From: an uncultured Thermoleophilia bacterium
Lineage (GTDB): Bacteria > Actinomycetota > Thermoleophilia > Gaiellales > Gaiellaceae
Assembly: GCA_963727515.1 (NCBI GenBank)
Contig: CAVSGN010000008.1
Location: forward strand, 20,146-84,145
Direction: 5' to 3'
Length of the DNA stretch: 64,000 nucleotides
Positions 1-64,000 of the stretch are shown one piece after another; position 1 is the first letter of the stretch, and the number at the start of each line of letters is the position of its first letter. The translations under genes and the position numbers were made by a program. Below the pieces are notes generated by a model that was given only the letters and a program-made list of their open reading frames with translations, did not search any database and was not told the origin of the DNA.

Positions 1-304
1 CCTGCCCGCGGATCTCGCCGTCGGCGACGTTCCGCGCGCACGCCGCGAGGGCCGCGACCTCGTTCTCGAGCCCGGCGAGAGCAGCGACGCTGGTCGTCGC
101 CCCGATCGTGATCGTGTCTCCGTCGACCGAGACCCCGTCCAGGCCCGCGTTCGACAGCAGGAGCACCCGGCCCGGGCTGAGACGGCCGTACGTGATCTCG
201 GGCAGCACGACCGTGCCACCGCCGATCACGGTCGTCCCGGCCCCGTCGCCGTAGAGCGTCACCGCCTCCTCCGGGGAGGACGGGATGAGAACGTCAGAAG
301 CCAT
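1..304 (-). CDS. FAD-binding subunit of a xanthine dehydrogenase/CoxM-type molybdenum hydroxylase (partial, runs off window start)
   Basis: Manual translation from ATG at 304: MASDVLIPSSPEEAVTLYGDGAGTTVIGGGTVVLPEITYGRL...ITIGATTS...AACARNVADGEIRGQ. The GGGT, IGA and 'IR.Q' elements are typical of FAD_binding_5. SD-like GAAAGGA upstream. Confidence 0.8.
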   Translation of the reverse strand, partial: MASDVLIPSSPEEAVTLYGDGAGTTVIGGGTVVLPEITYGRLSPGRVLLLSNAGLDGVSVDGDTITIGATTSVAALAGLENEVAALAACARNVADGEIRGQ

Positions 305-331
305 GTCGATCCTTTCTCGTTGCAGCAGCCG

Positions 332-514
332 TCACGACTGCTGCTTCCCGGCGATGCCCCAGTGGCTCGGCTCGACACCCTGGATCACGACCTGGATGTG
401 CTCGGGCGCGGCGCCGCTCGATTCGGCGAGCGCGTTCGTGAGGGCCTCGATCATCTTCGGCACGGACTCCTCGGTGACACGGCGGTCGTACAGCTTGACC
501 TCGATCATCGGCAC
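332..514 (-). CDS. 4-oxalocrotonate tautomerase family protein (60 aa)
   Basis: GTG start after AAGGAGG gives (M)PMIEVKLY...IQVVIQGVEPSHWGIAG: N-terminal Pro after Met removal and the W-x-I-x-G motif of the tautomerase family. Confidence 0.88.
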   Translation of the reverse strand: MPMIEVKLYDRRVTEESVPKMIEALTNALAESSGAAPEHIQVVIQGVEPSHWGIAGKQQS

Positions 515-573
515 GGTGTGGCCTCCTTCGGCTCGGCCGATCCCGACGTGGGGTCGACCACTGGGGATGTGGT

Positions 574-590
574 GACAGTGTGACATTGTC
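574..590. promoter_or_regulatory. Candidate TetR operator (imperfect inverted repeat)
   Basis: GACAGTG-TGA-CATTGTC (7-bp arms, 1 mismatch) between the divergent tautomerase and tetR starts. Confidence 0.45.
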
Positions 591-623
591 GTACCGTCCG
601 TGCAACGCTATCGTCCCGACGGA

Positions 624-1199
624 ATGGCACGGGTCGCATCCACCGAGCAGCGCGTCATCGACGGGGCCCGCCGGGCGATCGCGACCGGTGGCTGGCAGGG
701 GGCGACCCTGACCCGCATCGCCGAGGAGGCCGGGGTGTCGCGGATGACGTTGCACCGGCGCGGACTCGGTCGGGACGAGATCTTCGCGCTGCTCGCGCGC
801 GACTACGAGGACGCCTTCAGAGCTGCGCTCTGGCCGTTCGTGACCGGGCGCGGCACCGGGGCCGAGCGACTCCACGCGACGCTCGTCGCGGTCTGCGAGG
901 TGACCGAGGACCACCTCTCGTTCCTCGCGGCGCTCGACGAGGAGGCGGACAGGCGGTTCTTCCACGAATCCGTCGGGGAGGTTCGCTCCCGTGACGGCTA
1001 CATCAATCCGATCGAGCGACTGCTCGCCGACGGCATCGCCGACGGGTCGATCAGGACGGTCGACGTGGAGGAGACGGCGACGGTGCTCGTCAACGCCGTC
1101 GACCGCACGTATCGCCACCTTCGGCGCGCGCACGACTGGGACGAGGAGCGCTCGCGCACGGCGCTGATCGATCTCGTCCTTCGCGGCCTGCTTCCCTAG
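624..1199 (+). CDS. TetR/AcrR family transcriptional regulator
   Basis: N-terminal HTH: GWQGATLTRIAEEAGVSRMTLHRR; C-terminal LLADGIADGSIR typical of TetR_C. Confidence 0.92.
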   Translation: MARVASTEQRVIDGARRAIATGGWQGATLTRIAEEAGVSRMTLHRRGLGRDEIFALLARDYEDAFRAALWPFVTGRGTGAERLHATLVAVCEVTEDHLSFLAALDEEADRRFFHESVGEVRSRDGYINPIERLLADGIADGSIRTVDVEETATVLVNAVDRTYRHLRRAHDWDEERSRTALIDLVLRGLLP

Positions 1200-1215
1200 G
1201 CCGGCCGCGTTGCCG

Positions 1216-2217
1216 CTAGAAGGGCGGGCTCGCATAGACGCCGTCCACGAGGGTGGCCGGATCCGGAGCGGGTGCGGTGTCGGCCTCGGCGAGGCCGGCA
1301 TCGATCTCGGCCGTCGCCGCCTCCCGCATCCTTCCGATCGCGTCGGGATCGACGCCGTCGAGCGCAAGCCGGGCGGCGAGGCGCCCGATCGGGTCGAAGC
1401 GCTCGGCGAACTCCTCCCGCATGCCGGAAGGCATGTAGCGCGCGTCGTCGTGCCCGGCGTGGCCGTGCATGCGCACCGTCAGCGCCTCGACCGCCTGGGG
1501 GCCGTTCCCGTTTCGCGCCCGCTCGACGGCCGCGCGAACCGTGTCGAGCACTGCCAGCGCGTCGGTGCCGTCGACGCGCTCGGCCGGGATCGACCAGCCG
1601 CCGTAGATCCGTTGGGCGATGTTCGTGTTGACCATCTGGCGGGCGACGGGTGTCGAGTACGAGTAGCGATTCGCCTGGATCACGAACACCGCCGGCACCT
1701 GCCAGACGGCAGCGAGATTGAGCCCCTCGTGGGTGTCGCCGACGGAGAACGCGCCTTCGCCGAGGAACGTCAGAGCGACGCGCCGCTCGCCCCGCCGCTT
1801 GAACGCGAGGGCGGCTCCCGTGACGAGCGGGACGAGATCCCCGAGCATCGAGACGAGCGGGAACACGCCTCGCTCGGGCGCTCCGAAATGCATGTTGCCG
1901 TCTCGGCCGAGAGTGGGGCTCGTCGCCTTGCCGAAGAAGTTGCGGAAGACGTCCGCCGGCGTCGCGCCGCGCGCGAAGTGGCACGCGAGCTCCCGGTTCA
2001 GCGGGGCGACGACGTCCTCGGGCCCGAGCGCGAGCCCCGCGCCGGCGGCGACTCCTTCCTGGCCGCGACCGGTGTAGACAGAGCCCGGAACCCTCCCCTG
2101 GCGGTAGAGGGTCATGATGCGATCCTCGAACAGGCGCTGGAGGAGGACGAGGCGGAAGAGAGCGATGCGATCGTCGGCGTCGACCGAGGGCGTTGCTGCG
2201 CAGGGCTCGATCGGCAT
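1216..2217 (-). CDS. ThDP-dependent 2-oxoacid dehydrogenase E1 alpha subunit
   Basis: GQEG, GEGAFSVGDTHEGLNLAAVW ThDP-binding motif and RMHGHAGHDDARY loop; start coupled (TGATG) to the beta-subunit stop. Confidence 0.9.
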   Translation of the reverse strand: MPIEPCAATPSVDADDRIALFRLVLLQRLFEDRIMTLYRQGRVPGSVYTGRGQEGVAAGAGLALGPEDVVAPLNRELACHFARGATPADVFRNFFGKATSPTLGRDGNMHFGAPERGVFPLVSMLGDLVPLVTGAALAFKRRGERRVALTFLGEGAFSVGDTHEGLNLAAVWQVPAVFVIQANRYSYSTPVARQMVNTNIAQRIYGGWSIPAERVDGTDALAVLDTVRAAVERARNGNGPQAVEALTVRMHGHAGHDDARYMPSGMREEFAERFDPIGRLAARLALDGVDPDAIGRMREAATAEIDAGLAEADTAPAPDPATLVDGVYASPPF

Positions 2218-3242
2218 CAGTACGCGAGCAGCTCGTCGAGGGCGGCGACCGTGCTGTCGACCGAGGGCATGTACGCGTCCTCGAGCTCGGGCGCGAACGG
2301 GACGGGCGTGTCGGGCGGAGCGTGCAGAGCGGGTGGCGCGTCCAGATGCTCGAAGGCGCGCCGTGCGACGAGCGACATGACGACACCCGCGGCGCCCGTC
2401 GAGCGGGAGGCCTCCTGCAGGACGAGGACGCGGGAGGTCTTCTCGATCGAGGTGAGAATCGCCTCGTCGTCGAGCGGCCAGATCGTGCGCAGGTCGACGA
2501 TCTCGATGTCGGCCTCGACCGTCTCCGCGGCCGCGAGCGCGGTCGTGACGCCGGAGCCGTAGGTGACGACCGTCGCATCCGATCCGACGCGCGCGATCGT
2601 GGCGGGACCGATCGGAGTGCGATGGCTCGTCGGCGGTGCGTCTGCCCGAAGCGTGCGATAGAGCCTCTTGTGCTCGAAGTAGAGGACGGGGTCGGGATCG
2701 TCGATCGCCGCGCGGAGAAGCCCGTAGGCGTCCTCGACGCTGCCGGGGCAGACGATCTTGAGCCCGGCCGTCCCGACGAACCACCCCTCCGGCGAGCCTG
2801 CATGGAACGGGCCACCGCGCACGCCGCCCCCGGTCGGGCAGCGGATCGTGACGGGGATGCTCTGCCCCGAGCGCCAGTGCGTCTTCGCGGCGACCGTGAC
2901 GATGGGGTCGAAGGCACACGTGATGAAGTCCGCGAACTGCAACTCGACGACGGGGCGCTCTCCCATCCAGGCCGCTCCGATCGCCGCGCCGACGAACCCT
3001 TCCTCCGAGATCGGCGTGTCCATCACGCGCTCCTCCCCGAACTCCTCGAACAATCCGGCGGTAACGCCGAAGGCGCCTCCGAAGACGCCGATGTCCTCCC
3101 CGAGCAGGAAGACGCGATCGTCCTCGCGCATCGCGTCCTGCAGGGCGGCGCGAATCGCTTCGAGGTAGGTGATCTCGCCGCCGGTCGCGCCGGCGGAGGG
3201 CTCGCCAGGTGCCGGGAGGTGGCCGACGCTCGTCACGGCCAT
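2217..3242 (-). CDS. 2-oxoacid dehydrogenase E1 beta subunit
   Basis: ITYLEAIRAAL, VFLLGEDIG, DTPISEEGFVG, PVVELQFADF, GGPFHA, EIVDLRTIWPLD motifs. Confidence 0.92.
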   Translation of the reverse strand: MAVTSVGHLPAPGEPSAGATGGEITYLEAIRAALQDAMREDDRVFLLGEDIGVFGGAFGVTAGLFEEFGEERVMDTPISEEGFVGAAIGAAWMGERPVVELQFADFITCAFDPIVTVAAKTHWRSGQSIPVTIRCPTGGGVRGGPFHAGSPEGWFVGTAGLKIVCPGSVEDAYGLLRAAIDDPDPVLYFEHKRLYRTLRADAPPTSHRTPIGPATIARVGSDATVVTYGSGVTTALAAAETVEADIEIVDLRTIWPLDDEAILTSIEKTSRVLVLQEASRSTGAAGVVMSLVARRAFEHLDAPPALHAPPDTPVPFAPELEDAYMPSVDSTVAALDELLAY

Positions 3243-3368
3243 GAGCCTATTCGATGCGACGCTCTTCTCGCCCGCTCGCCGGGTGGCTGCCTGTCGTCCG
3301 GGCGCTGATGTCCGCGCCGCGCTGAAGCACCATCTTCGCGCCGAATCCGACGTCTCATCCTGGTAGCC

Positions 3369-3683
3369 ATGTTGACGGGATTCGACGACGAGGAGCTGGC
3401 GGACGATCTTTCGCTGCGCGAGCGGCAGGAGCGCGAGATCGCGCTCGGGCACTCGCTGACGAAAGCCGAGCACGAGCTCGCGCGCGAGGCGTTCGCGCTC
3501 GGGCGCACGCTCGAGCGGGCGGGCATCCCCTTCGACCCGTTGACGTTCGTCGCGCTACGCATCGTCGAGGGGAGCAGTGACGAGCACGTGGACCCGCTCG
3601 ACTGCCTGAACGTGCTCGTCGCGTTCGGGTTTCTCGAGCGCTCCGTGGCACTCGCGGTGAACTTGCTCGACGAAGCCGCCTGA
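3369..3683 (+). CDS. Hypothetical acidic protein (104 aa)
   Basis: Fills the gap before the AAA gene; composition is protein-like, unlike the Arg/Pro-rich shadow ORFs; no family recognised. Confidence 0.6.
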   Translation: MLTGFDDEELADDLSLRERQEREIALGHSLTKAEHELAREAFALGRTLERAGIPFDPLTFVALRIVEGSSDEHVDPLDCLNVLVAFGFLERSVALAVNLLDEAA

Positions 3684-3712
3684 GGCGCGTCGCGTCGACT
3701 ACGCTCAGTGGG

Positions 3713-4597
3713 ATGAGCGCGTTCCGCACGATCGACGATCTCGAGGGGGCCCTTCGGGCCGCCGACTACCTCCCCGACCGTGGTCTCTCGACCGCGCTGT
3801 TCCTTTCCCTCGCGCTCGAGAAGCCGTTGCTCCTCGAGGGCGAGGCGGGCGTCGGCAAGACCGAGGCGGCAAAGTCCCTCGCGATCGCCACGGGCTCCCG
3901 GCTGATCCGCCTCCAGTGCTACGAGGGCCTCGACGTCGCGCACGCCGTGTACGAGTGGAACTATCCGCGCCAGCTGCTGCACATCCGCGCAGCGCAGGAG
4001 GGAACCGTCTCCGAGGACGAGCTGTTCGGGCCGGAGTTCCTGATCCGCCGGCCGCTCCTCGAGGCGATCGACTCGGACGAGCCGGTCGTGCTGCTGATCG
4101 ACGAGATCGACCGCGCCGATGAGGAGTTCGAGGCGTTCCTGCTCGAGGTCCTCTCCGACTTCCAGATCACCATCCCCGAGCTCGGGACGATCCGGGCGCG
4201 GCGCAAGCCGGCGGTGATCCTCACGTCGAACAGGACGCGAGAGCTGCACGACGCGCTGAAGCGACGCGCCCTGTTCCACTGGATCGGGCATCCGTCGATC
4301 GACCGCGAGATCGAGATCGTCAAGATCCGCGTCCCCGGCGTCTCCGAGCGGCTCGCGGCCGAGGCGGCAGCGTTCGTGCGCGAGTTGCGCGGACTCGATC
4401 TCGCGAAGCCGCCCGGTGTCGCGGAGACGATCGACTGGACGATGGCGCTCAACGCCCTCGGGCGACAGGAGATCGACGCCGACGTCGTCGAGCAGACGCT
4501 CGGCTCGGTGCTCAAGTACCGCGAGGACATCGAGGCCGTGCGCGACGAGACGCTCGCGCACCTCGTCGACACCGCCCGCGCGACAGCGGCGCGGTAG
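3713..4597 (+). CDS. MoxR family AAA+ ATPase (CoxD-like)
   Basis: Walker A LLLEGEAGVGKT, RLQCYEGLD, Walker B LLIDEIDRADEEFEAFLLE, TSNRTRELHDALKRR. Confidence 0.93.
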   Translation: MSAFRTIDDLEGALRAADYLPDRGLSTALFLSLALEKPLLLEGEAGVGKTEAAKSLAIATGSRLIRLQCYEGLDVAHAVYEWNYPRQLLHIRAAQEGTVSEDELFGPEFLIRRPLLEAIDSDEPVVLLIDEIDRADEEFEAFLLEVLSDFQITIPELGTIRARRKPAVILTSNRTRELHDALKRRALFHWIGHPSIDREIEIVKIRVPGVSERLAAEAAAFVRELRGLDLAKPPGVAETIDWTMALNALGRQEIDADVVEQTLGSVLKYREDIEAVRDETLAHLVDTARATAAR

Positions 4598-4603
4598 GCC
4601 GGT

Positions 4604-5731
4604 ATGGCCGACGCGGTCGTCCGCCACGTCGTCACGTTCGGGCGCGTGCTGCGCGAGGTGGGGCTCGAGGTCGGCCCCGGGCGGGTCGCCGACGCGTTGC
4701 GTGGCCTCGACGCGGTCGACCTGACGCGACAGGAGGATGTCTACTTTGCGCTCCGGCAGACGCTCGTCTCCCGGCACGACGAGCTCGATCTCTTCGATCG
4801 CGCGTTCAAGGCGTGGTTCCTGCGCGCTCCGGTGCTCCCACCGGTTCGCGCCACCGAGCGACCGGCCGAGCAGCAGAAGCTCGGTGAGTCGCTCTCCGAG
4901 GCGGGGAGCGGCGAGCAGGACGAGGAGATGGGGGATCCGCTCGAGCTCGGCGCCTCGGGCCACGAGCTCCTGCGGGAGAAGGACTTTGCCGAGATGACGC
5001 CCGACGAGTACCGGCGGGTGCGGCGGCTGATCGCCGCGATCGCCGAGAGCCGCCCCCTGCGGGATTCGCGCCGCCGCCGCTCCGACCCGCGCGGAGACCG
5101 GCTCGACATGCGACGCCTGATCAGGCAGTCCCTGCGCACCGGTGGGGATCCGGTCGATCGGCCCTATCGCGCCCGCAAGGAGGTGCCGCGCAAGCTCGTC
5201 GTGCTGTGCGACGTCTCCGGGTCGATGGATGCGTACGCCCGCGCGCTCGTGCTGTTCCTCCACGCTGCGGTCGGCTCGGGCCCCGGGGTCGAGGCGTTCG
5301 CGTTCGGCACGCGCCTCTCCCGGCTGACGCCGGAGCTCGGCACGCGCGATCCCGAATCGGCCCTCGAGAAGTGCACGGAGGCCGTCACGGACTGGGGGAG
5401 CGGCACCCGGATCGGCGCCTCGCTGAAGGAGTTCAACGACCTCTACGGCAAGCGGGCGCTGTCGCGCGGCGCCATCGTGGTGATCGTCTCGGACGGCTGG
5501 GAGCGCCAGGATCCCGAGCTCGTCGGGCGCGAGATGGAGCGACTCGCTCGCGCCGCCTTTGCCGTGGTCTGGGTCAATCCGTTGAAGGGCAACCCGGAGT
5601 ACCAGCCGCTCGCCGGCGGCATGCGCGCTGCGCTGCCGTACATCGACCGGTTCCTCTCCGGCCATAATCTGAGAAGTCTGGAAGAGCTGGCGGCGGTTCT
5701 CGCCGGCATCGAGAGGAGGCACGCAGCATGA
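4604..5731 (+). CDS. VWA domain protein (CoxE-like)
   Basis: MIDAS LCDVSGSM, WGSGTRIG, VIVSDGWE, VWVNPLKG; adjacent to the MoxR ATPase. Confidence 0.92.
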   Translation: MADAVVRHVVTFGRVLREVGLEVGPGRVADALRGLDAVDLTRQEDVYFALRQTLVSRHDELDLFDRAFKAWFLRAPVLPPVRATERPAEQQKLGESLSEAGSGEQDEEMGDPLELGASGHELLREKDFAEMTPDEYRRVRRLIAAIAESRPLRDSRRRRSDPRGDRLDMRRLIRQSLRTGGDPVDRPYRARKEVPRKLVVLCDVSGSMDAYARALVLFLHAAVGSGPGVEAFAFGTRLSRLTPELGTRDPESALEKCTEAVTDWGSGTRIGASLKEFNDLYGKRALSRGAIVVIVSDGWERQDPELVGREMERLARAAFAVVWVNPLKGNPEYQPLAGGMRAALPYIDRFLSGHNLRSLEELAAVLAGIERRHAA

Positions 5732-6039
5732 AAGAGATCCTGGACGAGGTCGAGCGCTGGCGCGAGGCCGGTGAGAAGGTCGTCGTGGCGACCGTCGTCG
5801 CGACGCGTCGCTCGGCACCCCGCCCCGTCGGCACGAGCCTCGCGATCTCCGAGTCGGGGAAGATGTGCGGCTCGGTCTCCGGTGGCTGCGTCGAGAGCGA
5901 CGTGTACGAGAACGCGATGGACGTGATGCAGTCGGGCGAGGCGAAGATGCTGAGCTACGGGATCACGGACGAGATGGCGTGGGGCGTCGGGCTGCCCTGC
6001 GGCGGCGAGATCGACGTCTTCGTGGAGACCGTCGAGTGA
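5728..6039 (+). CDS. XdhC/CoxI family N-terminal domain protein
   Basis: ATVVATRRSAPRPVG, GSVSGGCVE, GLPCGGEIDVFVE motifs; ATGA overlap with the upstream gene. Confidence 0.9.
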   Translation: MKEILDEVERWREAGEKVVVATVVATRRSAPRPVGTSLAISESGKMCGSVSGGCVESDVYENAMDVMQSGEAKMLSYGITDEMAWGVGLPCGGEIDVFVETVE

Positions 6040-6788
6040 GCCTTCTTCACCGGCTCTCCGAGTTGCGCGATTCCGGCGAGCGCGGCGTGCTGTTCACCGT
6101 CGTCGAAGGCGACGGCATCGGCGGCAAGGAGCTCGTGCTCGAGACCGGCGAACGCGTCGGCGGCGGCGTCCCGGACGCCGCGACGGGCCAGTTCGACGAG
6201 CTCGTCCGTCGCGGCCGCAACAAGCTGCTCTCCCTCGACGGCGATGTGAAGGTGTTCGCGGAGTGGTACGGGCCTCCGCCGCGCCTCTTCGTGTACGGCG
6301 CCGTCGACACCGCCGAGGCGCTCTGCCGGGGTGCCAAGCTGCTCGGCTGGACGGCGATCGTGGGTGATGCGCGCGGCATGTTCCTGTCGGCCGAGCGCAT
6401 GCCGTCGGCCGACGTGTTGATCCAGAAGTGGCCCGAGGAGGCGATCGCGGAGCTCGAGCCGGACCACCAGACGGCCGTTGTCGTCCTGACCCACGACGAC
6501 AAGTTCGACGAGCCGGCATTGAAGGCAGCGCTTGCGAGCGAGGCGTTCTACGTCGGCGCCCTCGGCTCACGCCGCACGACGGAGCGCCGCCGCGGGCGGC
6601 TGCTCGAAGCAGGCGTTGCGGAGGAGCAGCTCGACCGGATCATGGGGCCGTGCGGCCTCGACATCGGCGCGGACACCCAGGAGGAGACGGCACTCGCGAT
6701 CCTCGCGGAGATCCTCGCCGTCCGGGCCGGCCGTGGCGGCGGCCCGCTGCGCGATTCCAAGAACCGGATCCACGTCGAGGTGGTGTAG
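6036..6788 (+). CDS. XdhC family protein, Rossmann (C-terminal) part
   Basis: GTGA-coupled start; PPPRLFVYGA, VVLTHDDKFD, YVGALGSRR, GPCGLDIGADTQEETALAILAEI. Confidence 0.9.
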   Translation: MSLLHRLSELRDSGERGVLFTVVEGDGIGGKELVLETGERVGGGVPDAATGQFDELVRRGRNKLLSLDGDVKVFAEWYGPPPRLFVYGAVDTAEALCRGAKLLGWTAIVGDARGMFLSAERMPSADVLIQKWPEEAIAELEPDHQTAVVVLTHDDKFDEPALKAALASEAFYVGALGSRRTTERRRGRLLEAGVAEEQLDRIMGPCGLDIGADTQEETALAILAEILAVRAGRGGGPLRDSKNRIHVEVV

Positions 6789-6840
6789 AAGGATCCGCGA
6801 TGGAAGAGCGTATCGCCGATCCTTCTACACCACCTCGACG
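6773..6840. terminator. Long perfect hairpin between convergent genes (probable bidirectional terminator)
   Basis: CGTCGAGGTGGTGTAGAAGGATC (6773-6795) and its exact reverse complement (6818-6840); extra GCGAT/ATCGC pairing in the loop; followed by ATATTTT. Confidence 0.6.
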
Positions 6841-6933
6841 CATATTTTCTGCAGGCTTCGCCTGATCCTGAAGGGGCCGGCCCGCCGGCCTGTCTCGGAC
6901 GGGGCCGTCCGGCTGACAGCCGCGCGCCGCTCG

Positions 6934-7419
6934 CTACGACCGTCTTACTGCCCACATCTGTGCAGGCAGCAACGTCCATAGCGGCAGCTCCCTCAGCGTC
7001 GCCCGGGCGTTCCGGCGCTCGAGCGGGAAGGTCACCGTCACCAGGACGTCACTGCCGCGAAGGAGCAATCGGAACGCAGCCTTCGCGCGCGCAGCGTGCC
7101 ACCGCGACGTGACGACGACGACCTCGCGTGCCGCCACGCGACGGATGTCGTCGAGCGCATTCGCCGCGTTGCCCACCGTCGTCCGCGCATCCGGGTCGAC
7201 CACGATCTCGTGGGCGCTGCCGCTCCACGCGGCCGCCATCAGCTCTGCCTCGGAGCGGGTGCCGGGCACGCGCGCCCAACCCGACAGCACCACGACGTCG
7301 CTCGCGGTGCTCACCTCGGCCGCTCGTGCGAGTCGCGCGGCTCCGATCGGATGAAGCTCGTCACGACCGCCGTCGGCATACCCGAGCACGACGATGACGC
7401 GCGGCGACCCCTCGCTCAC
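6934..7419 (-). CDS. YdcF/DUF218 family protein
   Basis: IVVLG, VVLSG, SEAELM, ARTTVGNA, VVVTSRWHAARA motifs. Confidence 0.85.
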   Translation of the reverse strand: MSEGSPRVIVVLGYADGGRDELHPIGAARLARAAEVSTASDVVVLSGWARVPGTRSEAELMAAAWSGSAHEIVVDPDARTTVGNAANALDDIRRVAAREVVVVTSRWHAARAKAAFRLLLRGSDVLVTVTFPLERRNARATLRELPLWTLLPAQMWAVRRS

Positions 7420-8144
7420 GAGTGGCGACGGCGCAGCCAGCGGAAGAACAGCAGCGTCCCGATCACCGTCAGCACGAGCTTGACGGCCTTCTTGCCCTGC
7501 AGCTTCGACTCGCCGCTCGCCCGGTCGCGCATGTGAACCGGCACCTCCGTGACCCGGAGGCCCTCGGCCTTCAACCGGAGCAGCGCCTCCACCTCGGGCG
7601 CACCGCTCGCGTACGGCTCCGCCATCACCGGCATCGCCTTCGCGTTCACGGCGGCCATCCCGCTCGTCGGGTCGTGAAACGGCCGCCCCAGGCGCACGTG
7701 CATCGCCTTCTGGAGCAGTCCGATGCCGAAGCGGCGGCTCGCGGAGGGAACATACCGCTCGCCGTCGTAGCCGTCGGCCTCGGCGAATCGCGAGCCCACG
7801 GCGACGTCACACGTGCCGGCCTTTACGAGCTCGAGCAGCCGCGCGAGCTCGGCGACCGGGTGCTGGCCGTCGGCGTCGACGCGCCCGCAGAACGCGTAGC
7901 CGCGCTCGGACGCCTCGCGATAGCCCGCCGCGATGCCGGCGCGGAGGCCCCTGTTCTCGCCGAACGAGACGACCGTCGCGCCCGAGGCGCGCGCGACCTC
8001 TGCGGTGCCGTCCGTCGAGCCGTCGTCGATCACGAGCACGTCCGCGTCGGGAAGAATCGATCCGAGCTCCGCGAGCACGGCAGGGAGGTTCGCCTCCTCG
8101 TTCCAGGCCGGGACGAAGACGACCGTGTCGGAGCCGCCGGGCAT
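7416..8144 (-). CDS. Glycosyltransferase family 2 (DPM1-like)
   Basis: VFVPAWNEE, VLVIDDGSTDGT, DADGQH, DPTSG, EVPVHMRDRASGESK. Confidence 0.92.
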   Translation of the reverse strand: MPGGSDTVVFVPAWNEEANLPAVLAELGSILPDADVLVIDDGSTDGTAEVARASGATVVSFGENRGLRAGIAAGYREASERGYAFCGRVDADGQHPVAELARLLELVKAGTCDVAVGSRFAEADGYDGERYVPSASRRFGIGLLQKAMHVRLGRPFHDPTSGMAAVNAKAMPVMAEPYASGAPEVEALLRLKAEGLRVTEVPVHMRDRASGESKLQGKKAVKLVLTVIGTLLFFRWLRRRHS

Positions 8145-8223
8145 GCAGCGCAGGGTACAGCGCGGGACAATCGATGTCGTGTTAGCGTCGAGGCGACAGC
8201 CTCCGTCATGAAAGGGGACCGAA

Positions 8224-9146
8224 GTGCCGGGTATCGACGCCAAGTCACGTGCGATCTACGACCTCGTCGAAGAGGGCTCGGGTGTCGAGCAGCTTGCGAC
8301 AGGTTTTACGTTTACCGAGGGGCCGATCTGGCATCCCTCCGAGCAGGTCCTGTACTTCTCGGACATGCCGGCCGACATTCGCCGCAAGGTGACGCTCGAC
8401 GGCACGGTCACCGAGGTCAGGAATCCGGCGTTCAAGTGCAACGGGATGACTCTCGAGGCCGACCTCAACCTGCTCGTCTGCGAGCACGTGACGAGCTCAC
8501 TCGTCCGCGAGCACGCCGACGGCGTGCGCGAGACGCTCGCGTTCCACTGGCAGGGGAAGTACCTGAACAGCCCGAACGACGTCATGCGTTCGCTCCGACG
8601 GCACGATCTACTTCTCCGATCCCTGGTACGGCCGCATGCCCGGGTTCGGCGATCGAGCGCGAGCGCGAGCTCGGCTGGCAGGGCGTCTTCCGGATCCCCC
8701 CGGGCGGAGGGCAGGACGAGCTCGATCTCGCGGTCGCACAGGACGAGTTCGAGATGCCGAACGGCCTCTGCTTCTCGCCCGACGAGAAGCTCATGTACAT
8801 CAACGACACGCCCGGCGCGTACATCAAGGTCTTCGACGTCAACGACGACGGCACCCTCTCGAACTGCCGCATGTTCTTCGAGGGCATCGGCACCGGTGTG
8901 ATCGAGGAGGGCATCCCGGATGGAATGAAGTGCGACGAGCTCGGCAACATCTGGGTGACCGGCCCCAGGGGTGTCTGGGTGATCTCGCCCGAGGGCGAGC
9001 ACCTCGGCACGATCGAGGTGCCGGAGAACGTCGGCAACCACTCGTGGGGCGGGCCGGACTGGCACACCCTGTTCATCCCTTCTTCGTCGTCGGTCTACAC
9101 GATCACGACGAAGGTCGGCCCACGGCGCGAGCCGTACATGCGATAG
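8224..9146 (+). CDS. SMP-30/gluconolactonase family protein (two frameshifts near 8586 and 8651)
   Basis: FTEGPIWH, NGMT, LNSPNDV, IYFSDPWYG (alternate frame), MPNGLCFSPDEK, PDGMKCDELGNIWV, stitched across three frames. Confidence 0.85.
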
Positions 9147-9155
9147 GAGGATGCA

Positions 9156-9770
9156 ATGTCCGATCTGACACTCGTAGAGGAGCTCTCGCTCGATGCCGGC
9201 CGCGCTGCCCTGATCATCCAGGACATGCAGAACGACGTGATCATCGAGGGCGGTGCCTTCGCCGACTCGGGCTCGCCGGGCCACGCGGCGGAGCAGAACG
9301 TCGTCGCCAACGTCGCCGACCTGGCCGCCGCGTGCCGCGCGAAGGGCATCCCGGTGATCCACGTGCAGTACATCGTCGAGCCGGGCGCGCCGGGCCTGAA
9401 GCTCAACGCCCCGCTCTTCAACGGCGTCAAGGACGCCGCCGCGCTCGTTCGGGGCACATGGGGCGCGGCCGCCGCTGACGGCCTCGAGCCGCAGGACGGG
9501 GACTTCGTCGTCGAGAAGATGCGGATGAGCGGCTGGCAGGGCACGAAGCTCCAGAACCTGCTCGACGGCCTCGGTCGCGACACGGTCATCGTCACGGGCG
9601 CCTGGACGAACATGTCGATCGAGCACACCTCCCGGACGGGAGCCGACAATGGCTTCTCGATGGTCGTGCCCGAGGACGGCTGCTCGACGATGAATGCCGA
9701 CTGGCACCGCGCGTCGATCAACTACGCGCTCCAGAACGTCTCCCAGGTGACGAGTGCTGCGCGGCCGTGA
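9156..9770 (+). CDS. Isochorismatase/cysteine hydrolase family protein
   Basis: ALIIQDMQND, VVEKMRMS, VIVTGAWTNMSIEHT (Ser in place of the usual catalytic Cys position). True 3' end may be the TAG at about 9789-9791 if small indels are corrected. Confidence 0.85.
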   Translation: MSDLTLVEELSLDAGRAALIIQDMQNDVIIEGGAFADSGSPGHAAEQNVVANVADLAAACRAKGIPVIHVQYIVEPGAPGLKLNAPLFNGVKDAAALVRGTWGAAAADGLEPQDGDFVVEKMRMSGWQGTKLQNLLDGLGRDTVIVTGAWTNMSIEHTSRTGADNGFSMVVPEDGCSTMNADWHRASINYALQNVSQVTSAARP

Positions 9771-9791
9771 AAGCCGCGATCGGTCGCGTAG

Positions 9792-10886
9792 ATGAAGACC
9801 CGGGCCGGGCTCTTCCGGGCGGTCGGCGAGCCTCTCGAGTCGTCGAGCTCGATCTGGCGGAGCCCGGCCCGAACGATGTCGTCGTCACGGATCGCAGCGG
9901 CCGGCATCTGTGGCACCGATCTGCACCAGGTCAAGGGCGAGTGGCAGCGGCCGACGCCGATGGTGCTCGGCCACGAGGGAGCGGGTGTCGTCGAGCACGT
10001 GGGCGACGCCGTCGACTCCGTCCGCGTCGGTGACGAGGTCGTTCTCTCGTGGGCGCCGTCGTGCGGGCACTGCGCCGACTGCGCGCGCGGCCGGCCCGCT
10101 GCGTGCGTGCCTCTTCACCGGGCGATCGGCAACGGCACGCTCGTCGACGGGACGACGGGGATGGAGCTCGACGGAGCGACCGTCTACCGTGGCACGGCGA
10201 CCGGAGCCTGGGCCGAGCGGGTCGTTGTCACGTCGAAGGTGGCGCTGCCGATCGGATCGTCGATCCCGCTTCGCGACGCTGCGCTGCTCGGGTGCGCCGC
10301 ACTCACCGGCGTGGGCGCGGTCCTGTTCGCCGCCCGCGCACAGCCGGGGGCGGTCGTCGTCGTGATCGGCGGGGGAGGGGTGGGACAGTTCGTCGTCCAG
10401 GGGGCACGGATCGCGGGGGCGGAGGTGATCGTCGTCGTCGACCCGGTCGAGGCCCGCCGAGAGCAGGTGCTTCGGTTCGGCGCGACGCATGCCGTCCATC
10501 CGGACGACCTGAAGGAGGCGATGAAAGCGGTCGCCCCCGACGGCGCCGACTACGGCTTCGACGCCGTCGGCTTCCCCGAGACGAGCGCGACGGCGCTCCG
10601 CTTCACGCGCAGCGGTGGAACGACGGTGATGGTCGGCCTCCCACCGACGGGACTGCGGCTCGACCTCGACCCGGGCGAGTTCCTCCGTCGCGAGAAGTTC
10701 CTCACGGGCACGATGTACGGCTCGGAGGACCCTGCGGTGGCGCTCCCGATTCTCCTCGACCATGTCGCGGCCGGCAGGCTCGAGCTGGAGCCGCTGCTCG
10801 GGGAGGTCTTCCCGCTCGACAGGATCGACGACGCGGTGCAGGCGAGCCTGGAGTTGCCTGCGGGCCGTATCCTGGTCGAGCCCTAG
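9792..10886 (+). CDS. Zn-dependent alcohol dehydrogenase (compensating frameshifts about 9838-9888)
   Basis: GICGTDLH, VLGHEGAGVV, CGHCADC structural Zn motif, ALLGCAALTGVG, VIGGGGVG. Confidence 0.9.
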   Translation: MKTRAGLFRAVGEPLESSSSIWRSPARTMSSSRIAAAGICGTDLHQVKGEWQRPTPMVLGHEGAGVVEHVGDAVDSVRVGDEVVLSWAPSCGHCADCARGRPAACVPLHRAIGNGTLVDGTTGMELDGATVYRGTATGAWAERVVVTSKVALPIGSSIPLRDAALLGCAALTGVGAVLFAARAQPGAVVVVIGGGGVGQFVVQGARIAGAEVIVVVDPVEARREQVLRFGATHAVHPDDLKEAMKAVAPDGADYGFDAVGFPETSATALRFTRSGGTTVMVGLPPTGLRLDLDPGEFLRREKFLTGTMYGSEDPAVALPILLDHVAAGRLELEPLLGEVFPLDRIDDAVQASLELPAGRILVEP

Positions 10887-10891
10887 CCGGG

Positions 10892-11387
10892 TCAGCCCGG
10901 AGGAGAGACCGAGGTCTCTCCCCACCCGGCCGAGAGGGCGGCGACAGCCTCCTCCTGGAGCCAGCTCAGGTAGCCGTAGAGGGCAAGCGCGGGAGCCTCG
11001 GGATCGTCGGGGTCGACGTGCGCCTCGTACGTCGCCTCGCTGACGTCCAGCTGGGTGCCGAGGTAGAGGCGAAGGCTCTCGAGGGCTCCGAGCCACCCCT
11101 CGAGCTGCTCGCCGGTGAGTCGTTCCGCGCCTGCGGTCTCCTCGACGACCCGCAACGCCTCGAGCTTTCCCTCCAGAAGCTCCTCCCGCATCAGCCGCCG
11201 GAACTCGTCCTCTGCTCTCGCCGTCGTCTGGATAGGCGGGGGGAAAGAGGCGCCGGAGCCCCGGGTCGTCCGCCTGCATGACATCGCGCATCTGCGAGGG
11301 CAGAGAGCGGAGCAGCTCGCGCTCCTCGGGCGGGAGCCGCAGCGTGTAGCCGCCCGTGCGATCGCGCGTTATCCGGCGGCCGACCAT
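10892..11387 (-). CDS. DUF2017 family protein (frameshift about 11225)
   Basis: LRRLFPPAYPDD then EFRRLMREEL...WLGALESLRLYLGTQL...YGYLSWLQE; coupled to clpS (TGATG), the usual actinobacterial arrangement. Confidence 0.82.
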
Positions 11388-11683
11388 CAGTCCTGTCGGA
11401 GCGTCGCCCACAGGCCGTGCGCGTGCAGCCGTGCGACGTCGAACTCCGCCTTCTCCTTCTCGCCCGACGAGACGACTGCCTTGCCGTCGTTGTGGACCTG
11501 GAGCATCATCCGCGTCGCCTCCGCCTCCGAGTAACCGAACAGCTTCCGGAGCACGAAGGTGACGTAGCTCATCAGGTTGATCGGATCGTTCCACACGATC
11601 ACGACCCAGGGCCGATCGTGGTCGAACTCGTCGCCGGGGTCGGGCCGGCCGATTTCGATCGGCGCCTCGATCGTCTGGCTCAC
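11387..11683 (-). CDS. clpS: ATP-dependent Clp protease adaptor ClpS
   Basis: [21 protein letters not shown]...[12 protein letters not shown]...[10 protein letters not shown]. Confidence 0.95.
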
Positions 11684-11687
11684 CGCA

Positions 11688-14186
11688 TCAGTCCTGGTCT
11701 CTCAGGGCGTCCTCGCTGCTGTCGCCCAGGCCATAAGCGCGCAGTCGGGCGATCAGTTCGGCGCTGGTGGGCTCGTCGTCCTCGTCGCTCACGTCGTCCG
11801 GGTCCGGAACCGCCGGAACCGGACCAGGGGGAGTGGCAGCAGGCTTGCCTCGTTCGTCCTTCTCGCGCCGCGCCGCGTCCGCGGCCGCAGCCTGTGCGGC
11901 GCGTCGGGCTTCGGCTTCGTCTCGACGAGCTTGTTCGGCTGCGGCGCTCGCTTCCTCGCGGCGACGCTTCTCGTCGAGCTCGCGCTGCTCCGCTTCCTCT
12001 CGGGCGCGGGCCTCGGCTGCGCGTCGCGCTTCGGCTTCGTCTCGACGGGCCTGGTCTGCCGCGGCTCTCTCTTCCTCGCGGCGGCGCTTCTCGTCGAGCT
12101 TGCGCTGCTTGGCGTCCTCCTTGGCCTGCGCCTTCGCAGCGCGCGCTGCTTCGGATTCGTCTCGGCGGGCCTTCTCTGCTGCCGCCTTCTCTTCCTCGCG
12201 GCGGCGCTTCTCGTCGGCCTTGCGCTGCTGCTCCTCCGCTTTGGCCGCGGCCCTCGCAGCGCGCCTGTCTTCGACATCGTGGGTCGCGGGCTGCTCGGCC
12301 TGGACTCTCTCTGCCACCCGTTGGCGTGCTTCGTCTGCTTGGCGTGCTTCGTCTGCTTGGCGTCGCTGCTCCTGCTCGTGCGCTCGTGCTTCTGCGACAC
12401 GGTTCGCCTCTTCTCGGTCGCGGCGAGCCTGCTCGGCGGCCTGCTGCTCGTCGAGCGCACGAGCCGCTCGTTCTTGCTCGGCCACGAGCGCGGTGGCCGC
12501 CGCCTCGGCGGCTACGCGACGCGTATCCTCCTGCGCTGCGACGCTGGCGGCAGACCGGTCTGGCTCGGGCCCGGGCGCGACCGCGGGGGGCGAGTAAGGC
12601 GCCGCTCCGAGCTCCATCTCTCGAAGAACGACCCGGCGGATCTTCCCGCTCGAGGTTTTCGGCAGCTCCGTCACGAACTCGATCTCGCGTGGGTACTTGT
12701 AGGGGGCCGTCACCGTCTTCACGTGGCTCTGGAGCTCGGCGACGAGCTCTCTCGACGGCTCGTAGCCGTCGCGCAGGACGATGAACGCCTTCACGATCGC
12801 TCCACGATCGACGTCCGGCTTCCCGACGACGGCGCTCTCGAGAACTGCGGGGTGCTCGAGCAGTGCGCTCTCGACCTCGAACGGACCGATCCGGTAGGCG
12901 GAGCTGAGAATGACGTCGTCTGCACGAGCCGTGAACCACAGGTAGCCGTCCTCGTCGCGCGTCCCGCGATCGCCCGTCAGGTACCACTCGCCCCGGAACA
13001 CCGCCGCCGTCTCTTCTGGCGCATCCCAGTAGTCGGAGGAACAGCGACGGCGGCCGACCGCGGAGTGCGATGTCTCCCTCGACGCCCGAGGGCTGCTCCC
13101 TGCCGGAATCGTCGATCACCGAGACATCGTGCCCCGGTGTCGGCCGTCCCATCGACCCCGGCTTCACCTCGGTGTCCGGCATGTTGGCGACGAGCAGCGT
13201 GTTCTCGGTCTGTCCGTAGCCGTCGTAGATCGTCGAGCCCGAACGCGACCCGGAACGCCTCGATCACCTCCGGGTTGAGCGGCTCCCCCGCCGACACCGC
13301 GTGGCGGACGCCGCCGAGGTAGAAGCGCTCGAGCTCGGGCAGCTTGGCCATCATGCGATACTCGGTCGGAGCCTGGCAGAGCACCGTTCACGCCGAGACG
13401 CTCGATCAGGTCGAAGCGCTCCTCCGCGTCGAAGCCACCCTCGTGGATCGCGATCTCCGCGCCGCACGACCAGGGGCCGAGGAGGACATTCCAGATCGAC
13501 TTCGCCCAGCCCGTGCCGGCGGTGCACCAGACGAGGTCGTCGGGCCGGGCCGTCAGCCACTGCGCCGCCTGGAGGCGCTTCGTCCACGTGTACCCGTGGC
13601 TATGGACGACGCCCTTGGGATCCTTCGTCGTCCCGGAGGTGTAGAGGATGAAGGCCGCGTCTTCTGCGGCCGTGTCGTGCGTCGGCTCGTTGGTCGCGCG
13701 CGTCCTCAGCTCGTCCTTCAACTCCTCGACGACCGCCACCCCGACCGGCGCCTCGATCCTCTCCAGCACCGGTGCCCGCTCGCGGTCCGCGACAACGAGC
13801 TTCGCGCCCGAGTGTGAGACACGGAAGTGAATGTCCCCGGCGCGCAGCATCTCGGAGCAGGGAACCGCGACGAGCCCCGCTTTCAGCGCGCCGAGCATGA
13901 CGGAGTGCCAGACGGGGGTCTTGCCGACGAAGACGAGCACCCGATCGCCCGGCAGGAGACCCTGCGATCGGAAATACGAGGCCCACCGGCTTGCGTCGTT
14001 CGCGACCTCCTTGAACGTCCGGCGATCGATGATGCCCTCGTGGTCGACGAAGGTCAACGCGGGCTTGTGGGCGTCGAGCGCCGCAGCCTCGACGACATCG
14101 CGCGTGAAGTTGAACCGCGTGGGAACGGGGAAGTGCGGGTCGGGCTCCGGTGCCTCTACACGCTTGCGGCGTCTGAACCTTGCCAT
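11688..14186 (-). CDS. Acyl-CoA synthetase (ACSM/acetate-CoA ligase-like) with long C-terminal charged repeat tail; about 3 frameshifts (about 13390, 13230, 13040)
   Basis: [77 protein letters not shown], followed in frame by about 290 aa rich in Ala/Glu/Arg/Lys. Confidence 0.85.
11881..12270 (-). repeat. Degenerate 120-nt (40-aa) tandem repeat, about 3.2 copies, in the synthetase tail
   Basis: CTTCCTCGCGGCGRCGCTTCTCGTCG recurs at 11951, 12071 and 12191 (exact 120-nt period); protein DEKRRREE x3. Confidence 0.9.
12321..12362 (-). repeat. Perfect 18-nt tandem repeat (RQADEA x2.3)
   Basis: TTGGCGTGCTTCGTCTGC repeated at 12321 and 12339, partial third copy. Confidence 0.9.
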
Positions 14187-14518
14187 CGCTCCCGGTAGTC
14201 CTCTCTCACTGGACAAAAGATGTCGATGACGGTTGCTCCGTCGGGGCCGCAGTAGGCCGAGTGCTCAACGTCTCCCGGTAGGACGTACCCTTCCATGGGG
14301 CCGAGTTCGCGCGCCACCCCGTCGACGACGAGCGCTTGCATGCCTCGTAACACGATCCCGAGCTGCTCGTGGGGATGGCTGTGGGCTGGGACGGTTGCTC
14401 CCGGCCCGAACTCGATCAGGTTGATCATCGCGCTCTCGCCGAAGAGGGGACGGCCCTCGACACCCTCCACGAGCGCGAAGGCTGCGAGATCGTCGAACCG
14501 GACGAACTGGGGTTCCAT
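14156..14518 (-). CDS. Cupin domain protein
   Basis: PAHSHPHEQLG and GDVEHSA metal-binding cupin motifs, DIFCPVREDY end motif. Confidence 0.88.
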   Translation of the reverse strand: MEPQFVRFDDLAAFALVEGVEGRPLFGESAMINLIEFGPGATVPAHSHPHEQLGIVLRGMQALVVDGVARELGPMEGYVLPGDVEHSAYCGPDGATVIDIFCPVREDYRERWQGSDAASV

Positions 14519-14585
14519 GTCATCAGTATCGTATCGTCTCCAGTTCCGGCGAAAGCGCAACTTCGACCTAGCTATCGTCCCTCGT

Positions 14586-16053
14586 ATGGCATCCCTCGCG
14601 ACAGACCTCCTCCGTGACCAGGCGTACGTCGACGGTGCGTGGGTGGGCGCCGACTCGGGTGCGACCTTCCCCGTCATCGACCCCGCGACCGGCGCCGTTG
14701 TCGCCGAGGTACCACGGATGGGTGCGGCCGAGACGCGTCGGGCGATCGAGGCCGCCCACCGAGCGCTTCCGGCCTGGAAGCATCGGACCGCGAAGGACAG
14801 GGCGCAGATCCTGCGTCGCCTCGCCGACCTGATGCTGGAGCGCAGCGACGATCTCGCGGCGCTCCTCGTCCGCGAGCAGGGCAAGCCGCTCTTCGAGGCA
14901 AAGGCCGAGATCGGCTACGCCGCCTCCTTCTACGAGTGGTTTGCCGAGGAGGCGAAGCGGCTCGACGGAAGCGTGATCCCGCAGCCGCTCCCCGACCGGC
15001 GCATCGTCGTCCTCCGCGAGGCGATCGGCGTCACCGCGGGCATCACTCCCTGGAACTTCCCGGCGGCGATGCCGACGCGAAAGTCGGCTCCGGCGCTCGC
15101 GGTCGGCTGCACGATGGTGCTGAAGCCCGCCGAGCAGACCCCGCTGACGGCGCTCGCGATCGCAGCGCTCGCCGAGGAGGCAGGCGTGCCGCCCGGCGTC
15201 TTCTCCGTCGTCACCGGTGACGCCGAGGATGCCCCGTCGATCGGCGGCGAGATGACGTCGAACCCGCTCGTGCGCAAGCTCGGCTTCACGGGCTCGACCG
15301 AGGTGGGCAAGCTGCTCATGGCGCAGTGCGCGGGCCAGGTCAAGAAGGTCTCGCTCGAGCTCGGCGGCAACGCGCCGTTCATCGTCTTCGACGACGCCGA
15401 TCTCGCGGATGCGGTGGCCGGCGCGATCCTGTGCAAGTTCAGGAACTCCGGCCAGACCTGTATCTCGGCGAACAGGTTTCTCGTCCAGGACGGCATCTAC
15501 GACGCGTTCGTCGCTGCGTTCACCGAGGCGGTCAGCGCGCTCAAGGTTGCCGACGGCTTCACGGAGGGAGCCCAGGTCGGGCCGCTGATCGACCAGCCTG
15601 CCATGGCGAAGGTCGAGCGGCACGTCGCCGACGCGCTCGCCCAGGGCGCCGAGCTTCTCGTCGGCGGAGGGCGAATCGACGGCCAGTTCTTCCAGCCCTC
15701 GGTGCTCACCGAAGTCACGATGGACATGGCGATGAGTTGCGAGGAGACGTTCGGCCCGGTGGCGGGGATCAACCGGTTCGCGACCGATGCCGAGGCGGTC
15801 GCGGTTGCGAACGACACGCCCTACGGCCTCTCGGCCTACTTCTACACGCAGGACCTCGGGACGCACCTGGCGGGTCGCAGAGGCGCTCGAGTACGGGATC
15901 GTCGGGATCAACACGGGCTTCATCTCCTCCGAGGTGGCGCCCTTCGGCGGGATGAAGGAATCGGGTATCGGACGCGAGGGGTCGAGCTACGGCGTCGACG
16001 ACTGGGTCGAGCTCAAGTACCTCGCGATGGGCGGCATCGGGGAGGCGATCTAG
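14586..16053 (+). CDS. gabD: NAD(P)-dependent succinate-semialdehyde dehydrogenase (frameshift about 15865)
   Basis: [63 protein letters not shown]. Confidence 0.9.
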
Positions 16054-16056
16054 AGC

Positions 16057-16374
16057 ATGGTGATCATCGAACAACGCGACTACCACGTCCACACCGGCAA
16101 GCTGCCGGAGCTCGTGCGACTCTACGGCGACGAGGGGATCGCGATCCAGCAGGAGGTGCTCGGGGGCTTCGTCGGTGCGTTCACGACCGACATCGGGGCG
16201 CTCTCGACGTACACGAGCATGTGGCGCTACGACAGCTTCGGGGAGCGCGAGGAGCGGCGTGCCGCGCTCCTCGCGCGCGACGACTGGAAGGCGTTCATGG
16301 GGAAGATCCAGCCGCTCATCCACACGCAGCAGAACCGGATCCTGACGCCGACCTCGTGGTCGGCGCTCCAGTAA
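16057..16374 (+). CDS. NIPSNAP family protein
   Basis: IIEQRDY, TTDIGAL..YTSMWRYDSFGEREERRAAL..DDW, NRILTP: NIPSNAP pattern. Confidence 0.88.
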   Translation: MVIIEQRDYHVHTGKLPELVRLYGDEGIAIQQEVLGGFVGAFTTDIGALSTYTSMWRYDSFGEREERRAALLARDDWKAFMGKIQPLIHTQQNRILTPTSWSALQ

Positions 16375-16386
16375 GGGGGCTTGAAG

Positions 16387-17135
16387 ATGGGTCAGCTCGA
16401 CGGGAAGGTCGCCCTCGTCACCGGGGGCTCGCAGGGCATCGGGCTCGCGATCGCGGAGGGGCTTGCGGCCGAGGGCGCGCGGATCGTGATCGCCGATCTC
16501 CGGGGTGCGGAGGCCGCTGCGGCTGCGTTTCCCGACGGCGTCGGGCTGACGGCCGACGTCGCCGACGAGTCCGCCGTCGAGGCGCTCGTCGCCGATGCCG
16601 TCGAGCGGTGCGGCTCGATCGACGTGCTCGTCAACAACGCCGGCCTCTACGCCTCGCTCGAGATGCGCGCTTTCACCGAGATCCCTCTTGCCGAGTGGCG
16701 TCAGGTGATGGACGTCAACGTCGCCTCGATGTTCCTCATGTGCCGGGCCGCGGTGCCCGTGATGCAGCGAGAACGGTGGCGGCCGCATCGTCAACATCTC
16801 GTCCGGAACGCCGTTTCGCGGGGTGCCGTTCCTCCTCCACTACGTCACGAGCAAGGGAGCAATCGTCGCGTTCACGCGGGCGCTCGCGAAGGAGGTCGGG
16901 AAGCACGATGTGCTCGTCAACTGCGTCGCGCCCGGCTTCACGATGTCGGCCGGCGTCGAGGCGCATCCCGAGGTCGTCGAGAAGCTCCGCGACGTCTCGG
17001 TCTCCGCGCGCACGATCCAGCGCGACCAGGTGCCGGAGGACGTCGTCGGCGCGGTCGTCTACTTCTCCGGGCCCGGGCTCGACGTTCGTCACCGGGCAGA
17101 CGATCGTCATCGACGGGGGACAGTACTTCCATTGA
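16387..17135 (+). CDS. SDR family oxidoreductase (frameshifts about 16775 and 17070)
   Basis: TGGSQGIG, VNNAG, YVTSKG catalytic motif, VNCVAPG, VTGQTIVIDGG. Confidence 0.88.
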
Positions 17136-17198
17136 TCGGCGTGGTGGCCGGCTTGAGCCGGTCGCCGGGGCTCCGCGGCCGGATAGAGTCGGGCATGA

Positions 17199-17751
17199 AT
17201 GAGACTCTCTCTCTACGAATTCGAGACCGGGGTGGAGACGGTCGGCGGCGACCGGGCCGTGTACGACATCGCGAACGACAGCGCGACCTTCGGCGCTGCG
17301 AACGTCGAGGGGCACGGCGCTCGTCTGGCAACTCGACGAGACGCCCGAGGAGGCGGAAGGGGCCCGTCTCTCTCGTCGAGTGCGAGCTCGGACCCGTACG
17401 AGGACTGGGTGCTGCGCTGCGACCGTGTCGACTTCCCGCCCGGAGGAGTGGCGTACACGCACACGCACCCCGGGCCCGGGATTCGCTACCTGCTCCACGG
17501 TGAGATCGACATCAGGACCGAGGGCAAGATGTTCTCGTACGGCAAGGGCGGCGCGTGGTTCGAGTCGGGGCCGGATCCGGTTCTCGCCACTGCGTCGGGC
17601 CACCAGCCGACGGCCTTCGTCCGGGTGCTGCATCCTCCCGGCCGAATGGTCCGGGAAGCGCACGATCCGCTACGTCGATCCGGCTGACGACGCTCGTCCG
17701 AAGCTCCAGACGGCATCGGTCTACTTCGAGCACCCGATCAACCTCCTGTGA
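17199..17751 (+). CDS. Cupin-like protein (frameshifts about 17320-17390 and 17630)
   Basis: RCDRVDFPPGGVAYTHTHPGPGIRYLLHG, AWFESGPDPV, ILPAEWSGKRTIRY across frames. Confidence 0.7.
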
Positions 17752-19418
17752 GAACGGGCGGCCAGCTCCTCGTCGACCAGCTCGTCGTTCACGGCGTCGA
17801 CTGGCGTTACGGGGTGCCCGGCGAGAGCTACCTCGCGGTGCTCGACGCGCTCCACGACGCCCCGATCGGGTTCGTCGCCTGCCGTCACGAGGTCGGCGCC
17901 GCCAACATGGCCGACGCATACGGAAAGCTGACCGGTCGCCCCGGCGATCTGCATGGTCACGCGCGGGCCGGGAGCGACGCACGCAGCGTGCGGGGTGCAC
18001 ACCGCCTATCAGGACTCGACGCCGATGATCCTCCTGATCGGTCAAGTGGGCCGGGGGATGATGGGGCGGGAGGCGTTCCAGGAGATCGACTACGGCCATA
18101 TGTTCGGGCCGATGGCCAAGTGGGTGGCGCAGATCGACAGCGCCGACCGCATTCCGGAGCTCGTCGCACGCGCGTTCCACGTCGCGACCGCCGGCCGGCC
18201 CGGCCCGGTGGTGCTCGCGCTGCCCGAGGACATGCTCGTCGAGCAGTCGGATGCGGCCGACGCCGAGCCCTACTCGATCACGCGCGTCCATCCCGCAGCG
18301 CGGGACGTCGAGCGGGCCGAGAACGTGCTCGAGCAGGCGGAGCGGCCCCTCGTGATCGTCGGCGGCGCGCCGTGGAGCGCCGAGGCTCATGCCGCACTGA
18401 CCGCCTGGTCGAACGCGGGTGCGCTCCCCGTGGCGGCCGGCTGGCGCTGCCAGGACTTCGTCGACAACACGTCGGAGACGTACGTCGGCCATCTCGGCCC
18501 TCGGGCCCGACCCTCGACTCGCGCAGCGCGCGCGGGACGCCGACGTCCTGCTCGTGATCGGCGACCGGCTGAGCGAGATCACGACCTCGGGCTACACCAT
18601 CCTCGAGGTTCCGAGCCCGGCACAGGCGCTCATCCACGTGAGCGCAGATCCGGACGAGCTCGGGCGCGTCTACCGCCGGCGCTCGCGATCGTCGCCTCAC
18701 CGGATGCGTTCGCGATCGCGCTCGCAGACAGCCGCCTCTCGATCCAACGGCGCGGCAGGCCGAGACGGCGAAGGCGAAAGCGCGAGTACCACGACAACCT
18801 CCGCCACCGGCCGGCTCCGGGGACGCTGGACATGGGCGAGGTGATGGCGATCTTCGTGCGAACGGCTTCCTGACGACGCCATCGCTCACGAACGGTGCCG
18901 GCAACTTCTCGGTCTGGGCGCACCGCTTCTACGAGTTCCGGCGCTATCGCACCCAGCTCGCGCCGACGAGCGGCGCGATGGGATACGGCGTCCCGGCAGC
19001 GGTCGCCGCGAAGCTCGCGTACCCGGGGAGAATCGTCGTCGCTATGGCGGGAGACGGCGACTTCCTGATGACCGGCCAGGAGCTCGCGACCGCGGTGCAG
19101 CAGGGTGCGGCGATCGTCGTCCTCGTCGTCAACAACGGCATGTACGGGACGATCCGGATGCACCAGGAGCGCCACTACCCGGGGCGCGTCTCCGGCACCG
19201 ACCTCGTCAATCCCGACTTCGCGGCGCTCGCGGGGGCGTTCGGCGCTCACGGGGCCGTCGTCGAGCGGACCGACGAGTTTGCCACTGCGTTCGACGAGGC
19301 GCTCTCGAGCGGGCTGCCCGCGGTGATCGAGCTGCGCGTCGACCCGGAGGCGCTGACGCCGCGGCAGACGTTGTCCGAGATCCGCGAGGCGGCGCAGGCC
19401 CGGCTCGGCGCGTCGTAG
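17748..19418 (+). CDS. Thiamine-diphosphate-binding enzyme, acetolactate synthase-like family (at least 4 frameshifts)
   Basis: GVPGESYLAVLDAL, CRHEVGAANMADAYGKLTGRPG, TRGPGATHA, AFQEID, PTSGAMGYGVPAAVAAK, GDGDFLMTGQELAT..VVNNGMYGTIRMHQ. Confidence 0.85.
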
Positions 19419-19458
19419 GATCACGGGGACGTTCACAACGAAGCCAGAGGAGAGTGAG

Positions 19459-19896
19459 ATGGCAAAGTCCTATGCAAGCACGGTGGTCGGGGCATCTCCC
19501 GACGAGGTCTGGGCGCATATCCGCGATTTCAACGGTCTCGCAACCTGGCACAGCGGGCTTGTCTCACAGAGCGAGATCGAGGACGGCAAGGCGGGCGATC
19601 AGGTCGGCGCGATCCGCAGCTTCACCCTCGCGGACGGCACCCACCTTCGCGAGAAGTTGATCGAGCACTCGGACGTCGAGCGCTCCTACACCTACGACTT
19701 CCAGAAGACGCCCTTCGACGTCGACAACTACTGCGCCACGCTCCGCGTGACGCCGGTTACGGACGGCGGCGGCAGCTTCGTCGAGTGGTGGACGACGTTC
19801 GACTGCGACCGTGACCAGCAGGGGCACTGGACGGACTTCTTCGCCTCGCAGGTCTTCCAGGGCGGCTTCGACGCGCTCAAGGCCCACTTTGGCTGA
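19459..19896 (+). CDS. SRPBCC/polyketide cyclase-like (MxaD-type) protein
   Basis: ASPDEVWAHIRDFNGLATWH, GAIRSFTLADG..LREKL, Y.ATLRVTP, FVEWWTTF; SD AGAGGAG. Confidence 0.88.
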   Translation: MAKSYASTVVGASPDEVWAHIRDFNGLATWHSGLVSQSEIEDGKAGDQVGAIRSFTLADGTHLREKLIEHSDVERSYTYDFQKTPFDVDNYCATLRVTPVTDGGGSFVEWWTTFDCDRDQQGHWTDFFASQVFQGGFDALKAHFG

Positions 19897-20290
19897 GATA
19901 TCGGGGCGTCGTGAGCTCCGCGTCGAGGGTCAGGCCGAGCCGATCTCGCATTTCACCGACGCGGTGGAGGCGGGCGGGCTCCTGTTCGTCTCCGGCATCG
20001 TTCCCGTCGACGAGCGTCGCGAGCTCGTCGGCGGAGATGACGTCGTCGCCCAGGCACGGTGCGTGTTCGAGAACATGCGCGCGGTGCTCGCGGCGGGTGG
20101 TTGCACGTTCGCCGACGTCGTGAAGGTGACGGTCTACCTGACGGACGTGAGCGACCGCCCCCTCGTCAACCCCGTCCGCCAGGAGGTCTTCGGCGAGACC
20201 CGCCCCGCCTCGACGCTCGTCGAGATCTCCGCGCTCGTGATCCCGGGAGCAAAGATCGAGGTCGAGTGTGTGGCCCTGATCCCTTCGTGA
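19889..20290 (+). CDS. RidA/YjgF/YER057c/UK114 family protein
   Basis: HFTDAVEAGGLLFVSG, QARCVFENM, DVVKVTVYLTD, PASTLVE, IEVECVA; TTG start inferred. Confidence 0.88.
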   Translation: MAEISGRRELRVEGQAEPISHFTDAVEAGGLLFVSGIVPVDERRELVGGDDVVAQARCVFENMRAVLAAGGCTFADVVKVTVYLTDVSDRPLVNPVRQEVFGETRPASTLVEISALVIPGAKIEVECVALIPS

Positions 20291-20676
20291 GCAGTCGCAG
20301 CGAGATCTCGCTCGCGAGCCGGCCCGTTCTCTCGCATTCCGCGGATGCAGTGGTTGCCGACGGGCTGCTCTTCGTCGCAGGGATCCTGCCGGTCGACGCC
20401 GGCGGGACGCTCGTCGGCGGCGACGATGTGCGGGAGCAGGCCCGGTCCGTCTTTTCCGAGCTCGACCAGATCCTCGCCGCGGGCGGCTGCTCCGGCACGG
20501 ACGTCGCGCGCATCAATGTCTATCTCACCTCGATCGGCGATGCGGGAGTGCTGGACGCGCCGCTACGGCAGACCTGCGGTGTGGCGTCGGTTGCGGGCAC
20601 GGTTGTCGAGGTGAGCGGGCTCGCGATTCCCGGGGCGAGGATCGAGATCGACGCGATCGCGGTGCGGGCGTCGTGA
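20287..20676 (+). CDS. RidA family protein (second, tandem paralog)
   Basis: AVVADGLLFVAG, QARSVFSEL, DVARINVYLT, IEIDAIA; GTGA-coupled. Confidence 0.82.
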   Translation: MSSRSEISLASRPVLSHSADAVVADGLLFVAGILPVDAGGTLVGGDDVREQARSVFSELDQILAAGGCSGTDVARINVYLTSIGDAGVLDAPLRQTCGVASVAGTVVEVSGLAIPGARIEIDAIAVRAS

Positions 20677-21788
20677 GCGGCGATCCCTACAACGCGGCGA
20701 TCACGTGGCTCGCCGAGCCGCTCACCGGCGCGGCCGAAGGGCCGCTCGCCGGCAGGACGCTGCTCGTCAAGGACCTGATCGACACGGCGGGCATCCGCAC
20801 GACGTATGGATCGCGGATCTACGCCGACCACGTTCCCGAGCGCCACGCGTCCGTCGTCCAGCGGGCGCTCGACGCGGGTGCCGTCGTCGTCGGCAAGGGC
20901 AACCTGCCCGAATTCGCGTGGGGGGTACTCGGCGCGAATCCCTGGTACGGAACGGTTCACAACCCGCTGCATCCGGGCAGGACGACCGGCGGCTCGTCGG
21001 CCGGGAACGCGGCCGCGATCGCCGCCGGCCTCGTCGAGCTCGGGCTCGGGACCGACACGGGCTGCTCGATCAGGTTGCCGTCGGCCGCCTGTGGCACCGT
21101 CGGGCTGAAATCGCGGTGGGGCGTGCTCCCTCTCGACGGTGTCTTCCCGCTCTGCCCGTCGTTCGACACGGTAGGGCCGATGGGGCGGACGGTCGAGGAC
21201 GTGGCCCTCCTCTGGTCGGTGCTCTCCGGCGCACCCGTGCCGGAGCCTCGTCTCGACGGGCTCACGATCGGCCTCCTGCGCCGCGCGCCCGATCTCAGTG
21301 ACGGTCGGGAGACGGAGCGGACCGATGCAGGCGAGCAGTGGGTCGCGGACCTCGAGGGGCTGGGCGCGCGCGTCGTCGAGGCAGGCATCCCGCCTCCTCA
21401 GGCGGACATGTGGCCCGTGTTTCTTCGCGAGGCTGCCACGAGCCACCGGGCGACGTTTCCTGCCCGCGCGGACGAGTACGCCGACACGATCCGCTCGAAG
21501 CTCGAAGCGGCGCAGCACGTCACCGACGAGGGCGTCGCCGCGGGGCGCGCCGCGCTCGCGACATGGCGCGCGTACGAGCCGGACGTCGACCTCTACGTCT
21601 GCCCGTGCTACGCGATCGATCTCCCTGCCGAGGATGCCGACGAGCTCGAGGTGCGGCTTCCGCTCTCGTCGTTCCTGCGCTGGGTCAACCTGATCGGCTG
21701 GGCGGGGCTCGCGGTGGGGAACATGCAGTTCATCGCCCCGCACGACACGACGGTTCTTGCCGCCGGCCTCGCGTGGGAGCGTCGGTAG
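20673..21788 (+). CDS. Amidase signature family protein
   Basis: VKDLID, GKGNLPEFAWG, GGSSAG, LGTDTGCSIRLPSAACG (K/S/S triad region). Confidence 0.9.
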   Translation: MSGDPYNAAITWLAEPLTGAAEGPLAGRTLLVKDLIDTAGIRTTYGSRIYADHVPERHASVVQRALDAGAVVVGKGNLPEFAWGVLGANPWYGTVHNPLHPGRTTGGSSAGNAAAIAAGLVELGLGTDTGCSIRLPSAACGTVGLKSRWGVLPLDGVFPLCPSFDTVGPMGRTVEDVALLWSVLSGAPVPEPRLDGLTIGLLRRAPDLSDGRETERTDAGEQWVADLEGLGARVVEAGIPPPQADMWPVFLREAATSHRATFPARADEYADTIRSKLEAAQHVTDEGVAAGRAALATWRAYEPDVDLYVCPCYAIDLPAEDADELEVRLPLSSFLRWVNLIGWAGLAVGNMQFIAPHDTTVLAAGLAWERR

Positions 21789-21827
21789 GCCCGCGCCCGT
21801 GTGCGGGGCCCGGACGCTGACGCTCCA

Positions 21828-22640
21828 CTAGGTCCCGTCGAACTCGGGCTTCCGCTTCTCGACGAACGCCTCGACGCCCTCGTGGAAGTCGTGCGTCTGC
21901 TGCATCAGCCCGTACGCGAGGCCCTCGAGCTCGAGCCCGACGTGGAGCGGCCCGTCGTAGACGGTGTTGAGGACACGCTTCGACATGGCCAGCGAGAGCG
22001 GCGCGTGACGCGACAGCTCGGTGATCAAAGACGACACGGTCTCGTCGAGCTGTTCGGGAGGAACGACCTCCGTGACGAGACCGATCGCCAGGGCCTCCTC
22101 TGCACCCACCCGCCGGCCACGCATGATGATGTCCTTCGCACGCCCGACGCCGACGAGCCGCGCGAGCCGCTGGGTCCCGCCAGAGCCGGGGATCATCCCG
22201 ATCGTCGCCTCGGGAAGCGCCATCAGCATGTCGTCGGCCGCGATCCGGAAGTCGCACGCGAGCGCAAGCTCGAGGCCGACGCCGAAGACGTACCCCTGCA
22301 GGCGTGCGATCACCGGCTTCGAGCAGCGCTCCGCCGCAGCGACGTTCTTTGCGAGCTGCGAGACGACCCAGGGCGATTTCGTCAGGAAGCCTGCGATGTC
22401 ACCGCCGGCCGTGAACTGGCCGCCCGCGCCGGTGAGCACGACGAAGCGCACCGACTCGTCGCGGTCGAGGTCGGCGAAGACTGCTGCGAGCTGGTCACGT
22501 GCGAGCATCGAGACCCGGTTGAACTTCCCCGGGACGTCCAGCGTGATCGTCGCCACGCCGCGGTCGCCGTCGTGCTCGACCCTGAATCCATCGAAGGCTT
22601 CGCCTCGTTCCTCGGCAAAACCGCTAGATGGGGCGTTCAC
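21828..22640 (-). CDS. hmfE: Crotonase-fold protein, HmfE-like (2-oxoglutaroyl-CoA hydrolase)
   Basis: AGGDI, FGVGLELALACDFRIA, ALPE..IGMIPGSGG crotonase motifs; DGFRVE and SQLA.NVAA..RCSKPVIA segments as I recall them from HmfE; last gene of the hmfABCD-like run. Confidence 0.72.
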   Translation of the reverse strand: MNAPSSGFAEERGEAFDGFRVEHDGDRGVATITLDVPGKFNRVSMLARDQLAAVFADLDRDESVRFVVLTGAGGQFTAGGDIAGFLTKSPWVVSQLAKNVAAAERCSKPVIARLQGYVFGVGLELALACDFRIAADDMLMALPEATIGMIPGSGGTQRLARLVGVGRAKDIIMRGRRVGAEEALAIGLVTEVVPPEQLDETVSSLITELSRHAPLSLAMSKRVLNTVYDGPLHVGLELEGLAYGLMQQTHDFHEGVEAFVEKRKPEFDGT

Positions 22641-22704
22641 AGCGTCGGGCGGAGAATCGAGGATTGCATCGGAAGCCTTTCGTCGTCGAGAAACATGTCA
22701 CTGC

Positions 22705-22726
22705 ACTATCTAACGACTATCTAACG
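22705..22726. promoter_or_regulatory. AT-rich 11-bp perfect tandem direct repeat upstream of hmfE-like gene
   Basis: ACTATCTAACG-ACTATCTAACG in the 97-nt spacer between the CoA ligase and the crotonase genes. Confidence 0.5.
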
Positions 22727-22737
22727 CGATTCCGGTC

Positions 22738-24087
22738 TCAGCCGGAGTCGCTTCGGAGGAGTCTCCGGAGGATCTTCCCCGATGGGCTCTTCGGAAGCGC
22801 CGCCACCCGGCGGTACTCGCGCGGCCGCTTGAAGCGGGCGAGGGCCGAGGCGAGGCAATGCGCGTCGAGCTCGTCGGGAGTTACGTCTCCCACGACGACC
22901 GCGACGACCCGCTGGCCGAGGCGGTCATCGGGGGCCCCGACGACCGCCACCTCGGCGACGCCCGGGTAGGCGGCGAGGATCTCCTCGACCTCGAGCGGGT
23001 GGATGTTCTCCCCGCCGGAGATGATCATGTCGTCGACCCTCCCGTCGATCCAGAGATCGCCGTCGTCGTCGAGGTGCCCGATGTCTCCCGTGTGGTACCA
23101 GCCGTTGCTGATCGCCTTGGCGTCGGCGTCCGGGCGGTTCCAGTAGCCGCCGAAGGCCTCGTCCCCGGTGAGGTGGACGCAGATCTCGCCGTCCGTCGCG
23201 AGCTTCAGGCGTGCGTTCACCGCCGCCCGTCCCGCGCACCCGGGCTTCGCCACCTGGTCGCGGCCGATCGAAAAGGTGTAGATCTCGGTCGAGCCGTAGT
23301 GGTTGACGAACACCTCCGGGTGGAAGACGTCGACGCAGCGTGTCACGACAGTCGATGTCATGGCGGCCCCGGCGTACCCGAGGGCGCGGACGCTCGAGAC
23401 GTCGCGGCGCTCGAGCCCTTCTGCCGTGACGAGGTCGTAGAAGAGCGTCGGGGCCAGGTAGAGCGACGTGATCCGCTCCTCCTCGATCAGGCGGAGCGCG
23501 TCCTGCGGCACCCAGCGCGCCTGGGGGACGTAACAGCCGCCGACGAGATGCATTGCGAGGAGCGAGTGGATGCCCATCGTGTGGTAGAGCGGCATCACGC
23601 CGAGCGTGCGGTCGCCGTGCGCGTAGCCGTGCTGCAACGCCTGGCTGAGCCCACCCGCCCGGTCTGCCGCGTGACTCCGGGGGACGCCTTTCGGCCGCCC
23701 GGTCGTCCCCGACGTGTACAGGAGCAGCGAGATCTCGCGTGGATCGCGATCGAGGGCACCCGGATGCTCCGGCCCGTCGGGCAGCCCGTCGCTCTCGCGA
23801 ACGACCCGTTCGGCGCCCGCGTTGGAGATGCAGTAGTCGAGCTCCTCCTCGTCCAGTCGCCAGGAGAGCGGCACGAAGACGGCGCCGGCCCATTGCGCTG
23901 CCCAGTAGAGAAGCGCCGTCTCGAGCCGGTTGTCGAGCACGACCGCGACGCGCGCCCCGGGTGCCAGGTCCAGTCCGCCGGCGATGCGGGCGATGCGTGG
24001 GACGAGCTCGCCGTAGCGGATGCCGGGGAACGCCTCGAGCTCCGGATGGCGTTCGCAGGCGGCGAGGAGCGACTCGGCGAGGTTCAC
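22738..24087 (-). CDS. hmfD: Acyl-CoA synthetase, HmfD-like (2-furoate-CoA ligase)
   Basis: YTSGTTGRPKGVPR, RTLGVMPLYHTMG, VNHYGSTEIYTF, WYHTGD, GRVDDMIISGGENI, PKSPSGKILRR; GTGA-coupled to the 2Fe-2S gene. Confidence 0.72.
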   Translation of the reverse strand: MNLAESLLAACERHPELEAFPGIRYGELVPRIARIAGGLDLAPGARVAVVLDNRLETALLYWAAQWAGAVFVPLSWRLDEEELDYCISNAGAERVVRESDGLPDGPEHPGALDRDPREISLLLYTSGTTGRPKGVPRSHAADRAGGLSQALQHGYAHGDRTLGVMPLYHTMGIHSLLAMHLVGGCYVPQARWVPQDALRLIEEERITSLYLAPTLFYDLVTAEGLERRDVSSVRALGYAGAAMTSTVVTRCVDVFHPEVFVNHYGSTEIYTFSIGRDQVAKPGCAGRAAVNARLKLATDGEICVHLTGDEAFGGYWNRPDADAKAISNGWYHTGDIGHLDDDGDLWIDGRVDDMIISGGENIHPLEVEEILAAYPGVAEVAVVGAPDDRLGQRVVAVVVGDVTPDELDAHCLASALARFKRPREYRRVAALPKSPSGKILRRLLRSDSG

Positions 24088-24563
24088 TGCCCAGGCTCCC
24101 GCGCCGCGATGATCTCGGCTGCCTCCTCGATGGCGGCGACGATCGGGGCGTAGCCCGTGCAGCGACAGAGGTGCCCGGAGAGCATGTCGACGATCTCCTC
24201 GTGCGACGGCTTTCCGCGCGAGAGCAGGTCGTCGGCGGCGATCAGGATGCCGGGCGTGCAGAAGCCGCACTGGAGTGCGTGCGCGCGCTTGAACGCCTCC
24301 TGCAGCGGCGACAGGAGGTCGTCACCGGCGAGCGACTCGGCGGTCTCGACCACGGACCCGTCCGCCTGCACGGCGAGCAGGCAGCAGCCGCGCACCGAGA
24401 CGCCGTCGAAGCGCACGGTGCAGGCGCCGCAGACGCCGTGCTCGCACCCGACGTGGGTTCCGGTCAGGCCGAGCGTGTGGCGGAGGAAGTCGGTCAGGAG
24501 GAGACGCGGCTCGACCTCCTCGACGACGGTTCTCCCGTTCACGGTCAGCGTGATCTCGGTCAC
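24084..24563 (-). CDS. hmfC: (2Fe-2S) small subunit of molybdenum hydroxylase, HmfC-like
   Basis: GCEHGVCGACT, QCGFCTPG, LCRCTGY. Confidence 0.75.
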   Translation of the reverse strand: MTEITLTVNGRTVVEEVEPRLLLTDFLRHTLGLTGTHVGCEHGVCGACTVRFDGVSVRGCCLLAVQADGSVVETAESLAGDDLLSPLQEAFKRAHALQCGFCTPGILIAADDLLSRGKPSHEEIVDMLSGHLCRCTGYAPIVAAIEEAAEIIAAREPGQ

Positions 24564-25405
24564 GCCGACCGCTCCCAGGCGTGAAGCAGCGCCCGCTCGA
24601 CGAGCGTACCCGTCACCTGCCGGAGATAGGCCGGCGACGCGTGGGTCGAGCCGGCCGGGTCGACCGAAGCCACCGCGAGCGCTCCCACCTCTCGCGCCGA
24701 GGTGGGCGTCACGTGCGACCCCTCGATCGCCTCCTCGATCTCGGCGAATGCGGTCGGATGATCGGTCACCGCACCGATGCGCACCCGCACGTCGCGCGCA
24801 ACGCCCTCGACGCGGCGGAGCACGACGGCGACCATCGAGAGTGCGAAGTCGCCGGCGCGAAGGGCGATCTCCTCGAACGCCGCCCCCTCGCCCTCGGCCG
24901 GATGCGGCCAGAGCGTGTCGACGACGAGCTCGCCCGGGGCGAGTGTCGTCAGGAAGTGCGTCACGAAGAACTCGTCGGGTGCAACCTCGCGGCGGCCTGC
25001 CGTCCCCTCGACCCCGATCGTCCCGCCGAGCGCCGCGAGGCAGAGCGGGATCTCGGCCGAGCCGTCGGCGTGCGCGACGCTGCCGCCAACCGTGCCGCGA
25101 TTGCGCGTCACGAAGTGCCCAACGAACGGAAGTGCCTCGCGCAGCAACGGATGCGTGCGGAGGTCCCGCTCGAGCGTTGCCTGCCGTACGGTCGCCCCGA
25201 CGCGAAGGACGCCGTTCGAGTCGATCGTGTCGAGCCCCGCCCGGTTCACGTCGACGAGGAGCGTCGGCCGTACGAGACGCATGTTGAGCGCCGGCACGAG
25301 GCTCTGGCCTCCCGCGATCGGCTTTGCGTCCTCGTCGCTCGCGAGCGCTGCGATCGCTTCCTCGGTCGAGCGGGCCGCGACGTACTCGAAGGCGACGGGC
25401 TTCAT
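24560..25405 (-). CDS. hmfB: FAD-binding medium subunit of molybdenum hydroxylase, HmfB-like
   Basis: MKPVAFEY, IAGGQSLVP.LNMRL.RP, GHFVTRNRGTVGGSVAHAD, RAGDFAL. Confidence 0.75.
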   Translation of the reverse strand: MKPVAFEYVAARSTEEAIAALASDEDAKPIAGGQSLVPALNMRLVRPTLLVDVNRAGLDTIDSNGVLRVGATVRQATLERDLRTHPLLREALPFVGHFVTRNRGTVGGSVAHADGSAEIPLCLAALGGTIGVEGTAGRREVAPDEFFVTHFLTTLAPGELVVDTLWPHPAEGEGAAFEEIALRAGDFALSMVAVVLRRVEGVARDVRVRIGAVTDHPTAFAEIEEAIEGSHVTPTSAREVGALAVASVDPAGSTHASPAYLRQVTGTLVERALLHAWERSA

Positions 25406-27708
25406 GCCGGAGCTCCGTCCTGGAGAAGGTCCCAGACGCGCGGCGGCGTCAACGGCAACTCGACGTCGTCCCGCCCGATCGCATCGGCGACCGCATTCGC
25501 GATACACACGGGCGCGCTCATCGTGTTGCCCTCGCCGACCCCCTTCGCACCGAGCGCGGTCACCGTGGACGGCGTCGAGAGGTGCCCGATCGTGAGCGCG
25601 GGGATGTCCGGAGCGGTCGGCGTGAGGTAGTCGACGAGCGATGACGTCATCAGGTTTCCCGACTCGTCGTAGATGTGGCGCTCGTAGAGTGCGGCCGCGA
25701 CGCCGTGAGCGAACCCGCCGAGCACCTGCCCGTCGACGAGCAGAGGGTTGAGGAGGCGACCGGCGTCGTGCACGGTGACGTAGTCGAGAACGCGGACGAG
25801 GCCGGTCTCCCGCTCGACCTCGACGGCGCAGACATCGACGATGAAGCCATGCGACGCCGACGACGCGATCCTGTCGTCGTCGTCCGGCGGGTCGAGCGTT
25901 GGCGGTGCCCAGAAGGCGACTGCCGAGAGACCGGGCTCCTCATCCGGCGGAAGCCCTTCCGGGTTCCAGTGAGCCATGCCGGCGACGCGACGAAGGGACA
26001 GCTCGGCGTCGCCCGCGTGGGCGCGGATCGCGTCGATCTTCGCCCTCAGCTTCAGCGCGGCCGCCTGAACCGCGCCGACGGCGACGCCGGAGAAGCGCGA
26101 CGAGTACGCTCCCGACGCGACGCTCCACGGCACGCTCGCCGTGTCCATCTCCGCCATCACCGTGACCTCGTCCGGGGAGCAGCCGAGCGCGTCCGCGACG
26201 ACCTGCGCGCAGACCGTCCGGTGGCCCTGGCCCTGGGGTGTCGTCGCAAGTCGCACGGTGATGCCGCCGAGCGGGTTGATCGAGATCGAGGCCCCTTCGG
26301 CGTTCCCCGACTTCGGGAGGGTCAGCGCGCGCTCGTCGGCGGTCTGCGCCAGGGTGATGTAGCCCATGTTGGAGATCGAGGGCTCGACCACGCAGGTGAG
26401 CCCGATGCCGGCGAGCCGGTCATCCGCCCGCGCCGCGACCACCCGAGCCCGCAGCCCGGCGTAGTCGGCGAGCTCGAGCGCGCGGTCGAGGCATGCTGAG
26501 TAGTCGCCACCGTCGTAGAGCGCGCCGGACGGCGTCCGGTACGGCATCGCGTCCGCCGCGATCAGGTTCCGTCGCGCCAGGTCGGCCGGGTCGAGCCCGA
26601 GCCGCCGGGCAGCGATCGCCATTGTGCGCTCGAGGCCGAAGTAGAGCTGCGGGCCACCGAAGCCGCGGTTCAGGCCCGACGGCTGCGTGTTCGTCAGCAC
26701 GACCCGGTTGCGGACGCCCACGTTCTGCACCGCGTACGCACCCGCGAGCGAACCGTGCATGCGGTACAGCGTCGCCGGCTCGGGAGCGCGGACGTACGCG
26801 CCGACGTCCTCGACCGCGTCGTAGCGGAGAGCGACAAGGCGACCGTCGGCCTTGAAGCCCGCCTCGACGACGGTCGTGCGCCCCGTCGACGCCGAGCTCG
26901 AGGCGAGGTGCTCGAGCCGGTCCTCGATCCACGTGACCGGCACGCCGAGATGACGCGACGCGAGACCCATGAGGACGATGTAGGTGAACACCGAGGACTT
27001 GACGCCGAACGAGCCACCCGAGTCGGGCGGCGTCAGGAGCCGGAGGCGGTCGCCCTTGAGCCCGAGCGCGGCGGCCGCGACGCCGTGCAGCGTGAACGGC
27101 CCCTGGAAGTTCGCCCACGCGGTCAGTCGGCCGGCGGCTGCGTCCCAGTCTGCGACGACCGCGTAGCACTCGACAGGGGTACACGTGAAGCGCGGCACGT
27201 GGAACGCGTGCTGGAGCACGACGTCCGCCTCCGCCATCGCACCGTCGACATCGCCGTACACGAACGCCCGATCGTGGATTGCGGCCGCCGCGAGGGGATC
27301 GAGCACGGGATCGAGAGGGTCGTAGTCGACGTCGACGAGCTCGGCGGCGTCCTCGGCCAGGTAGCGATCGCGGGCGACGACGACGGCGATGGGCTCGCCG
27401 ACATACCGCGCCGTGTCGACGGCAGTCGCGTACTGGGGGGTGCCGCTGTCGATCCCCGCGGGGAACGGCCGGGACAGGGCAACGACGTCCGCGCCCGTGA
27501 GCACGCCGATCACGCCCGGAGCCGCCAACGCGGCAGACGCGTCGACTGTGATGTGCGCGTGCGCGAGCTGCGACCGGACGACGGCCGCGTGGTAGGAGTG
27601 CGCCACGGGTGCGAGATCGTCCAGGAACCGGCCCTCGCCGCGGAGCAGGGCATCGTCCTCGACGCGTTGCAGGGGCCGACCGACCCAGGGCTCGGAGCTC
27701 GCGGTCAC
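25402..27708 (-). CDS. hmfA: Molybdopterin-binding large subunit, HmfA-like (2-furoyl-CoA dehydrogenase)
   Basis: QRVEDDALLRG, GGSFGVK, GLNRGFGGPQ, PQGQGHRT, ASGAYSSRF, HDAG..LNP..VDGQ..GG, GAKGVGEG; lacks the CODH AYxCSFR motif. Confidence 0.72.
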   Translation of the reverse strand: MTASSEPWVGRPLQRVEDDALLRGEGRFLDDLAPVAHSYHAAVVRSQLAHAHITVDASAALAAPGVIGVLTGADVVALSRPFPAGIDSGTPQYATAVDTARYVGEPIAVVVARDRYLAEDAAELVDVDYDPLDPVLDPLAAAAIHDRAFVYGDVDGAMAEADVVLQHAFHVPRFTCTPVECYAVVADWDAAAGRLTAWANFQGPFTLHGVAAAALGLKGDRLRLLTPPDSGGSFGVKSSVFTYIVLMGLASRHLGVPVTWIEDRLEHLASSSASTGRTTVVEAGFKADGRLVALRYDAVEDVGAYVRAPEPATLYRMHGSLAGAYAVQNVGVRNRVVLTNTQPSGLNRGFGGPQLYFGLERTMAIAARRLGLDPADLARRNLIAADAMPYRTPSGALYDGGDYSACLDRALELADYAGLRARVVAARADDRLAGIGLTCVVEPSISNMGYITLAQTADERALTLPKSGNAEGASISINPLGGITVRLATTPQGQGHRTVCAQVVADALGCSPDEVTVMAEMDTASVPWSVASGAYSSRFSGVAVGAVQAAALKLRAKIDAIRAHAGDAELSLRRVAGMAHWNPEGLPPDEEPGLSAVAFWAPPTLDPPDDDDRIASSASHGFIVDVCAVEVERETGLVRVLDYVTVHDAGRLLNPLLVDGQVLGGFAHGVAAALYERHIYDESGNLMTSSLVDYLTPTAPDIPALTIGHLSTPSTVTALGAKGVGEGNTMSAPVCIANAVADAIGRDDVELPLTPPRVWDLLQDGAPA

Positions 27709-27777
27709 CGCGTCATCGTCGCGGTCCGAGGGTGACCCTCGCAATCGTCCGTTCGGATGAGGGTCGGGGGGATCGCT

Positions 27778-28854
27778 CTACCCGAGCAGCCCGCGGCGCC
27801 GCGCGGTGTACGTCGCCTCGGAACGGGAGCTCGCGCCGAGCTTGCGGAACAGGCTGCGGGCATGCGTCTTGGCGGTCGTCTGCGAGATCCCGAGGCTGTC
27901 GGCGACCTGGCGGAACCGCATCCCGCGGTCGAGGCACGAGAGCACGTCGAGCTCGCGGGGAGTCAGCGCAGTCTCCTGCCGACGCACCCGGCGCCGCGGC
28001 AACCACGATTGTCCCCGCGAGACGGCGTCCACCGCGAGCGGCAGCGCGTCCTCGACCTCTGCGCGGAGGACGAACCCGGTCGCGCCCGCTGCGAGCGCGA
28101 CACCCAGGCTGTCGCCGCCGTCGTGCGGGGCGACGACGAGGAGAGGGGCGTCGACGCCGGCCGCGCGGAGCTCGCCGATCCAGGCGTCGATCCGCCGGCC
28201 GCCGAGCGCAAGGTCGCCGATCACGACGTCCGGTGCCCGGAGCGGGCCGGAGCGGACCGCGTCGGACGGCGAGCGCGCAAGTGCGGCGCGTGCGAGACCC
28301 GTCTCCTCGAGGAGACGGGCGATGCCGTGGCCGACGAGCGGGTCGTCATGACAGACGAGCACCGTTGTCGGGGTGATCTCGTCCGGCTGGGCGAGCGCGA
28401 GCGACAGCGGCCCGAGCAGCGGCTCCACGAGCGCGCACGCATCTGCCGCCGTCGACCCCGTCGTGTCGAAATGGAGATTGAGCGCCCCTGGTCGCCCCTG
28501 CGGATGCCGAAGGGGCAGCGACGCGCCGGAGCGGAATCCGTGCTCGCGGACGATCCTGTCGAGGGGTCGCGAGAACCCGCGCCGTTGATCGAAGTCCGGT
28601 GAGACGAAGACCTTGTCGTCGGCGGCGCTTCGGTGATGCGTCGACGTGCCGAGGGGGAAGCGCGTCCCGGGACCGAGTAGTGCCTCGCCGCGGGCCTCGA
28701 GGATCTCGAAGGCATCGTCGTCGGCATCGATCTCGGAGAACGAGACACGCGCGGCGCCGACCGCCTCGAGAATCCCGTCCGCTACCTCGGCGAGCTTCGC
28801 CTCGCCGTCCGTCAGCATCTGCCCGATGTCTGCGATCCGGTCGGTCTGGGCCAT
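27778..28854 (-). CDS. GAF + atypical receiver + LuxR-HTH transcriptional regulator
   Basis: N-terminal GAF-like region (G.RS.ASLPL, LNLHF), middle VLVCHDDPLV..PDVVIGDL..GATGFVLR, C-terminal LTPRELDVL...IS.TTAKTHARSLFRKLGASSR. Confidence 0.85.
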   Translation of the reverse strand: MAQTDRIADIGQMLTDGEAKLAEVADGILEAVGAARVSFSEIDADDDAFEILEARGEALLGPGTRFPLGTSTHHRSAADDKVFVSPDFDQRRGFSRPLDRIVREHGFRSGASLPLRHPQGRPGALNLHFDTTGSTAADACALVEPLLGPLSLALAQPDEITPTTVLVCHDDPLVGHGIARLLEETGLARAALARSPSDAVRSGPLRAPDVVIGDLALGGRRIDAWIGELRAAGVDAPLLVVAPHDGGDSLGVALAAGATGFVLRAEVEDALPLAVDAVSRGQSWLPRRRVRRQETALTPRELDVLSCLDRGMRFRQVADSLGISQTTAKTHARSLFRKLGASSRSEATYTARRRGLLG

Positions 28855-28875
28855 GTGACGGACGGTACCAGCGCG

Positions 28876-29193
28876 TCAGCGGGAATGCCGCCTGGCCGCG
28901 AGCGCCACTTCCTCGTCGCTCGGGCCGCCGTGCTCGAGAGCCCTGAAGGCGATCAACACCGCGCGCGGATCACGGGCGTGGCGTTGCGCCGCCAGGGTCA
29001 GCGGCTCTCGAACGGCTCCGCCGCAGTGGGCGCACGGCCAGTAGATCCGCGACATCAGCTGCGCGGCCCGCCCGTCCGGATACATCCTCAGGATCTCGAG
29101 GATCGTCGTCGAGCCGCGGATCTCGCGGCGCAGGGTGTCGCCGTCGGCAACACCCTGCGCCGGGAGAAAGCCCGGGATCGCGGTTCGGGACAC
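28876..29193 (-). CDS. Small CxxC protein, DUF1858/redox-disulfide-domain-like
   Basis: TTILEILRMYP..AAQLMSRIYWPCAHCGGAVREPLTLAAQRH resembles the DUF1858 pattern; start codon uncertain. Confidence 0.6.
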   Translation of the reverse strand: MSRTAIPGFLPAQGVADGDTLRREIRGSTTILEILRMYPDGRAAQLMSRIYWPCAHCGGAVREPLTLAAQRHARDPRAVLIAFRALEHGGPSDEEVALAARRHSR

Positions 29194-29209
29194 GTCGGCG
29201 GGCGACGTT

Positions 29210-30633
29210 CTACACCGCCGCGTGCGCGAGGATGCTCGGCTCGGCCGATGCCATCCGCACGGCGTTCCGTGGGAGCTGGTAGCGGGCGTACGGCAGGATC
29301 GCCACCTTGGCGTCTGCGCCGTGGCGTGCCATCGCGGCTGCGAATGCCTCGTCGAGCGAGCGTCGTCGCCTCGATCCCGATGTCGGCCGCCATGGCGAGG
29401 TTCTCCTCCAGCGTCACGACCGTCAGGTGCTTGCGCGTCATCACCTCGTAGATCGGCACCCAGATGCAGCCGGCCCACATCTGGATCTCGCGCATGTGGA
29501 TGTCGTGCAGCACCTTCTGGTAGTTCTCGGTCGTCGCAGGCATGTACGGCTTCATCAGATCCATGAGCGCGAAGCCGGGGAAGTCGCCGATCGCGGTCGA
29601 GACACCGGGAGACGGGCTCGTGTAGATGATCGTGCCGCCGTCCTTGAGCACGAGATCGGCGGACATGCAGCCCCAGCCCGTGTGGAAGAAGAGATGGTCG
29701 GTCGGCGCGAAGACGCCGCAGATGACGATGTCGGCCTGCCCCTTCTCCTCGACCCAGCTGTCGTAGGCGTAGATCGCGTTGAAGCGCCGGATCGCCTCGC
29801 GGTGCGCCTCGGGGTGGGAGCCGAAGATGCAGTCGATCACGCGACCGTGCGTGTCGAGGATGACGTTCATCGTGCAGTCGAGGCCGCACATCGTCGCGAC
29901 CTCGTCGATATCCGAGCGCATCGGGCCGGCGTAGGCGCCGTAGTGCGTCTGTGGCGAGGTGACGAACGCGCAGTGATTCGACTCGACCGTCGCGTCCGAG
30001 ACGACGCCCGGCAGGATCAGCTTGCCGCCTCCCCCTGCGCCCCAGTGGTTCGCCTGCGCCTGACCGATCGTGATCTTGAGCTCGGCCGACGCCACCTCGT
30101 TGTGCAGCCAGACGGGAGTCCCGCCCGACGAGACGCCGACGAACGTGTAGACGTCCGGGTTCTGGGGGTCGTTCTGGTGGAAGGCCCAGCCGTTCGCCTC
30201 CATCCGGGCGAGGTTGTCGCGCCCGATCTTCTGCTCCATGTCCGACTCGGACATCGGGAAGACCTTGCCGTTGGCGCACACGACGCGAACGTCGCTAACT
30301 CCGGCGGCCTCGATGGCGTCGAATACAGGAGGCAGCAACTTCGAGGAGGGGGTGGGTCGAAACTGGTTGTCGATGATCACTGCGATGCTCGTCTTGCCGG
30401 AGAGAAGCGCGGCGAAGCTCGGCCCGTCGAACGGCTCGGCGAGAGCCGACGTGCCGCCTCGGTCGAGTCGCCGACCGGGGACGGCTCGTCCGGGTAGATC
30501 GCCGCGACGAGGTTGGCCGCGGGGATATCGAGCTAAGGGTGTCCCGGTGCTTCTTCGACTCGTCATCGGTCGCACCGATCGCGAGGGGATCCATCGACTC
30601 GTACGGGATCACGGCATGGTAGGTATCGCTCAT
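29210..30633 (-). CDS. LarA/DUF2088 (nickel-pincer lactate racemase superfamily) homolog; frameshifts about 30530-30450 and 29355
   Basis: IAVIIDNQFRPTP, GTPVWLHNEV, NHWGAGGGGKLILPGV, ESNH, PEAH, ADIVI, DGGTII, ILPY: LarA-like order of motifs. Confidence 0.75.
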
Positions 30634-30831
30634 CTGCCCTCCAGAGGTGTCATTGCGTCCACCTCGAGGCTAGGCGCTACAGGTGGCAGCGGTCAAGCAG
30701 ATCATCGATCCCGAAGCGATCGGCTGCATCGTCCCTATGGACGAGGCGCCGTCGTGGCGCTGTCAGAAAGAATCGATTATCGCTCGCTCTCTGTTGTGTC
30801 CACCCCGGTTCGTTGTTAGGTTCGTCTCCGC

Positions 30832-31962
30832 GTGAACGATAAGACTGCACAACTCGACATCCGGCAACTCGCCCCCAAGCTCGCCGTCGGGCTCCTCGTG
30901 GGGTTCGTGCTGCTCTACGTGATCGTCCTTGCGAAGCCGGTGGACGAGTTCGGCACGGGTGGCTGGCGATCGACCAACACCGGCTCTGCGATCGACAACC
31001 CCGGGGCTCTGGTCTACACCTTGCTCGACGCGATCACGTTCGCCGGGCTCCTCTTCATCGTCGCGAGCGGCTTCTCGCTCATCTTCGGGCTCATGCGCAC
31101 CGTCAACATGGCCCACGGCTCCCTCTACCTCCTCGGCGCCTACATCGCGTACGAGGTCCAGCAGAGGATGACCGGGCAGGGCTTCTCTGTCCAGCCGACC
31201 GAGGTCAACACGTGGGAATGGGTCGTCCCTCTCCTCGTCGCGATGTCGGTCATCGCCGTCGTCGGCGTCCTGATCCAGCAGCTCTTCCTGCGTTGGAACC
31301 AGGGTCAGGATCTCCGACAGGCGCTGATCACGATCGCGATCTCGGTGATCGTCGCCGATCAGGTGATCGCTCACTTCCCGCGCAGCGTCCCCGACGGCTC
31401 GGCGCGATTCGGGGGGAACGCCGTGAGCCTCGGCTGGCCCGGCTGGACGAACCGCCTCGTCGATCTCCACGTGTGGGACACGAGCTACTCGCTCGCCCGG
31501 CTGGTCATGCTCGCGCTCGGCGTGTCGGTCGGGATCGGGCTCTGGCTCTGGCTCTACAAGACGAGGACGGGGATGGTCATCCGCGCCGGGGTCGACGACC
31601 CGCAGATGACCTCCGCGATCGGCATCAACATCCAGGTCTTCTTTGCGATCGCGTTCGCCGTCGGCGCGGCTCTCGTCGCTCTCGGCGCGACCGTCGGTAC
31701 CTCGCAGGGCAACATCTCGCAGGGCCAGGACGGGGTCTGGCTGCTGTATTCGCTCGTCGTCGTGATCATCGGCGGCATGGGCTCGCTGCTCGGCGCCGTC
31801 GCCGGGTCGCTGCTCTTCGGGCTCGTCACCGCGTTCTCCGTCACGTACCTGCCGGTTTCGGGTACCGATTGCTGCACGCAGTACTCGCCGGTCCTCACGT
31901 TCGTGCTGATGGCGGTCGTGCTCGCGTTCCGGCCGCAGGGGCTCTTCGGGAGGGCCGGATGA
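30832..31962 (+). CDS. Branched-chain amino acid-type ABC transporter permease (LivH-like)
   Basis: ASGFSLIFGLMRTVNMAHG, KTRTGMVIRAGVDD, VVIIGGMGSL.GAV, RPQGLFGR. Confidence 0.92.
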   Translation: MNDKTAQLDIRQLAPKLAVGLLVGFVLLYVIVLAKPVDEFGTGGWRSTNTGSAIDNPGALVYTLLDAITFAGLLFIVASGFSLIFGLMRTVNMAHGSLYLLGAYIAYEVQQRMTGQGFSVQPTEVNTWEWVVPLLVAMSVIAVVGVLIQQLFLRWNQGQDLRQALITIAISVIVADQVIAHFPRSVPDGSARFGGNAVSLGWPGWTNRLVDLHVWDTSYSLARLVMLALGVSVGIGLWLWLYKTRTGMVIRAGVDDPQMTSAIGINIQVFFAIAFAVGAALVALGATVGTSQGNISQGQDGVWLLYSLVVVIIGGMGSLLGAVAGSLLFGLVTAFSVTYLPVSGTDCCTQYSPVLTFVLMAVVLAFRPQGLFGRAG

Positions 31963-33021
31963 CCCTCTCCTCCACGAAGGCCCTCGTCGAGCGGAGCATC
32001 GGTGTCGGCGTGCTCGATCCTCGCGTTGCTGGCACCCGTCCTCGTCTCGGACTTCTGGCTCGACACGGTTCTCACCCAGACCTTCATCCTCGGCATCGGG
32101 GCCGCGAGCCTCGTGTTCCTCTCCGCCTACGGCGGGATGATCTCGCTGGCGCAGGCGGGTCTGATGGGCATCGCCGGATATGCGCTCGGGAACATGGTCA
32201 CCCAGAACGTGCCGGGCGGTGAGACCAAGGGGCTCCTGCTCGGGTGGAATCCGTCGCTCGCCGTCGTCCTCGCCATCCTGTTGACGGTGGGCCTCGGGTT
32301 CATCTTCGGTGCCGTCGCGTCACGGAGCTTCGGGATCTACTTCCTGATGCTCACTCTCACGTACTCGGTGATCGCGTACCTGTTCGTCAGCCAGGTGACG
32401 CAGGTCGGCGGCTTCTCACCGATCGCCGGCGTCGACGAGTACACCCCGGGATTCATCGGAGACGTCGTCAACGACCGGCAGCGGCTGTACTACGTCGCGC
32501 TCGGCGTTGCGATCGTCATCTACGGGCTGATCCGCTACCTCGTACGGACACCGTTCGGGATCTCGTTGCAGGGGATCCGCGACGAGCCTTCGCGGATGGC
32601 GTCGCTCGGCTACAACGTCGCGTTGCACCGGACTCTTGCCTTCGGCATCGGCGCGTTCGTGGCTGCGGTCGGTGGTGTCCTCTTTGCCTGGTGGTCGGGG
32701 CAGCTCTCGCCGTCGAACATCGGCCTCGCCGCGACGATCGAGTTGCTCGTGATCGCGGTGATCGGAGGGCTCGGCCGGATCGAAGGCGCCTGGCTCGGCG
32801 CGTTTGCCTACATCGTGATCAACAACGAGGTGACGAACAGGATCCCGGCCGACGGGCTGCCGGTGGTAGGCGGTACCTTCAACACGGTCATCGGCGTCGT
32901 GTTTCTGGCGATCGTGATCGCGTCCCCCGACGGACTCGTCGGGATCTGGGACAGACTTTGGGATCTCGCGCGTTCGCGAGAGCCCGAGCAGCCCGCCGCC
33001 GAGGCGAGCGCGGCAGGGTGA
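31959..33021 (+). CDS. Branched-chain amino acid-type ABC transporter permease (LivM-like; frameshift about 32010)
   Basis: GMISLAQAG, GIYFLMLTL, RTPFG.SLQGIRDEP, VIGGLG..EGAWLGA, PDGLVG. Confidence 0.88.
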
Positions 33022-33081
33022 GGAGGAGGCGGGGAAGGAGGTCGGAGTCGGCTCGATGAAGGGCTTGCAACGGAGTTCGAG

Positions 33082-33095
33082 GGAATATGTATTCC
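33082..33095. promoter_or_regulatory. Inverted repeat upstream of substrate-binding protein gene
   Basis: GGAATA-TG-TATTCC in an AT-rich 100-nt spacer, 26 nt upstream of the ATG. Confidence 0.35.
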
Positions 33096-33121
33096 AATCA
33101 TCCAACGAAGGAGGAACGGCA

Positions 33122-34528
33122 ATGAAGCGACGACAGGGGTGGGCAATCCGCCTCCTCGTCTCGATCGGGGTGATCGCGGTCGGAATCGCCGCGATCGCGT
33201 CCGTATCGATGGCGTCCTCAGCGGCGACGGGCACGGTCCGCGTCGCGATCATGAGCGACTGCAAGGGAGCCTTCGGTTTCGCGCAGGAGCTCGGAATCGG
33301 TGGCGCCCAGACTGCGTTCGCCCAGTTCGCGAAGGGCAAGGTGAAGAACAAGAAGAAGCCGTCGGCGGGCATGACCGGCATCACCGCGGGTGGCAAGAAC
33401 ATCAGCATCGTCGGCTACGGCTGCGGTGACGACACTCCGGCGACCGCCCTCAAGGAGGTTCGCCGGCTAATGCAGCAGCAGAAGGCCGACGTCCTCATCG
33501 GGCCGCTCTCGGGTGACGAGGCAGTTGCCATCGCCAACTGGGCCAAGCCGCGGCCGGCGAAGACGGTCATCATCGGCACGGCCGGGTCGCAGGATCCGAC
33601 GCTGCAGATCGCGCCGAAGAACGTGTTCCGCTACCACGGCGACGGCGCCCAGTGGAACGCAGGCATCGGTGAGATCGTCTACAAGAAGCTCGGCTGGCGC
33701 AGTGCTGCGATCATCATGGACGACTACTCGTTCGGGTGGACGTCTGCGGCAGGCATCATCGCCGACTTCTGCGCGATCGGCGGCAAGATCACGAAGCGCG
33801 TGTATCCGCCGCTGAACACGACCGACTACTCGTCGTACGTCCGCCAGTTGCCCAAGCCGGGTGACGTGGACGGCTACTTCTGGGTCGTCGGCGGCACGGG
33901 CACAGGCCCGGCGCTGAAGGCGTTCGAGCAGGCCTACGGCCCGATCAACGCGAAGCAGCATTCCGGCAACCTGTTCCTCTGGTTCCTGACCGGGAAGGAC
34001 GATGTCGCCCCGCGCATGATCGGCGCGTACGTCGGCGGCTTCGGGACGGCGCCCGGGTTGAAGGGCGTCACGGCCACAAACCAGTACCGGAAGTTCGTGG
34101 CGAAGACCTATTCGGGGATGCCCTCGGACGACGGGTTCTTCTACAACTACTACCAGGGCGCGCGCGCACTGGTTCAGGGCCTGAACGGCTCCAACGGTGC
34201 CGTGGGTGCCAAGCTGCAGGCGAACATGCCGCGGTCGATTTTCGCCCCGTTCGAGCTCTCGGACAACGGCAAGGTCAAGCTCGACGCGAACCGCCAGGCG
34301 ATCCAGGATCAGTGGCCGGTTCAGATCATCAAGGGCGCGGACGGTGGCCCGGCGATCACGCTCACCGGGTACGTCCCGAACGTGAATCAGTCGTTCGGTG
34401 GCCTGTTCACGAAGAACAGCCCGCCCCCGAGCCGCACGCAGCCTCCGTGCGTGAAGAAGAAGCTGCCGTGGCAGGGCCATATCCGTGTGGTCAAGAACGG
34501 CCGCGTTACCAAGCAGGTCATCAAGTAA
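33122..34528 (+). CDS. ABC transporter substrate-binding protein (Leu/Ile/Val-binding type)
   Basis: Signal peptide (MKRR + hydrophobic stretch + ASMA-SS), VLIGPLSG, DDYSFG, YPPLNTTDYSSY; strong SD AAGGAGG. Confidence 0.9.
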   Translation: MKRRQGWAIRLLVSIGVIAVGIAAIASVSMASSAATGTVRVAIMSDCKGAFGFAQELGIGGAQTAFAQFAKGKVKNKKKPSAGMTGITAGGKNISIVGYGCGDDTPATALKEVRRLMQQQKADVLIGPLSGDEAVAIANWAKPRPAKTVIIGTAGSQDPTLQIAPKNVFRYHGDGAQWNAGIGEIVYKKLGWRSAAIIMDDYSFGWTSAAGIIADFCAIGGKITKRVYPPLNTTDYSSYVRQLPKPGDVDGYFWVVGGTGTGPALKAFEQAYGPINAKQHSGNLFLWFLTGKDDVAPRMIGAYVGGFGTAPGLKGVTATNQYRKFVAKTYSGMPSDDGFFYNYYQGARALVQGLNGSNGAVGAKLQANMPRSIFAPFELSDNGKVKLDANRQAIQDQWPVQIIKGADGGPAITLTGYVPNVNQSFGGLFTKNSPPPSRTQPPCVKKKLPWQGHIRVVKNGRVTKQVIK

Positions 34529-34532
34529 CACG

Positions 34533-35318
34533 GTGACCGATGCAGCAACATCCGCTGCTGACGCCGGCCCGATCCTCCGCTTGCGGGGGGTCGGCCGGCG
34601 TTTCGGCGGCCTGCTCGCCGTGAGCGACGTCGACCTCGACGTCGCTCAGGGTGAGCGTCGCGTTGTGCTCGGCCCGAACGGCGCCGGCAAGACGACGCTG
34701 TTCAACCTCATCTGCGGTGACATGCCTCCGTCCGGCGGCACGATCGAGCTGTTCGGCGAGGGTGTCACCGGGCGACCCCCGCGGGCGCGCGTGAAGCTCG
34801 GCCTCGCCCGCACCTACCAGCAGTCAAAGCTCTTCCTCGGCCTGACGGTCGAGGACAGCATCTACCTCGCCATCGTCGGGGTCGAAGGGGGGCGCCTGCG
34901 ATCGATCCGCCGTCCGGGCCTCGATCGCGAGATGCGGGAGCGCGCGAGGGCAGCTGCCGGTCGCGTGGCGATCGACGGGAAGCTCGGAGACCGCGTCGGC
35001 GACCTCTCGCACGGCGAGCATCGCCAGGTCGCGATCGCGATGGCGCTCGCCGCCAACCCGAGGGTGCTGATGCTCGACGAGCCCGCCTCGGGACTGTCCC
35101 GTGGTGAGCGGGGGCTCCTCACCGACCTGTTGCTCTCGCTCGACCGGTCGATCACTCTCATCCTCATCGAGCACGACATGGACATCGCGCTCACTGTCGC
35201 GGACAGCGTGACGATGATGCACGACGGCCGCGTCATCGTCGAGGGAACGCCGGACGAGATCCGCGCCAACGAGATGGTCCACGATCTCTACCTCGGGCGC
35301 GGGCACCATCATGAGTGA
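34533..35318 (+). CDS. ABC transporter ATP-binding protein (LivG-like)
   Basis: GPNGAGKTT, LSHGEHR, MLDEPASG, IEHDMD. Confidence 0.93.
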   Translation: MTDAATSAADAGPILRLRGVGRRFGGLLAVSDVDLDVAQGERRVVLGPNGAGKTTLFNLICGDMPPSGGTIELFGEGVTGRPPRARVKLGLARTYQQSKLFLGLTVEDSIYLAIVGVEGGRLRSIRRPGLDREMRERARAAAGRVAIDGKLGDRVGDLSHGEHRQVAIAMALAANPRVLMLDEPASGLSRGERGLLTDLLLSLDRSITLILIEHDMDIALTVADSVTMMHDGRVIVEGTPDEIRANEMVHDLYLGRGHHHE

Positions 35319-36084
35319 GCAGCCGCAGGCCATGATGCCTCCTCCCGTGGCAGAGACCGAGACGTTGCTGGAGGTCGAGAACTTGAACGCCTTCTACGGA
35401 AAGGCGCGGGCTCTCGAGGATGTGAGCTTCCGAATGGCGCACGAGTCCGTCGCGATCGTAGGACGGAACGGAATGGGCAAGACGACGCTGTGCAACGCGA
35501 TCATGGGCATCGCTCCTCCGTCCGCGACCGGCTCGATTCGCTTTGCGGGCGAAGAGATCATCGGTGGTCACTCGTACCGGATCGCGCGGGATGGGATCGG
35601 CTACGTCCCGCAGGGGCGGCGTCTCTTTCCCTCGCTCACCGTCGACGAGCATCTGAGAATCGCTTCCCGGGGCGCGACGACGGACGGCGGCAGCGATTGG
35701 ACGAGGGAGAGGGTCTACGACCTCTTCCCGCGTCTTGCTGAGCGGAAGCGCAACGGTGGCGCGCAACTCTCGGGCGGCGAGCAGCAGATGGTCGCCATCG
35801 GCCGTGCGCTCGTCACGAACCCGCGCCTGCTGATCATGGACGAGCCGTCCGAGGGACTGGCCCCCGCGATCATCGAGACCATGGTCGAGACGTTCCAGCG
35901 ACTCGAGAGCGAGGGGCTCGCGATCCTCCTGATCGAGCAGAACCTCGGCGTCGCGACCGCGCTCGCAACGCGCCAGCTGATCATGGTCGCCGGAAGCATT
36001 GCCACCGAGACCACCGCTGACGTGCTCTCCGGCGATCCGGAGCTGCAGCGACGCTACCTCGGCGTGGAGCCGCTGGCCAAGTAG
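35311..36084 (+). CDS. ABC transporter ATP-binding protein (LivF-like)
   Basis: GRNGMGKTT, VPQGRRLFPSLTV, LSGGEQQM, MDEPSEGLAP, IEQN. Confidence 0.93.
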   Translation: MSEQPQAMMPPPVAETETLLEVENLNAFYGKARALEDVSFRMAHESVAIVGRNGMGKTTLCNAIMGIAPPSATGSIRFAGEEIIGGHSYRIARDGIGYVPQGRRLFPSLTVDEHLRIASRGATTDGGSDWTRERVYDLFPRLAERKRNGGAQLSGGEQQMVAIGRALVTNPRLLIMDEPSEGLAPAIIETMVETFQRLESEGLAILLIEQNLGVATALATRQLIMVAGSIATETTADVLSGDPELQRRYLGVEPLAK

Positions 36085-36116
36085 GCTGTCCCCAGCTTGA
36101 CTCTCTGCGAACCATC

Positions 36117-37036
<920 letters not shown>

Positions 37037-37037
<1 letters not shown>

Positions 37038-38254
37038 TGCCAACCGTCGTGCTCGTGGGAACGCTCGACACGAAAGGCGAGGAATATGCCTTCCTCGCCG
37101 ACCGAATCCGGGAGCAGGGGGTCGATGTCGTCCTCGTCGATGCAGGCATCATCGGGGCGCCGTTGGCGACTCCGGACGTGACGCGGGAGGAGGTCGCGGC
37201 GGCTGTCGGTGAAGACGTCGAAGCGCTCGCCGCGGCGGGTGACCGTGGCGCCGCGGTCGAGGCGATGTCGCGCGGCGCCGCCGAGATCGTCAAGCGCCTC
37301 TACGAGGATGGCAGGCTGGACGCTGTCGGGGGCCTCGGCGGTTCCGGCGGCTCGTCGCTTGCCACCTACGCGATGCGGCAGCTGCCGATCGGCGTCCCGA
37401 AGCTGATGGTCTCGACCGTCGCCTCGGGCGACACGAGCCCGTACGTCGGCTCGGTCGACGTGACGATGATGTACTCCGTCGTCGACATCGCGGGGATCAA
37501 CCAGGTGTCGGCGCAGATCATGACGAACGCTGCAGCGGCCCTCGCGGGCATGGCGAAAGCGATCGTGCCGCCGCTCGGCGAGAAGAAGCCGTTGATCACC
37601 GCGTCGATGTTCGGCGTCACGACGGCAGCGGTCACGACGGCGCGCGAGCGGCTCGAGGAGCTCGGGTACGAGGTTCTCGTCTTCCATCAGACGGGCGCCG
37701 GAGGCGGGTCGATGGAGGCGTTGATCGAGGCAGGCTTCATCGCCGGCTCGCTCGACGTGACGACGACCGAGTTCTGTGACCTGGTCGCGGGCGGCGCGCT
37801 CGTCGCCGTGCCGGAGCGTCTCGAGTCTGCCGGCAAGCGCGGGATCCCGCAGGTCGTCTCGCTCGGCGCGCTCGACATGGTCAACTTCGGCCCGATGGAC
37901 ACGGTTCCCGAGCGCTATCGCGACCGGAACCTCTACGTCCACAACCCGACGATCACCCTGATGCGGACGACACCGGACGAGTGCCGGGAGATCGCCCGGA
38001 TCATCGCCGGGAAGCTCAACGCGGCGACGGGCCCGACCGAGCTGTTCGTGCCGCTCGGGGGCGTGTCCGCGATCGCTACCGAGGGTCAGGTCTTCTACGA
38101 CGCGGAAGCGGACGCGGCGCTCTTCGGGACGATCCGTGAGCTCGTCGACACCTCCAAGGTGACGGTGCACGAGATCGACACGGACGTGAACGACCCGGCC
38201 TTCGCGCTCGCGATGGCGAACCGCCTGCACGAGCTGATCGAGGCGTCGGCATGA
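37037..38254 (+). CDS. Tm-1-like ATP-binding domain protein (UPF0261)
   Basis: [70 protein letters not shown]. Confidence 0.9.
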
Positions 38255-39072
38255 CCAGGTCCGAGGCACTCGCGCGCCTTCGCGCCCAGATCGCAGCGGG
38301 CAGCCCGATCATCGGGGCCGGCGCGGGCACCGGGCTCTCGGCGAAGCTGGCCGAGGCCGGTGGCGCCGACCTGATCATCATCTACAACTCGGGTCGCTAC
38401 CGCATGGGCGGGCGCGGCTCGCTCGCCGGGCTGATGCCCTACGGCGACGCGAACGAGATCGTCGTCGACATGTCGCGTGAGGTGCTACCGGTCGTCAAGC
38501 ACACGCCCGTGCTGGCCGGCGTCTGCGGCACCGATCCGTTCCGCCTGATGCCCGTGTTCATCGCCGAGCTGAAACGGATCGGGTTCAGCGGTATCCAGAA
38601 CTTCCCTACGGTCGGCCTGATCGACGGCACGTTCCGCGTCAATCTCGAGGAGACGGGCATGGGCTACGGCCTCGAGGTCGACGCCGTCAGGATCGCGCAC
38701 GAGCTCGATCTCCTGACCGCCCCGTACGTCTTCAGCGACGACGATGCCGCGGCGATGGCGGAGGCCGGGGCGGACGTTCTCGTCCCCCACATGGGGTTGA
38801 CGACGGGCGGCTCGATCGGCGCGGACACGGCGAAGACGCTCGACGACTGCGTCCCGTTGATCCAGGGGATGCACGACGCGGCGAAGCGCGTCAATCCCGA
38901 TGTCATCGTGCTCTGCCACGGCGGCCCGATCGCCGAGCCGGACGATGCTGCCTACATCCTCGCCCGCACGGAGGGCGTCGTCGGATTCTTCGGGGCCTCG
39001 TCGATGGAGCGGCTGCCGACCGAGGTCGCGATGACCGAGAACATGAAGCGCTTCAAGTCAATCCCCGTCTGA
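38251..39072 (+). CDS. TIM-barrel 'PEP hydrolase-like' protein (Tm-1 C-terminal homolog)
   Basis: [73 protein letters not shown]. Confidence 0.92.
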
Positions 39073-39086
39073 GGCAAGGAGGAACG

Positions 39087-39482
39087 ATGAGCAGGTTCGT
39101 GATGAAGCAGGACGTGGAGATCGCCGACTTCGATTGGGGGAGCGCCGGGATGCGGGTGGACGTGCCGAGCACGGGCTGCTCGACGTTCGTCGTCATGGAC
39201 GTCACGCTCACCCCCGGCAACTGCCACGACTTCCACAAGCACCCCGACCAGGACGAGCTGATCATCGTCAAGTCCGGGCGCGTCGTGCAGTGGCTCGACC
39301 ATGACAATGCGGAGCTCGGCCCGGGCGACTCGGTCTACATCGACAAGGATGTCGTGCACGGATCGTTCAACGACTTCGGCGAGACGGCCGAGCTGCAGGT
39401 GATCCTCGCCCCGGCGAAGGGCGAAGGCGGCTACGAGCTCGTGGACGTCGCCCAGAGCGAGCCCTGGGCGTCGCTGCGCTGA
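39087..39482 (+). CDS. Cupin domain protein
   Basis: HDFHKHPDQDELI and VVHGSFN motifs. Confidence 0.88.
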   Translation: MSRFVMKQDVEIADFDWGSAGMRVDVPSTGCSTFVVMDVTLTPGNCHDFHKHPDQDELIIVKSGRVVQWLDHDNAELGPGDSVYIDKDVVHGSFNDFGETAELQVILAPAKGEGGYELVDVAQSEPWASLR

Positions 39483-40441
39483 TGCAGGCGGTTCGCGTTC
39501 ACGACGGCGGTGAGCTTCGCCACGAGAAAGTCGACGATCCGGTCGCGGCCGCCGGTGAGGTGATCGTCGAGCTGCGGGCGGCGGGGCTGAACCGGCGGGA
39601 CATCCTCGTCGTCGGCGGAACCTATCCGTTCCCGCTGCCCCTGATCCCCGGCTCGGACGGCGCGGGGGTGCGCCGCGACACCGGCGAGGAGGTCATCATC
39701 TACCCGGCCCTCGACTGGGGAGCGAGAGAGGATGCATTCGGCCCCGACTTCCAGATTCTCGGAGGCCCGCGCGACGGCACCTACGCCGAGCTGGTGGCCG
39801 TGCCCGAGGCGAACGTGTTCCCGAAGCCGGCGCGGTTCTCGTGGGAGGAAGCGGCAGCGTTTCCGCTCGCGGCCCTGACGGCGTACCGCGCGTTGTTCTC
39901 GCGCGGTGGCCTCCGGACCGGCGAGACGGTGCTCGTGCTCGGCGCAGGGAGCGGCGTCTCCACGTTCGCCGTGCAGCTCGCGGCGCACGCAGGTGCGCGG
40001 GTTCTCGTCACGTCGTCGTCCGACGAGAAGATCGGGCAGGCGTGTGCTCTCGGCGCCGAGGGTGGCGTCAACTACACGACGGAGGACTGGGTCGCGTGGG
40101 TGAAGGAGCTCGGCGGCGCGGACCTCGTCGTCGACGCGATCGGCTCGACCTGGCCGCAGTCGCTCGACTGCCTCCTACCGGGTGGGCGCTGCGTCGTCTT
40201 CGGCGCCACCGGCGGCACCGAGGCGACGCTCCAGGTGCGACCGTTCTACTTCGGCCAGTTCTCCTTGCTCGGGACGATGATGGGCAGCCCAGCCGACTTC
40301 GAGGGCCTGCTCGGAGCGCTCGAGTCGGGCTCGTGGCGACCCGTGATCGACTCCGTCCGCCCCCTCTCCGATGCCGCCGGCGCGGTCGAGGCTATGGCGA
40401 GTGGAAACCATTTCGGCAAGCTCGTGCTCTCATGCTGCTGA
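39482..40441 (+). CDS. MDR family NAD(P)H:quinone oxidoreductase-like (zinc-binding dehydrogenase superfamily)
   Basis: AAGLNRRD, IPGSDGAG, GTYAE, TAYRAL, LVLGAGSGV, HFGKLVL. Confidence 0.88.
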   Translation: MQAVRVHDGGELRHEKVDDPVAAAGEVIVELRAAGLNRRDILVVGGTYPFPLPLIPGSDGAGVRRDTGEEVIIYPALDWGAREDAFGPDFQILGGPRDGTYAELVAVPEANVFPKPARFSWEEAAAFPLAALTAYRALFSRGGLRTGETVLVLGAGSGVSTFAVQLAAHAGARVLVTSSSDEKIGQACALGAEGGVNYTTEDWVAWVKELGGADLVVDAIGSTWPQSLDCLLPGGRCVVFGATGGTEATLQVRPFYFGQFSLLGTMMGSPADFEGLLGALESGSWRPVIDSVRPLSDAAGAVEAMASGNHFGKLVLSCC

Positions 40442-41181
40442 GCACGACGGAATGGGGAGACCCGGCGGGCAAGCCGATCGTCTGCCTCCACGGCGTCACC
40501 GGGCACGGCCGTCGGTTTCGCCGGCTCGCCGAGGAGCGCCTGCAGAGATATCGCGTCGTCGGCGTCGACTACCGCGGCCACGGCCGGTCGGGCTGGGAGC
40601 CGCCGTGGAGCGTCGAGCAGCACGTCGCCGATCTCCTCGAGACGGCGGACGCGCTCGGGATCTCGGACGCTGCCTGGATCGGGCACAGCTTCGGTGGCAA
40701 GCTCGTCGCCGAGGTAGCGGCGCGCCACCCTGACCGGGTCGTCTGCGCCGTGCTTCTCGATCCGGCCATGCAGATCGACGTTGCGGTCGCAGGAGAGCGC
40801 GCCGACCTGACGCGGGCCGACACCTCGTTCGCGACCGCAGACGAGGCGATCGACGCGCGCCTCGTGGACGGCTCGCTCTTCACGACTCCACGGGAGACGC
40901 TCGAGGAAGAGGCGCGCGAGCATCTCGTCGAAAGCCCGGACGGCCGCCTGCGCTGGCAGTTCGCGCCGGCCGCGGCGATCGTCGCCTGGAGCGAGATGGC
41001 CGCGACCACGCCTCCGTGGCCGCGGTGCTCGACGCTCGTCGTGTGCGGAGAGCGCTCGTGGATTCCGGTCTCCGTGCCGCGCACGGGTCACATCACGCGG
41101 GTTGACGTGCCGGGCGGCCATAGCGTCCTCTGGGACGACTTCGAGGCGACGGCCGACGCGATCCTGCAGTTCCTGAGCTGA
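40432..41181 (+). CDS. Alpha/beta hydrolase
   Basis: LHGVTG, DYRGHG.S, nucleophile elbow GHSFGG, GGH near C-terminus. Confidence 0.88.
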   Translation: MLLSTTEWGDPAGKPIVCLHGVTGHGRRFRRLAEERLQRYRVVGVDYRGHGRSGWEPPWSVEQHVADLLETADALGISDAAWIGHSFGGKLVAEVAARHPDRVVCAVLLDPAMQIDVAVAGERADLTRADTSFATADEAIDARLVDGSLFTTPRETLEEEAREHLVESPDGRLRWQFAPAAAIVAWSEMAATTPPWPRCSTLVVCGERSWIPVSVPRTGHITRVDVPGGHSVLWDDFEATADAILQFLS

Positions 41182-41200
41182 CGGTGGAGGGCAGCGGGTC

Positions 41201-41776
41201 GTGCCGGAGACACCCGAGCGACTCTACGAGCGGGTCGCCGAGAGCCTGATCATGCCCCCGGTCGGGGAGTGGGAGACGTTTCCCTTCGACGGTGAGATGC
41301 GACCACGACCGCTCTCGCCCCCGACCGCCGTCGATCGGCCGCGCCGTGGGGTGGGCGGGGTCGACTGCCACAGCTGCCTGGCGCCCGATGACGACTACCT
41401 GTGGGTCTCCGCCCGCTGGCGCCTGCGTGGGCTCGGAGAGCCCTCGGGCCTCCCGGTCGTCGTCCTCCTCGAGCCACGCCGGCACGTCGCAGAGCCCGGT
41501 GACCTGCCCGACGAGCTGGCGTCGGAGCTCGGCCTCATGATCACACGCGTCGAGAGGGCGGTTCGCTCGGTCGGCGAGATCGGACGCGTCCACGTCTGCC
41601 GCTGGGGCGACGGCGGCGAGCACCTGCACTGGTGGTTCATGGCCCGGCCGGCGAGGCTGCCTCAGCTGATCGGTAGCTTCGCCGCCGTCTGGGACGACAT
41701 CCTGCCGCCGACACCCGAGCACATCTGGAGGGCGAATCTCGCGCACGTCGCCCGAGAGCTGGAGTCTGGCACGTAG
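41201..41776 (+). CDS. HIT-like hypothetical protein
   Basis: CHSC near the N-terminus and RVHVCRWGDGGEHLHWWFMARP, a HIT-like HxHxW variant. Confidence 0.62.
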   Translation: MPETPERLYERVAESLIMPPVGEWETFPFDGEMRPRPLSPPTAVDRPRRGVGGVDCHSCLAPDDDYLWVSARWRLRGLGEPSGLPVVVLLEPRRHVAEPGDLPDELASELGLMITRVERAVRSVGEIGRVHVCRWGDGGEHLHWWFMARPARLPQLIGSFAAVWDDILPPTPEHIWRANLAHVARELESGT

Positions 41777-41809
41777 CGCGATTCTCGACCGCCGGGTCGC
41801 GTGCCGGCC

Positions 41810-42367
41810 TCAGCGATCCTCCGGGAGCGACCCCTCCCGGTAGGGGGCGAAGGTCGACCGCGGTAGCCCGGCGCGGATCGACGCGTACGCCTCGGCCGGG
41901 CTCGTCGTCTCGTGGTCGACGCTCGCTCCGTGACGTGCAGCCGCGGGCGAGACCGGGTAGACGAGGCCGCCGCCGATCCCCCGGCCGCGGGCGCCGACCG
42001 CGACAACGATCGCCGGTTCGTCACCCGCCCCGACGATGACGTGAGCAGTACCGCCGGGGCAATGAAAGAAATCCCACGCCCGAAGCCGCCGTTCCTGCTC
42101 CTCCACGATCAGGATGCACTCACCTGCGACGACGAGAAACCCCTCCTGGGCGTTCTCGCGGTGGTACCTCCCGAGCGCCTCGCCGGGCTCGAGGACGCTG
42201 ATGTTGAATCCGACCTGGGAGAAGCGGCGCTTGCCTTCGAAGGTGCAGTAGGTGCCGAGCGGGCCCTCGCGCTTCCAGCGTGACGCACGGGCGTCCATGA
42301 CGAACCAGCCGTCGCCGTCGACGACGAGACCGTTCTTCGTCGCCCGGGGAAGAGCCTTGTGAGCCAC
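41810..42367 (-). CDS. Cupin domain protein
   Basis: YHRENAQEGFLVVAGECILIVE, FHCPGGTAHVIVG. Confidence 0.82.
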   Translation of the reverse strand: MAHKALPRATKNGLVVDGDGWFVMDARASRWKREGPLGTYCTFEGKRRFSQVGFNISVLEPGEALGRYHRENAQEGFLVVAGECILIVEEQERRLRAWDFFHCPGGTAHVIVGAGDEPAIVVAVGARGRGIGGGLVYPVSPAAARHGASVDHETTSPAEAYASIRAGLPRSTFAPYREGSLPEDR

Positions 42368-42391
42368 CGATTCGTCGGAGGGATCGGCCGG

Positions 42392-42847
42392 CTAGTCCGG
42401 CTTCGCGCCCATCGCCCAGATCGTGACGACGTACGCTGCGAGCAGGATGAGCGAGAGGATCATGCTCGTCCGGAGCAGGCCGCTGCCGCCACCGTTCTTC
42501 AGTTTCCGAACACCGATGCCCCCGACGATGAGGGCGATCAGGAGGAGTAACGCGCCGGCGTCGGCCGTGATGTAGCCGATGCCGATCCAGGCGGGATCCG
42601 AGAGCGCCTTGTCGAGGCCCTCCTTGCTGTAGAGCCACTCGGCGCCGATGCGCATGACGACGTACCCGGGCAGGCCGACGGCGAGAAGCGAGAAGTAGCC
42701 CATCCGAAGCATGGCTTCCCGCCCGTGGGCCAGGCCGAGCGCGAGCGCCGCCGTCATCAGGCCGCCGATGAGGATCATCGCGCCGAAGACGTGCAGGAAG
42801 AGCGGCACGTTCCAGCTGTCCGGCCGGATCGAGGCGAGCAGTGTCAT
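42392..42847 (-). CDS. Integral membrane protein, DUF2269-like
   Basis: Four hydrophobic segments, LFLHVFGAM, C-terminal WAMGAKP. Confidence 0.7.
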   Translation of the reverse strand: MTLLASIRPDSWNVPLFLHVFGAMILIGGLMTAALALGLAHGREAMLRMGYFSLLAVGLPGYVVMRIGAEWLYSKEGLDKALSDPAWIGIGYITADAGALLLLIALIVGGIGVRKLKNGGGSGLLRTSMILSLILLAAYVVTIWAMGAKPD

Positions 42848-43323
42848 GCGCCCGGCTTCCAGATCATGTCGACGAGAATGAGCACGAACGCAAGGCTCGA
42901 GAGGGCGTGCATGGCGAACGCGGTGGTCGAGTTGTTCAACGCCGACAGCTCGGCATTCGGGGCTGTCTCGCCTGCGGCCTGGAGCTCCCGCGCTCGATCA
43001 CCTGCAAGTTGGAATTCGGTACCGCTGCGGCGACCTGTCTCGAACCCGATCGCCCAGAGAACGAGTGCGATCAGGACCCAGCCGTCCCAGAGCTGGTAGC
43101 GGTCGAGTGAGATGGCGAGCCAAACCCCGAAGACGATCGTGCCGAGGAACGCGACCGCGATCACGATCTCACCGCGGCGCGCCACGTCGTTGATTCCGAC
43201 GGTCGTGTCGGGAAGGTCGGTGCGACGGAGGGAAAAGACGAGGATCCAGAAGAGCACCACCGCGCCCCCTGCCGCGACCGCGCTGAGGAGATGGAGAGCC
43301 AGAATCCAGTCGTCGAGCTGCAC
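42844..43323 (-). CDS. Integral membrane protein, DUF2269-like (tandem paralog)
   Basis: LALHLLSAV, W..IALVLW, C-terminal DMIWKPG; ATGA overlap with the next gene. Confidence 0.72.
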   Translation of the reverse strand: MQLDDWILALHLLSAVAAGGAVVLFWILVFSLRRTDLPDTTVGINDVARRGEIVIAVAFLGTIVFGVWLAISLDRYQLWDGWVLIALVLWAIGFETGRRSGTEFQLAGDRARELQAAGETAPNAELSALNNSTTAFAMHALSSLAFVLILVDMIWKPGA

Positions 43324-43543
43324 GGCCGGATCCTACGAAATCCTCGGGCGGCGTGCAACGTTCGTCAACACCGGCGGAGCTCCGGCTCGGCGGGCTCCAT
43401 GGCACGACTTCTCGTTCCAGCGGGCGCCTCCAGCACCCCGACGGGGCCGGAGTGTCAGCCGGCACATTAAGGTTGCGGAAGGGCAGGGTAAAGATCGGGG
43501 ACGGCGTCAGCCCGAGCTCCTCGGCTGGGCGTAGTCTCGGCAG

Positions 43544-45616
43544 GTGGAATCTCTCCCGCCGCTTCCAAGCGTCGACGATCGAGCGGCTCGGCGAAGCGCG
43601 CGGCGACGACGGGCCGTTCGTCGTCGGACGGTCGGGGTCTTCCTCGTCGTGGCGGTCGTCACGGGCTGCGTGACGCTCGCGGGTTTGGCCAGGCACAGCC
43701 CGACACACCGTGCGACAGCGTCGCACGGGCGCCGGCCGGCGCGGCCGCGCGCCTCGGCGCCGCCACAACCCACCGCCGCGTCCGTCGTGCTCGGGTTGCC
43801 GAACGTGAAGCCTGGTCCCGTGCCGGGATACCTGCTGGTGGCTGACCGCAACAACAACAGGCTGCTGATCCTGTCACCTGCGAAGAAGATCGTCTGGCGG
43901 TTTCCTCGTCCCGGCGACGTCCGGGCCGGGCAGTCGTTCCACGACCCCGACGACGCCTTCTTCACCCCGGGCTACACCGGCATCTCGACGAACGAGGAGT
44001 TCAACGATCAGATGGCGTTGATCTCGATCAAGCACCATCGCATCACCTGGTCGTACGGGCGCGCCGGCGTGGCCGGCTCGGCGGCCGGCGAGCTCTCGAA
44101 CCCCGACGATGCGTACCTCCTCGCGCACAACCGGATGATGGTCGCGGACATCCGCAACTGCCGTGTGCTGATCGTGGACAGAGCCCACCGGATTCTCCAC
44201 TCCTTTGGCTCTCCTGCCCGCTGCTACCACCACCCACCCGACTCGTTCAGCTCGCCGAACGGCGCCACCCCGCTGCCCGGCGGCGGCGTCCTGATCACCG
44301 AGATCGGCGGCTGGATCGACCGGCTCGACCGGAACGGGGCTCTCGTCTACACGGTGCGAACGCCGACCACCTACCCGTCCGACGCCCAGCTGCTCCCCGA
44401 CGGCAACCTGCTCGTAGCAGGGTTCAATACCCCCGGCCGGGTCGACATCATCTCCCCCTCGGGTGCGATCAAGTGGTCGTACGGCCCGTCGGCCGGCCCG
44501 GGGTCACTCGACCGCCCCTCTCTCGCAGTCCGCTGGCCCAACGGCATGATTGCGGTCACCGACGACTGGCACCACCGGATCGTCGTGATCGATCCGAAGT
44601 CGAAGCGAATCGTCTGGCAGTACGGGCACTTCGGCGTTGCGTCGATGGCGGACGGGTACCTCTCCAAGCCTGACGGCCTCGACCTGCTCCCCGCGGTCAC
44701 GAGCGGTGCGACCGAAAAGGTCGCGGCCGCGACCCCGGCCCCCGCCCGTCGGGCGCTCACCGCGCAGGCTGCGTCACACGTGTCCGTGCGGGTCATCGGG
44801 CACCTACCGACCGCAGCCGAACGCGTCTCCGTCGTCGCGCTTCCCGACGGGAAGATCGCGACGCTCGGCGGGCTCACTGCCACCGGATCGTCCAATCAGG
44901 TGCTCGTCGGGAGACCGTCGGCGCTGCACCACGTCGGGACATTGCCCGTAGCCACGCATGACGCCGCCGCTTCGCTTCTCGGCCGCTACGTCTTCCTGTT
45001 CGGAGGCGGCCAGACGACGTCGTTCGACACGATCGATCGCCTCGACCCCACGACCGGCACCGTCGCGCACGTGGGAACGATCGGCGAGCCGCTCTCGGAT
45101 CTCGCGGCGGCGACCGTCGGTCGTCGGGTGTACCTCGTCGGCGGATACACCGGTGCGGCGTGGGCGACCGCGATCCAGCGCTTCGTCCCCGGGAAGACTC
45201 CCTCGGTCGTCGGCCGGCTACCGGCAGGGCTCCGCTACGCCGGCGTCGCCGCCCTCGGGCGCAGCGTCTACATCGCGGGAGGGGTCACGACCGCAGGGAC
45301 GAGCTCGGCGATCCTCGCCTTCGACCCTCTCCACGGAGGCGTTCGGCGCATCGGCTCGCTCCCTCATCCCATTGCCCACGGCGCCCTCGTCGCGCTCGGC
45401 AGTCGGCTCTACCTGATCGGCGGCACCGACGCCGGCGGCAAGCCACTCGACACGGTGATCCGCATCGAGCCGCGCACCGGGTCGACCACAACCGTGGGCT
45501 CGCTGCCCCACCCCCTCGCCGACGCCGGCGCGGCGGCGACGGGGGGAGCAATCGTCGTCGTCGGCGGCAAGTCCACGACCCTGACAGCGGACATTCTCGA
45601 GATCCGACCCGGGTGA
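43544..45616 (+). CDS. Membrane-anchored protein with NHL-like propeller plus Kelch repeats
   Basis: Basic stretch + TM at the N-terminus; repeated P.DA..L.DG..LVAD units (about aa 95-385); Kelch-like YL.GG repeats in the C-terminal half. Confidence 0.8.
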   Translation: MESLPPLPSVDDRAARRSARRRRAVRRRTVGVFLVVAVVTGCVTLAGLARHSPTHRATASHGRRPARPRASAPPQPTAASVVLGLPNVKPGPVPGYLLVADRNNNRLLILSPAKKIVWRFPRPGDVRAGQSFHDPDDAFFTPGYTGISTNEEFNDQMALISIKHHRITWSYGRAGVAGSAAGELSNPDDAYLLAHNRMMVADIRNCRVLIVDRAHRILHSFGSPARCYHHPPDSFSSPNGATPLPGGGVLITEIGGWIDRLDRNGALVYTVRTPTTYPSDAQLLPDGNLLVAGFNTPGRVDIISPSGAIKWSYGPSAGPGSLDRPSLAVRWPNGMIAVTDDWHHRIVVIDPKSKRIVWQYGHFGVASMADGYLSKPDGLDLLPAVTSGATEKVAAATPAPARRALTAQAASHVSVRVIGHLPTAAERVSVVALPDGKIATLGGLTATGSSNQVLVGRPSALHHVGTLPVATHDAAASLLGRYVFLFGGGQTTSFDTIDRLDPTTGTVAHVGTIGEPLSDLAAATVGRRVYLVGGYTGAAWATAIQRFVPGKTPSVVGRLPAGLRYAGVAALGRSVYIAGGVTTAGTSSAILAFDPLHGGVRRIGSLPHPIAHGALVALGSRLYLIGGTDAGGKPLDTVIRIEPRTGSTTTVGSLPHPLADAGAAATGGAIVVVGGKSTTLTADILEIRPG

Positions 45617-45706
45617 GCTCGGTCCGCTTGGTGCCGGGCCCGGTTGAACCGATGTTTGGCGTCTACTCGACGGCAATACCGTCGAGCCCGTCAACCACAA
45701 CCAGAG

Positions 45707-46045
45707 CTAGCAGGCGCCCGGTTCCGGCGTTCCCCCGGGCCCGACGAGGTGCTGGAGCACGACTCCCTGTGTCAGCTGGAGGCAGTAGGAGGTTGCGTCG
45801 GCCCGGACGAGCGTGAGCGGCGGCCGCACGGGCGTTCCCGCGTAGGTGCCGCTGACGGTGTACTCGGCCGCGAGGCTTGCCTCGGCGCCGGTGAACGCTG
45901 CGCGCATCGTCGTCGCGATCAGCGTCGAGGCGCTATCCGCGGCGCCGTTCGACGCGCTCTCGGTACCGGGCAGGATGATCCGCCAGCCGCCGAAGGCGAC
46001 GGCTGCAATCGTGAGGCCGAGAGTGAGATAGAGGCGTGCGGACAC
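45707..46045 (-). CDS. Hypothetical secreted/membrane-anchored protein with C-terminal Cys pair
   Basis: N-terminal hydrophobic helix (LYLTLGLTIAAVAFGGW); ends SYCLQL...GPGGTPEPGAC; start inferred. Confidence 0.6.
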   Translation of the reverse strand: MSARLYLTLGLTIAAVAFGGWRIILPGTESASNGAADSASTLIATTMRAAFTGAEASLAAEYTVSGTYAGTPVRPPLTLVRADATSYCLQLTQGVVLQHLVGPGGTPEPGAC

Positions 46046-46168
46046 GATTCTTGTATCGGCACGTACCGGTGAATTCTCAATCGATCGAACGCCCACTGAT
46101 CCCGGTCGGCAACCGTAACACCGGAGACAGCGAAAGGGCGTTTTGACGAATCAGATCGTGAGCATGGC

Positions 46169-47026
46169 TCAGCGCGGCACCTCGCCGGCGGGCGACGACC
46201 ACGTTCCTTCGCTCTCCTCCATGCGCCGCCACTCCTCGGCGACGTCGAGGTGGGTGGCGAACCAGACATCGGGGAAGCTCGCGATGTACGTGAGCAGCTC
46301 GTCCATCATCGCAATCCGCGGGTGCCTGCCGATACAGAACGGGTGAATCACGAGCAGGAAGCAGCCGCCGGCGGCATAGGACCCGTCGAACTCCGCCTTC
46401 CAGATCTCCAGCACCTGGGAGGGCGTCGCGTACCCCGACATGTACGGGAAGAAGTTGAAGAGGAAGTAGGGAGCGTCATCGAGCTCCCAGCTGACGGGCA
46501 GCTCGACGAAGTTGCGTAGCGGCCCGCCAAGGACAGGCACGCGGGGCCGGTAGGGCTCGTCGTGACCGAAGAGGCTCGAGTCATACGCGAATCCGAACTC
46601 CTCCAGAAGGTCCGCGGTGTTCGGGCCGAGCGCGAACGGCGGAGACCGGTTTCCGCGCGGCTTCGTGCCGAACATCTCCTCGATACGGCCGATCCCGCGG
46701 CGCATGAGCTCGCGCTCGTCGTCGATCGGGATGTCGAGCACGCTCTCGTGGTAGTAGCCGTGATAGCCGATCTCCACGTCGCGAGTGGCGATCTCGCGGC
46801 AGGCGTCGGGGTGATCGTCGATCACCTGCCCGGGCACCATGAAGGTCGCCGGAATCTGGTGCTTGTCCATCAGCTTCAGGATTCGCGGGATCCCCGCGCG
46901 AATGTCGTAGTCGCCGCGCGAAAGGGGGCTCGGCGTGTTCAGCTCGAAGGTTCCGCTCCAGAGCGTCTCGGCGTCGAAGTCAACCGAGATCGTGACTGCG
47001 CATCGGTACTTGTCCTTCCATTTCAT
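46169..47026 (-). CDS. Polysaccharide deacetylase-fold hydrolase (PuuE/HP0310-like subfamily)
   Basis: AVTISVDFDAE, ATFMVPG, EIGYHGYYHE, G.RSP, ELPVSWELDD.PYF, IHPFCIGR.PR. Confidence 0.85.
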   Translation of the reverse strand: MKWKDKYRCAVTISVDFDAETLWSGTFELNTPSPLSRGDYDIRAGIPRILKLMDKHQIPATFMVPGQVIDDHPDACREIATRDVEIGYHGYYHESVLDIPIDDERELMRRGIGRIEEMFGTKPRGNRSPPFALGPNTADLLEEFGFAYDSSLFGHDEPYRPRVPVLGGPLRNFVELPVSWELDDAPYFLFNFFPYMSGYATPSQVLEIWKAEFDGSYAAGGCFLLVIHPFCIGRHPRIAMMDELLTYIASFPDVWFATHLDVAEEWRRMEESEGTWSSPAGEVPR

Positions 47027-47048
47027 GGTCGCCTCCGTTCGAGCGTCG

Positions 47049-48480
47049 TCAGCCGCCGAGGTCGGTGAGGTCGGGTCGGCGGCTCTGGATATCGGCGGTG
47101 CCCGACCAGAACGCGTGTGCCGCGCCGAGCACGCGAGCGTCGGCCCACGGCGGACCGGTGAACTGGACACCCACGGGGATTCCGAGTTCGTCGAAGCCCG
47201 CGCGGACGGCGCAGGTCGGCAGCCCGGCCAGGTCCTGCGGGACGGTGTTGCTCATCACCAGTCTGCCTGAACTCGATCGGCGAGCCCAGGTGCTCGACGA
47301 GCTCTTCCCCGATCAAGCACGGTGGCCCGGCGGAGATCGGCGTCAGGATGAGATCGACCTCGCGAAAGGCGCGCGCGAACCCGGCTCGCAGCCGCTGACG
47401 GTCGGCGGCCGCGCGCAGGTATTCAACCGTGCCCTCGCTCGCCGCGAGCTCGAGGCGCGCTCGGACATCGGAACCGTACTCGTCGGCGCGTGCCGGGAAA
47501 AGGCCCGCTTCGCGGTGCGTGAACAGTGCCTCGGCCCGCTGCGTCGCGCCGAAGGTCTCGAACACCGTGGCTGCCTCCGCCAGGTCGATCTCGCCGACGT
47601 CGGCCGCCAGGCCTCGCGTCGCTCGGATGGCCGCGGCGAACACCGCGGCGACATCCGGCGCGAGCGGTATCGGATGAAGGTCGGAGCAGAGCCCGACGCG
47701 GAGACCCGAAAGGCCATGCGCGAGTGCTTTCTCGAGGTCTCCGAGGGCCACGTCCTCGGTGGACGCGTCGCCGGGGTCGTAGCCGGCGATCGCCTCGAGC
47801 AACAGCGCGGCGTCGGCGGGGGTTCGGGCCATCGGCCCGGGATGATCGAGGCTGTGCGCCAGCGGCCAGACCCCGGCGAGGCTGACACGTCCGTAGGTCG
47901 GCTTGAAGCCGACGGTGCCGCAGAACGACGAGGGCACGCGAATCGAGCCGCCCGTATCACTCCCGATCGCGAGCGGAACCTGATGGCTCGCGAGCGCGAC
48001 CGCCGACCCGCCGCTCGAGCCGCCCGAGATCCGATCCCGCGCCCACGGGTTTCGACTCGTTCGCAACAGCGTGTTGACCGACGAGATACCCCAGGCGAAC
48101 TCGTGCGTCTGCGTCTTGCCGACGAGGATTCCACCGGCGGCACGCGCCCGACGGACGGCCTCGGCGTCAGCGGCCGGCACGTGGTCGGAGAACATCGGTG
48201 ATCCGTAGGTCGTCGTGACACCCTCGGTGTCGAACAGGTCCTTGACGCCGAATGGGATTCCGGTGAGAGGCTCGAGGTCGCCGCCTCGAGCGAAACGCTG
48301 CTCGGCAGCCTCGGCCTCGGCTCTCGCTCGGTCGAGGCACAGTGCATTGAAGGCGGCCAGGCCGTCGTCGACCTGCGCGATCCGCTCCGCGCACGCCTCG
48401 ATCACGTCGACCGGCGAGACCTCGCGCCTGCGGTACGCATCGCGCAGCTCGACCGCCGAAAGTGCTGTCAGCTCGGTCAT
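47049..48480 (-). CDS. Amidase signature family protein (AtzE/GatA-like; frameshift about 47262)
   Basis: GVKDLFD, GKTQTHEFAWG, SGGSSGGSA, GSDTGGSIRVPSSFCG, DLAGLP..A, G.PVGVQ. Confidence 0.88.
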
Positions 48481-49499
48481 GGTGTCGACACCATCTCATG
48501 GGTGGGCCGTGTGTCGCCCGCGGCAGCCGCCCGGTCGCGGAGGATGACCTTGAGGCGTGCCGCGGCGTCGATCGCCCTGGTCTGAGGGACACTGACGCCG
48601 ACGAGCTCGGCGATCTCGATCACGGCGCCGCTCAGGCAATCGACTTCGAGAGGCTTGCCGTCGTCGTAGTCCTGCAGCATCGATGTTCGGTGGTCGCCGA
48701 CGGCGATCCCCGCTTCGAGTCGTCGTTCGATCGAAACGGGCATCGTGATCCCGAGCCGTTCGCCGACCGAAGCGCACTCCTCCATGATCGCGCGGGCGAG
48801 AACGACGGCCTCGGGCGCGAGCGCGAGCTCGCCAAGGGTCGCCCCGGTGACCATCGTGGTGGGGTTGAACGCGACGTTGCCGATCAGCTTGAGCCACAGC
48901 TGCTCGCGAATCTGGCTCTCGATCGGGCACTTGAGGCCCCCTGCGCCGAACGCGGCCGAGATCGCCCGGCAGCGCTCGCTCGTCGATCCGTCGGGCTCGC
49001 CGATCGCGAACCGTGTCCCTTCGATATGACGGACGACACCCGGCTCGACGAGCTCGGTCGCGGGATACGTGACGCAGCCGACGACCCGGGACCGATCGAT
49101 CGAGCTGGAGACGATCCCGTCCGGGTCCACACAGGTGACGATCGTTCCCTCGTGCTCGCCGCCGAACGAGTCGAAGAACCACCATGGCACGCCGTTCTGG
49201 GCCGGCAAGACGACCGTTTCGCTCCCGAGCAGCCCGCCGATCTCAGGGGCGAGCCCGGGGATGCTGTATGCCTTGAGCCCGATCACGACGACGTCGGCTT
49301 CCCGAAGCGCCTGCAGGTCGTCCGTCGCGGGGATGTGCGCCTGGAAGTCGCCGCGCGGCGAGAGGACGCGCACACCGTTCTCCCGAAGGGCGGCAAGCTG
49401 AGGCCCGCGGGCGATCAATACGACGTCCGAGCCGCCGCGGGCGAGCGCCGCACCGAGGTACGAGCCGATCGCGCCGCTTCCGAGGATCACGAATCGCAT
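48477..49499 (-). CDS. Ketopantoate reductase (PanE/ApbA) family protein, oxalyl-CoA reductase-like subfamily
   Basis: GSGAIG, GLKAY, AQNGVPWWFF, GTRFAIGEPDG, WLKL.GN..FNP, RTSMLQD..G..LE. Confidence 0.85.
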   Translation of the reverse strand: MRFVILGSGAIGSYLGAALARGGSDVVLIARGPQLAALRENGVRVLSPRGDFQAHIPATDDLQALREADVVVIGLKAYSIPGLAPEIGGLLGSETVVLPAQNGVPWWFFDSFGGEHEGTIVTCVDPDGIVSSSIDRSRVVGCVTYPATELVEPGVVRHIEGTRFAIGEPDGSTSERCRAISAAFGAGGLKCPIESQIREQLWLKLIGNVAFNPTTMVTGATLGELALAPEAVVLARAIMEECASVGERLGITMPVSIERRLEAGIAVGDHRTSMLQDYDDGKPLEVDCLSGAVIEIAELVGVSVPQTRAIDAAARLKVILRDRAAAAGDTRPTHEMVSTP

Positions 49500-49501
49500 C
49501 G

Positions 49502-51007
49502 TCAGTCCTCCCCGAAGTGGGCGGCCATTCTGGGCCGTTGAACCTTGCCGGTCGGCGTTCGAGGGATGCTCTCGACGATGTGGACGACGCTCGGCACCTT
49601 GAAGCCGGCCAGCTGCCCGGCACAGTGGGTCGTGACATCTGTCTCGGTCAGATCGCCCTGCGGGACGACGGCAGCACCGACGAGCTGACCGTACTTCGCG
49701 TCGGGAATCCCGTACGCGACCGCTTCGGCCACAGCCGGATGGGCCTTCAGGGCGGCCTCGATCTCGAGGGGCGAGATGTTCTCACCGCCGCGGATGATGA
49801 TCTCCTTGATCCGTCCTGTCAGGACGAGATACCCGTCCTCGAAGCGCCCCTGGTCGCCGGTCCGGAACCAGCCGTCACGAAACGACTCGGCGTTGGCCTT
49901 GTCGTTCGCGAGGTAGCCGGCCGTCACGCCCGGGCCGCGGATCACGACTTCCCCGACGTCGCCGTCCGGCACGGGGCGCCCGCTCTCGTCGACGACCTGG
50001 ATCTCCGCCCCCGTCGGGACGCCGACCGACCCGGGAACCCTGCGCCCCGGCGGAAGAGGATTCGCGGCCATCTCGTGGCTCGCTTCGGTCATTCCGTACG
50101 CCTCGAGGACAGGCACCCCGAGATACTCCTCCAACAACGTCAGCACCCGGGGCTCGAGCGCAGAGCTGCATGAGCGCGCGAATCGCAGTCTCGATCCCTC
50201 GAGCTCCGACGGTGCGCGCTCGAGCACCATCTGATGCAGAGTCGGGCTCGCCGAATACCAGGTGACGCCGTGATCGCGGAGCTGCGACCAGAAGCGACCG
50301 GGCCCAACCCTCCGTGGCACGATGACGGTCCCTCCGGCGGCAAGCTGCGCGAACGTCGACGCGACGAGACCGTGCACGTGAAAGAGCGGCATCGCGCAGT
50401 ACGAGACGTCCTTCGGGGTGAGCGAGTAATGGCGGGCGATCGACCGTGCGGATGCCACCAGGTTGCGATGGAGGAGGGGCACCTGCTTCGGTCTGCTCGT
50501 CGTGCCGCTCGTGTGAAGGAGAAGCGCGATGTCGTCCGGCGTCGCGACGGTGAGGTTCGGCTGTCGTGTCTCTCCTTCGAGCGAAACGAGCGTCGGAGGA
50601 GCGCCGTCCGTCAGCGTCACGTCGATGACGGGCACGGCGTCCCGCGCTGCGCCGCGGGCGGCCTCGCCCTCGCCCGCCCCGAGGAGGAGCACGCGCGGCT
50701 CGAGATCGTCGAGGTAGAACGCGAACTCGGTCTCGCTGTATGCGGGATTGAGCGGGGCGGCGGCAGCACCGAGGGAGGCGATTGCGAGGAGGATCTCCAC
50801 GAATTCTGGCCCGGGGGAGAGGGCGAGTGCGACGCAGTCGCCGCGCGTCACTCCGAACGAGGAGAGTCGCACGGCGAGAGCCTCGACCGCGTCGGTGAGC
50901 TCGCGGTAGGTGATCGGGTCGGCATCCTCGGGCGCGCGGAGTGCGGGACAGCCGTCGTCCTGCACGAGGATGTCCGAGAGCGTTGAGGTCTGGGCGATGT
51001 CGCTCAT
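49502..51007 (-). CDS. Acyl-CoA synthetase, oxalate-CoA ligase-like (AAE3/Pcs60 subfamily)
   Basis: AAAPLNPAY, LHTSGTTSRPKQVPL.H.NL, MPLFHVHGL, TWYSASPTLHQ, RFARSCSSAL, EAYGMTEASH.M..NPLPP, GSVG. Confidence 0.8.
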   Translation of the reverse strand: MSDIAQTSTLSDILVQDDGCPALRAPEDADPITYRELTDAVEALAVRLSSFGVTRGDCVALALSPGPEFVEILLAIASLGAAAAPLNPAYSETEFAFYLDDLEPRVLLLGAGEGEAARGAARDAVPVIDVTLTDGAPPTLVSLEGETRQPNLTVATPDDIALLLHTSGTTSRPKQVPLLHRNLVASARSIARHYSLTPKDVSYCAMPLFHVHGLVASTFAQLAAGGTVIVPRRVGPGRFWSQLRDHGVTWYSASPTLHQMVLERAPSELEGSRLRFARSCSSALEPRVLTLLEEYLGVPVLEAYGMTEASHEMAANPLPPGRRVPGSVGVPTGAEIQVVDESGRPVPDGDVGEVVIRGPGVTAGYLANDKANAESFRDGWFRTGDQGRFEDGYLVLTGRIKEIIIRGGENISPLEIEAALKAHPAVAEAVAYGIPDAKYGQLVGAAVVPQGDLTETDVTTHCAGQLAGFKVPSVVHIVESIPRTPTGKVQRPRMAAHFGED

Positions 51008-51008
51008 C

Positions 51009-52421
51009 TCAGAATCCGGCGGCGAAGCCGTCCTTTCGCGGGTCGGATCCCCCGACGAGACCGGCCTCGGTCGTCATGATCGCCTGGCCACCACCGAAGC
51101 TCACGGTATCCTCGTCGCGCTCGACGGCGTAGCCCTCGTGCTCGAGCTCCTCTGCTCGATCCCACAGGCCCTCCTCGAGGAATACCGTTCCGTTCTCGAG
51201 TCGAAATCGCGGGTGATCCAGTGCCGCCTGGGGATCGAGGCCCTCGTCGACGAGCGCCGAGACGAGCTGCATGTGCGCCTGGGCCTGGATGAAACCGCCC
51301 ATGACGCCGAACGGGCCAAGGAGCTTGCCGTCTCGGAGCAACAGCCCTGGGATGATCGTGTGGTATGGACGCCGACGCGGCTCGACGCCGCCGGAGATCG
51401 AAAAGCATGATCCGCGGTTCTGGAGAACGATCCCGGTGTCGGGCGCGACGATTCCGGATCCGAAGTTCCCGAACAGGCTCTGGATGAAGGACACCGCCAG
51501 GCCGTCGCCGTCGACCGCGCAGAGGTAGACGGTGCCGCCACCGGGCTCGGCCGCGAAGGCAGGCGCCGCGGTGAGTCGCGCACTGATCGCCTCGCTCGTC
51601 AGGAGGTCGCTCACGTCCGCTCCGTCCCGTACCCGGGCATGCGCATCCTCGAGCGCGAGGCTCGTGCAACGGACCTGGTTGGGCAAGGTGGGCTCGAGGC
51701 GATCGAGCAGCGCGAGCGCCTCGAGCGCCGCGACCCCCTGGGTCGGCGGCGGCAACTCGACGACCTCGACGCCTCGATAACCCACCCGTAGCGGCTCCGT
51801 CCAGGCCGCCTCGTAGTCGGCGAGATCGCTCTCTTCGAGCCACGACGCGGAGCACATCGCCTCGGCGACGCGCCCGGTGTAGATCGCGGACGGGCCCTCG
51901 TCGGCCAGCAGCCGGAGCGTTCCGGCGAGGTCGGGCAGGCGCACGCGCTCGCCGGCCTTCGGGGCGGGGCTCAGCTCGGGAGGGACTGCCGCTGCAGCCC
52001 AGCTCGCAGTTCTCGTCGAGCTTCCGTCCCAGGCGCCTGCGGTGTTCGGCGAGACGGCATACCCGCGATCGGCCACGTCGATCGCGTCGGCCAGGCAGGC
52101 GTCGAGGCCGAGACGTCCGAAGCGCGAGCTCAGCAGGTCCCATCCTGCGACGGCGCCCGGGACGGTTACGGACTGCGGGCCACGGTCGGCGACCGGGGCC
52201 TCGGGGTCGGCGCCTGCGGGGGCGGGACCGGCAGCGTCGAGCCCGATCGCCTCGCCGTCGTGCCACACGATCGCGAAGGCGTCTCCGCCGAGACCGGTGG
52301 ACATCGGCTCGGTCACGCAGAGGGTGGCGGCGGCCGCCAGCACGGCGTCGACGGCGTTGCCTCCTCGCTCGAACGCACGCAGGCCGGCGTATGTCGCTCT
52401 CTGCTGGCTGGTAGCGATCAT
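51009..52421 (-). CDS. Gamma-glutamyltransferase-family Ntn hydrolase (YwrD/HpxW-like)
   Basis: GGNAVDA, EPMSTGLGGD, VTVPGAVAGW, autoprocessing Thr in GTVYLCAVDGDGLAVSFIQS, LQNRG, RPYHTIIP, MGGFIQAQ, GSDPRKDG. Confidence 0.9.
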   Translation of the reverse strand: MIATSQQRATYAGLRAFERGGNAVDAVLAAAATLCVTEPMSTGLGGDAFAIVWHDGEAIGLDAAGPAPAGADPEAPVADRGPQSVTVPGAVAGWDLLSSRFGRLGLDACLADAIDVADRGYAVSPNTAGAWDGSSTRTASWAAAAVPPELSPAPKAGERVRLPDLAGTLRLLADEGPSAIYTGRVAEAMCSASWLEESDLADYEAAWTEPLRVGYRGVEVVELPPPTQGVAALEALALLDRLEPTLPNQVRCTSLALEDAHARVRDGADVSDLLTSEAISARLTAAPAFAAEPGGGTVYLCAVDGDGLAVSFIQSLFGNFGSGIVAPDTGIVLQNRGSCFSISGGVEPRRRPYHTIIPGLLLRDGKLLGPFGVMGGFIQAQAHMQLVSALVDEGLDPQAALDHPRFRLENGTVFLEEGLWDRAEELEHEGYAVERDEDTVSFGGGQAIMTTEAGLVGGSDPRKDGFAAGF

Positions 52422-52478
52422 CGCCTCGAGCGCGACGGCCGGGCGACGTCCGAAGGAGTAACGAAACGCCACTGCCTG

Positions 52479-52637
52479 TCAGCCCGGGCCTCTCCGCCCG
52501 CGTCGACCAACGCGGTGCGCGATCGTTCCGATGAGTCGCGAAGCTTGCACCGTTCCCTTCGGACGTGTCCGTTGACAGGCCACCGAGCTGCCGTCCGCGC
52601 TCTCCGTGGCGCCGTGTTCGTACTCTCTACCGTACAA
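52479..52637 (-). CDS. Possible small protein (52 aa)
   Basis: Perfect SD AAGGAGGT 4 nt before a TTG, ORF ends before the GGT-like gene; no family recognised. Confidence 0.35.
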   Translation of the reverse strand: MYGREYEHGATESADGSSVACQRTRPKGTVQASRLIGTIAHRVGRRGRRGPG

Positions 52638-52705
52638 GGTGACCTCCTTCCGCGCCGGAGCTCCGGTGGGCCACGAATCGATCGGCGCGCGCATACGATC
52701 CGGGG

Positions 52706-53449
52706 ATGTTCGACCACGTCACGATTCGTGCCTCCGATCGCCACGCGTCCGAGGCGATCTACGGAACCGTCCTCGGAGAGCTCGATATCGTCTCGACGTC
52801 CGCCAACGCGGGGCTCGTCGAGTGGCAGGACTTCTCGCTTCTCCAGGCGTCGGACGAGCGCCCGGTCACCGAGCGCCTCCACGTCGGGTTTGCGGCACCG
52901 AGTCGCGCTCACGTCGATGCGTTCTGGCGTGCGGGCAGGGCGAGCGGGCTCCAGGATGCGGGCGCGCCCGGCGAGCGACCACAGTACAAGCCGGACTACT
53001 ACGGTGCCTTCCTTCTCGACCCGGACGGGAACAGCATCGAGGCCGTCCACCACAGCTCCGTCCGCACGGACGGCGGGATCGACCATCTCTGGCTGCGCAC
53101 CGACGACCTCGTGGCGTCGCGGGCGTTCTACGCGCTCGTTGCTCCTCTCGCAGGCCTCGGGATCCGCGATCTCGGTCCCGAGCACGTCCAGGTCCTCGGC
53201 ACGAGCGCGTCCTTCTCCGTCGTCCCCGGCCGACCGACCCGCGGGCTTCACCTGGCCTTCCCCGCGACCACGAACGCAGCCGTCGATGCGTTCCACGAGA
53301 GTCTCGTCGGCGCCGGCTTTCGTGAGGACGGCCCGCCGGGCGCGAGACCCGAGTATCACCCCGGCTACTACTGCGCCTTCGTGCTCGATCCCGAGGGCAA
53401 CAGCGTCGAGCTCGTCAACCACAACCGGGCGCTCGGCCATCCCTCCTAG
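52706..53449 (+). CDS. VOC/glyoxalase family protein with two tandem domains
   Basis: FDHV...HVGFAA..RA.VD.F...G.RPQY...YYGAFLLDPDGN.IEAV, then repeated (DHL...HLAFPA...YYCAFVLDPEGNSVELV). Confidence 0.9.
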   Translation: MFDHVTIRASDRHASEAIYGTVLGELDIVSTSANAGLVEWQDFSLLQASDERPVTERLHVGFAAPSRAHVDAFWRAGRASGLQDAGAPGERPQYKPDYYGAFLLDPDGNSIEAVHHSSVRTDGGIDHLWLRTDDLVASRAFYALVAPLAGLGIRDLGPEHVQVLGTSASFSVVPGRPTRGLHLAFPATTNAAVDAFHESLVGAGFREDGPPGARPEYHPGYYCAFVLDPEGNSVELVNHNRALGHPS

Positions 53450-53486
53450 AGCGGTTGGTCGTCTCTCGGCCGCGTAGGATCCATGC

Positions 53487-54917
53487 ATGGCCGAGTTGCG
53501 GGAAACGCTGCATCACGTTGCTGATCTGATCGCGGACTATCGCGAGATCCTCCCCGATCAGGACGTGGCGCCGTCTCTGGGACGGGCCGCCGTTCGTGAA
53601 GCACTGTCACGTGAGCTGCCGGAGGGCCCCTCGCCGGTCGACGCCGTCGTCGACGAGCTCGTTGCAGGAGCGAAGCCCGGGCTCATGGCCTCCGCCGGGC
53701 CACGGTACTTCGGGTTCGTGATCGGTGGTTCTACCGACGCCGCGCTGGCGGCGGATCTCCTGACTGTCGGCTGGGACCAGTGTGCGTACAACGAAGCGCT
53801 CTCGCCCGCGGCGCTTGCCTTCGAGGACGTTGCCGGCATGTGGCTCAAGGAGCTACTCGGGCTTCCCGCATCGGCGTCTGTGGGCTTCACAACGGGTGGG
53901 CAGGGAGCGAACACGGTGGGGTTGGCAGCGGGGCGCTGGAAGGTGCTCGATCAGGTCGGCTGGGACGTGGGCCGGGACGGTCTCTGCGGTGCCCCTCGCC
54001 TGAGGGTCGTGGCGAACGCCGAGCGTCATGCCACGATCGATCGGAGTCTCCGCCTGCTCGGGCTCGGCGAAGGCGCAATCGAAGAAATCCCCGCACTCGC
54101 GAGCGGCGCGATGGACACCGACGCACTGCGTCAGGCGTTGCGCTCGCAGCCGGACACGCCGACGATCGTCTGCGCGCAGGCCGGCAACGTGAACACCGGA
54201 GCCTGCGACGATCTGACCGCCGTGACGTCGGCCGTTGCCGGGACGGGAGCGTGGGTCCACGTCGACGGTGCGTTCGGGCTCTGGGCTGCGGCCAATCCCG
54301 CCACGAGGCACCTCGTCGCCGGAATCGAAGCGGCCGACTCGTGGGCGTGCGACGGGCACAAGTGGCTGAACGTCCCCTACGACTCGGGGTTCGTGTTCTG
54401 CGCGCATCCGGACGTCCATGTCATCGCGATGGAGTACACGGCCTCGTATCTCACGGGACAGGTCGCCGGCCGCACGTTCGGTGGTGGCGATTTCGTGCCG
54501 GAGTCGTCGCGACGCGCACGGGGATTCGCGGCGTGGGCGGCACTCCGCGCGCTCGGCCGTTCGGGAGTGGCCGACCTCGTCGAGAGGTCGTGTGCACTGG
54601 CCCGACTGGGGGCGACGCTCCTGGGTGATCTCGACGGCGTCGAGGTGGTCAATGAGGTGGTGCTGAACCAGATCCTCGTGCGCGTCGGAGACACCGAGCT
54701 CACGAATCGGGTCGAGCAGCTGGTTCAGGCGGATGGGACGTGCTGGCTCGGAGCGACGACCTGGCGCGGCGAGCGGCTGCTGCGGATCTCGGTGTCGAAC
54801 TGGTCGACGACGGAGCGGGACGTCGAGCTCACCGTCGGCGCCATCGCGCGGGCACGCGCCGAGGCGGTCGCCGCGACCTCGACCCCTGGCGCCCGAGGAA
54901 CCGGCGCCGTCAGCTGA
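53487..54917 (+). CDS. Group II PLP-dependent decarboxylase (aromatic amino acid decarboxylase family)
   Basis: PRYFGFVIGG, WDQ, HATIDRSL, AGNVNTGA.D, WVHVDGAFGLW, DSW..DGHKWLNVPYDSG, SRRARG. Confidence 0.9.
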   Translation: MAELRETLHHVADLIADYREILPDQDVAPSLGRAAVREALSRELPEGPSPVDAVVDELVAGAKPGLMASAGPRYFGFVIGGSTDAALAADLLTVGWDQCAYNEALSPAALAFEDVAGMWLKELLGLPASASVGFTTGGQGANTVGLAAGRWKVLDQVGWDVGRDGLCGAPRLRVVANAERHATIDRSLRLLGLGEGAIEEIPALASGAMDTDALRQALRSQPDTPTIVCAQAGNVNTGACDDLTAVTSAVAGTGAWVHVDGAFGLWAAANPATRHLVAGIEAADSWACDGHKWLNVPYDSGFVFCAHPDVHVIAMEYTASYLTGQVAGRTFGGGDFVPESSRRARGFAAWAALRALGRSGVADLVERSCALARLGATLLGDLDGVEVVNEVVLNQILVRVGDTELTNRVEQLVQADGTCWLGATTWRGERLLRISVSNWSTTERDVELTVGAIARARAEAVAATSTPGARGTGAVS

Positions 54918-55761
54918 ACGCCCACTGGTCCCAGTCGGCTACCGGCTCGTATCCGATCCTGGCGTAGATCGCGTTCGACGTGGGGTTCGCGAGATCGGTG
55001 AAGAGGAAGCAGAACCCGAGACCGGTTGCGAGTCGCTCGGCGGTCAAATCGGCGACGAGGGAGGTCGCATAGCCACGGCCGCGGTGCTCGGGTGGGGTGT
55101 AGACGGGGCCGACCCTGGTGCCGTTCGCGGTCGGATTCCCGAAGGCCGCGAGCGACACCGGCCCGTTGTCGTCCCAGAGGAGCCATACGCCGTGGGGATC
55201 GGCCTCGCGGCGCCGGTACATGGCCGCGGTGTATTCTCGATGTGGCGTTCCGCCGAGGGCTTCCTCGGAGAACCGGTCGAGCCAGTCGAGAACGGTCGTG
55301 AGGTCATCGCTCCCGGCCCTGCGCATCCTGCCGGAGGCGCGGGGAAGCTCGCGCACGACCGATGCGGCATGGACACGCTGCCTGATCGCAACGCGCGCCC
55401 GGGCGCCGGTCAGTTCCACCCAGGCGGACGCAAATCGCGCGACGACCTCGGCGGGGCCGACCGCTCCAGGGAGGCCGGGGTGCATGTCGAGAACGGCCTC
55501 CGCGACGGTGTCGACGGCCTCGAGCGAGTCGAAGCGGCTGAGGACGACGCCGTGGGGCGGTGTCCGAAGGAGACAGCCGACGATGTTGCCCGCATCCTCG
55601 ACGACGACGAACGTCGGGTCGAAGCCGTAGAGCTGTGGTTCGTCGAGCAGGCGACCGAGCAGGCCGAGAGGCAGGTTGTGCTCGGGCTCGTGCGCGGTGA
55701 GGAACGAACCGGTCCGATCGAGAAACGCGGCTGCGGTGTCGATCCGGCGTGGCTGCGGCAT
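54910..55761 (-). CDS. GNAT family N-acetyltransferase (FR47-like C-terminus)
   Basis: RVGPVYTPPEHRGRGYA, LFTDLANPTSNAIY.RIGY. Confidence 0.9.
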   Translation of the reverse strand: MPQPRRIDTAAAFLDRTGSFLTAHEPEHNLPLGLLGRLLDEPQLYGFDPTFVVVEDAGNIVGCLLRTPPHGVVLSRFDSLEAVDTVAEAVLDMHPGLPGAVGPAEVVARFASAWVELTGARARVAIRQRVHAASVVRELPRASGRMRRAGSDDLTTVLDWLDRFSEEALGGTPHREYTAAMYRRREADPHGVWLLWDDNGPVSLAAFGNPTANGTRVGPVYTPPEHRGRGYATSLVADLTAERLATGLGFCFLFTDLANPTSNAIYARIGYEPVADWDQWAFS

Positions 55762-55788
55762 CGCTGTCGAGCTTCGAGCCGCGCGCGG

Positions 55789-57303
55789 TCAGCCGGCTTC
55801 GTCGACGACCAGCCGGTCGTACGCGGGCAGCGTGAGGAACTCGACGTAGTCGGGCCGTGTCGCGATGCTCTCGAAGATCGTCCGCGCCTCGTCGTAACCG
55901 GGGCCGAGCGCCGCCATCTCCTCGTTCGTGATCCGGAGGACGTCGTCCGCCGCAAAGCGGTCGTGGTGGAGCCACTGCCAGATCTGGGAGCGGCTGATCT
56001 CTGCGGTCGCGGCGTCCTCCATGAGATTGTTGATCGCGACGGCGCCCGAGCCGTCGAGCCAGGCGGCGAGATACTGGATCCCGACCGAGACATTGTTGCG
56101 CAGGCCGTCCTCGGACGCCTCGCCGGGAGTTGCCGCGATGTTCAGGAGGTCGGCCGCGGTGACGGAGACGTCGTCGCGCTGCCGGTCTATCTGGTTCGGG
56201 CGGTCACCGAGCACCGCGTCGAAGGCCTCGTAGGCTGTGGGCACGAGGTCGGGGTGGGCGACCCAGGTGCCGTCGAACCCCTGTGATGCCTCGCGCTCCT
56301 TGTCCTCGCGCACCTTGGCGAGCGCGACGGCGTTCACCTCGGCGTCGCGACGCGAGGGAATGAACGCCGCCATGCCTCCCATCGCGAACGCGCCGCGGTG
56401 GTGACACGTCTTGACGAGAAGCTCGCAGTAGCTCCGCATGAACGGCACCGCCATCGTCACCGCGCCGCGGTCCGGCAGGACCATCTCCGGCCGGTGCCCG
56501 AGCTTCTTGATCACGCTGAAGATGTAGTCCCAGCGGCCGGCGTTGAGCCCGGCGGAGTGCTCGCGGAGCTCGTGGAGGATCTCGTCCATCTCGAACGCCG
56601 CGAGGATCGTCTCGATCAGGACCGTCGCCTTGATCGTCCCCTGTGCGACGCCGAGCCGCTCCTGCGACCAGGTGAAGACGTCGTTCCAGAGCCGTGCCTC
56701 GAGATGCGACTCGAGCTTCGGGAGGTAGAAGTAGCGCCCGTTGCGGCCGTGGTTGCGGAAGAAGTAGAGACCGAAGTCGAACAGCGACCCGGACATCGGA
56801 GCGCCGTCGACCTCGAAGTGCCTCTCGTCGAGATGCCAGCCGCGCGGGCGCACGAACAGCACCGCCGGATTCTCACCGAGTGCGTACTGCTTCTCGCCCG
56901 TGTCGAGCGAGATCGTCCGCTCGAGGGCATCCGTGAGGTTGCGCTGGCCGTCGATGCAGTTGAACCACGTCGGCGAGTTCGAGTCCTCGAAGTCGGCCAT
57001 GAAGACGCGGGCGCCGGAGTTCAGCGCGTTGATCACCATCTTGCGGTCGACCGGGCCGGTGATCTCGACTCGCCGGTCGGCGATCTCGTCCGGGGTGGGC
57101 GCGACGCGCCAGTCACCAGCGCGAACGCTTGCCGTTTCCGGCAGGAAATCCGGGAGCTCCCCCGCGTGGAGGCGCTCGAGCCGTTCGGCTCTCCGAGCGA
57201 GCAGCTCGGCCCGGCGGTCGCCGAACTCCCGCTGCAGGTCGACGAGAAAGGCCTGCGCCTCCTCGGTGAGAACGTCGGTGGCGTCGGTCATCGTCTCGAT
57301 CAT
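55789..57303 (-). CDS. aceB: Malate synthase A
   Basis: [77 protein letters not shown]; SD GGAGG. Confidence 0.95.
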
Positions 57304-59600
57304 CTCAGTTCCTCCGTTAGCGTTGCATCGAGTGCCACAGCGAGCCGGTCGGCATGCTGCTCCGCGAACACGAGCGGTGGCCGGATCTTGATCACGTTTC
57401 CGAGCGGGCCGGTCGCGCCGACGAGGATGCCACGACGGCGAAGACCGTTCGCGACCGCCGTGCCGATGTCCGACCGTCCGGTCGAGTCGCGGTCGAGCTC
57501 GACGCCCACGAAGAGCCCCGGGCCGCGCACGTCCCTGATCGCGGCCTGCCCGGCAGCGATCTCGGAGAGCCGCCCTCGGAGGTAGGAGCCCACCCGCTCG
57601 GCCCGCTCGGCGAGTTGTTCGCGCTCGATCACGTCGAGCACGGCCGTCCCGACCGCTGCAGCGACCGGTGACCCTGCGAACGTCGAGAAGAAATGCCAGC
57701 CGGCGGCGAACTCGGCAGCGATCGTGGGCGTCGTGACGACGGCGCCCATCGGGTGTCCGTTACCCATCGGCTTCCCGAGGGTGACGATGTCGGGCACGAC
57801 CCCGTCCTGCCTGAAGCCCCAGAACGGCGTCCCGACCCTGCCGAAGCCGGCCTGAACCTCGTCGGCGAGGCAGAGGGCGCCGACGGCCCGGGCTCGACCG
57901 TACGCGGCGCGCAGGTAGCCGGGAGGGACGGCGAAGATGCCGTCGCTCGAGAAGACGTCGTCGCAGACGAGCAGCGCCGGGTCGTGCCCTCGCCCGCGCA
58001 GGCGCGCAAAGGCCTCGTCGACCTCGTCGGACACCCGCGCGGCTGCATTCGGCGCTCCGAGCGTCGCCGCTCCGCCGATTCGCGCCACCCACGGCTCGAG
58101 CGCGTCGGGCCCGAGCTCTTCCGGTGACAGGGCCGCCGTCGCGGCGGTCGTCCCGTGGTAGGCATGCTCGGTGATCACGACCCCGCGGTTCCCGGTCACG
58201 GCCCGCGCGATCTGGATCGCGACGTCGTTCGCCTCGCTGCCGGAGTTGACGAACATCACGACCGAGAGCTCGTCCGGCAACAACGCCACGAGCCGATCGG
58301 CGTAGGCGGCGACCTCGTCCACGAGGTAGCGCGTGTTCGTGGTGAGTCGCCTCGCCTGACCCGAGAGAGCGGCCGTCACGCGGGGATGTGCGTGCCCCAC
58401 CTGTGGCACGTTGTTGTACGCGTCGAGCAGCTCGTTCCCGTCGGCGTCCGTCAGCCAGACGCCGCTGCCCGAGACGAGGCGAACCGGCTCGTCATAGGTG
58501 AGATCGAGCGCCGGCCCGAGCCGCTCCCGGCGCCGCGCGAGGCTCTCCTGGAGCGACGAGCCCGCGCGACGGGGAATGCCGCACGCCTCCTCGAGCGCCG
58601 CAGCGAGCGTCGCGGGGCCGCGGTCGTCGATGCGCCCGAGGGTCTCGAAGCAGTCCTCCTGGTCGGCCAGGATGTAGGCGACGTTGTCGGGGTGGAGCTC
58701 GGCCCGCCAGGCGGAGATCAGCACCGACTGCGCCATGCGCGCGCCCGCGAGCTCGGGCAACAATGCCACCTCGCCCCGCGTGAGCGGTCGGACCGCGTGA
58801 TATGCCGTCGCGACCTCGACGAATGGATCGAGCGGGTCGTCGGCGCCGAATGCCTGGTAGGCGGCGGTGATCGCGGGATCGATGACCGTCGGCGCATGCA
58901 CGAGGTCGCCGAAGTCGACGATCCCGGCCAGGCGCTCGGGGTCGCTCCGGTCGACGAGCACGTTTCCCGGGTTGACGTCCCCGTGGATCGCCGATGACGG
59001 CACGAGCTCGAGCGCCGGTGCGATGACGGTGTCGAACCGGTCGAGCCAGCGCTCGACGAGCGACCGGCGGCCCGCGTCGGAGATCATCTCGAGCTTCGGG
59101 CGCAGCTCGGCCAGCAGGGTGACGTCCCAGAGAATGGGCCGCCCCGCCAGCGGGTGCGTGAAGCCTGCGAGCGCCTGGTCGAGGCGTGCGACGGCCGCAC
59201 CCACGGCGCGTCGCGTCGTGGGCGAGACGGGGCCGGACGGAAACGGGCTTCCGTCGATCAGGTCGACGAGCTGCACGGCATGGCCGACGCCCTCGATCGT
59301 GACCGAGCCGGTCGGCCGGCGGCCGACCGTCCGCCGCGGTTGCGGGATCGGCAGGCTCGTGTCCGCCCTGAGGGCGTGCTCCATGGCGAGCACCTGCATC
59401 TCGACGACGTCTGCAGGATCGGCCGGGTTGCCGACCTTGAGGACGTACGATCCCGCCGTCCCGTCGATCCGGAAGTTGCGGTCACGCTCGCCGTCGAGCG
59501 GCGTCGCGTCACCGTCGACATCGAAGACGGTGCGAGCGATCTCGGCGGCGAGCTCAGGGGGGACGTCCGGCGGCCGCGCTTCGAGGACGTCGTCGCTCAC
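57300..59600 (-). CDS. Fusion: APH/choline-kinase-like phosphotransferase + class III PLP aminotransferase/phospho-lyase
   Basis: N-half [29 protein letters not shown]; C-half [56 protein letters not shown]. Confidence 0.9.
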
Positions 59601-59647
59601 GGCGCCCCACGATAACGGTTCCCCACCCGCCCGAGCGACGGCGGTGG

Positions 59648-60910
59648 CTATGCCGCGCTCATCTCCGGCGTGAGGGGGTCGCCTTCGAACTGCTTCTCCT
59701 CGGTCGAGCCGCTGAGGGCCAGGGTCGATGCCGTCCCGCCGGAGATCGTTTGCAGGATCTCGTCGAAGTAGCCGGCGCCGACCTCGCGCTGGTGACGCGT
59801 TGCCGTGTAGCCCTCGCTCTCGAGCTCGAACTCGCGTTCCTGGAGCCGCACGTAGGCCGGCATCGCCTCGTTGCCGTAGCCGCGCGCGAGCTCGAACATG
59901 GAGAGGTTGGCGGCGTGGAAGCCTGCCAGCGTGATGAACTGGAAGCGGTAGCCGAGCTTCGCGAGGTCGCGCTGGAACGCCGCGATCTGCGCGTCGCTCA
60001 GGTGCTTGCGCCAGTTGAACGACGGTGAGCAGTTGTACGCGAGCAGCTGGTCGGGGAACTTCTCGTGGATCGCCGCGGCGAACTGCTCGGCCTCGGCCAT
60101 GTCGGGCGTTGCGGTCTCGCACCAGATAAGGTCGGAGTAGGGCGCGTATGCGAGGCCGCGGGCGATCGCAGCCTCGATGCCGTCCCGTACGCGGAAGAAG
60201 CCCTCCGTGGTGCGCTCGCCCGTGCAGAACTCCCGGTCGATCTCGTCGATGTCACTCGTCAGGAGCGTGGCCGAGAGCGCATCGGTGCGGGCGACGACGA
60301 GCGTCGGCACGTCGGCGACGTCGGCGGCGAGCCGGGCTGCGACGAGCGTTCGGATGTGCTGCGCGGTCGGCACGAGCACCTTGCCGCCGAGGTGGCCGCA
60401 CTTCTTCTCCGAGGAGAGCTGGTCCTCGAAATGCACGGCAGCGGCGCCGGCCTCGATGAACGACTTCATCATCTCGTAGGCGTTCAGCGGACCGCCGAAA
60501 CCGGCCTCTGCGTCGGCGACGATCGGTGCGAGCCAGTGGGTCGAATCGTCTCCCTCGGCGTGCGTGATCTGGTCCGCGCGCAGAAGGGCGCTGTTGATCC
60601 GCTTCACGAGGGCCGGGGCGCTGTTTGCCGGATAGAGGCTCTGGTCAGGGTAGGTGTTCCCGGAGAGGTTTGCATCTGCTGCGACCTGCCAGCCGGAGAG
60701 GTAGATCGCCTTCAGTCCGGCCTTCACCATCTGGACTGCCTGGCCGCCGGTCATCGCCCCGAGGGCGGGAACCCACTCCTCCTCTGCGAGGAGCGTGCGC
60801 AAGCGTGTCGCGCCGAGGCGGGCCAGGGTGTGCTCAATCGTGACGGAGCCGCGGAGACGCTCGACGTCCTCCTGGCTGTAGGGGCGCTCGATCGTGTCGG
60901 TCGGGCTCAT
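59648..60910 (-). CDS. aceA: Isocitrate lyase
   Basis: [67 protein letters not shown]. Confidence 0.97.
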
Positions 60911-60924
60911 GTTCTGCTCTCCTC

Positions 60925-61008
60925 TGGATCCAAAGTGACGATTCTTGGATCCATTATAGCCGGAAGTAGCCGGGTTTGTCGCCTAAACCGTCTATTTCGG
61001 ATCCGAAA
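60925..61008. promoter_or_regulatory. Three GGATCC-centred palindromes in the aceA/gntR divergent promoter (candidate operator array)
   Basis: TGGATCCA at 60925-60932 and 60946-60953 (21-bp spacing) and perfect 14-bp TTTCGGATCCGAAA at 60995-61008. Confidence 0.6.
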
Positions 61009-61033
61009 ACACGACATCTTGTACACTCCCGTC

Positions 61034-61750
61034 ATGAGCACGCTGCTCTCGACGAAGGCCGACGACATCGCGCGCGTGCTCGAGGACGAGATCGTCGGCG
61101 GCCTCGTCCCTCCGGGCACGGTGCTGCGTCAGGAGCAGCTGTCCGAGCGGTTCGAGGTCTCGCGGACGCCCGTGCGGGAAGCGCTACGGCGCCTCGCCGC
61201 GCTCGGGCTCGTCTCGTTCGAGCCCAACCGGGGCGTCCGCGTGCGATCGCTCTCTCCCGGGGAGCTCCGTGAGGCCTACCTGGTGCGCGCCGAGCTCGAG
61301 TCGCTCGTGACCGAGGTGGCCACGTCGCGCATGACCGCGGCCGACTTCGAGGCGCTCGACGCCGCCGAGCAGCGGTTCTCGGCCATGACCCTCGAGTTGC
61401 GGGAGCAGGCCCGGCACGGCCTCGCGAGTGAGTCACCCCTCTTCGTCGACTGGATGCAGGCCAATTACGCCTTTCACGACGTCATCTACGCCGTGGCGGC
61501 GATGCCCTTCGTCGAGCGCCTTGCGAAGAGCGCCCGGCGGACCTTCATCGGCGACCGTGTGTGGAGCGCTCGGGTGGAGCTCGACGAGCTGTACGCGAAG
61601 AACGATCTTCAGCATCGGGCGATCCGTGAGGCGATCGCGGCGGGGAGCGCGGCCGGTGCGCGGTTGCTCGCGCGCGAGCACGTCCTCTCGTCGGGCCGGC
61701 TGATCGAGGTCGTGATCGAGTCGCTCAGCACCACCCCCGACCCGCTGTAG
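61034..61750 (+). CDS. GntR family transcriptional regulator (FCD C-terminal domain)
   Basis: PGTVLRQEQLSERFEVSRTPVREALRRL..GLV, then AN..FHDVI...QHRAI.EAI..G..EH. Confidence 0.93.
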   Translation: MSTLLSTKADDIARVLEDEIVGGLVPPGTVLRQEQLSERFEVSRTPVREALRRLAALGLVSFEPNRGVRVRSLSPGELREAYLVRAELESLVTEVATSRMTAADFEALDAAEQRFSAMTLELREQARHGLASESPLFVDWMQANYAFHDVIYAVAAMPFVERLAKSARRTFIGDRVWSARVELDELYAKNDLQHRAIREAIAAGSAAGARLLAREHVLSSGRLIEVVIESLSTTPDPL

Positions 61751-61782
61751 GGGCGGGCCTGTCCCGCGCGACCGCGAGGACG

Positions 61783-62484
61783 TTACGCGAGGGCGAGGTC
61801 GGCCAGCGTGCGCATGTCGGGCACTGTCAGCTCGGGTGTCGCGGTCGCGGGGGGTGTGGCGCCGAACCCCGGCAGGCCCTGGCGGCGGTCGACCCAGACG
61901 CTCGTGAGGCCCAGCTCCCTCGCGGGCACGTGGTCGTGGAAGAGGCTCTGCGCAGCGTGCAGGATTCGCTCGCGCGGGACGTCGATCGTCTGGAACGCGA
62001 GCTCGAACGGACGATGGCTCGGCTTGTAGGCGCTCGCGTCCTCGGCGGTCACGACCCAGTCGAAGGTCACGCCGAGCCGGCGGTTCGAGCGCGCGAAGAG
62101 ATCGCGATCGCAGTTCGTGATCACGCCGAGCCGGAACCGGGCCTGCAGTCGCCGGAGCGCGGTCGCGCTGTCCCGGAATGCGGGCCAGTCGCCCATCGCC
62201 TCTGCGAAGCCGTCTGCCTCGTCGTCGGACGCCTCGAATCCGAGCTCGCCGCAGAGCGCGCGTAGGCCACGGGCGAGAACGGCACGGTAGGGGGCATAGC
62301 TGCCTCCCTCGAGTGCAGCTTCGTGGCGCGCGTAGCGCTCCAGAAGCTCATCGTCCCCGGCCTCGATTCCGTGCGGGGCGAGGACCGGTTGGAATGCGTC
62401 GAGGATGCCGCGCTCCCAGTCGATCAGGGTGCCGTAGCAGTCGAACGTGATCGCGTCGAAGCGCCTGAAATCGATCTCGGCCAC
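61783..62484 (-). CDS. Haloacid dehalogenase type II family hydrolase
   Basis: FDCYGTLIDW, ITNCD, YKPS, HAAQSLFHDH.PA..LG..SVWVDR. Confidence 0.9.
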   Translation of the reverse strand: MAEIDFRRFDAITFDCYGTLIDWERGILDAFQPVLAPHGIEAGDDELLERYARHEAALEGGSYAPYRAVLARGLRALCGELGFEASDDEADGFAEAMGDWPAFRDSATALRRLQARFRLGVITNCDRDLFARSNRRLGVTFDWVVTAEDASAYKPSHRPFELAFQTIDVPRERILHAAQSLFHDHVPARELGLTSVWVDRRQGLPGFGATPPATATPELTVPDMRTLADLALA

Positions 62485-62489
62485 GCCGT

Positions 62490-62882
62490 TCAGTCCCAGA
62501 ACCGATCGAACGCGGCCGGGTCACTGGGGAGCGCGAGGACGTCGCGCACGAGGCCACCCTCGATGCGGAAGAGCAACACCTGGTCGAGCTCGAGCCGCCG
62601 GCCTTTGCGCTCCCCGCTCGCACGGTAGAGCGCCGCCGCCCTCGAATCGGATGCGAGGACGTCGATCAGCGAGGACGCGTAGGTTCCATCGGTCTCCTTC
62701 GGCAGCCGCCCGAGGAAGGCGAAGATCTCGGATCTGCCGCGGAACGTCCCCGCCATCGTACCCGTCCCGGGCACGGTCCAGGTCGCGTCCTCCGCGAACG
62801 CGTCCCGGAGCGCGAGCCCCTGCTTCTGCGCGAACGCGTCGAAGATCCGCCGCACCAGGGCGTCGTTCTCAGCGCGCGCCAC
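62490..62882 (-). CDS. NTF2/SnoaL-like protein
   Basis: AFAEDATWTVPG...G.FRGR.EI..F, FRIEGG.V. Confidence 0.85.
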   Translation of the reverse strand: MARAENDALVRRIFDAFAQKQGLALRDAFAEDATWTVPGTGTMAGTFRGRSEIFAFLGRLPKETDGTYASSLIDVLASDSRAAALYRASGERKGRRLELDQVLLFRIEGGLVRDVLALPSDPAAFDRFWD

Positions 62883-63090
62883 GACTCGCCTCCCAGCGGT
62901 CGATCAGCCCCTCGACGTGGCGCCGCTGCGCCTCCCCGAACGGGTAGCGGTCGAGCAGGCGCCGGGCCTCGGCCGGGTCGTCGTTCGCAACGGCTGCCTC
63001 GAGCCGCTCGCGCTCGGGGGTGGGCTGGCGCAGCTGCCGGCGAAGCCATCGCAGCAGGCTCACCGTCTCCTGATCGGCCGGTTGTGCCAT
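62869..63090 (-). CDS. Hypothetical protein (73 aa)
   Basis: Preceded by a TAAGCT -10-like element 7 nt upstream of the ATG; overlaps the next gene's start; no family recognised. Confidence 0.6.
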   Translation of the reverse strand: MAQPADQETVSLLRWLRRQLRQPTPERERLEAAVANDDPAEARRLLDRYPFGEAQRRHVEGLIDRWEASRGAR

Positions 63091-63150
63091 GCCGCTCAGC
63101 TTACGCCGTCGCCGGCTTCGGAGCCGCGCAGAGACGATAGGGTGGGAGGA

Positions 63151-63666
63151 GTGGACACGTTTCTCGCGATCGCGAGTCGTCGTGACGAACGCCGCATGAT
63201 TCCCGGTGCGCTACCGTCCGAGCTCGCCTGGCGGTTGCTCGATGCCGGGCGACTCTCGGGTTCGGCGGGCAACCGTCAGCCGTGGACATTCGTGGTCCCG
63301 ACGTCGCGCGCCCGGATCGAAGCGCTCGCAGAGACGGTGTTCGTCCCAGCAAACGTTCTCAGCGCCGGGCTCGTCGTCGCCGTCGTCGTGAGTGGCAAGG
63401 GGCCGGTCTCGTTCGATGCCGGGCGAGCCGCGCAGAGCATGCTCCTCGCAGCGTGGGCGGAGGGGCTTGCCTCGTGCCCGAACGGCATCGCCGACGCCGA
63501 GGGCGCACGCAGCGCGCTCGGAGCTGCCGAGGACGAGAAGCCCGTGATCGTTCTCTCGTTCGGGTATCCCGAGCGGCCGCGCGACGCAGGCATCCGTACC
63601 GCGGGCGAATGGAGCGCGCGGGCCAACCGCAAGCCACTCGAGGAGCTCGTGCGATGGCTGCCGTGA
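63151..63666 (+). CDS. Nitroreductase family protein
   Basis: FLAIASRR..R, S..NRQPW.FVV, D.G.AAQSMLLAA..EGL.SC, RKPLEELV. Confidence 0.9.
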   Translation: MDTFLAIASRRDERRMIPGALPSELAWRLLDAGRLSGSAGNRQPWTFVVPTSRARIEALAETVFVPANVLSAGLVVAVVVSGKGPVSFDAGRAAQSMLLAAWAEGLASCPNGIADAEGARSALGAAEDEKPVIVLSFGYPERPRDAGIRTAGEWSARANRKPLEELVRWLP

Positions 63667-64000
63667 CGCGGATGCGTGGGGGCCTCGATCTCGGAGGCAC
63701 CAAGATCCAGGCGGTCGTGACGGACGGCGAGGCGGGGGTGCTCGGGAGGGCGCGGCGGGAGACGCCGCAGCAGGGCGGCCCGGAGGCGGTCGTGTTCGAG
63801 CTTGCCGAAGCGCTCCGAACGGCGCTCGACGAGGCCGGTGTCGAGCCGATGGGGCTCGCGGCGATCGGCGTGGGGGCGCCCGGCACCATCGACGTCGACA
63901 ATGGAACCGTCACCCAGGTAGCGAACATCGAGGGCTGGGACCTACCGTTTCCGCTCGGGCCCGCACTGGCCGAAGAGCTCGGGCGGCCGGTGCGGATCGG
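63663..64000 (+). CDS. ROK family sugar kinase (partial, runs off window end)
   Basis: Manual translation: GLDLGGTKIQAVV...AIGVGAPG.ID...ANI.GW...LAEELGRPVRI. Confidence 0.88.
   Translation, partial: MTRMRGGLDLGGTKIQAVVTDGEAGVLGRARRETPQQGGPEAVVFELAEALRTALDEAGVEPMGLAAIGVGAPGTIDVDNGTVTQVANIEGWDLPFPLGPALAEELGRPVRI

Follow-up and report, generated by a model that had tools for sequence, protein, structure and literature searches.

The window, a 64,000-nucleotide stretch of DNA from an uncultured soil/sediment member of the Thermoleophilia (Gaiellales-type), carries a cluster of five minus-strand genes at 21828-27708. A preliminary description had placed a molybdenum large subunit, an FAD subunit, a 2Fe-2S subunit, a CoA ligase and a crotonase there, and these coordinates held when open reading frames and Pfam domains (in brackets) were examined:

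25402..27708, minus strand, hmfA-like molybdopterin large subunit, 768 aa from a GTG start (Ald_Xan_dh_C, MoCoBD_1, MoCoBD_2)
24560..25405, minus strand, hmfB-like FAD-binding medium subunit, 281 aa (FAD_binding_5, CO_deh_flav_C)
24084..24563, minus strand, hmfC-like small subunit with two [2Fe-2S] clusters, 159 aa (Fer2, Fer2_2)
22738..24087, minus strand, hmfD-like AMP-forming acyl-CoA ligase, 449 aa (AMP-binding, AMP-binding_C)
21828..22640, minus strand, hmfE-like crotonase-family enzyme, 270 aa (ECH_1)

An alternative TTG start at 27744 is possible for the hmfA-like gene and would yield 780 aa. The A/B, B/C and C/D pairs share 4-nt overlaps of the ATGA/GTGA type, and a 97-nt gap separates D from E. 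Each of the five genes aligned end to end with its orthologues in a single frame; all five are therefore free of frameshifts, as had been claimed. The gene order, also as described earlier, is that of the proteobacterial hmfABCDE clusters, and it is kept in about 80 genomes. The host assignment was borne out as well: A was 95% identical to its counterpart in an uncultured Thermoleophilia metagenome-assembled genome (MAG), with 92% DNA identity across 22 kb, and the next relatives were Gaiella/Gaiellaceae MAGs. All of the Thermoleophilia matches were MAGs.

The clusters of Cupriavidus oxalaticus (which adjoins UbiD, UbiX and LysR genes) and of Dinoroseobacter shibae, a confirmed furfural degrader, were used as references, near stand-ins for the characterised proteins of C. 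basilensis HMF14 rather than the HMF14 sequences themselves. Comparison of each protein with HmfA-E, a check proposed in the preliminary description, yielded identities to these proxies of 50-53% (A), 40-44% (B), 55-60% (C), 45-47% (D) and 48-51% (E). For every protein, the top relatives were the corresponding subunits encoded in genuine hmf clusters, and best hits were reciprocal. Among plasmid-borne relatives, identity to A was bimodal (43-53% for hmf-type proteins, at most 36% for any other protein in the xanthine-oxidase family). In a neighbor-joining tree, the HmfA-like clade was split from the outgroups with a bootstrap of 100/100 and A was nested inside it; the actinobacterial sequences were monophyletic (99/100) within a bracket of Proteobacteria and Bacillota. 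A retains 83% of 75 HmfA-specific conserved positions, and most of the changes are conservative.

The best NCBIfam and PDB matches of A were CoxL-like proteins. Aerobic CO dehydrogenase (CoxLMS) shares the three-subunit Mo/FAD/2Fe-2S architecture, but A is only about 30-36% identical to CoxL-like proteins, its score falls far under the cut-off (444 vs. 950), and in the window, unlike in CoxLMS, CoA ligase and crotonase genes accompany the hydroxylase genes. A scored 754 bits with HmfA compared to 383 with the best solved structure, CoxL. The active-site loop of A reads GLNRGFGGPQ, which we take to be closer to the loop of xanthine dehydrogenase than to that of CO dehydrogenase. The ligase D scored 410 bits against HmfD, compared to 158 for the runner-up ligase in the window. 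In E, the catalytic Glu pair of crotonases is conserved (E124 and E144 were invariant in the alignment), and identity to HmfE proteins, including that of Geobacillus, was 48-57%. None of the cluster's proteins reached an NCBIfam equivalog cut-off. Judged by these comparisons, the five genes were confirmed as intact orthologues of the proteobacterial hmfABCDE genes for 2-furoate degradation (Koopman 2010; Wierckx 2011, PMC3223595; Donoso 2021, PMC8091172), with the same families, order and clade.

Several features distinguish the cluster from its proteobacterial counterparts. The HmfA proteins of Cupriavidus (1030 aa) and Dinoroseobacter (983 aa) bear a C-terminal extension of about 190 aa resembling CoxG/SRPBCC proteins; A ends before it, in keeping with the earlier remark that an extra C-terminal domain is lacking. 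This extension was present in 45 of 58 non-actinobacterial HmfA proteins and in none of the 18 actinobacterial ones. The ligase is about 60 aa shorter. No UbiD/UbiX (hmfFG) homologues were detectable within the window by tblastn, and Pfam scans covering most window ORFs revealed no GMC oxidoreductase of the hmfH type; that no hmfFGH-like genes are visible had been noted earlier. The cluster stands alone like those of lower-pathway-only Proteobacteria, a condition reported for 44 of 99 strains. In Bacillota, plasmid pHTA426 of Geobacillus kaustophilus HTA426 offers a Gram-positive A-B-C-D-E cluster whose large subunit also is without the fused domain (A, C, D and E are 42-59% identical, A at 49%; B is 35% identical). 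Unlike the window cluster, the Geobacillus cluster has a separate coxG between A and B, as well as xdhC, a MocA-like nucleotidyltransferase gene and UbiD; CoxD/CoxE/XdhC-type maturation genes occur in the window, where xdhC, coxD and coxE lie 16-20 kb from the cluster. The novelty of an actinobacterial cluster is smaller than the preliminary description supposed: homologues carry the names "2-furoyl-CoA dehydrogenase" and "2-furoate-CoA ligase" in IMG/JGI, and a 2011 review (PMC3223595) mentioned hmf clusters from Gram-positive bacteria.

Upstream of hmfA, the following features were found:

27778..28854, minus strand, LuxR/NarL-type response-regulator-like transcription factor (Pfam, NCBIfam)
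28906..29121, minus strand, conserved small ORF with a 95-aa orthologue in locus L003 (tblastn, 87% identity), with no Pfam match
29210..30633, minus strand, LarA-like (Lar_N) putative NPN enzyme, "LarN" (Pfam, PDB, NCBIfam, synteny)
30832..36084, plus strand, Liv-type ABC transporter with two permeases, a substrate-binding protein and two ATPases (Pfam)

The cluster had been called complete, which is not fully accurate: the five genes are present, but the conserved LarA-like gene upstream had gone unnoticed. A LarA-like gene was located upstream of the hmf genes in all of the more than 20 Thermoleophilia and Acidimicrobiia loci examined, and in none of the proteobacterial and Bacillota hmf loci examined, the Geobacillus plasmid included. 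It is more conserved across loci than A (73-93% vs. 57-76%). The linkage is reciprocal: searches seeded by the LarA-like gene reached hmfA on 25 of 27 informative metagenome contigs. Synteny thus marks the LarA-like gene as the sixth, conserved member of the actinobacterial hmf cluster. In about half of the actinobacterial loci, larB, larC and larE lie between it and hmfA, and in one locus (L022) all nine genes are co-directional; larBCE were not found in the window by tblastn.

As it stands in the window, the LarA-like gene is broken by 1-nt indels at three sites (near 29360-29362, 30445 and 30533). Apparent frameshifts also occur in the genes for a TPP enzyme (two) and an SDR (two), in a cupin ORF and in xdhC, and these could be read as signs of decay or loss of function of the locus in this organism. 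That reading is extremely improbable: the five hmf genes and the regulator, transporter, amidase and RidA genes are all intact, and at exactly these three positions the "corrected" base count is found in near-identical short-read contigs of four independent runs. The three frameshifts are therefore probably errors of the source assembly.

The LarA-like protein shares the Lar_N domain with the lactate racemase superfamily of nickel-pincer nucleotide (NPN) enzymes, and in related genomes its gene has larB/larC/larE as neighbours. It is 22-31% identical to characterised LarA proteins and missed all NCBIfam cut-offs (162 vs. 500 bits). The predicted model was of low confidence (pLDDT 57), and its top 19 structural matches were all of the LarA family (TM 0.44-0.69). 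In motif alignments, the equivalents of the NPN cofactor-binding residues Arg75, Lys184 and His200 are conserved, and the catalytic His108 is gone (the motif there is ANGKVFP). Published single-His LarA homologues (groups 14-16) instead have His174 missing or replaced (PMC12611868). The protein's genomic partner is a Mo-hydroxylase/CoA pathway, not sugar or hydroxy-acid genes.

It could be argued that the cluster operates exactly as in Proteobacteria and that the LarA-like protein is a mere neighbour, i.e. a 2-hydroxy-acid racemase or epimerase belonging to some other pathway (such as one feeding 2-oxoglutarate via 2-hydroxyglutarate) kept close by shared regulation or ancestry. In Acidimicrobiales, GlcD/GlcE-like FAD 2-hydroxy-acid oxidase genes follow the LarA-like gene and FAH-family and epimerase genes precede it. 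In many loci, the larE/larC/larB genes between the LarA-like gene and hmfA run in the opposite orientation, and the two thus do not always share a transcript. In the window's close lineage (L003, L006, L007 and L019), the two are split by the LuxR/NarL-like regulator, which has an extra N-terminal region of about 160 aa, is absent from that position in other actinobacterial loci and differs from the LysR/AraC regulators of proteobacterial hmf clusters. Nevertheless, the link is bidirectional across two classes while other neighbours vary; the LarA-like family forms roughly one 50%-identity cluster whose nearest full-length relatives are at 44%; and His108, needed for two-base racemization, is missing. 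A plain racemase is thus unlikely, and a mere neighbour is quite unlikely.

The canonical furoate pathway runs without a LarA-like step; the strict linkage of the gene in Actinobacteria may therefore mean a different chemistry or substrate. The same enzymology (CoA ligation, Mo-dependent ring hydroxylation, crotonase-assisted ring opening) might act on another five-membered heteroaryl or substituted carboxylate, such as pyrrole-2-carboxylate, thiophene-2-carboxylate or a substituted furoate, with the LarA-like enzyme and the Gaiellales amidase and RidA processing the ring-opened product. The ligase, which sets substrate entry, retains no more than 54% of the positions specific to HmfD and, relative to proteobacterial HmfD, is shortened by deletions in two loops (about 30 and 17 aa), its core adenylation motifs being intact. 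Across Gaiellales, down to 68-70% A identity, an amidase and two RidA genes adjoin hmfE in convergent orientation, an arrangement that would fit an N-heterocycle; processing of a pyrrole-derived lactam would call for an amidase together with an enamine/imine deaminase. These genes, however, lie on the opposite strand, form part of a ten-gene operon of their own and do not occur in the Acidimicrobiia loci. The Liv-type transporter, which is divergently transcribed and in most actinobacterial loci adjoins the LarA-like gene on its upstream side, is probably the cluster's uptake system. In D. shibae and several Proteobacteria, hmfE is likewise followed by a transporter of this type, but the substrate-binding proteins of the actinobacterial and proteobacterial systems share only about 23-25% identity. 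Against another substrate are the HmfA-specific positions kept in A and its placement within a bracket of clades holding known furoate/furfural degraders; no cluster characterised as hydroxylating thiophene- or pyrrole-carboxyl-CoA was found for comparison. We regard a different substrate as possible, if somewhat doubtful.

The favored reading, with a probability of roughly 0.6, is that the cluster is orthologous to the CoA-dependent furoate pathway and represents its actinobacterial (Gaiellales) version. Extrapolating from orthology, the Liv-type transporter would import a small heteroaromatic carboxylate, most likely 2-furoate, and D would convert it to the CoA thioester. A-B-C, with its Mo cofactor, FAD and two 2Fe-2S clusters, would hydroxylate C5 with water and hand the electrons on, possibly to a free-standing carrier, as A, unlike most proteobacterial HmfA, has no fused CoxG-type quinone-shuttle domain. 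The hydroxy-furoyl-CoA could tautomerize to a lactone and undergo ring opening, and E would finish the conversion to 2-oxoglutarate and CoA. Most speculatively, the LarA-like enzyme may catalyze an internal hydride transfer on an alpha-hydroxy compound that arises as an intermediate or by-product when the ring opens, e.g. 2-hydroxyglutaconate (or its CoA ester) to 2-oxoglutarate. What is new in the actinobacterial loci, which carry this gene with or without larBCE, is a LarA-like, putative nickel-pincer enzyme that nobody had previously linked to furan breakdown.

Five genes lay contiguous and closely packed on the minus strand (21828-27744 in the ORF listing), as follows:

25402-27708, minus strand: A, molybdenum large subunit, 768 aa (Pfam Ald_Xan_dh_C, MoCoBD_1, MoCoBD_2)
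24560-25405, minus strand: B, FAD subunit, 281 aa (FAD_binding_5, CO_deh_flav_C)
24084-24563, minus strand: C, 2Fe-2S subunit, 159 aa (Fer2, Fer2_2)
22738-24087, minus strand: D, CoA ligase, 449 aa (AMP-binding, AMP-binding_C)
21828-22640, minus strand: E, crotonase, 270 aa (ECH_1)

The order and positions that a preliminary description had assigned to this putative furoate cluster were reproduced by the ORF listing and Pfam, and its genes were frameshift-free as described, each aligning full-length and in a single frame with its orthologues. Four-nucleotide overlaps were present at A/B, B/C and C/D, and D and E were separated by 97 nt; the start codon of A is GTG at 27708 or TTG at 27744. The G+C content of the window was ~69%. 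A scan for promoters and terminators returned nothing beyond chance, and no RNA runs containing the locus were listed. Genes for molybdenum-hydroxylase maturation (xdhC and coxD- and coxE-like) were located 16-20 kb from the cluster:

3581-6773, plus strand: CoxD-like AAA ATPase, CoxE-like VWA protein and XdhC/CoxI-like chaperone

The order A-B-C-D-E on one strand is shared by the reference loci and by about 80 genome loci. The large-subunit proteins nearest to A were 95%, 93% and 91% identical, and the named ones came from Thermoleophilia or Gaiella metagenome-assembled genomes (MAGs), in agreement with the host originally proposed. In the species-representative genomes, the top locus was from an uncultured Thermoleophilia MAG (A, 95% at the amino-acid level; DNA, 92% over 22 kb). 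Identity to A was 68-89% in Gaiella/Gaiellaceae MAGs and 60-62% in Acidimicrobiia; the next loci, from Proteobacteria, Bacillota and a small number of further phyla, were a step lower at ~50%. No cultured Thermoleophilia genome was among the 80 loci of this collection.

Because the sequences of Cupriavidus basilensis HMF14, the strain with the characterised hmfABCDE genes, were not to hand, two clusters identified as hmf by context (on a C. oxalaticus plasmid and on pDSHI01 of Dinoroseobacter shibae) were used as references. In the former, A-B-C-D-E follows LysR, UbiD, UbiX and a TTT-family substrate-binding protein gene; the latter belongs to a strain confirmed to degrade furfural, with 54% identity between its HmfA and that of HMF14 (PMC3223595). 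The window proteins were 50-53% (A), 40-44% (B), 55-60% (C), 45-47% (D) and 48-51% (E) identical to these two references, compared to 54%, 51%, 61%, 60% and 72%, respectively, between the references themselves. The pHTA426 cluster of Geobacillus kaustophilus gave 49% (A), 59% (C), 42% (D) and 57% (E). In the reciprocal search, the top window match of every reference protein was the corresponding cluster gene; for the reference ligase, D scored 410 bits and the second-best ligase 158 bits. In a comparison of A with all plasmid records, identities were bimodal, with hmf-type loci at 43-53% and other xanthine-oxidase-family proteins (CoxL-like, nicotine dehydrogenase and others) all at or below 36%.

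A neighbor-joining tree of 87 large subunits was constructed with 100 bootstraps, using CoxL, NdhC and others as outgroups. The HmfA-like group was separated from the outgroups in 100/100 replicates. The actinobacterial large subunits, A included, formed one clade (99/100) nested within that group; it adjoined the proteobacterial clade, and the Bacillota clade (Geobacillus) fell outside both. Of 75 HmfA-specific positions (at least 90% conserved in proteobacterial and Bacillota HmfA, missing in 80% or more of the outgroups), A retained 83%, with mostly conservative substitutions, and a haloarchaeal-type sister group retained 63%. The 2011 review defined hmf clusters by HmfA, HmfD and HmfE homologues of at least 40% identity in close vicinity (PMC3223595); measured against the C. 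oxalaticus and D. shibae proxies for HMF14, A, D and E were at least 40% identical and contiguous. Donoso et al. (2021) asked for an HmfA at least 45% identical to that of C. basilensis (PMC8091172); with C. oxalaticus HmfA and the C. pinatubonensis plasmid copy standing in for HMF14 HmfA, the identities of A were 52.8% and 50.2%, respectively. The BLAST and tree analyses that had been proposed placed the proteins with the Hmf proxies and A inside the HmfA clade; judged by sequence, the five genes belong to the hmfABCDE family.

Other molybdenum-hydroxylase identities were considered. No NCBIfam equivalog cut-off was reached by any of the five proteins. The names that came out best, CO dehydrogenase, glyceraldehyde dehydrogenase, xanthine dehydrogenase and 4-hydroxybenzoyl-CoA reductase, were dismissed on the grounds of score, identity gap and tree. 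The best solved structure for A was mycobacterial CoxL (383 bits). The scores against the NCBIfam models of CoxL, the Mo-Cu CO dehydrogenase, were 443.9 (cut-off 950) and 396 bits (cut-off 991), and the active-site loop of A reads GLNRGFGGPQ rather than that of CO dehydrogenase. For HcrABC, the scores were 275 vs. 995 (alpha), 69 vs. 405 (beta) and 156 vs. 258 bits (gamma), and the structure of 4-hydroxybenzoyl-CoA reductase (PDB 1rm6) gave only 180 bits. A haloarchaeal-type CoA-dependent hydroxylase was likewise rejected, its 43%-identical relatives branching outside the clade of the window protein. That HmfA-like sister group (43-48% identity) was found on a Halobaculum roseum plasmid (L005, 5382-13113) and in L074, L083 and L084; its layout is ligase, FAD, 2Fe-2S, large subunit and second ligase. 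A PaaI thioesterase and BenE are also encoded there, a crotonase is not, and the whole looks like another, putative CoA-dependent molybdenum-hydroxylase system. Outside Actinobacteria, the closest relative of the actinobacterial HmfA clade was in a Candidatus Dormibacterota MAG (L063, 1770-6774), where the cluster is rearranged (A, E-like, B, C, E-like) and no ligase is present within the 14-kb contig.

The window cluster departs from the proteobacterial model in several respects. The large subunit had been thought to lack an extra C-terminal domain of proteobacterial HmfA, and an extension of ~190 aa is indeed present in Proteobacteria and missing from the 768-aa A. This CoxG/SRPBCC-type extension was found in 45/58 non-actinobacterial and 0/18 actinobacterial sequences; the fused domain is typical of proteobacterial HmfA, not strictly defining. 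In Geobacillus, the piece matching the extension is a separate gene annotated CoxG. For Mo-CO dehydrogenase, CoxG acts as a membrane-tethered menaquinone shuttle; it is at times fused to CoxL (PMC12202499). Three CoxG sequences used as tblastn queries matched no free-standing CoxG in the window; an SRPBCC gene at 19459-19896 was assigned to Polyketide_cyc2, not COXG, and its marginal match (E = 0.12) makes it a CoxG candidate at most. The missing domain raises the question of how electrons from the actinobacterial hydroxylases reach the respiratory chain.

The ligase D is without two surface segments (~30 and ~17 aa), deletions common to the Gaiellales orthologues in the alignment, and the core adenylation motifs are kept. 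It retained 80% of all conserved HmfD positions and 54% of the 37 HmfD-specific ones. The weakly kept specific positions, together with the loop deletions, leave room for an acyl specificity altered relative to HmfD. The regulator also differs: a LuxR/NarL-like protein with additional N-terminal sequence (27778-28854, minus strand) replaces the LysR/AraC type of proteobacterial hmf clusters. Neither UbiD nor UbiX was found in the window, which upholds the earlier remark that hmfFG-like genes are absent and fits an organism with the lower pathway only; such clusters are common in Proteobacteria, too (PMC8091172).

Upstream of the regulator lies a gene with a Lar_N domain:

29210-30633, minus strand: LarA-like gene, putative nickel-pincer nucleotide (NPN) enzyme

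At every Thermoleophilia and Acidimicrobiia locus recovered in the HmfA search, a LarA-like gene was present upstream of A on the same strand; none was found at the proteobacterial, Bacillota or other recovered HmfA loci. Conservation relative to the window copies was 73-93% for the LarA-like protein and 57-76% for A. At about half of the actinobacterial loci, larE, larC and larB lie between the LarA-like gene and hmfA (LarE, 288-294 bits, NCBIfam cut-off 150; LarC, 163-200 bits, cut-off 90; LarB fragments, 134-143 bits, under the cut-off of 175). An Acidimicrobiia MAG (L022) carries nine co-directional genes: LarA-like, larE, larB, larC, A, B, C, D and E. No larB, larC or larE was found within the 64-kb window. 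In Acidimicrobiales, the spacer instead holds genes for a GlcD/GlcE-like FAD 2-hydroxy-acid oxidase. At three loci (L020, 4761-8811; L021, 1120-8780; L134), an FAH-family hydrolase and an NAD-dependent epimerase/dehydratase precede the LarA-like gene and GlcD/GlcE-like genes follow it, the whole set being co-directional with hmfABCDE.

For the reverse test, a metagenome scan was seeded with the LarA-like family alone, and 41 contigs with at least 1.5 kb downstream were obtained. hmfA was reached in 25 of the 41. Another 14 stop within 5 kb, mostly inside the larECB or GlcDE spacer, and two (L151 and L160) have at least 5 kb downstream with no hmfA; L160 carries a large LuxR-type regulator, and the ORFs of L151 were mostly unassigned by Pfam. 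The linkage of the LarA-like gene and hmf holds in both directions. A rival explanation, held to be unlikely, is that the LarA-like protein is an unrelated hydroxy-acid enzyme that is merely co-located with the cluster.

At most loci, a Liv-type ABC transporter is divergently encoded upstream of the LarA-like gene. Directly 3' of this transporter in the window (36021-39072, plus strand) are a PD40 beta-propeller gene and a UPF0261 and PEP_hydrolase-like gene pair; synteny with L003, a close-lineage locus, extends over the propeller and UPF0261 genes, and L003 stops before the PEP_hydrolase-like gene.

The LarA-like protein matched Pfam Lar_N (E = 1.6e-27) and, in a phmmer search of the PDB, Mar2 (E = 1.7e-31). 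It differs from the characterised LarA enzymes in that identities were 22-31% and all NCBIfam cut-offs were missed; public annotations name it lactate racemase. An AlphaFold2 model from a shallow alignment had a pLDDT of 57 (active site below 50), making it fit for fold assignment but not for geometry. The top 19 Foldseek matches of this model were all from the LarA family; together with the Lar_N and Mar2 matches, they assign the protein to the LarA fold, Lar_N plus C-terminal domain. Lys184 of LarA is the covalent NPN tether, and His200 is a nickel ligand. The equivalents of the cofactor-holding residues Arg75, Lys184 and His200 are kept in the motifs FRPTP, GGGGK and SNH; the window copy has all three, and they do not vary within the family. 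In place of the His108 motif A(T/S)GxHR, the family has an invariant ANGKVFP. A histidine (NHW) was aligned with His174 by MAFFT, and HMMER offsets it by one residue. The two-histidine racemase set (His108 plus His174) was not found in the family. Among 1.84 billion representatives, the family comprises essentially one 50%-identity cluster; its closest full-length relatives (44% and 34-36%) are likewise without His108. In the published single-histidine LarA homologues, it is the His174 equivalent that is missing or replaced (PMC12611868), whereas the present family loses His108 instead.

The window copy of the LarA-like gene shows three frame changes relative to an intact 475-aa orthologue, and decay of the locus in this organism was therefore weighed as an explanation. 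Near-identical short-read contigs from four independent runs (salt-marsh, soil and sediment) differ from the window by single-base indels exactly at 29360-29362, 30445 and 30533. As these contigs are free of the indels, the pseudogene and decay readings were rejected, and the indels are read as probable errors of the source assembly. None of the DNA runs holds more than 24% of sampled words, and the source sample was not found among them. Other window genes also have frame shifts compared with intact orthologues (16387-19403 and 5668-6773): two in an SDR gene, one in a cupin-like ORF, two in a TPP-enzyme gene and one in xdhC. These, too, are probably assembly errors and not signs of decay.

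By analogy to the characterised proteobacterial pathway (PMC8091172, PMC3223595), the substrate would be taken up and activated with CoA by D, and the Mo/FAD/2Fe-2S enzyme would hydroxylate C5 of the heteroaryl-CoA. The hydroxylated ring would then tautomerise and open, with crotonase-assisted conversion to 2-oxoglutarate; both crotonase glutamates are conserved in E. Speculatively, the LarA-like enzyme may act on the alpha-hydroxy species arising at ring opening, and a 2-hydroxy acid in the vicinity is also suggested by the GlcDE-like oxidase of Acidimicrobiales. A conjugated butenolide tautomer would open to 2-hydroxyglutaconate or its CoA ester; NPN would transiently oxidise this species and then hand the hydride back to the conjugated carbon, yielding 2-oxoglutarate. 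Such chemistry would need one base, not two. On this proposal, the LarA-like protein would be a new His108-less, single-histidine, hydride-shuttling NPN isomerase whose reaction is a genuine part of a furoate-type pathway in Actinobacteria, such as the conversion of the ring-opening product 2-hydroxyglutaconate(-CoA) into 2-oxoglutarate. We consider this unlikely as it stands, at somewhat less than one chance in five.

The native substrate may instead be a different one, e.g. another five-membered heteroaryl carboxylate. The less conserved ligase-specific positions and the LarA-like linkage favor this alternative, as does a Gaiellales-only convergent operon adjoining hmfE that ends in two RidA genes and an amidase:

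14295-21788, plus strand: ten genes, namely aldehyde dehydrogenase, NIPSNAP, SDR, cupin, TPP enzyme, small ORF (mapped in L003, 164 aa), SRPBCC (Polyketide_cyc2), two RidA and amidase

This operon is kept across Gaiellales and is not found in Acidimicrobiia. Its amidase and RidA proteins would suit a nitrogen-containing substrate; its aldehyde dehydrogenase could in principle oxidise furfural. Additional metabolic genes in the window were:

12543-14264, minus strand: fragmented AMP-binding ORF
47023-52478, minus strand: second amidase, ketopantoate-reductase-like gene, second AMP-forming ligase and gamma-glutamyltranspeptidase, co-directional
55789-57759, minus strand: malate synthase
59648-60982, minus strand: isocitrate lyase, close to the former as a glyoxylate-shunt pair

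The furoate-cluster assignment is sound and already captured in public annotation. hmf clusters were extended to Gram-positives in the 2011 review (PMC3223595), and in IMG the Gaiellales homologues already bear the names 2-furoyl-CoA dehydrogenase large subunit and 2-furoate-CoA ligase. Literature searches for LarA with furoate or furoyl-CoA, and for Gaiella with furoate, returned nothing relevant, and a broader search for actinobacterial furoyl-CoA was swamped by unrelated papers; the coupling of the LarA-like gene and hmf with cofactor-synthesis genes appears to be unreported in searchable papers. The actinobacterial hmf variant is set apart by its His108-less LarA-like partner with cofactor-synthesis genes and by the missing CoxG domain.

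Furoate and furfural are common sugar-dehydration products of soil, compost and lignocellulose hydrolysates, and the degraders known to us are almost exclusively Proteobacteria. Gaiellales and Acidimicrobiia are abundant and largely uncultured; the conservation of a furoate-type pathway in them hints at a carbon source that they may use and that could serve to enrich them. The function of single-histidine nickel-pincer enzymes is a current question in the LarA field (PMC12611868, PMC7583248), and the coupling described here provides a concrete genomic context, and a testable handle, for assigning one. If the proposed isomerase step is true, an NPN reaction other than racemisation would for the first time have a place in a defined catabolic route, and furan breakdown by the abundant soil Gaiellales would need nickel besides molybdenum.

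What the first reader, a model, noticed from the sequence alone, without database searches (positions are those of the whole stretch)
30832..41776. ABC importer linked to split Tm-1 homologs, cupin, reductase and hydrolases
A near-continuous plus-strand run: two permeases, binding protein, two ATPases, PD40 lipoprotein, Tm-1-like ATP-binding protein, TIM-barrel protein, cupin, MDR reductase, alpha/beta hydrolase and HIT-like protein. The two Tm-1 parts correspond to the halves of the tomato antiviral protein Tm-1, and to my knowledge their bacterial biochemical function is unassigned. The context argues for uptake and ATP-dependent catabolism of an unidentified small molecule and offers a handle to find it.
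Basis: partly seen in the sequence, partly recalled or inferred. Interest (0 to 1): 0.55.

Follow-up and report, generated by a model that had tools for sequence, protein, structure and literature searches.

The report
ABC importer plus Tm-1-type enzyme cassette
This is a real, tightly packed 12-gene operon in an uncultured soil actinobacterium that joins a nutrient importer to the unfused bacterial versions of the two halves of the plant protein Tm-1 plus a small metal enzyme; the combination recurs across several phyla, but its substrate is still unknown.

Summary
Bases 30832-41776 carry 12 plus-strand genes with five start/stop overlaps and no terminator signal above chance.

They encode two permeases, a binding protein, two ATPases, a PD40 lipoprotein, a UPF0261 protein (Tm-1 N-half), a PF09370 TIM barrel (Tm-1 C-half), a cupin, an MDR reductase, an alpha/beta hydrolase and a weakly HIT-like ORF.

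In 80 loci from at least four phyla, selected by similarity to the TIM barrel:
- UPF0261 sits next to the TIM barrel in 77.
- The cupin follows in 57.
- The same Liv/Urt-type ABC genes adjoin in 40-50.
- PD40, MDR, the hydrolase and the HIT-like ORF are lineage-specific.

The claim that the bacterial function is unassigned is partly outdated. The UPF0261 member MarK was shown in 2025 to be an ATP-dependent phenol kinase. The window protein keeps MarK's ATP site and three acceptor-site residues but differs at four pocket positions.

Most likely the solute is imported, phosphorylated by the UPF0261 protein and processed by the phosphate-binding TIM barrel and the metal cupin. The substrate is not resolved.

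The neighbouring LarA-like gene belongs to the adjacent molybdenum-enzyme cluster, not to this operon. There is no sign of a defence role.

This scan has reported the same cassette before on other DNA.

The parts
30832..31962 (+). ABC permease 1 (HAAT / Liv-Urt type)
   Evidence: Pfam BPD_transp_2, 98.8 bits. Best NCBIfam model is UrtB at 134.5 bits, below its 250 cut-off. Found in 41/80 related loci.
32002..33021 (+). ABC permease 2
   Evidence: Pfam BPD_transp_2, 98.7 bits. Best NCBIfam model is UrtC at 104.6 bits, below cut-off. Found in 40/80 loci.
33122..34528 (+). Solute-binding protein with N-terminal signal/anchor; start refined to ATG 33122
   Evidence: Pfam Peripla_BP_6, 100.5 bits. 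A ribosome-binding site precedes ATG 33122. No NCBIfam equivalog. AF2 model pLDDT 89. Closest by sequence and by fold to 4-hydroxybenzoate/vanillate-binding proteins of R. palustris (4evq, 4eyg, 4ey3, 4f06, 4evs), at only 16-22% identity.
34533..35318 (+). ABC ATPase 1 (LivG/UrtD-like)
   Evidence: ABC_tran plus BCA_ABC_TP_C. UrtD model 196 bits, below its 304 cut-off. The start lies 4 nt after the binding-protein stop.
35311..36084 (+). ABC ATPase 2 (LivF/UrtE-like)
   Evidence: ABC_tran, 101.5 bits. UrtE model 216 bits, below its 286 cut-off. Overlaps ATPase 1 by 8 nt.
36117..37037 (+). PD40 beta-propeller lipoprotein, a variable insert
   Evidence: PD40 repeats, 142.5 bits over 5 stretches. 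The LLAGC lipobox is visible in the translation. Present between the ATPase and UPF0261 genes in only 11/80 loci and absent in several members of the same genus.
37037..38254 (+). UPF0261 protein: Tm-1 N-half, MarK family, probable ATP-dependent kinase
   Evidence: PF06792 plus PF23189. Tomato Tm-1 3wry at 1.9e-80 and MarK 9mpy at 1e-66. ATP-site D10-T11-K12, plus G192, H216 and H301, are kept. V193, M280, N282 and I345 differ from MarK. Its start overlaps the PD40 stop.
38251..39072 (+). PF09370 'PEP hydrolase-like' TIM barrel: Tm-1 C-half
   Evidence: 441 bits to PF09370. Mll9387 (2p10) at 9e-116. 58% identity to the C-half of a fused Tm-1-like protein. 79 invariant columns in 30 sequences from several phyla, including HGGP after strand 7 and GFxGASS after strand 8. 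ATGA overlap with the UPF0261 gene.
39087..39482 (+). Small metal cupin, third member of the conserved cassette
   Evidence: Cupin_2, 50 bits. H50, H52, E57 and H91 are invariant in 21 sequences. Lies directly downstream of the TIM barrel in 57/80 loci. Nearest solved structures are the TM1459 Mn cupin and the quercetinase C-domain, at weak E-values.
39482..40441 (+). MDR-family NAD(P)H oxidoreductase, lineage-specific
   Evidence: ADH_N plus ADH_zinc_N. PIG3 quinone-reductase subfamily model 198 bits, below its 297 cut-off. Present in 14/80 loci. 1-nt overlap with the cupin stop.
40432..41181 (+). Alpha/beta-fold hydrolase, lineage-specific
   Evidence: Abhydrolase_1/6. GHSFG nucleophile motif. 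Best NCBIfam matches are 3-oxoadipate enol-lactonase models, far below cut-off. Present in 8/80 loci. 10-nt overlap with the MDR gene.
41201..41776 (+). 191-aa ORF, weakly HIT-like; a local addition
   Evidence: GC3 0.88. Pfam HIT E 0.046, below threshold. PDB 2oik 6e-5; motif H-L-H-W-W. Found only in the closest relative, L034.

Best explanation
Bases 30832-41776 form one catabolic uptake operon. Its conserved core has eight genes: a five-gene Liv/Urt-type (HAAT) ABC importer and a three-gene enzyme cassette.

The cassette consists of:
- a UPF0261 protein (Tm-1 N-half);
- a PF09370 TIM barrel (Tm-1 C-half);
- a small 3His-1Glu metal cupin.

Most likely sequence of events:
1. The importer brings in a small polar organic solute, probably a hydroxy- or oxo-carboxylic acid. 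This is inferred.
2. The UPF0261 protein uses ATP to phosphorylate a hydroxyl or enol oxygen. This activity is shown for its relative MarK and inferred here from the conserved ATP-site and acceptor-site residues.
3. The TIM barrel binds the phosphorylated compound through TIM-like phosphate-gripper loops and converts it. This is inferred.
4. The cupin performs a metal-dependent isomerisation or oxygenation, before or after step 2. This is inferred.
5. The MDR reductase and the alpha/beta hydrolase are accessory steps specific to this lineage. The PD40 lipoprotein is an optional extracytoplasmic helper. The HIT-like ORF is a local passenger.

The acceptor pocket of the UPF0261 protein and the whole TIM barrel are nearly constant from Actinomycetota to Bacillota, and also in plant-type fusions. 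The cassette therefore probably acts on one and the same metabolite everywhere, and that metabolite differs from MarK's aromatic ketones.

My odds: about 0.75 that this is an ATP-dependent uptake and catabolism unit, and about 0.35 for the specific order kinase, then phosphate-binding barrel, with the cupin as isomerase.
For: Operon structure: five start/stop overlaps, gaps of 39 nt or less except about 100 nt before the binding protein, and no terminator signal above shuffles.

Synteny: the same order is found across the genus. In 80 loci chosen by the TIM barrel alone, UPF0261 is adjacent in 77, the cupin follows in 57, and the ABC genes adjoin in 40-50. These loci include Thermoleophilia, Chloroflexota, Dormibacteraeota and Acidobacteriota. 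In L050 the ABC genes sit between the TIM barrel and the cupin, so the parts move as one unit.

Kinase inference: 229 bits to MarK and 274 bits to Tm-1. D10-T11-K12, G192, H216 and H301 match MarK D14-T15-K16, G195, H219 and H304. All are invariant or nearly so in 54 paired homologues. MarK's activity is documented in PMC12624787.

Phosphate-binding barrel: HGGP and GFxGASS are invariant and follow predicted strands 7 and 8. Fold neighbours after 2p10 are methylisocitrate lyase and phosphate-binding barrels such as TIM, KGPDC, TrpA, PdxS and aldolases.

Physical pairing: fusions exist in both orders (P0209, P0204). A eukaryotic UPF0261-cupin fusion also exists (P0183, seen in two transcripts).

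Cupin: the metal ligands are invariant.
Against: - No activity was measured. Transcription is inferred from packing and synteny only.
- MarK works as a stand-alone homodimer without a TIM barrel, so the barrel's role is a guess.
- Fold matches of the barrel other than 2p10 are weak (TM 0.5-0.6).
- Four of MarK's substrate-contact residues differ.
- Accessory genes around the cassette differ greatly between lineages: sugar-type, aromatic-type, 2-oxoacid dehydrogenase and amidase types. Context therefore does not converge on one substrate.
- The 80 loci are related to each other and were chosen by similarity, so the counts are not independent events.
- The ABC-ATPase/UPF0261 fusions are singletons and may be read-through artefacts.
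Confidence: 0.55

Rival explanations
1. The substrate is a phenolic or heteroaromatic acid, such as a lignin- or furan-derived compound. The binding protein takes up a hydroxy-aromatic acid and the UPF0261 protein phosphorylates its ring hydroxyl as MarK does. The TIM barrel then uses the aryl (enol-type) phosphate. The cupin, the reductase and the lactonase-like hydrolase open and process the ring.
For: The binding protein's best sequence and fold matches are the 4-hydroxybenzoate/vanillate binders 4evq, 4eyg, 4ey3, 4f06 and 4evs. The only characterised UPF0261 enzyme is a phenol kinase, and its G195, H219 and H304 are kept here. The hydrolase's best models are 3-oxoadipate enol-lactonases. 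A molybdenum hydroxylase, CoA ligase and hydratase cluster lies next door. In Thermomicrobiales the cassette adjoins an FAA hydrolase, a cyclase, a Mo-hydroxylase and a PPDK_N/PEP-utiliser pair.
Against: Binding-protein identity to the aromatic binders is only 16-22%, and urea, Liv and amide binders follow closely. The MarK pocket residues F283, I285 and H348 are replaced by M, N and I. No ring-hydroxylating or ring-cleaving dioxygenase of a known type is present. All NCBIfam hits are far below cut-off. The same cassette sits in sugar-type contexts elsewhere.
Confidence: 0.25
2. The cassette is a non-homologous 'isomerase, kinase, lyase' end-module for a sugar acid or a cyclitol-derived keto acid. 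It would be analogous to KduI/KdgK/KdgA or to IolB/IolC/IolJ. Here it would be fed by the MDR dehydrogenase and by the hydrolase acting as a lactonase.
For: Recurrent neighbours in other lineages are xylose-isomerase-like TIM barrels (best models IolO, psicose epimerase, hydroxypyruvate isomerase, IolE), Gfo/Idh/MocA dehydrogenases, creatininase/IolN-like hydrolases, GlcDEF-like 2-hydroxyacid oxidases and SDRs. The barrel's nearest characterised folds include C-C lyases and sugar-phosphate enzymes. Earlier notes of this scan reached a similar reading on other genomes.
Against: None of those sugar-type genes is in this window's operon. The importer is of the amino-acid/urea/aromatic-acid type, not a CUT1/CUT2 sugar type. 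All family hits are below curated cut-offs. No dehydratase is present.
Confidence: 0.25
3. The substrate is a small nitrogen-containing amide or ureide. A Urt-like importer takes it up and ATP-dependent activation precedes hydrolysis.
For: All four membrane and ATPase parts score best against urea-transporter (Urt) models. Amidase or RidA-amidase genes adjoin the importer region in 14-16 of 80 loci, and homologues lie 9-11 kb upstream in the window. Creatininase-family genes are near the cassette in 7 loci.
Against: Every Urt score is below cut-off, and the binding protein matches no UrtA model. Nothing in the cassette resembles a known ATP-dependent amidohydrolase. The amidase is not in this operon.
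Confidence: 0.1
4. The Tm-1-type pair is not an enzyme pair here. Instead it is a sensor or regulator of the importer, or an antiviral factor like tomato Tm-1.
For: Tomato Tm-1 acts by binding viral replication proteins. The 2016 paper calls PF09370 a 'signal transduction' TIM barrel (PMC5028733). ABC-ATPase/UPF0261 fusions exist.
Against: There are no PADLOC matches. All conserved neighbours are metabolic. Catalytic-type residues are invariant. The fusions are singletons. MarK is a bona fide enzyme.
Confidence: 0.04

Closest known systems
MarK, multiple aromatic kinase of Novosphingobium aromaticivorans (UPF0261; PDB 9MPY; PMC12624787)
   Same: Same Pfam architecture (PF06792 plus PF23189) and full-length alignment at 1e-66. 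The ATP-site D-T-K and the acceptor-site Gly, His and His (G195, H219, H304) are conserved.
   Different: MarK is a stand-alone homodimer next to a biotin carboxylase and a phosphatase. The window protein is translationally coupled to a PF09370 TIM barrel and a cupin, behind an ABC importer. Pocket residues T196, F283, I285 and H348 are V, M, N and I here. Activity was not tested.
Tomato Tm-1 and plant/algal Tm-1-like fusion proteins (PDB 3WRV-3WRY; PMC5028733)
   Same: The window's two proteins align end to end with the two halves: 274 bits to the Tm-1 N-region, and 43% and 58% identity to the halves of fused P0209. The pocket residues V, M, N and H are shared with Tm-1.
   Different: They are separate genes, which is the usual bacterial state, and they sit in a catabolic operon. 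The antiviral role of Tm-1 is a plant-specific binding function. The native enzymatic role of Tm-1-like proteins is unknown.
Mll9387 of Mesorhizobium loti (PDB 2P10, 'putative phosphonopyruvate hydrolase')
   Same: About 64-70% identity over the full length of the TIM barrel, and the top fold match.
   Different: It is a structural-genomics entry with no assigned function, so it adds no mechanism.
Liv/Urt (HAAT, TC 3.A.1.4) ABC importers, including the R. palustris aromatic-acid binding proteins (4EVQ, 4EYG, 4F06)
   Same: Five-component layout and the same Pfam families. The binding protein is nearest to the benzoate-derivative binders by sequence and by fold.
   Different: No curated equivalog cut-off is reached. 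The binding protein is about 100 residues longer and shares only 16-22% identity. The ligand is unknown.

Membership tests
UPF0261 family (Pfam PF06792 + PF23189) | Both subdomains matched above the gathering score | tested here: met
   225.9 and 299 bits against a cut-off of 27. NCBIfam PRK02399.1-2 scores 568.8 bits against a cut-off of 335.
MarK-type aromatic kinase | ATP-site Asp-Thr-Lys (D14, T15, K16) | tested here: met
   D10, T11 and K12 align to it. All three are invariant in 54 paired homologues.
MarK-type aromatic kinase | Acceptor-site G195, H219 and H304 | tested here: met
   G192, H216 and H301 align to these. They are conserved in 54/54, 54/54 and 51/54 sequences.
MarK-type aromatic kinase | Aromatic-ketone pocket T196, F283, I285 and H348 | tested here: not met
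   The window has V193, M280, N282 and I345. These replacements are themselves conserved among the paired homologues.
MarK-type aromatic kinase | ATP-dependent phosphorylation of a phenolic hydroxyl, giving ADP | not testable with these tools
   Needs an enzyme assay.
Tm-1 / Tm-1-like protein | UPF0261 region followed by a PF09370 TIM barrel in a single polypeptide | tested here: not met
   Two genes with a 4-nt ATGA overlap. Both halves are homologous to the fusion.
PF09370 PEP_hydrolase-like TIM barrel | Full-length match above the gathering score | tested here: met
   441.3 bits over model positions 2-267 of 267.
PEP mutase / isocitrate lyase superfamily enzyme | Close fold match to a characterised member and its catalytic motifs | tested here: inconclusive
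   Methylisocitrate lyase is the first non-2p10 hit, but at TM 0.46-0.54 and 16-17% identity (ranks 7-10). Generic phosphate-binding barrels score alike.
HAAT-family ABC importer | Two BPD_transp_2 permeases, a Peripla_BP_6 binding protein and two LivG/F-type ATPases | tested here: met
Urea transporter UrtABCDE | Scores above the NCBIfam equivalog cut-offs, and a UrtA-type binding protein | tested here: not met
   UrtB 134/250, UrtC 105/296, UrtD 196/304, UrtE 216/286 (score/cut-off). No UrtA match.
Metal-dependent cupin (Cupin_2) | HxH...E and ...H metal ligands | tested here: met
   H50, H52, E57 and H91 are invariant in 21 sequences.
HIT superfamily (last ORF) | Pfam HIT above threshold and an HxHxH triad | tested here: not met
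   14.8 bits against a cut-off of 21.5. The motif is H-L-H-W-W.
Known anti-phage defence systems | Match to a PADLOC model | tested here: not met
   No matches for seven proteins of the run.

The most novel reading that the evidence does not exclude
The UPF0261 / PF09370 / cupin triad may be a still undescribed ATP-dependent catabolic step. It would act on one and the same small metabolite from soil bacteria to plants, and would be the ancestral, non-antiviral function of Tm-1. In many bacteria it would be hard-wired to a dedicated Liv/Urt-type importer, so the imported solute is trapped by phosphorylation. The binding protein of this operon would then report the long-sought substrate of the whole Tm-1 family.
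Probability: 0.35. Interest if true: 0.65.

Novelty: new variant of a known kind. Interest (0 to 1): 0.45.

Why it matters
Tm-1-like proteins occur throughout land plants and in thousands of bacteria. In the literature I could search, only one stand-alone relative, MarK, has a known reaction. No work addresses what the paired kinase-like and TIM-barrel form does.

An operon in which this pair is fixed behind its own importer gives a direct experimental route. First find the ligand of the binding protein, then test it as the kinase substrate. Success would name a widespread soil catabolic pathway and the native biochemical role of a plant resistance protein.

The locus is not unique. The same cassette is common, and this scan has already noted it on other genomes. 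Its value is as one good, complete example rather than as a singular discovery.

Tried and rejected
I replaced them with 80 fetched loci, my own ORF calling and clustering.
- An alignment-based locus search with 36 diverse UPF0261 proteins failed because no stretch was conserved enough. The TIM barrel was used as the query instead.
- I first read the divergent LarA-like gene (29210-30633, minus strand) as part of the unit. It co-occurs with the cassette in the genus: 26 genomes have both, 3 only LarA, 2 only the barrel, 9 neither. I rejected this reading. In all 23 genomes where both genes lie on one contig, LarA-like sits within about 2.5 kb of the molybdenum-hydroxylase gene. That includes genomes without the cassette (G006, G014, G055) and genomes where the cassette is elsewhere (G012, G021, G009, G001, G044).
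- ABC-ATPase/UPF0261 fusion proteins looked like Rosetta-stone evidence. They are singletons or two-member clusters on long contigs and may be read-through artefacts.
- No riboswitch or other Rfam family lies in the leader or the first genes. The leader folds no better than shuffles (z -0.13). There is no inverted-repeat operator in the 198-nt divergent region.
- There are no defence-system matches.
- Foldseek of the TIM barrel gave no specific enzyme beyond 2p10.
- Literature searches for PF09370, 'PEP hydrolase-like', Tm-1-like and MarK homologues found no functional work on the paired form.

Full report
**Where the window comes from.** The window is part of a 3.44-Mb, 8-contig, 92%-complete genome with about 70% G+C. 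Near-identical loci carry the titles of uncultured Thermoleophilia/Gaiellaceae MAGs of the 'MFD' series.

**Observation.** Twelve plus-strand ORFs fill 30832-41776.
- two BPD_transp_2 permeases;
- a Peripla_BP_6 binding protein;
- two ABC ATPases;
- a PD40 propeller with an LLAGC lipobox;
- a UPF0261 protein;
- a PF09370 'PEP hydrolase-like' TIM barrel;
- a Cupin_2 protein;
- an MDR oxidoreductase;
- an alpha/beta hydrolase with a GHSFG motif.

The twelfth, the 191-aa ORF, is only weakly HIT-like. Pfam HIT gives E 0.046. Its one PDB hit, 2oik, scores 6e-5. The triad reads H-L-H-W-W.

Third-position G+C is 0.85-0.95 in each called frame. Start codons with ribosome-binding sites put the binding protein at 33122, the first ATPase at 34533, UPF0261 at 37037 and the hydrolase at 40432. 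Five junctions overlap by 1-10 nt. The others are 4-39 nt, apart from about 100 nt before the binding protein. Terminator-like and promoter-like hits do not exceed shuffled controls. This is the anatomy of a single operon. Transcription itself was not measured.

**The two Tm-1 halves.** The UPF0261 protein aligns over its full length to tomato Tm-1 residues 9-426 (1.9e-80) and to MarK, PDB 9MPY (1e-66). The TIM barrel matches Mll9387 (2P10) at 9e-116. Against one fused 743-aa Tm-1-like protein (P0209), the two window proteins align to residues 24-419 (43% identity) and 474-740 (58% identity). Separate genes are the usual bacterial state, and the plant protein is a later fusion (PMC5028733). 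'Split' should therefore be read as 'unfused'.

**Is the linkage conserved?** Yes.
- In 17 loci from relatives, the order is permease, permease, binding protein, ATPase, ATPase, [PD40], UPF0261, TIM barrel, cupin, [MDR], hydrolase. It recurs through the genus with the bracketed genes variable.
- I then fetched 80 loci from a species-level genome collection, using only the TIM barrel as query. They span Thermoleophilia, other Actinomycetota, Chloroflexota, Acidobacteriota, Dormibacteraeota and Bacillota.
- A tblastn map shows UPF0261 beside the barrel in 77 of 80, the cupin directly after it in 57, and homologues of the five ABC genes in 40-50.
- The other genes are rarer: PD40 in 11, MDR in 14, hydrolase in 8, HIT-like ORF in 1.
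- In L050 the ABC genes lie between the barrel and the cupin, which shows the parts travel as one unit.
- These loci are related to each other and were chosen by similarity, so the counts describe breadth and are not independent events.

**What is known about the families.** MarK of Novosphingobium aromaticivorans is a stand-alone UPF0261 homodimer. In 2025 it was shown to phosphorylate the phenolic hydroxyl of acetovanillone and related aromatics with ATP, giving ADP. The authors call it the first catalytic function in the family (PMC12624787). The heterodimeric kinases AcvAB and HpeHI belong to another family. I found no functional work on PF09370 or on the paired form.

**Residue-level comparison with MarK.**
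- Conserved: D10-T11-K12 match the ATP-site D14-T15-K16. G192, H216 and H301 match the acceptor-site G195, H219 and H304.
- Different: the other pocket residues are V193, M280, N282 and I345, where MarK has T196, F283, I285 and H348.
- In 54 UPF0261 proteins that sit next to a PF09370 barrel, these positions are themselves strongly conserved: V in 45, M in 48, N in 52, H in 51 and I in 41.
- Tomato Tm-1 shows the same V, M, N and H in the printed alignment.

The paired, Tm-1-type proteins therefore share a pocket that differs from MarK's. It is constant across phyla, which suggests a single common substrate rather than many.

**The TIM barrel.** It is unusually conserved: 79 invariant columns in 30 sequences, and 70-97% identity to the window protein for all but one of them, a 52%-identical sequence from L068. 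The AF2 model has pLDDT 84. After 2P10, the Foldseek neighbours are methylisocitrate lyases and a series of phosphate-binding barrels (triose-phosphate isomerase, KGPDC, tryptophan synthase alpha, PdxS, aldolases). All are at TM 0.5-0.6. The invariant HGGP (223-226) and GFxGASS (245-251) follow predicted strands 7 and 8. That is where TIM-type barrels grip a phosphate. This resemblance is my own reading of the motifs, not a tested property. It fits a barrel that receives the kinase's phosphorylated product.

**The cupin.** H50, H52, E57 and H91 are invariant, H47 is nearly so, and there is an N-terminal W17-G18 motif. Its closest solved relatives are the Mn cupin TM1459 and the quercetinase C-domain, at weak E-values. 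A eukaryotic UPF0261-Cupin_5 fusion seen in two transcripts (P0183) is independent support for a UPF0261-cupin partnership.

**The importer.** Its permeases and ATPases score best against urea-transporter (Urt) models, but all below cut-off. The binding protein matches no curated model. By sequence and by fold (model pLDDT 89), it is nearest to the R. palustris 4-hydroxybenzoate/vanillate binders. Identity is only 16-22%, and urea, Liv and amide binders follow closely. This is a weak pointer to an aromatic or other organic acid.

**Context elsewhere.** Clustering of 1191 neighbouring ORFs and family scans of representatives show that the cassette keeps very different company in different lineages:
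- GlcDEF-like 2-hydroxyacid oxidases (19 loci);
- xylose-isomerase-like TIM barrels with IolO, psicose-epimerase, hydroxypyruvate-isomerase or IolE as best models;
- Gfo/Idh/MocA dehydrogenases;
- creatininase/IolN-like hydrolases with a second, unpaired UPF0261 gene;
- RidA-amidase genes and a ThDP enzyme upstream of the importer;
- a 2-oxoacid dehydrogenase complex in Solirubrobacterales;
- in Thermomicrobiales, an FAA hydrolase, a cyclase, a Mo-hydroxylase and a PPDK_N/PEP-utiliser pair.

Homologues of the ThDP enzyme and of the Rid and amidase genes lie at about 17.7-21.8 kb in the window. This is where they would precede the importer if the intervening minus-strand block were absent. Context therefore supports hydroxy- or oxo-acid chemistry in general. 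It does not converge on a sugar-type, aromatic or amide substrate.

**The LarA-like gene.** I first took the divergent LarA-like gene as part of the unit. It is not. In all 23 genomes of the genus where both genes lie on one contig, it sits within about 2.5 kb of the molybdenum-hydroxylase large subunit. That includes genomes lacking the cassette or carrying it elsewhere. It is within 10 kb of the TIM barrel in only about 11 of 26. My test agrees with that assignment.

**Defence.** No PADLOC model matches any of seven proteins of the run, and all conserved neighbours are metabolic. A defence role like that of tomato Tm-1 is not supported.

**Mechanism and odds.** I put about 0.75 on an ATP-dependent uptake and catabolism operon. 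I put about 0.35 on the specific order: import, phosphorylation of a hydroxyl or enol oxygen by the UPF0261 protein, conversion of the phospho-compound by the TIM barrel, and the cupin acting as isomerase or oxygenase. For substrate class my odds are roughly 0.25 phenolic or heteroaromatic acid, 0.25 sugar-acid or cyclitol-derived acid, 0.1 amide or ureide, and the rest something else. Only the kinase chemistry of the family (through MarK) is shown. Everything else is inferred.

**Novelty.** All parts belong to known families, and the unfused arrangement is described. The paired form's reaction is unknown. I found no paper describing the fixed link to a Liv/Urt-type importer and a cupin. The same cassette has already been reported by this scan on other genomes (e1-3329559, e1-4203024, e1-3016040, e1-4607829, e1-4652033, e1-2533894). 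This locus is a good, complete example rather than a unique one.

Noticed in passing
window 29210-30633 (minus strand): The LarA-like gene is broken in this assembly by three single-base indels relative to the closest intact orthologue (L034), at about 30534, 30447 and 29361. Orthologues are intact, at 474-478 aa. This is either a pseudogene or long-read sequencing error. The 12-gene operon next to it shows no frame breaks.
   Followed up: yes
window 29210-30633 (minus strand); orthologue L015:16681-18105: This LarA homologue keeps the cofactor-tethering Lys (GGGK), the Ni-ligand His (SNH) and one catalytic His (NHW). At the position of LarA His108 it has GKVF instead of GxHR. LarC was found in only 1 of 41 genomes of the genus (over the family cut-off; a second match lay below it), while the LarA-like gene is present in 30 of the 41. 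Published single-His LarA homologues lack the other histidine, His174 (PMC12611868). It may be an NPN-independent or otherwise unusual LarA variant.
   Followed up: partly
window 28906-29181 (minus strand): A small conserved ORF of about 105-114 aa lies between the LarA-like gene and the response regulator. It is 72% identical to the gene that follows LarA-like in relatives and carries a C-x-H-C-G-G motif. No NCBIfam model matches it.
   Followed up: partly
window 27778-28854 (minus strand): A GAF / receiver / LuxR-type response regulator is inserted between the LarA-like unit and the molybdenum-hydroxylase genes. It is not at this place in most relatives.
   Followed up: no
window 17748-21788 (plus strand): Homologues of a ThDP enzyme (PRK08199 type) and of Rid/amidase genes lie here. 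In many relatives these directly precede the same ABC genes. The ThDP match is split over three reading frames in tblastn, which may indicate indels.
   Followed up: partly
P0160, P0207, P0237 (public proteins, not in the window): Proteins of 718-755 aa fuse an ABC ATPase to a full UPF0261 region. Each is a singleton or two-member cluster from long contigs. They may be read-through artefacts, or real import-coupled kinases.
   Followed up: partly
L067, L070, L076, L081, L082, L108, L111: In several Thermoleophilia, Acidobacteriota and Chloroflexota loci, a second UPF0261 gene without a TIM-barrel partner sits beside a creatininase/IolN-like gene, an FAD oxidase and xylose-isomerase-like barrels. 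It lies a few genes from the paired cassette.
   Followed up: partly
L071, L086, L088 (Thermomicrobiales): Here the importer and cassette are followed by a GntR regulator, a cyclase, a PPDK_N protein, CoxG, an FAA hydrolase, a PEP-utiliser protein and a distant Mo-hydroxylase. The PPDK_N/PEP-utiliser pair recalls two-component dikinases of the AcvAB/HpeHI kind.
   Followed up: no
window 41810-43323 (minus strand): Three genes converge on the operon end: a second Cupin_2 protein, a 151-aa ORF with no family, and a DUF2269 membrane protein. The last two are conserved only in the closest relatives.
   Followed up: no

Follow-up and report, generated by a model that had tools for sequence, protein, structure and literature searches.

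Five co-directional genes on the minus strand of the window (the whole stretch of 64,000 nt analysed here) probably constitute one operon, whose products would strip nitrogen from a small oxalic-acid amide or ureide and then convert the resulting oxalate into glyoxylate, with consumption of ATP and NADPH; taken as a whole, this reading is held with somewhat better than even confidence. The genes span 46169-52472 with intergenic gaps of 1, 2, -4 and 22 bp, in keeping with the tight packing originally predicted (Table 1). The analysis establishes the family membership of the five proteins, the oxalate pocket of the ligase, the homology of the reductase to PanE2 and a recurrent genomic coupling; the catalytic activities of all five proteins are predictions made from their sequences. 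No published description of such an operon was found in the literature.

Table 1. Position of the five genes and of associated features in the window.
Feature	Position	Strand	Remarks
GGT-family Ntn hydrolase	51009..52472	-	487 aa, no signal peptide, predicted Thr nucleophile T314
AMP-forming ligase, AAE3/Pcs60/FadD7 type	49502..51007	-	501 aa
PanE/ApbA-family reductase, PanE2-type	48477..49499	-	340 aa
Amidase-signature amidohydrolase	47049..48480	-	476 aa after removal of extra base 47264
Extra single base inside amidase frame	47264..47264	.	probable assembly error
Metal-type deacetylase-fold (CE4-like) hydrolase	46169..47026	-	285 aa, no signal peptide
Upstream non-coding stretch, likely promoter region	52473..52575	-	travels with the five genes
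Malate synthase A, outside the operon	55789..57303	-	Pfam MS_TIM-barrel 3e-104

Regarding the unity of the block, the DNA of locus L081 (91.3% identity) is collinear with the window over 46128-52575 only, and the flanks differ beyond these limits, which indicates that the five genes move as one unit together with the short upstream stretch, the likely promoter region; a consensus scan at both ends of the block found no sigma-70-like site and no intrinsic terminator. L081 and L082 share the order of the window, and related metagenomic contigs carry the same families in other arrangements: deacetylase-GGT-ligase-reductase in L124 and L147, and in L101 with a divergent amidase, ligase-reductase-deacetylase in L087, deacetylase-ligase-reductase in L105, GGT-amidase-deacetylase in L091 and ligase-reductase-amidase-deacetylase in L083. 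In L009, distant paralogues of these families are found around a ligase-reductase pair. The arrangement is therefore neither unique to this genome nor due to chance, and its recurrence points to a functional link, as had been supposed when the five genes were proposed to work together.

As for the ligase, the three oxalate-CoA ligases with solved structures lead its PDB matches, namely AtAAE3 (5ie0, 8e-126, 424 bits), LsOCS (6qjz, 2e-124, 419 bits) and Pcs60 (8aff, 1e-115, 390 bits), about 200 bits above other families, the next being malonyl-CoA synthetase (2e-64, 221 bits). Seven of the eight oxalate-pocket residues of AtAAE3 are identical in the ligase, which agrees with the plant enzyme at H214, V215, H216, C288, S289, M314, H319 and K500 and has Gly for A313; S289 and H319, both kept, are conserved only in oxalate ligases (PMC8905533). 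Its top NCBIfam model is the FadD7 family, with 439 bits, below the cut-off of 650. The predicted identity as an AAE3/Pcs60-type oxalate-CoA ligase, suggested earlier from motifs, is thus well supported. The likeness to AAE3 of Arabidopsis and Lathyrus and to yeast Pcs60/Fat2 lies in the family (E 1e-115 to 1e-126) and in the pocket residues; however, those enzymes are eukaryotic, while the bacterial gene of the window has as its partner a reductase that would keep both carbons. In plants, oxalyl-CoA is instead decarboxylated en route to CO2. Pcs60 and PanE2 have been paired artificially in yeast (PMC12686821), and a literature search found no description of this pairing as a natural operon.

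Aligned over its full length, the reductase shares 39% identity (E 1e-85) with PanE2 of Methylobacterium extorquens (reference sequence from the supplement of PMC12686821), an enzyme with reported oxalyl-CoA reductase activity that has been used in vitro (PMC8411744). Both belong to the NCBIfam subfamily NF005089 (cut-off 223), with scores of 387 for the window protein and 435 for PanE2, while a Streptomyces homologue (L080) scores 452. In 32 of 80 genome loci, distributed among Actinomycetota, Chloroflexota, Acidobacteriota, Verrucomicrobiota, Methylomirabilota and one MAG labelled Proteobacteria, a homologue of the reductase lies directly after an AAE3-type ligase, whose end is within 200 bp; in L001, L005, L110 and L156 the homologue is directly preceded by a genuine formyl-CoA transferase (615-684 bits on TIGR03253, cut-off 504). 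In Streptomyces L080, the homologue resides inside an oxc-frc-formate dehydrogenase-type cluster, in the order Oxc/HACL-family enzyme, Frc, acyl-CoA synthetase, MFS transporter, GntR regulator, KAS III-type enzyme, reductase homologue and formate-dehydrogenase-like subunits. Homologues of the reductase are found, then, in three different oxalyl-CoA-forming contexts, those of the AAE3-type ligase, of Frc and of the L080 cluster, and the kinship to PanE2 that had been proposed holds: a PanE2-type oxalyl-CoA reductase is the well supported assignment from sequence and context.

These contexts also bear on the reading implied by automated annotation, in which the five genes lie side by side without a functional relation and encode a ligase for fatty acids, a ketopantoate reductase serving CoA synthesis, a GGT that cleaves glutathione, a generic amidase and a deacetylase of peptidoglycan. 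The database names agree with it, the reductase being annotated as 2-dehydropantoate 2-reductase (its NCBIfam subfamily is spelled "2-dehydopantoate 2-reductase"), the ligase as a "FadD7 family fatty acid-CoA ligase", and the relatives of the deacetylase, 76-90% identical among at least 120 listed, as peptidoglycan/xylan/chitin deacetylases by JGI. However, PanE2 itself matches the same "ketopantoate reductase" model, so that the name of the model is uninformative; the reductase family is consistently found in oxalate-related surroundings, the oxalate pocket of the ligase is conserved, inspection of the N-termini gave no signal peptide for either the GGT-like or the deacetylase-fold protein, and the synteny recurs in shuffled orders. 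This explanation was already disfavoured and is very improbable.

The proposed use of oxalyl-CoA resembles that of M. extorquens, where a PanE2-family reductase converts it into glyoxylate for assimilation. In the 2012 study of that organism, oxalyl-CoA reportedly came from the Frc/Oxc system, by which energy is conserved as well. In the window, by contrast, the reductase is in translational coupling with an ATP-dependent ligase of the AAE3 type, three predicted amidohydrolases share the operon, and a homologue search of the 64,000 nt found neither oxalyl-CoA decarboxylase nor formyl-CoA transferase, as originally noted; the 2012 work is cited in PMC13409138. A possible consumer of the glyoxylate is the malate synthase A, 3.3 kb from the cluster and thus about where the original prediction put it (3.4 kb). 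An isocitrate lyase gene close to it (59648-60910) gives its position an ordinary explanation. However, two Dehalococcoidia loci, L031 and L025, have malate synthase immediately ahead of ligase, reductase and GGT-like gene, and in L078 malate synthase follows the reductase by 2.3 kb.

Of the three hydrolases, supported only at the family level, the GGT-like protein (Pfam G_glu_transpept, 9e-99) was first given a start at ATG 52421; GTG 52472 is the start adopted, since homology to 2nlz begins at residue 4 and the L081 relative (93% identical) is also called with 487 aa. The protein scores 229.9 on TIGR00066, under the cut-off of 357.85, and the four residues that bind the gamma-glutamyl group in E. 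coli GGT (R114, N411, Q430 and D433) are all replaced, by A, F, R and C; in HpxW they are S, Y, R and A. This is a further argument against a glutathione-cleaving enzyme, and it is the part of the proposed relation to HpxW that stands; less favourable to it, and to the preferred reading, are an identity of only 35% to full-length HpxW and a far closer match to the uncharacterised 2nlz (3e-93, against 1e-26 and 1e-23 for the HpxW chains). In L009, L025 and L031, too, a GGT-like gene lies beside a ligase-reductase pair, and a Paraburkholderia HpxW orthologue, 66% identical, adjoins a gene annotated as oxalate/formate antiporter.

As it stands in the window, the amidase carries a frameshift, a point absent from the original prediction and one that counts against the preferred reading: the frame breaks near 47262-47268, and the Pfam match to Amidase is divided between two frames. 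A salt-marsh short-read contig from an independent run (X1) is identical to the window over 47200-47351 but for the lack of base 47264; without this base, a 476-aa amidase results that aligns without gaps to the intact L081 amidase (92.4% identity), and both read IEFRRLVMSN at the site. The extra base is probably an assembly error. The Ser-cisSer-Lys signature is readable in the motifs GGSSGGS, GSDTGGSIR and FGVKD. Membership in the AtzE/HpxY family, as first proposed, did not hold: the protein has 304 bits on the AtzE family model (cut-off 461; HpxY has 773), 296 on GatA and 317 on PRK06169, its PDB matches are GatA with 250 bits and AtzE (6c62) with 229 bits, and no HpxX/AtzG or HpxZ/AtzH partner was found in the window. 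These results, too, weigh against the preferred reading.

The closest known parallel to this part of the block is hpxWXYZ of Klebsiella, which converts oxalurate to oxamate and then to oxalate, HpxY acting on oxalurate and HpxW being the oxamate amidohydrolase (PMC3560190, PMC12625717, PMC5270733). Both loci join an amidase-signature enzyme and a GGT-like Ntn hydrolase with altered gamma-glutamyl-binding residues in one operon; however, the amidases are only 33% identical, and the Klebsiella locus has no ligase, reductase or deacetylase-fold gene.

The deacetylase-fold protein (Pfam Polysacc_deac_1) departs from its expected relative as well. It was compared to the allantoinase PuuE, but it scores 87.5 on the PuuE model (cut-off 424.6), and its PDB matches are 3rxz (2e-52) and HpPgdA (3qbu, 2e-35) ahead of PuuE (3cl6, 4e-21). 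Its motifs D-x-D and H-x3-H are those of 3rxz and HpPgdA and give an Asp-His-His metal site, whereas PuuE and the imidase-like 3s6o have H-x3-W and PuuE a Glu-His-Trp site (PMC11424739, PMC3084791). PuuE and the imidase BpIH, both metal-independent with Glu-His-Trp, show that ring opening of cyclic imides and ureides is within reach of the fold (PMC11424739); HpPgdA, inactive on allantoin (PMC3084791), and 3rxz are relatives without known substrate, and the active site is not PuuE-like, which weakens the preferred reading at its entry step.

This active site raises a different entry, possible but clearly less probable than a purine-derived ureide, with the oxalate to glyoxylate half unchanged: the deacetylase-fold enzyme would be a de-oxalylase acting on an N-oxalyl compound, for example an N-oxalyl amino acid or diamine, or the route would serve oxamide degradation, the amidase and GGT-like enzyme taking the remaining amide groups. 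Asp-His-His CE4-type enzymes normally remove N- or O-acyl groups, peptide-type ABC transporters (SBP_bac_5) adjoin the deacetylase in L152 and L153, and in L087 and L105 the deacetylase is paired with ligase-reductase, while the available sequence shows neither an amidase nor a GGT-like gene. However, these last two are short contigs and the absent genes may lie past their ends, while the presence of the amidase with the deacetylase in 13 of 22 loci suggests multi-step hydrolysis of one nitrogen-rich molecule. We know of no characterised de-oxalylase of the deacetylase fold.

Those 22 loci are the deacetylase orthologues with at least 6 kb of flank; the reductase is near in 9 and the GGT-like gene in 6, and at least one of the other four families lies within 8 kb in 17. 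Only the amidase accompanies the deacetylase in L151 and L152, and none of the four families in L090, L095, L106, L116 and L154; the link is facultative, a further point against the preferred reading. In some loci, the deacetylase-amidase pair stands among ATP-dependent hydantoinase, creatininase and M20 genes, a context that may speak for another class of cyclic amide. The pair might then belong to a separate cyclic amide, imide or hydantoin pathway (e.g., creatinine- or hydantoin-related), brought beside an independent oxalate module of GGT-like enzyme, ligase and reductase through catabolic islands. The pair does occur without ligase or reductase (L151, L152, L104, L157), often adjoins hydantoinase A/B, creatininase, cyclase or M20 genes, and is not adjacent to the Dehalococcoidia malate synthase-ligase-reductase-GGT genes; yet in the window (-4 bp) and in L081-L083 amidase and reductase overlap or are directly contiguous within one compact operon, at least seven different arrangements join the deacetylase to a ligase-reductase or Frc-reductase unit, and the five-gene block moves as a single unit. 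A separate pathway is accordingly quite unlikely.

In the preferred reading, three cytoplasmic amidohydrolases would break C-N bonds, in the end leaving free oxalate together with ammonia (or urea), with parabanate, oxalurate or oxamate as our best guess for the entry substrate. We infer the order of the hydrolytic steps, as well as a cyclic ureide at entry, as follows: the deacetylase-fold enzyme would perform the first hydrolysis, opening the ring of parabanate (or a related cyclic oxalyl ureide) to give oxalurate, or else removing an N-oxalyl group; the amidase would hydrolyse an oxalyl ureide or amide, e.g., oxalurate to oxamate or oxalate; and the GGT-like enzyme would convert oxamate (or another oxalyl-amide) into oxalate and NH3. 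The ligase would then form oxalyl-CoA from oxalate, ATP and CoA, and the reductase would yield glyoxylate, probably with NADPH, for central metabolism, e.g., via malate synthase. The oxidative pyrimidine pathway, in which barbiturase and ureidomalonase lead to urea and malonate, follows the same logic one carbon longer: ring opening, release of a dicarboxylate by an amidase-signature enzyme and activation as CoA ester. It is an analogy only, as its ring-opening family is another and its product is malonate, not oxalate.

In conclusion, this soil or marsh actinobacterium would possess a route that escapes both standard annotation and the usual oxalate marker genes.

As for its organization, the block comprised five minus-strand genes separated by 1, 2, -4 and 22 bp, gaps that match the expectation for one translationally coupled operon; a scan for promoters and terminators at its ends returned nothing useful, and the cluster was absent from the RNA runs covered. 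The window has a G+C content of about 70%, and its closest protein relatives came from metagenome bins of Gaiellales, Thermoleophilia and Solirubrobacterales. Genes in the genome and metagenome loci compared with it were placed by tblastn mapping together with pre-computed gene calls. The locus L081, 91% identical to the window, was collinear with it over 46128-52575 only, and the flanks differed, hence the five genes and about 100 bp upstream act as one unit.

Genes of the five-gene block and of its surroundings in the window
Feature	Position	Strand	Size
GGT-family Ntn hydrolase	51009-52472	-	487 aa
AMP-forming ligase	49502-51007	-	501 aa
PanE/ApbA-family reductase	48477-49499	-	340 aa
Amidase-signature enzyme	47049-48480	-	476 aa once base 47264 is removed
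Deacetylase-fold hydrolase	46169-47026	-	285 aa
Small conserved ORF	45668-46110	-	129 aa
Two-domain VOC/glyoxalase-fold gene	52706-53449	+	
PLP-dependent decarboxylase	53487-54917	+	
GNAT acetyltransferase	54910-55761	-	
Malate synthase A	55789-57303	-	
ORF overlapping isocitrate lyase	57300-60122		940 aa
Isocitrate lyase	59648-60910	-	
Second amidase-family ORF	within 20673-24270		371 aa
Enoyl-CoA hydratase	21831-22640		
AMP-binding ligase	22741-24270		
Xanthine-dehydrogenase-family molybdenum subunit	25405-27744		
LuxR-type response regulator			
LarA-like protein	29091-30575		
Branched-chain-type ABC transporter	30.8-36.1 kb		
UPF0261 and PEP-hydrolase-like pair	36764-39072		

Regarding the boundaries, the original prediction had set the upper end at 52421, which is an internal ATG; the GGT-like gene starts at the GTG at 52472, since homology to 2nlz (PDB) begins at residue 4 of the longer form and the relative in L081 is likewise called at 487 aa. 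A frame change in the amidase gene near 47262-47268 had also been overlooked, and it split the Pfam Amidase match across two frames. An independent salt-marsh run supplied a 151-base short-read contig that was identical to 47200-47351 save for the missing base 47264, and the amidase repaired by removing this base gave a gap-free alignment with the intact L081 amidase (92.4% identity), both reading IEFRRLVMSN at the site; the lesion thus amounts to a single insertion. An assembly error is its most likely origin, and a genuine defect confined to this strain is conceivable; that the amidase is a pseudogene was rejected given the contig lacking the base and the collinearity of the repaired frame with its intact relative. 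In the ENA contig L082, where the five-gene cluster is also present, the gene calls gave split or shortened versions of the GGT-like, ligase and amidase genes, which is consistent with indel errors of long-read assembly, and the extra base in the window may have the same cause.

The ligase, with Pfam domains AMP-binding and AMP-binding_C, is an adenylate-forming enzyme of the ANL superfamily whose nearest characterized relatives are oxalate-CoA ligases: its PDB matches were AtAAE3 (5ie0; 424 bits, 8e-126), the Lathyrus OCS (6qjz; 419 bits, 2e-124) and yeast Pcs60 (8aff; 390 bits, 1e-115), and the next family in this search was malonyl-CoA synthetase (221 bits, 2e-64). Ser289 and His319 of AtAAE3 are conserved in oxalate ligases only (PMC8905533), and S281 and H311 of the window enzyme align to them; it is also identical at AtAAE3 H214, V215, H216, C288, M314 and K500, and A313 is replaced by G. 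Over the oxalate pocket as aligned by HMMER, seven of eight residues were identical, including both oxalate-ligase-specific ones. The earlier assignment to the oxalate-CoA ligases is therefore upheld as a probable one, the three best PDB matches being of this kind and the pocket being conserved. The best NCBI model was "FadD7 family fatty acid-CoA ligase", with a score below its cut-off, so that routine annotation would leave the substrate of the ligase unnamed.

As for the reductase, it had 39% identity over 327 residues (E 1e-85) with PanE2 of Methylobacterium extorquens (WP_015822665; sequence taken from the codon-optimized cassette in the supplement of PMC12686821), an enzyme employed in vitro as an oxalyl-CoA reductase (PMC8411744). 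Both fall in the NF005089 subfamily (cut-off 223), with 435 bits for PanE2 and 387 for the window reductase, and a Streptomyces homologue (locus L080) reached 452; these results agree with the predicted kinship to PanE2. The name of this model is "2-dehydropantoate 2-reductase", and because PanE2 itself passes it, the automatic label of ketopantoate reductase is uninformative about the real substrate; the match to E. coli PanE (1ks9) was weak and partial (8.5e-11).

The genomic contexts of the reductase were scanned with one genome per species, over the 80 best loci. An AAE3-type ligase on the same strand ended at most 200 bp upstream of the reductase in 32 of the 80, usually within 30 bp; these ligases were 44-59% identical to that of the window, and their loci belonged to Actinomycetota, Dehalococcoidia, three orders of Acidobacteriota, Verrucomicrobiia, Methylomirabilota and one bin labelled Proteobacteria. 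At four loci (L001, L005, L110 and L156), a true formyl-CoA transferase (TIGR03253, 615 bits, cut-off 504) stood directly upstream instead. The Streptomyces locus L080 had, in order, a thiamine enzyme of the Oxc/HACL family, Frc, an ADP-forming acyl-CoA synthetase, an MFS transporter, a GntR/FCD regulator, a KAS III-type enzyme, the reductase, and formate-dehydrogenase-like molybdenum and Nuo51-like subunits; other Streptomyces loci, and loci of Kutzneria and mycobacteria, likewise had Frc or Oxc genes close to the reductase. The order malate synthase, ligase, reductase and GGT-like hydrolase was found in the Dehalococcoidia loci L031 and L025, and malate synthase lay 2.3 kb after the reductase in a Vicinamibacterales locus. 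The reductase family is thus surrounded by three oxalyl-CoA-making routes and by a glyoxylate consumer, and the conversion of oxalate into oxalyl-CoA and then glyoxylate is very probably the route served by the ligase and the reductase.

The GGT-like protein had 35% identity with HpxW (the reference sequences of HpxW and HpxY came from a Klebsiella record), and its predicted Thr nucleophile, T314, aligned with the N-terminal residue of the HpxW small chain. Residues R114, N411, Q430 and D433 of E. coli GGT, which in that enzyme anchor the amino-acid end of the substrate's gamma-glutamyl moiety, correspond to A, F, R and C in the GGT-like protein and to S, Y, R and A in HpxW; moreover, the score on the curated GGT model TIGR00066 was 229.9 versus a cut-off of 357.85, and the N-terminus was by inspection without a signal peptide. 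A plain GGT or glutathione hydrolase is therefore unlikely, and this candidate was rejected. In the PDB search, the uncharacterized 2nlz scored 316 bits versus about 184 bits for HpxW over both chains, and no HpxX or HpxZ homologues were found in the window or related loci. Hence, the relation to HpxW first proposed stands as regards the nucleophile and the loss of the gamma-glutamyl residues, and is loosened by the modest identity and the closer match to 2nlz; judged by its sequence, the protein is HpxW-like, not an HpxW orthologue. GGT-like genes adjoined ligase-reductase pairs in three unrelated arrangements, an adjacency that lends indirect support to a putative hydrolase converting oxamate into oxalate and ammonia. 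On a Paraburkholderia plasmid (AP028202.1, 633100-636125; locus L159), an HpxW orthologue with 66% identity, annotated as oxamate amidohydrolase, stood between a GntR regulator ahead of it and, directly after it, a gene annotated as an oxalate/formate MFS antiporter, with no hpxXYZ; such a neighbour fits with oxalate being what enzymes of this group produce, and the two-gene unit may convert oxamate into oxalate for export.

Concerning the amidase, its Pfam Amidase match in the window as given had an E-value of 2.5e-97, with the C-terminal fragment in addition, and its Ser-cisSer-Lys motifs were legible as FGVKD, GGSSGGS and GSDTGGSIR. The description of this enzyme as AtzE/HpxY-like had to be given up: it scored 304 and 302 bits on NF006631 and TIGR02715, below both curated cut-offs (461 and 426; HpxY, 773 and 683), it had 33% identity with Klebsiella HpxY, and it was about equally close to GatA as to the AtzE family. 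The HpxX and HpxZ partners were missing as well; the flanking gaps of -4 and 22 bp leave no space for a small AtzG/HpxX ORF, and tblastn with HpxZ gave no match exceeding 100 residues, whether in the window or in the loci.

The deacetylase-fold protein matched M. smegmatis 3rxz (2e-52) and H. pylori HpPgdA (3qbu; 2e-35) in the PDB, with the metal motifs aligned in both, and like them it carries D-x-D and H-x3-H. PuuE and the imidase-like 3s6o have instead H-x3-W, and in PuuE a Glu-His-Trp active site replaces the CE4 metal triad (PMC11424739). The PuuE-type allantoinase originally suggested was thus discarded, on account of the Asp-His-His metal motif and of a TIGR03212 score of 87.5 versus a cut-off of 424.6. 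The N-terminus, MKWKDKYR, has no hydrophobic leader, and the protein is unusually well conserved, with 76-90% identity for the 120 relatives listed. On these motifs and scores, the protein is best described as a metal-type small-molecule amidohydrolase of the 3rxz/HpPgdA subgroup; HpPgdA has a closed small-molecule active site, its substrate is not known, and it showed no activity on allantoin (PMC3084791).

The linkage of these hydrolases to the ligase and reductase is real but facultative. The five-gene order recurred in L081 and L082, with reductase identities of 95% and 79%, respectively, and the same families appeared in shuffled orders elsewhere, so that the synteny is not unique to this genome and the five genes hold as one operon unit, in line with the original prediction. 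In L083, from a Gaiellales bin, the order was M20 peptidase, ligase, reductase, amidase and deacetylase, followed by hydantoinase A and B. The shuffled orders came from a metagenome scan with the deacetylase as query, the loci being mapped by tblastn: deacetylase-GGT-ligase-reductase (L124 and L147, and L101 with a divergent amidase), ligase-reductase-deacetylase (L087), deacetylase-ligase-reductase (L105), GGT-amidase-deacetylase (L091) and deacetylase-GGT with a divergent amidase (L098, L102 and L109); in L005, L110 and L156, a hydantoinase pair stood between the deacetylase and the Frc-reductase pair, with a divergent amidase as well in L110 and L156. Twenty-two loci combined a deacetylase orthologue of at least 75% identity with 6 kb or more of flank; within 8 kb of the orthologue, 13 of them had the amidase, 9 the reductase, 6 the GGT-like gene and 6 the ligase. 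Any of these four families was present in 17 loci and none in the other five well-flanked ones (L090, L095, L106, L116 and L154), and the deacetylase-amidase pair only was found in L151 and L152. Finally, at the Actinomycetes chromosome locus L009, distant paralogues were arranged as deacetylase (39% identical), ligase, reductase and GGT-like gene (37%).

If the ligase pocket is specific for oxalate, as its residues predict, the hydrolases must supply oxalate without a redox step; since oxalate alone forms no simple cyclic imide, the simplest natural precursors would be oxamate, oxamide, oxalurate and the cyclic ureide parabanate. The last of these is produced from uric acid by singlet oxygen and is hydrolysed to oxalurate (PMC5703782). 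A scheme was chosen so as to use every gene once, in which the order of the hydrolytic steps and the entry substrate are those that we infer. The deacetylase would open or de-acylate the entry compound, the best guess being the conversion of parabanate into oxalurate; the amidase would then split oxalurate into oxamate, NH3 and CO2 in the fashion of HpxY, or, by analogy with ureidomalonase, it might release oxalate and urea. The GGT-like enzyme would convert oxamate into oxalate and ammonia, the ligase and then the reductase would produce glyoxylate, and malate synthase would take it up. This scheme fits with the co-occurrence of the genes, the deacetylase-amidase pair being the commonest core, the ligase- or Frc-reductase pair coming next and the GGT-like gene being optional, and with the Dehalococcoidia loci, whose minimal operon consists of malate synthase, ligase, reductase and GGT-like genes.

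Two alternatives should be considered. The deacetylase could act as an N-oxalyl "de-oxalylase", or the cluster could be tied to hydantoin or creatinine metabolism, to which the hydantoinase A/B, creatininase and M20 genes of some loci point. In L156, L110 and L005, ATP-dependent hydantoinase A/B genes occur twice, in one case as a fusion of about 1290 aa; together with a creatininase, two cyclase-family genes and an M20 peptidase, they surround the deacetylase-amidase and Frc-reductase pairs; these loci look like an island of cyclic amide or hydantoin breakdown coupled to oxalyl-CoA reduction.

Regarding the neighbouring genes, the VOC gene diverges from the operon; the five-gene block of L081 bears a copy with 48% identity at its opposite end, VOC genes of smaller size are near the cluster in L083 and near the malate synthase-ligase-reductase-GGT genes in L031, and a functional link to the operon may exist. 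For the decarboxylase and the GNAT acetyltransferase, which lie between the operon and malate synthase, no such link was seen in related loci. The glyoxylate-shunt neighbourhood (55789-60910, minus strand) also includes a fused phosphotransferase (APH) and class-III aminotransferase ORF; the 940-aa ORF overlaps isocitrate lyase by about 470 bases, and its real start is thus further downstream. The second amidase-family ORF matches residues 71-346 only of the operon amidase and is possibly truncated or also frameshifted; beside it are the enoyl-CoA hydratase and the AMP-binding ligase, and genes of these same two families directly adjoin the five-gene block in L081. The 129-aa ORF, just downstream of the deacetylase gene, had no Pfam match; its homologue in L081 (413-856, 84% identical at the DNA level) flanks the cluster on the opposite side, a sign of a rearrangement breakpoint at the block edge. 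Of the further genes at 25405-30575 (molybdenum subunit, LuxR-type regulator and LarA-like protein), of the ABC transporter and of the UPF0261 and PEP-hydrolase-like pair, none showed a connection to the operon.

None of the enzyme families in the block is new, and that oxalyl-CoA can be used reductively is long-established biochemistry. In the part of the literature covered, no description was found of a natural ligase-reductase operon or of its fusion with amidohydrolases. We tentatively put forward, as a possibility short of even likelihood, that the ligase-reductase module is a natural and widespread form of oxalate assimilation without oxc or frc, sometimes with malate synthase in the operon, and that in Thermoleophilia-like actinobacteria its three-hydrolase front end makes a complete and hitherto undescribed pathway to glyoxylate from a product of purine oxidation (parabanate, oxalurate or oxamate), with a new substrate class for the HpPgdA/3rxz group. 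The natural pair is the same combination that metabolic engineers built artificially for glycolate production (PMC12686821).

Surveys of oxalate use depend on oxc and frc as markers, and oxalotrophy is underestimated thereby (PMC13409138, PMC10192776). The ligase-reductase module, which pipelines name fatty-acid-CoA ligase and ketopantoate reductase, would escape such surveys, and it is easily missed though found in 32 of the best 80 genome matches, across several soil and sediment phyla. The cluster also offers a testable substrate hypothesis for two groups of orphan enzymes, the HpPgdA/3rxz deacetylase-fold proteins and the GGT-like enzymes of the 2nlz/YwrD type. Finally, because the ligase and reductase are linked to three amidohydrolases, the cluster suggests that oxalyl amides and ureides from purine oxidation are a joint source of nitrogen and carbon for soil and marsh actinobacteria.
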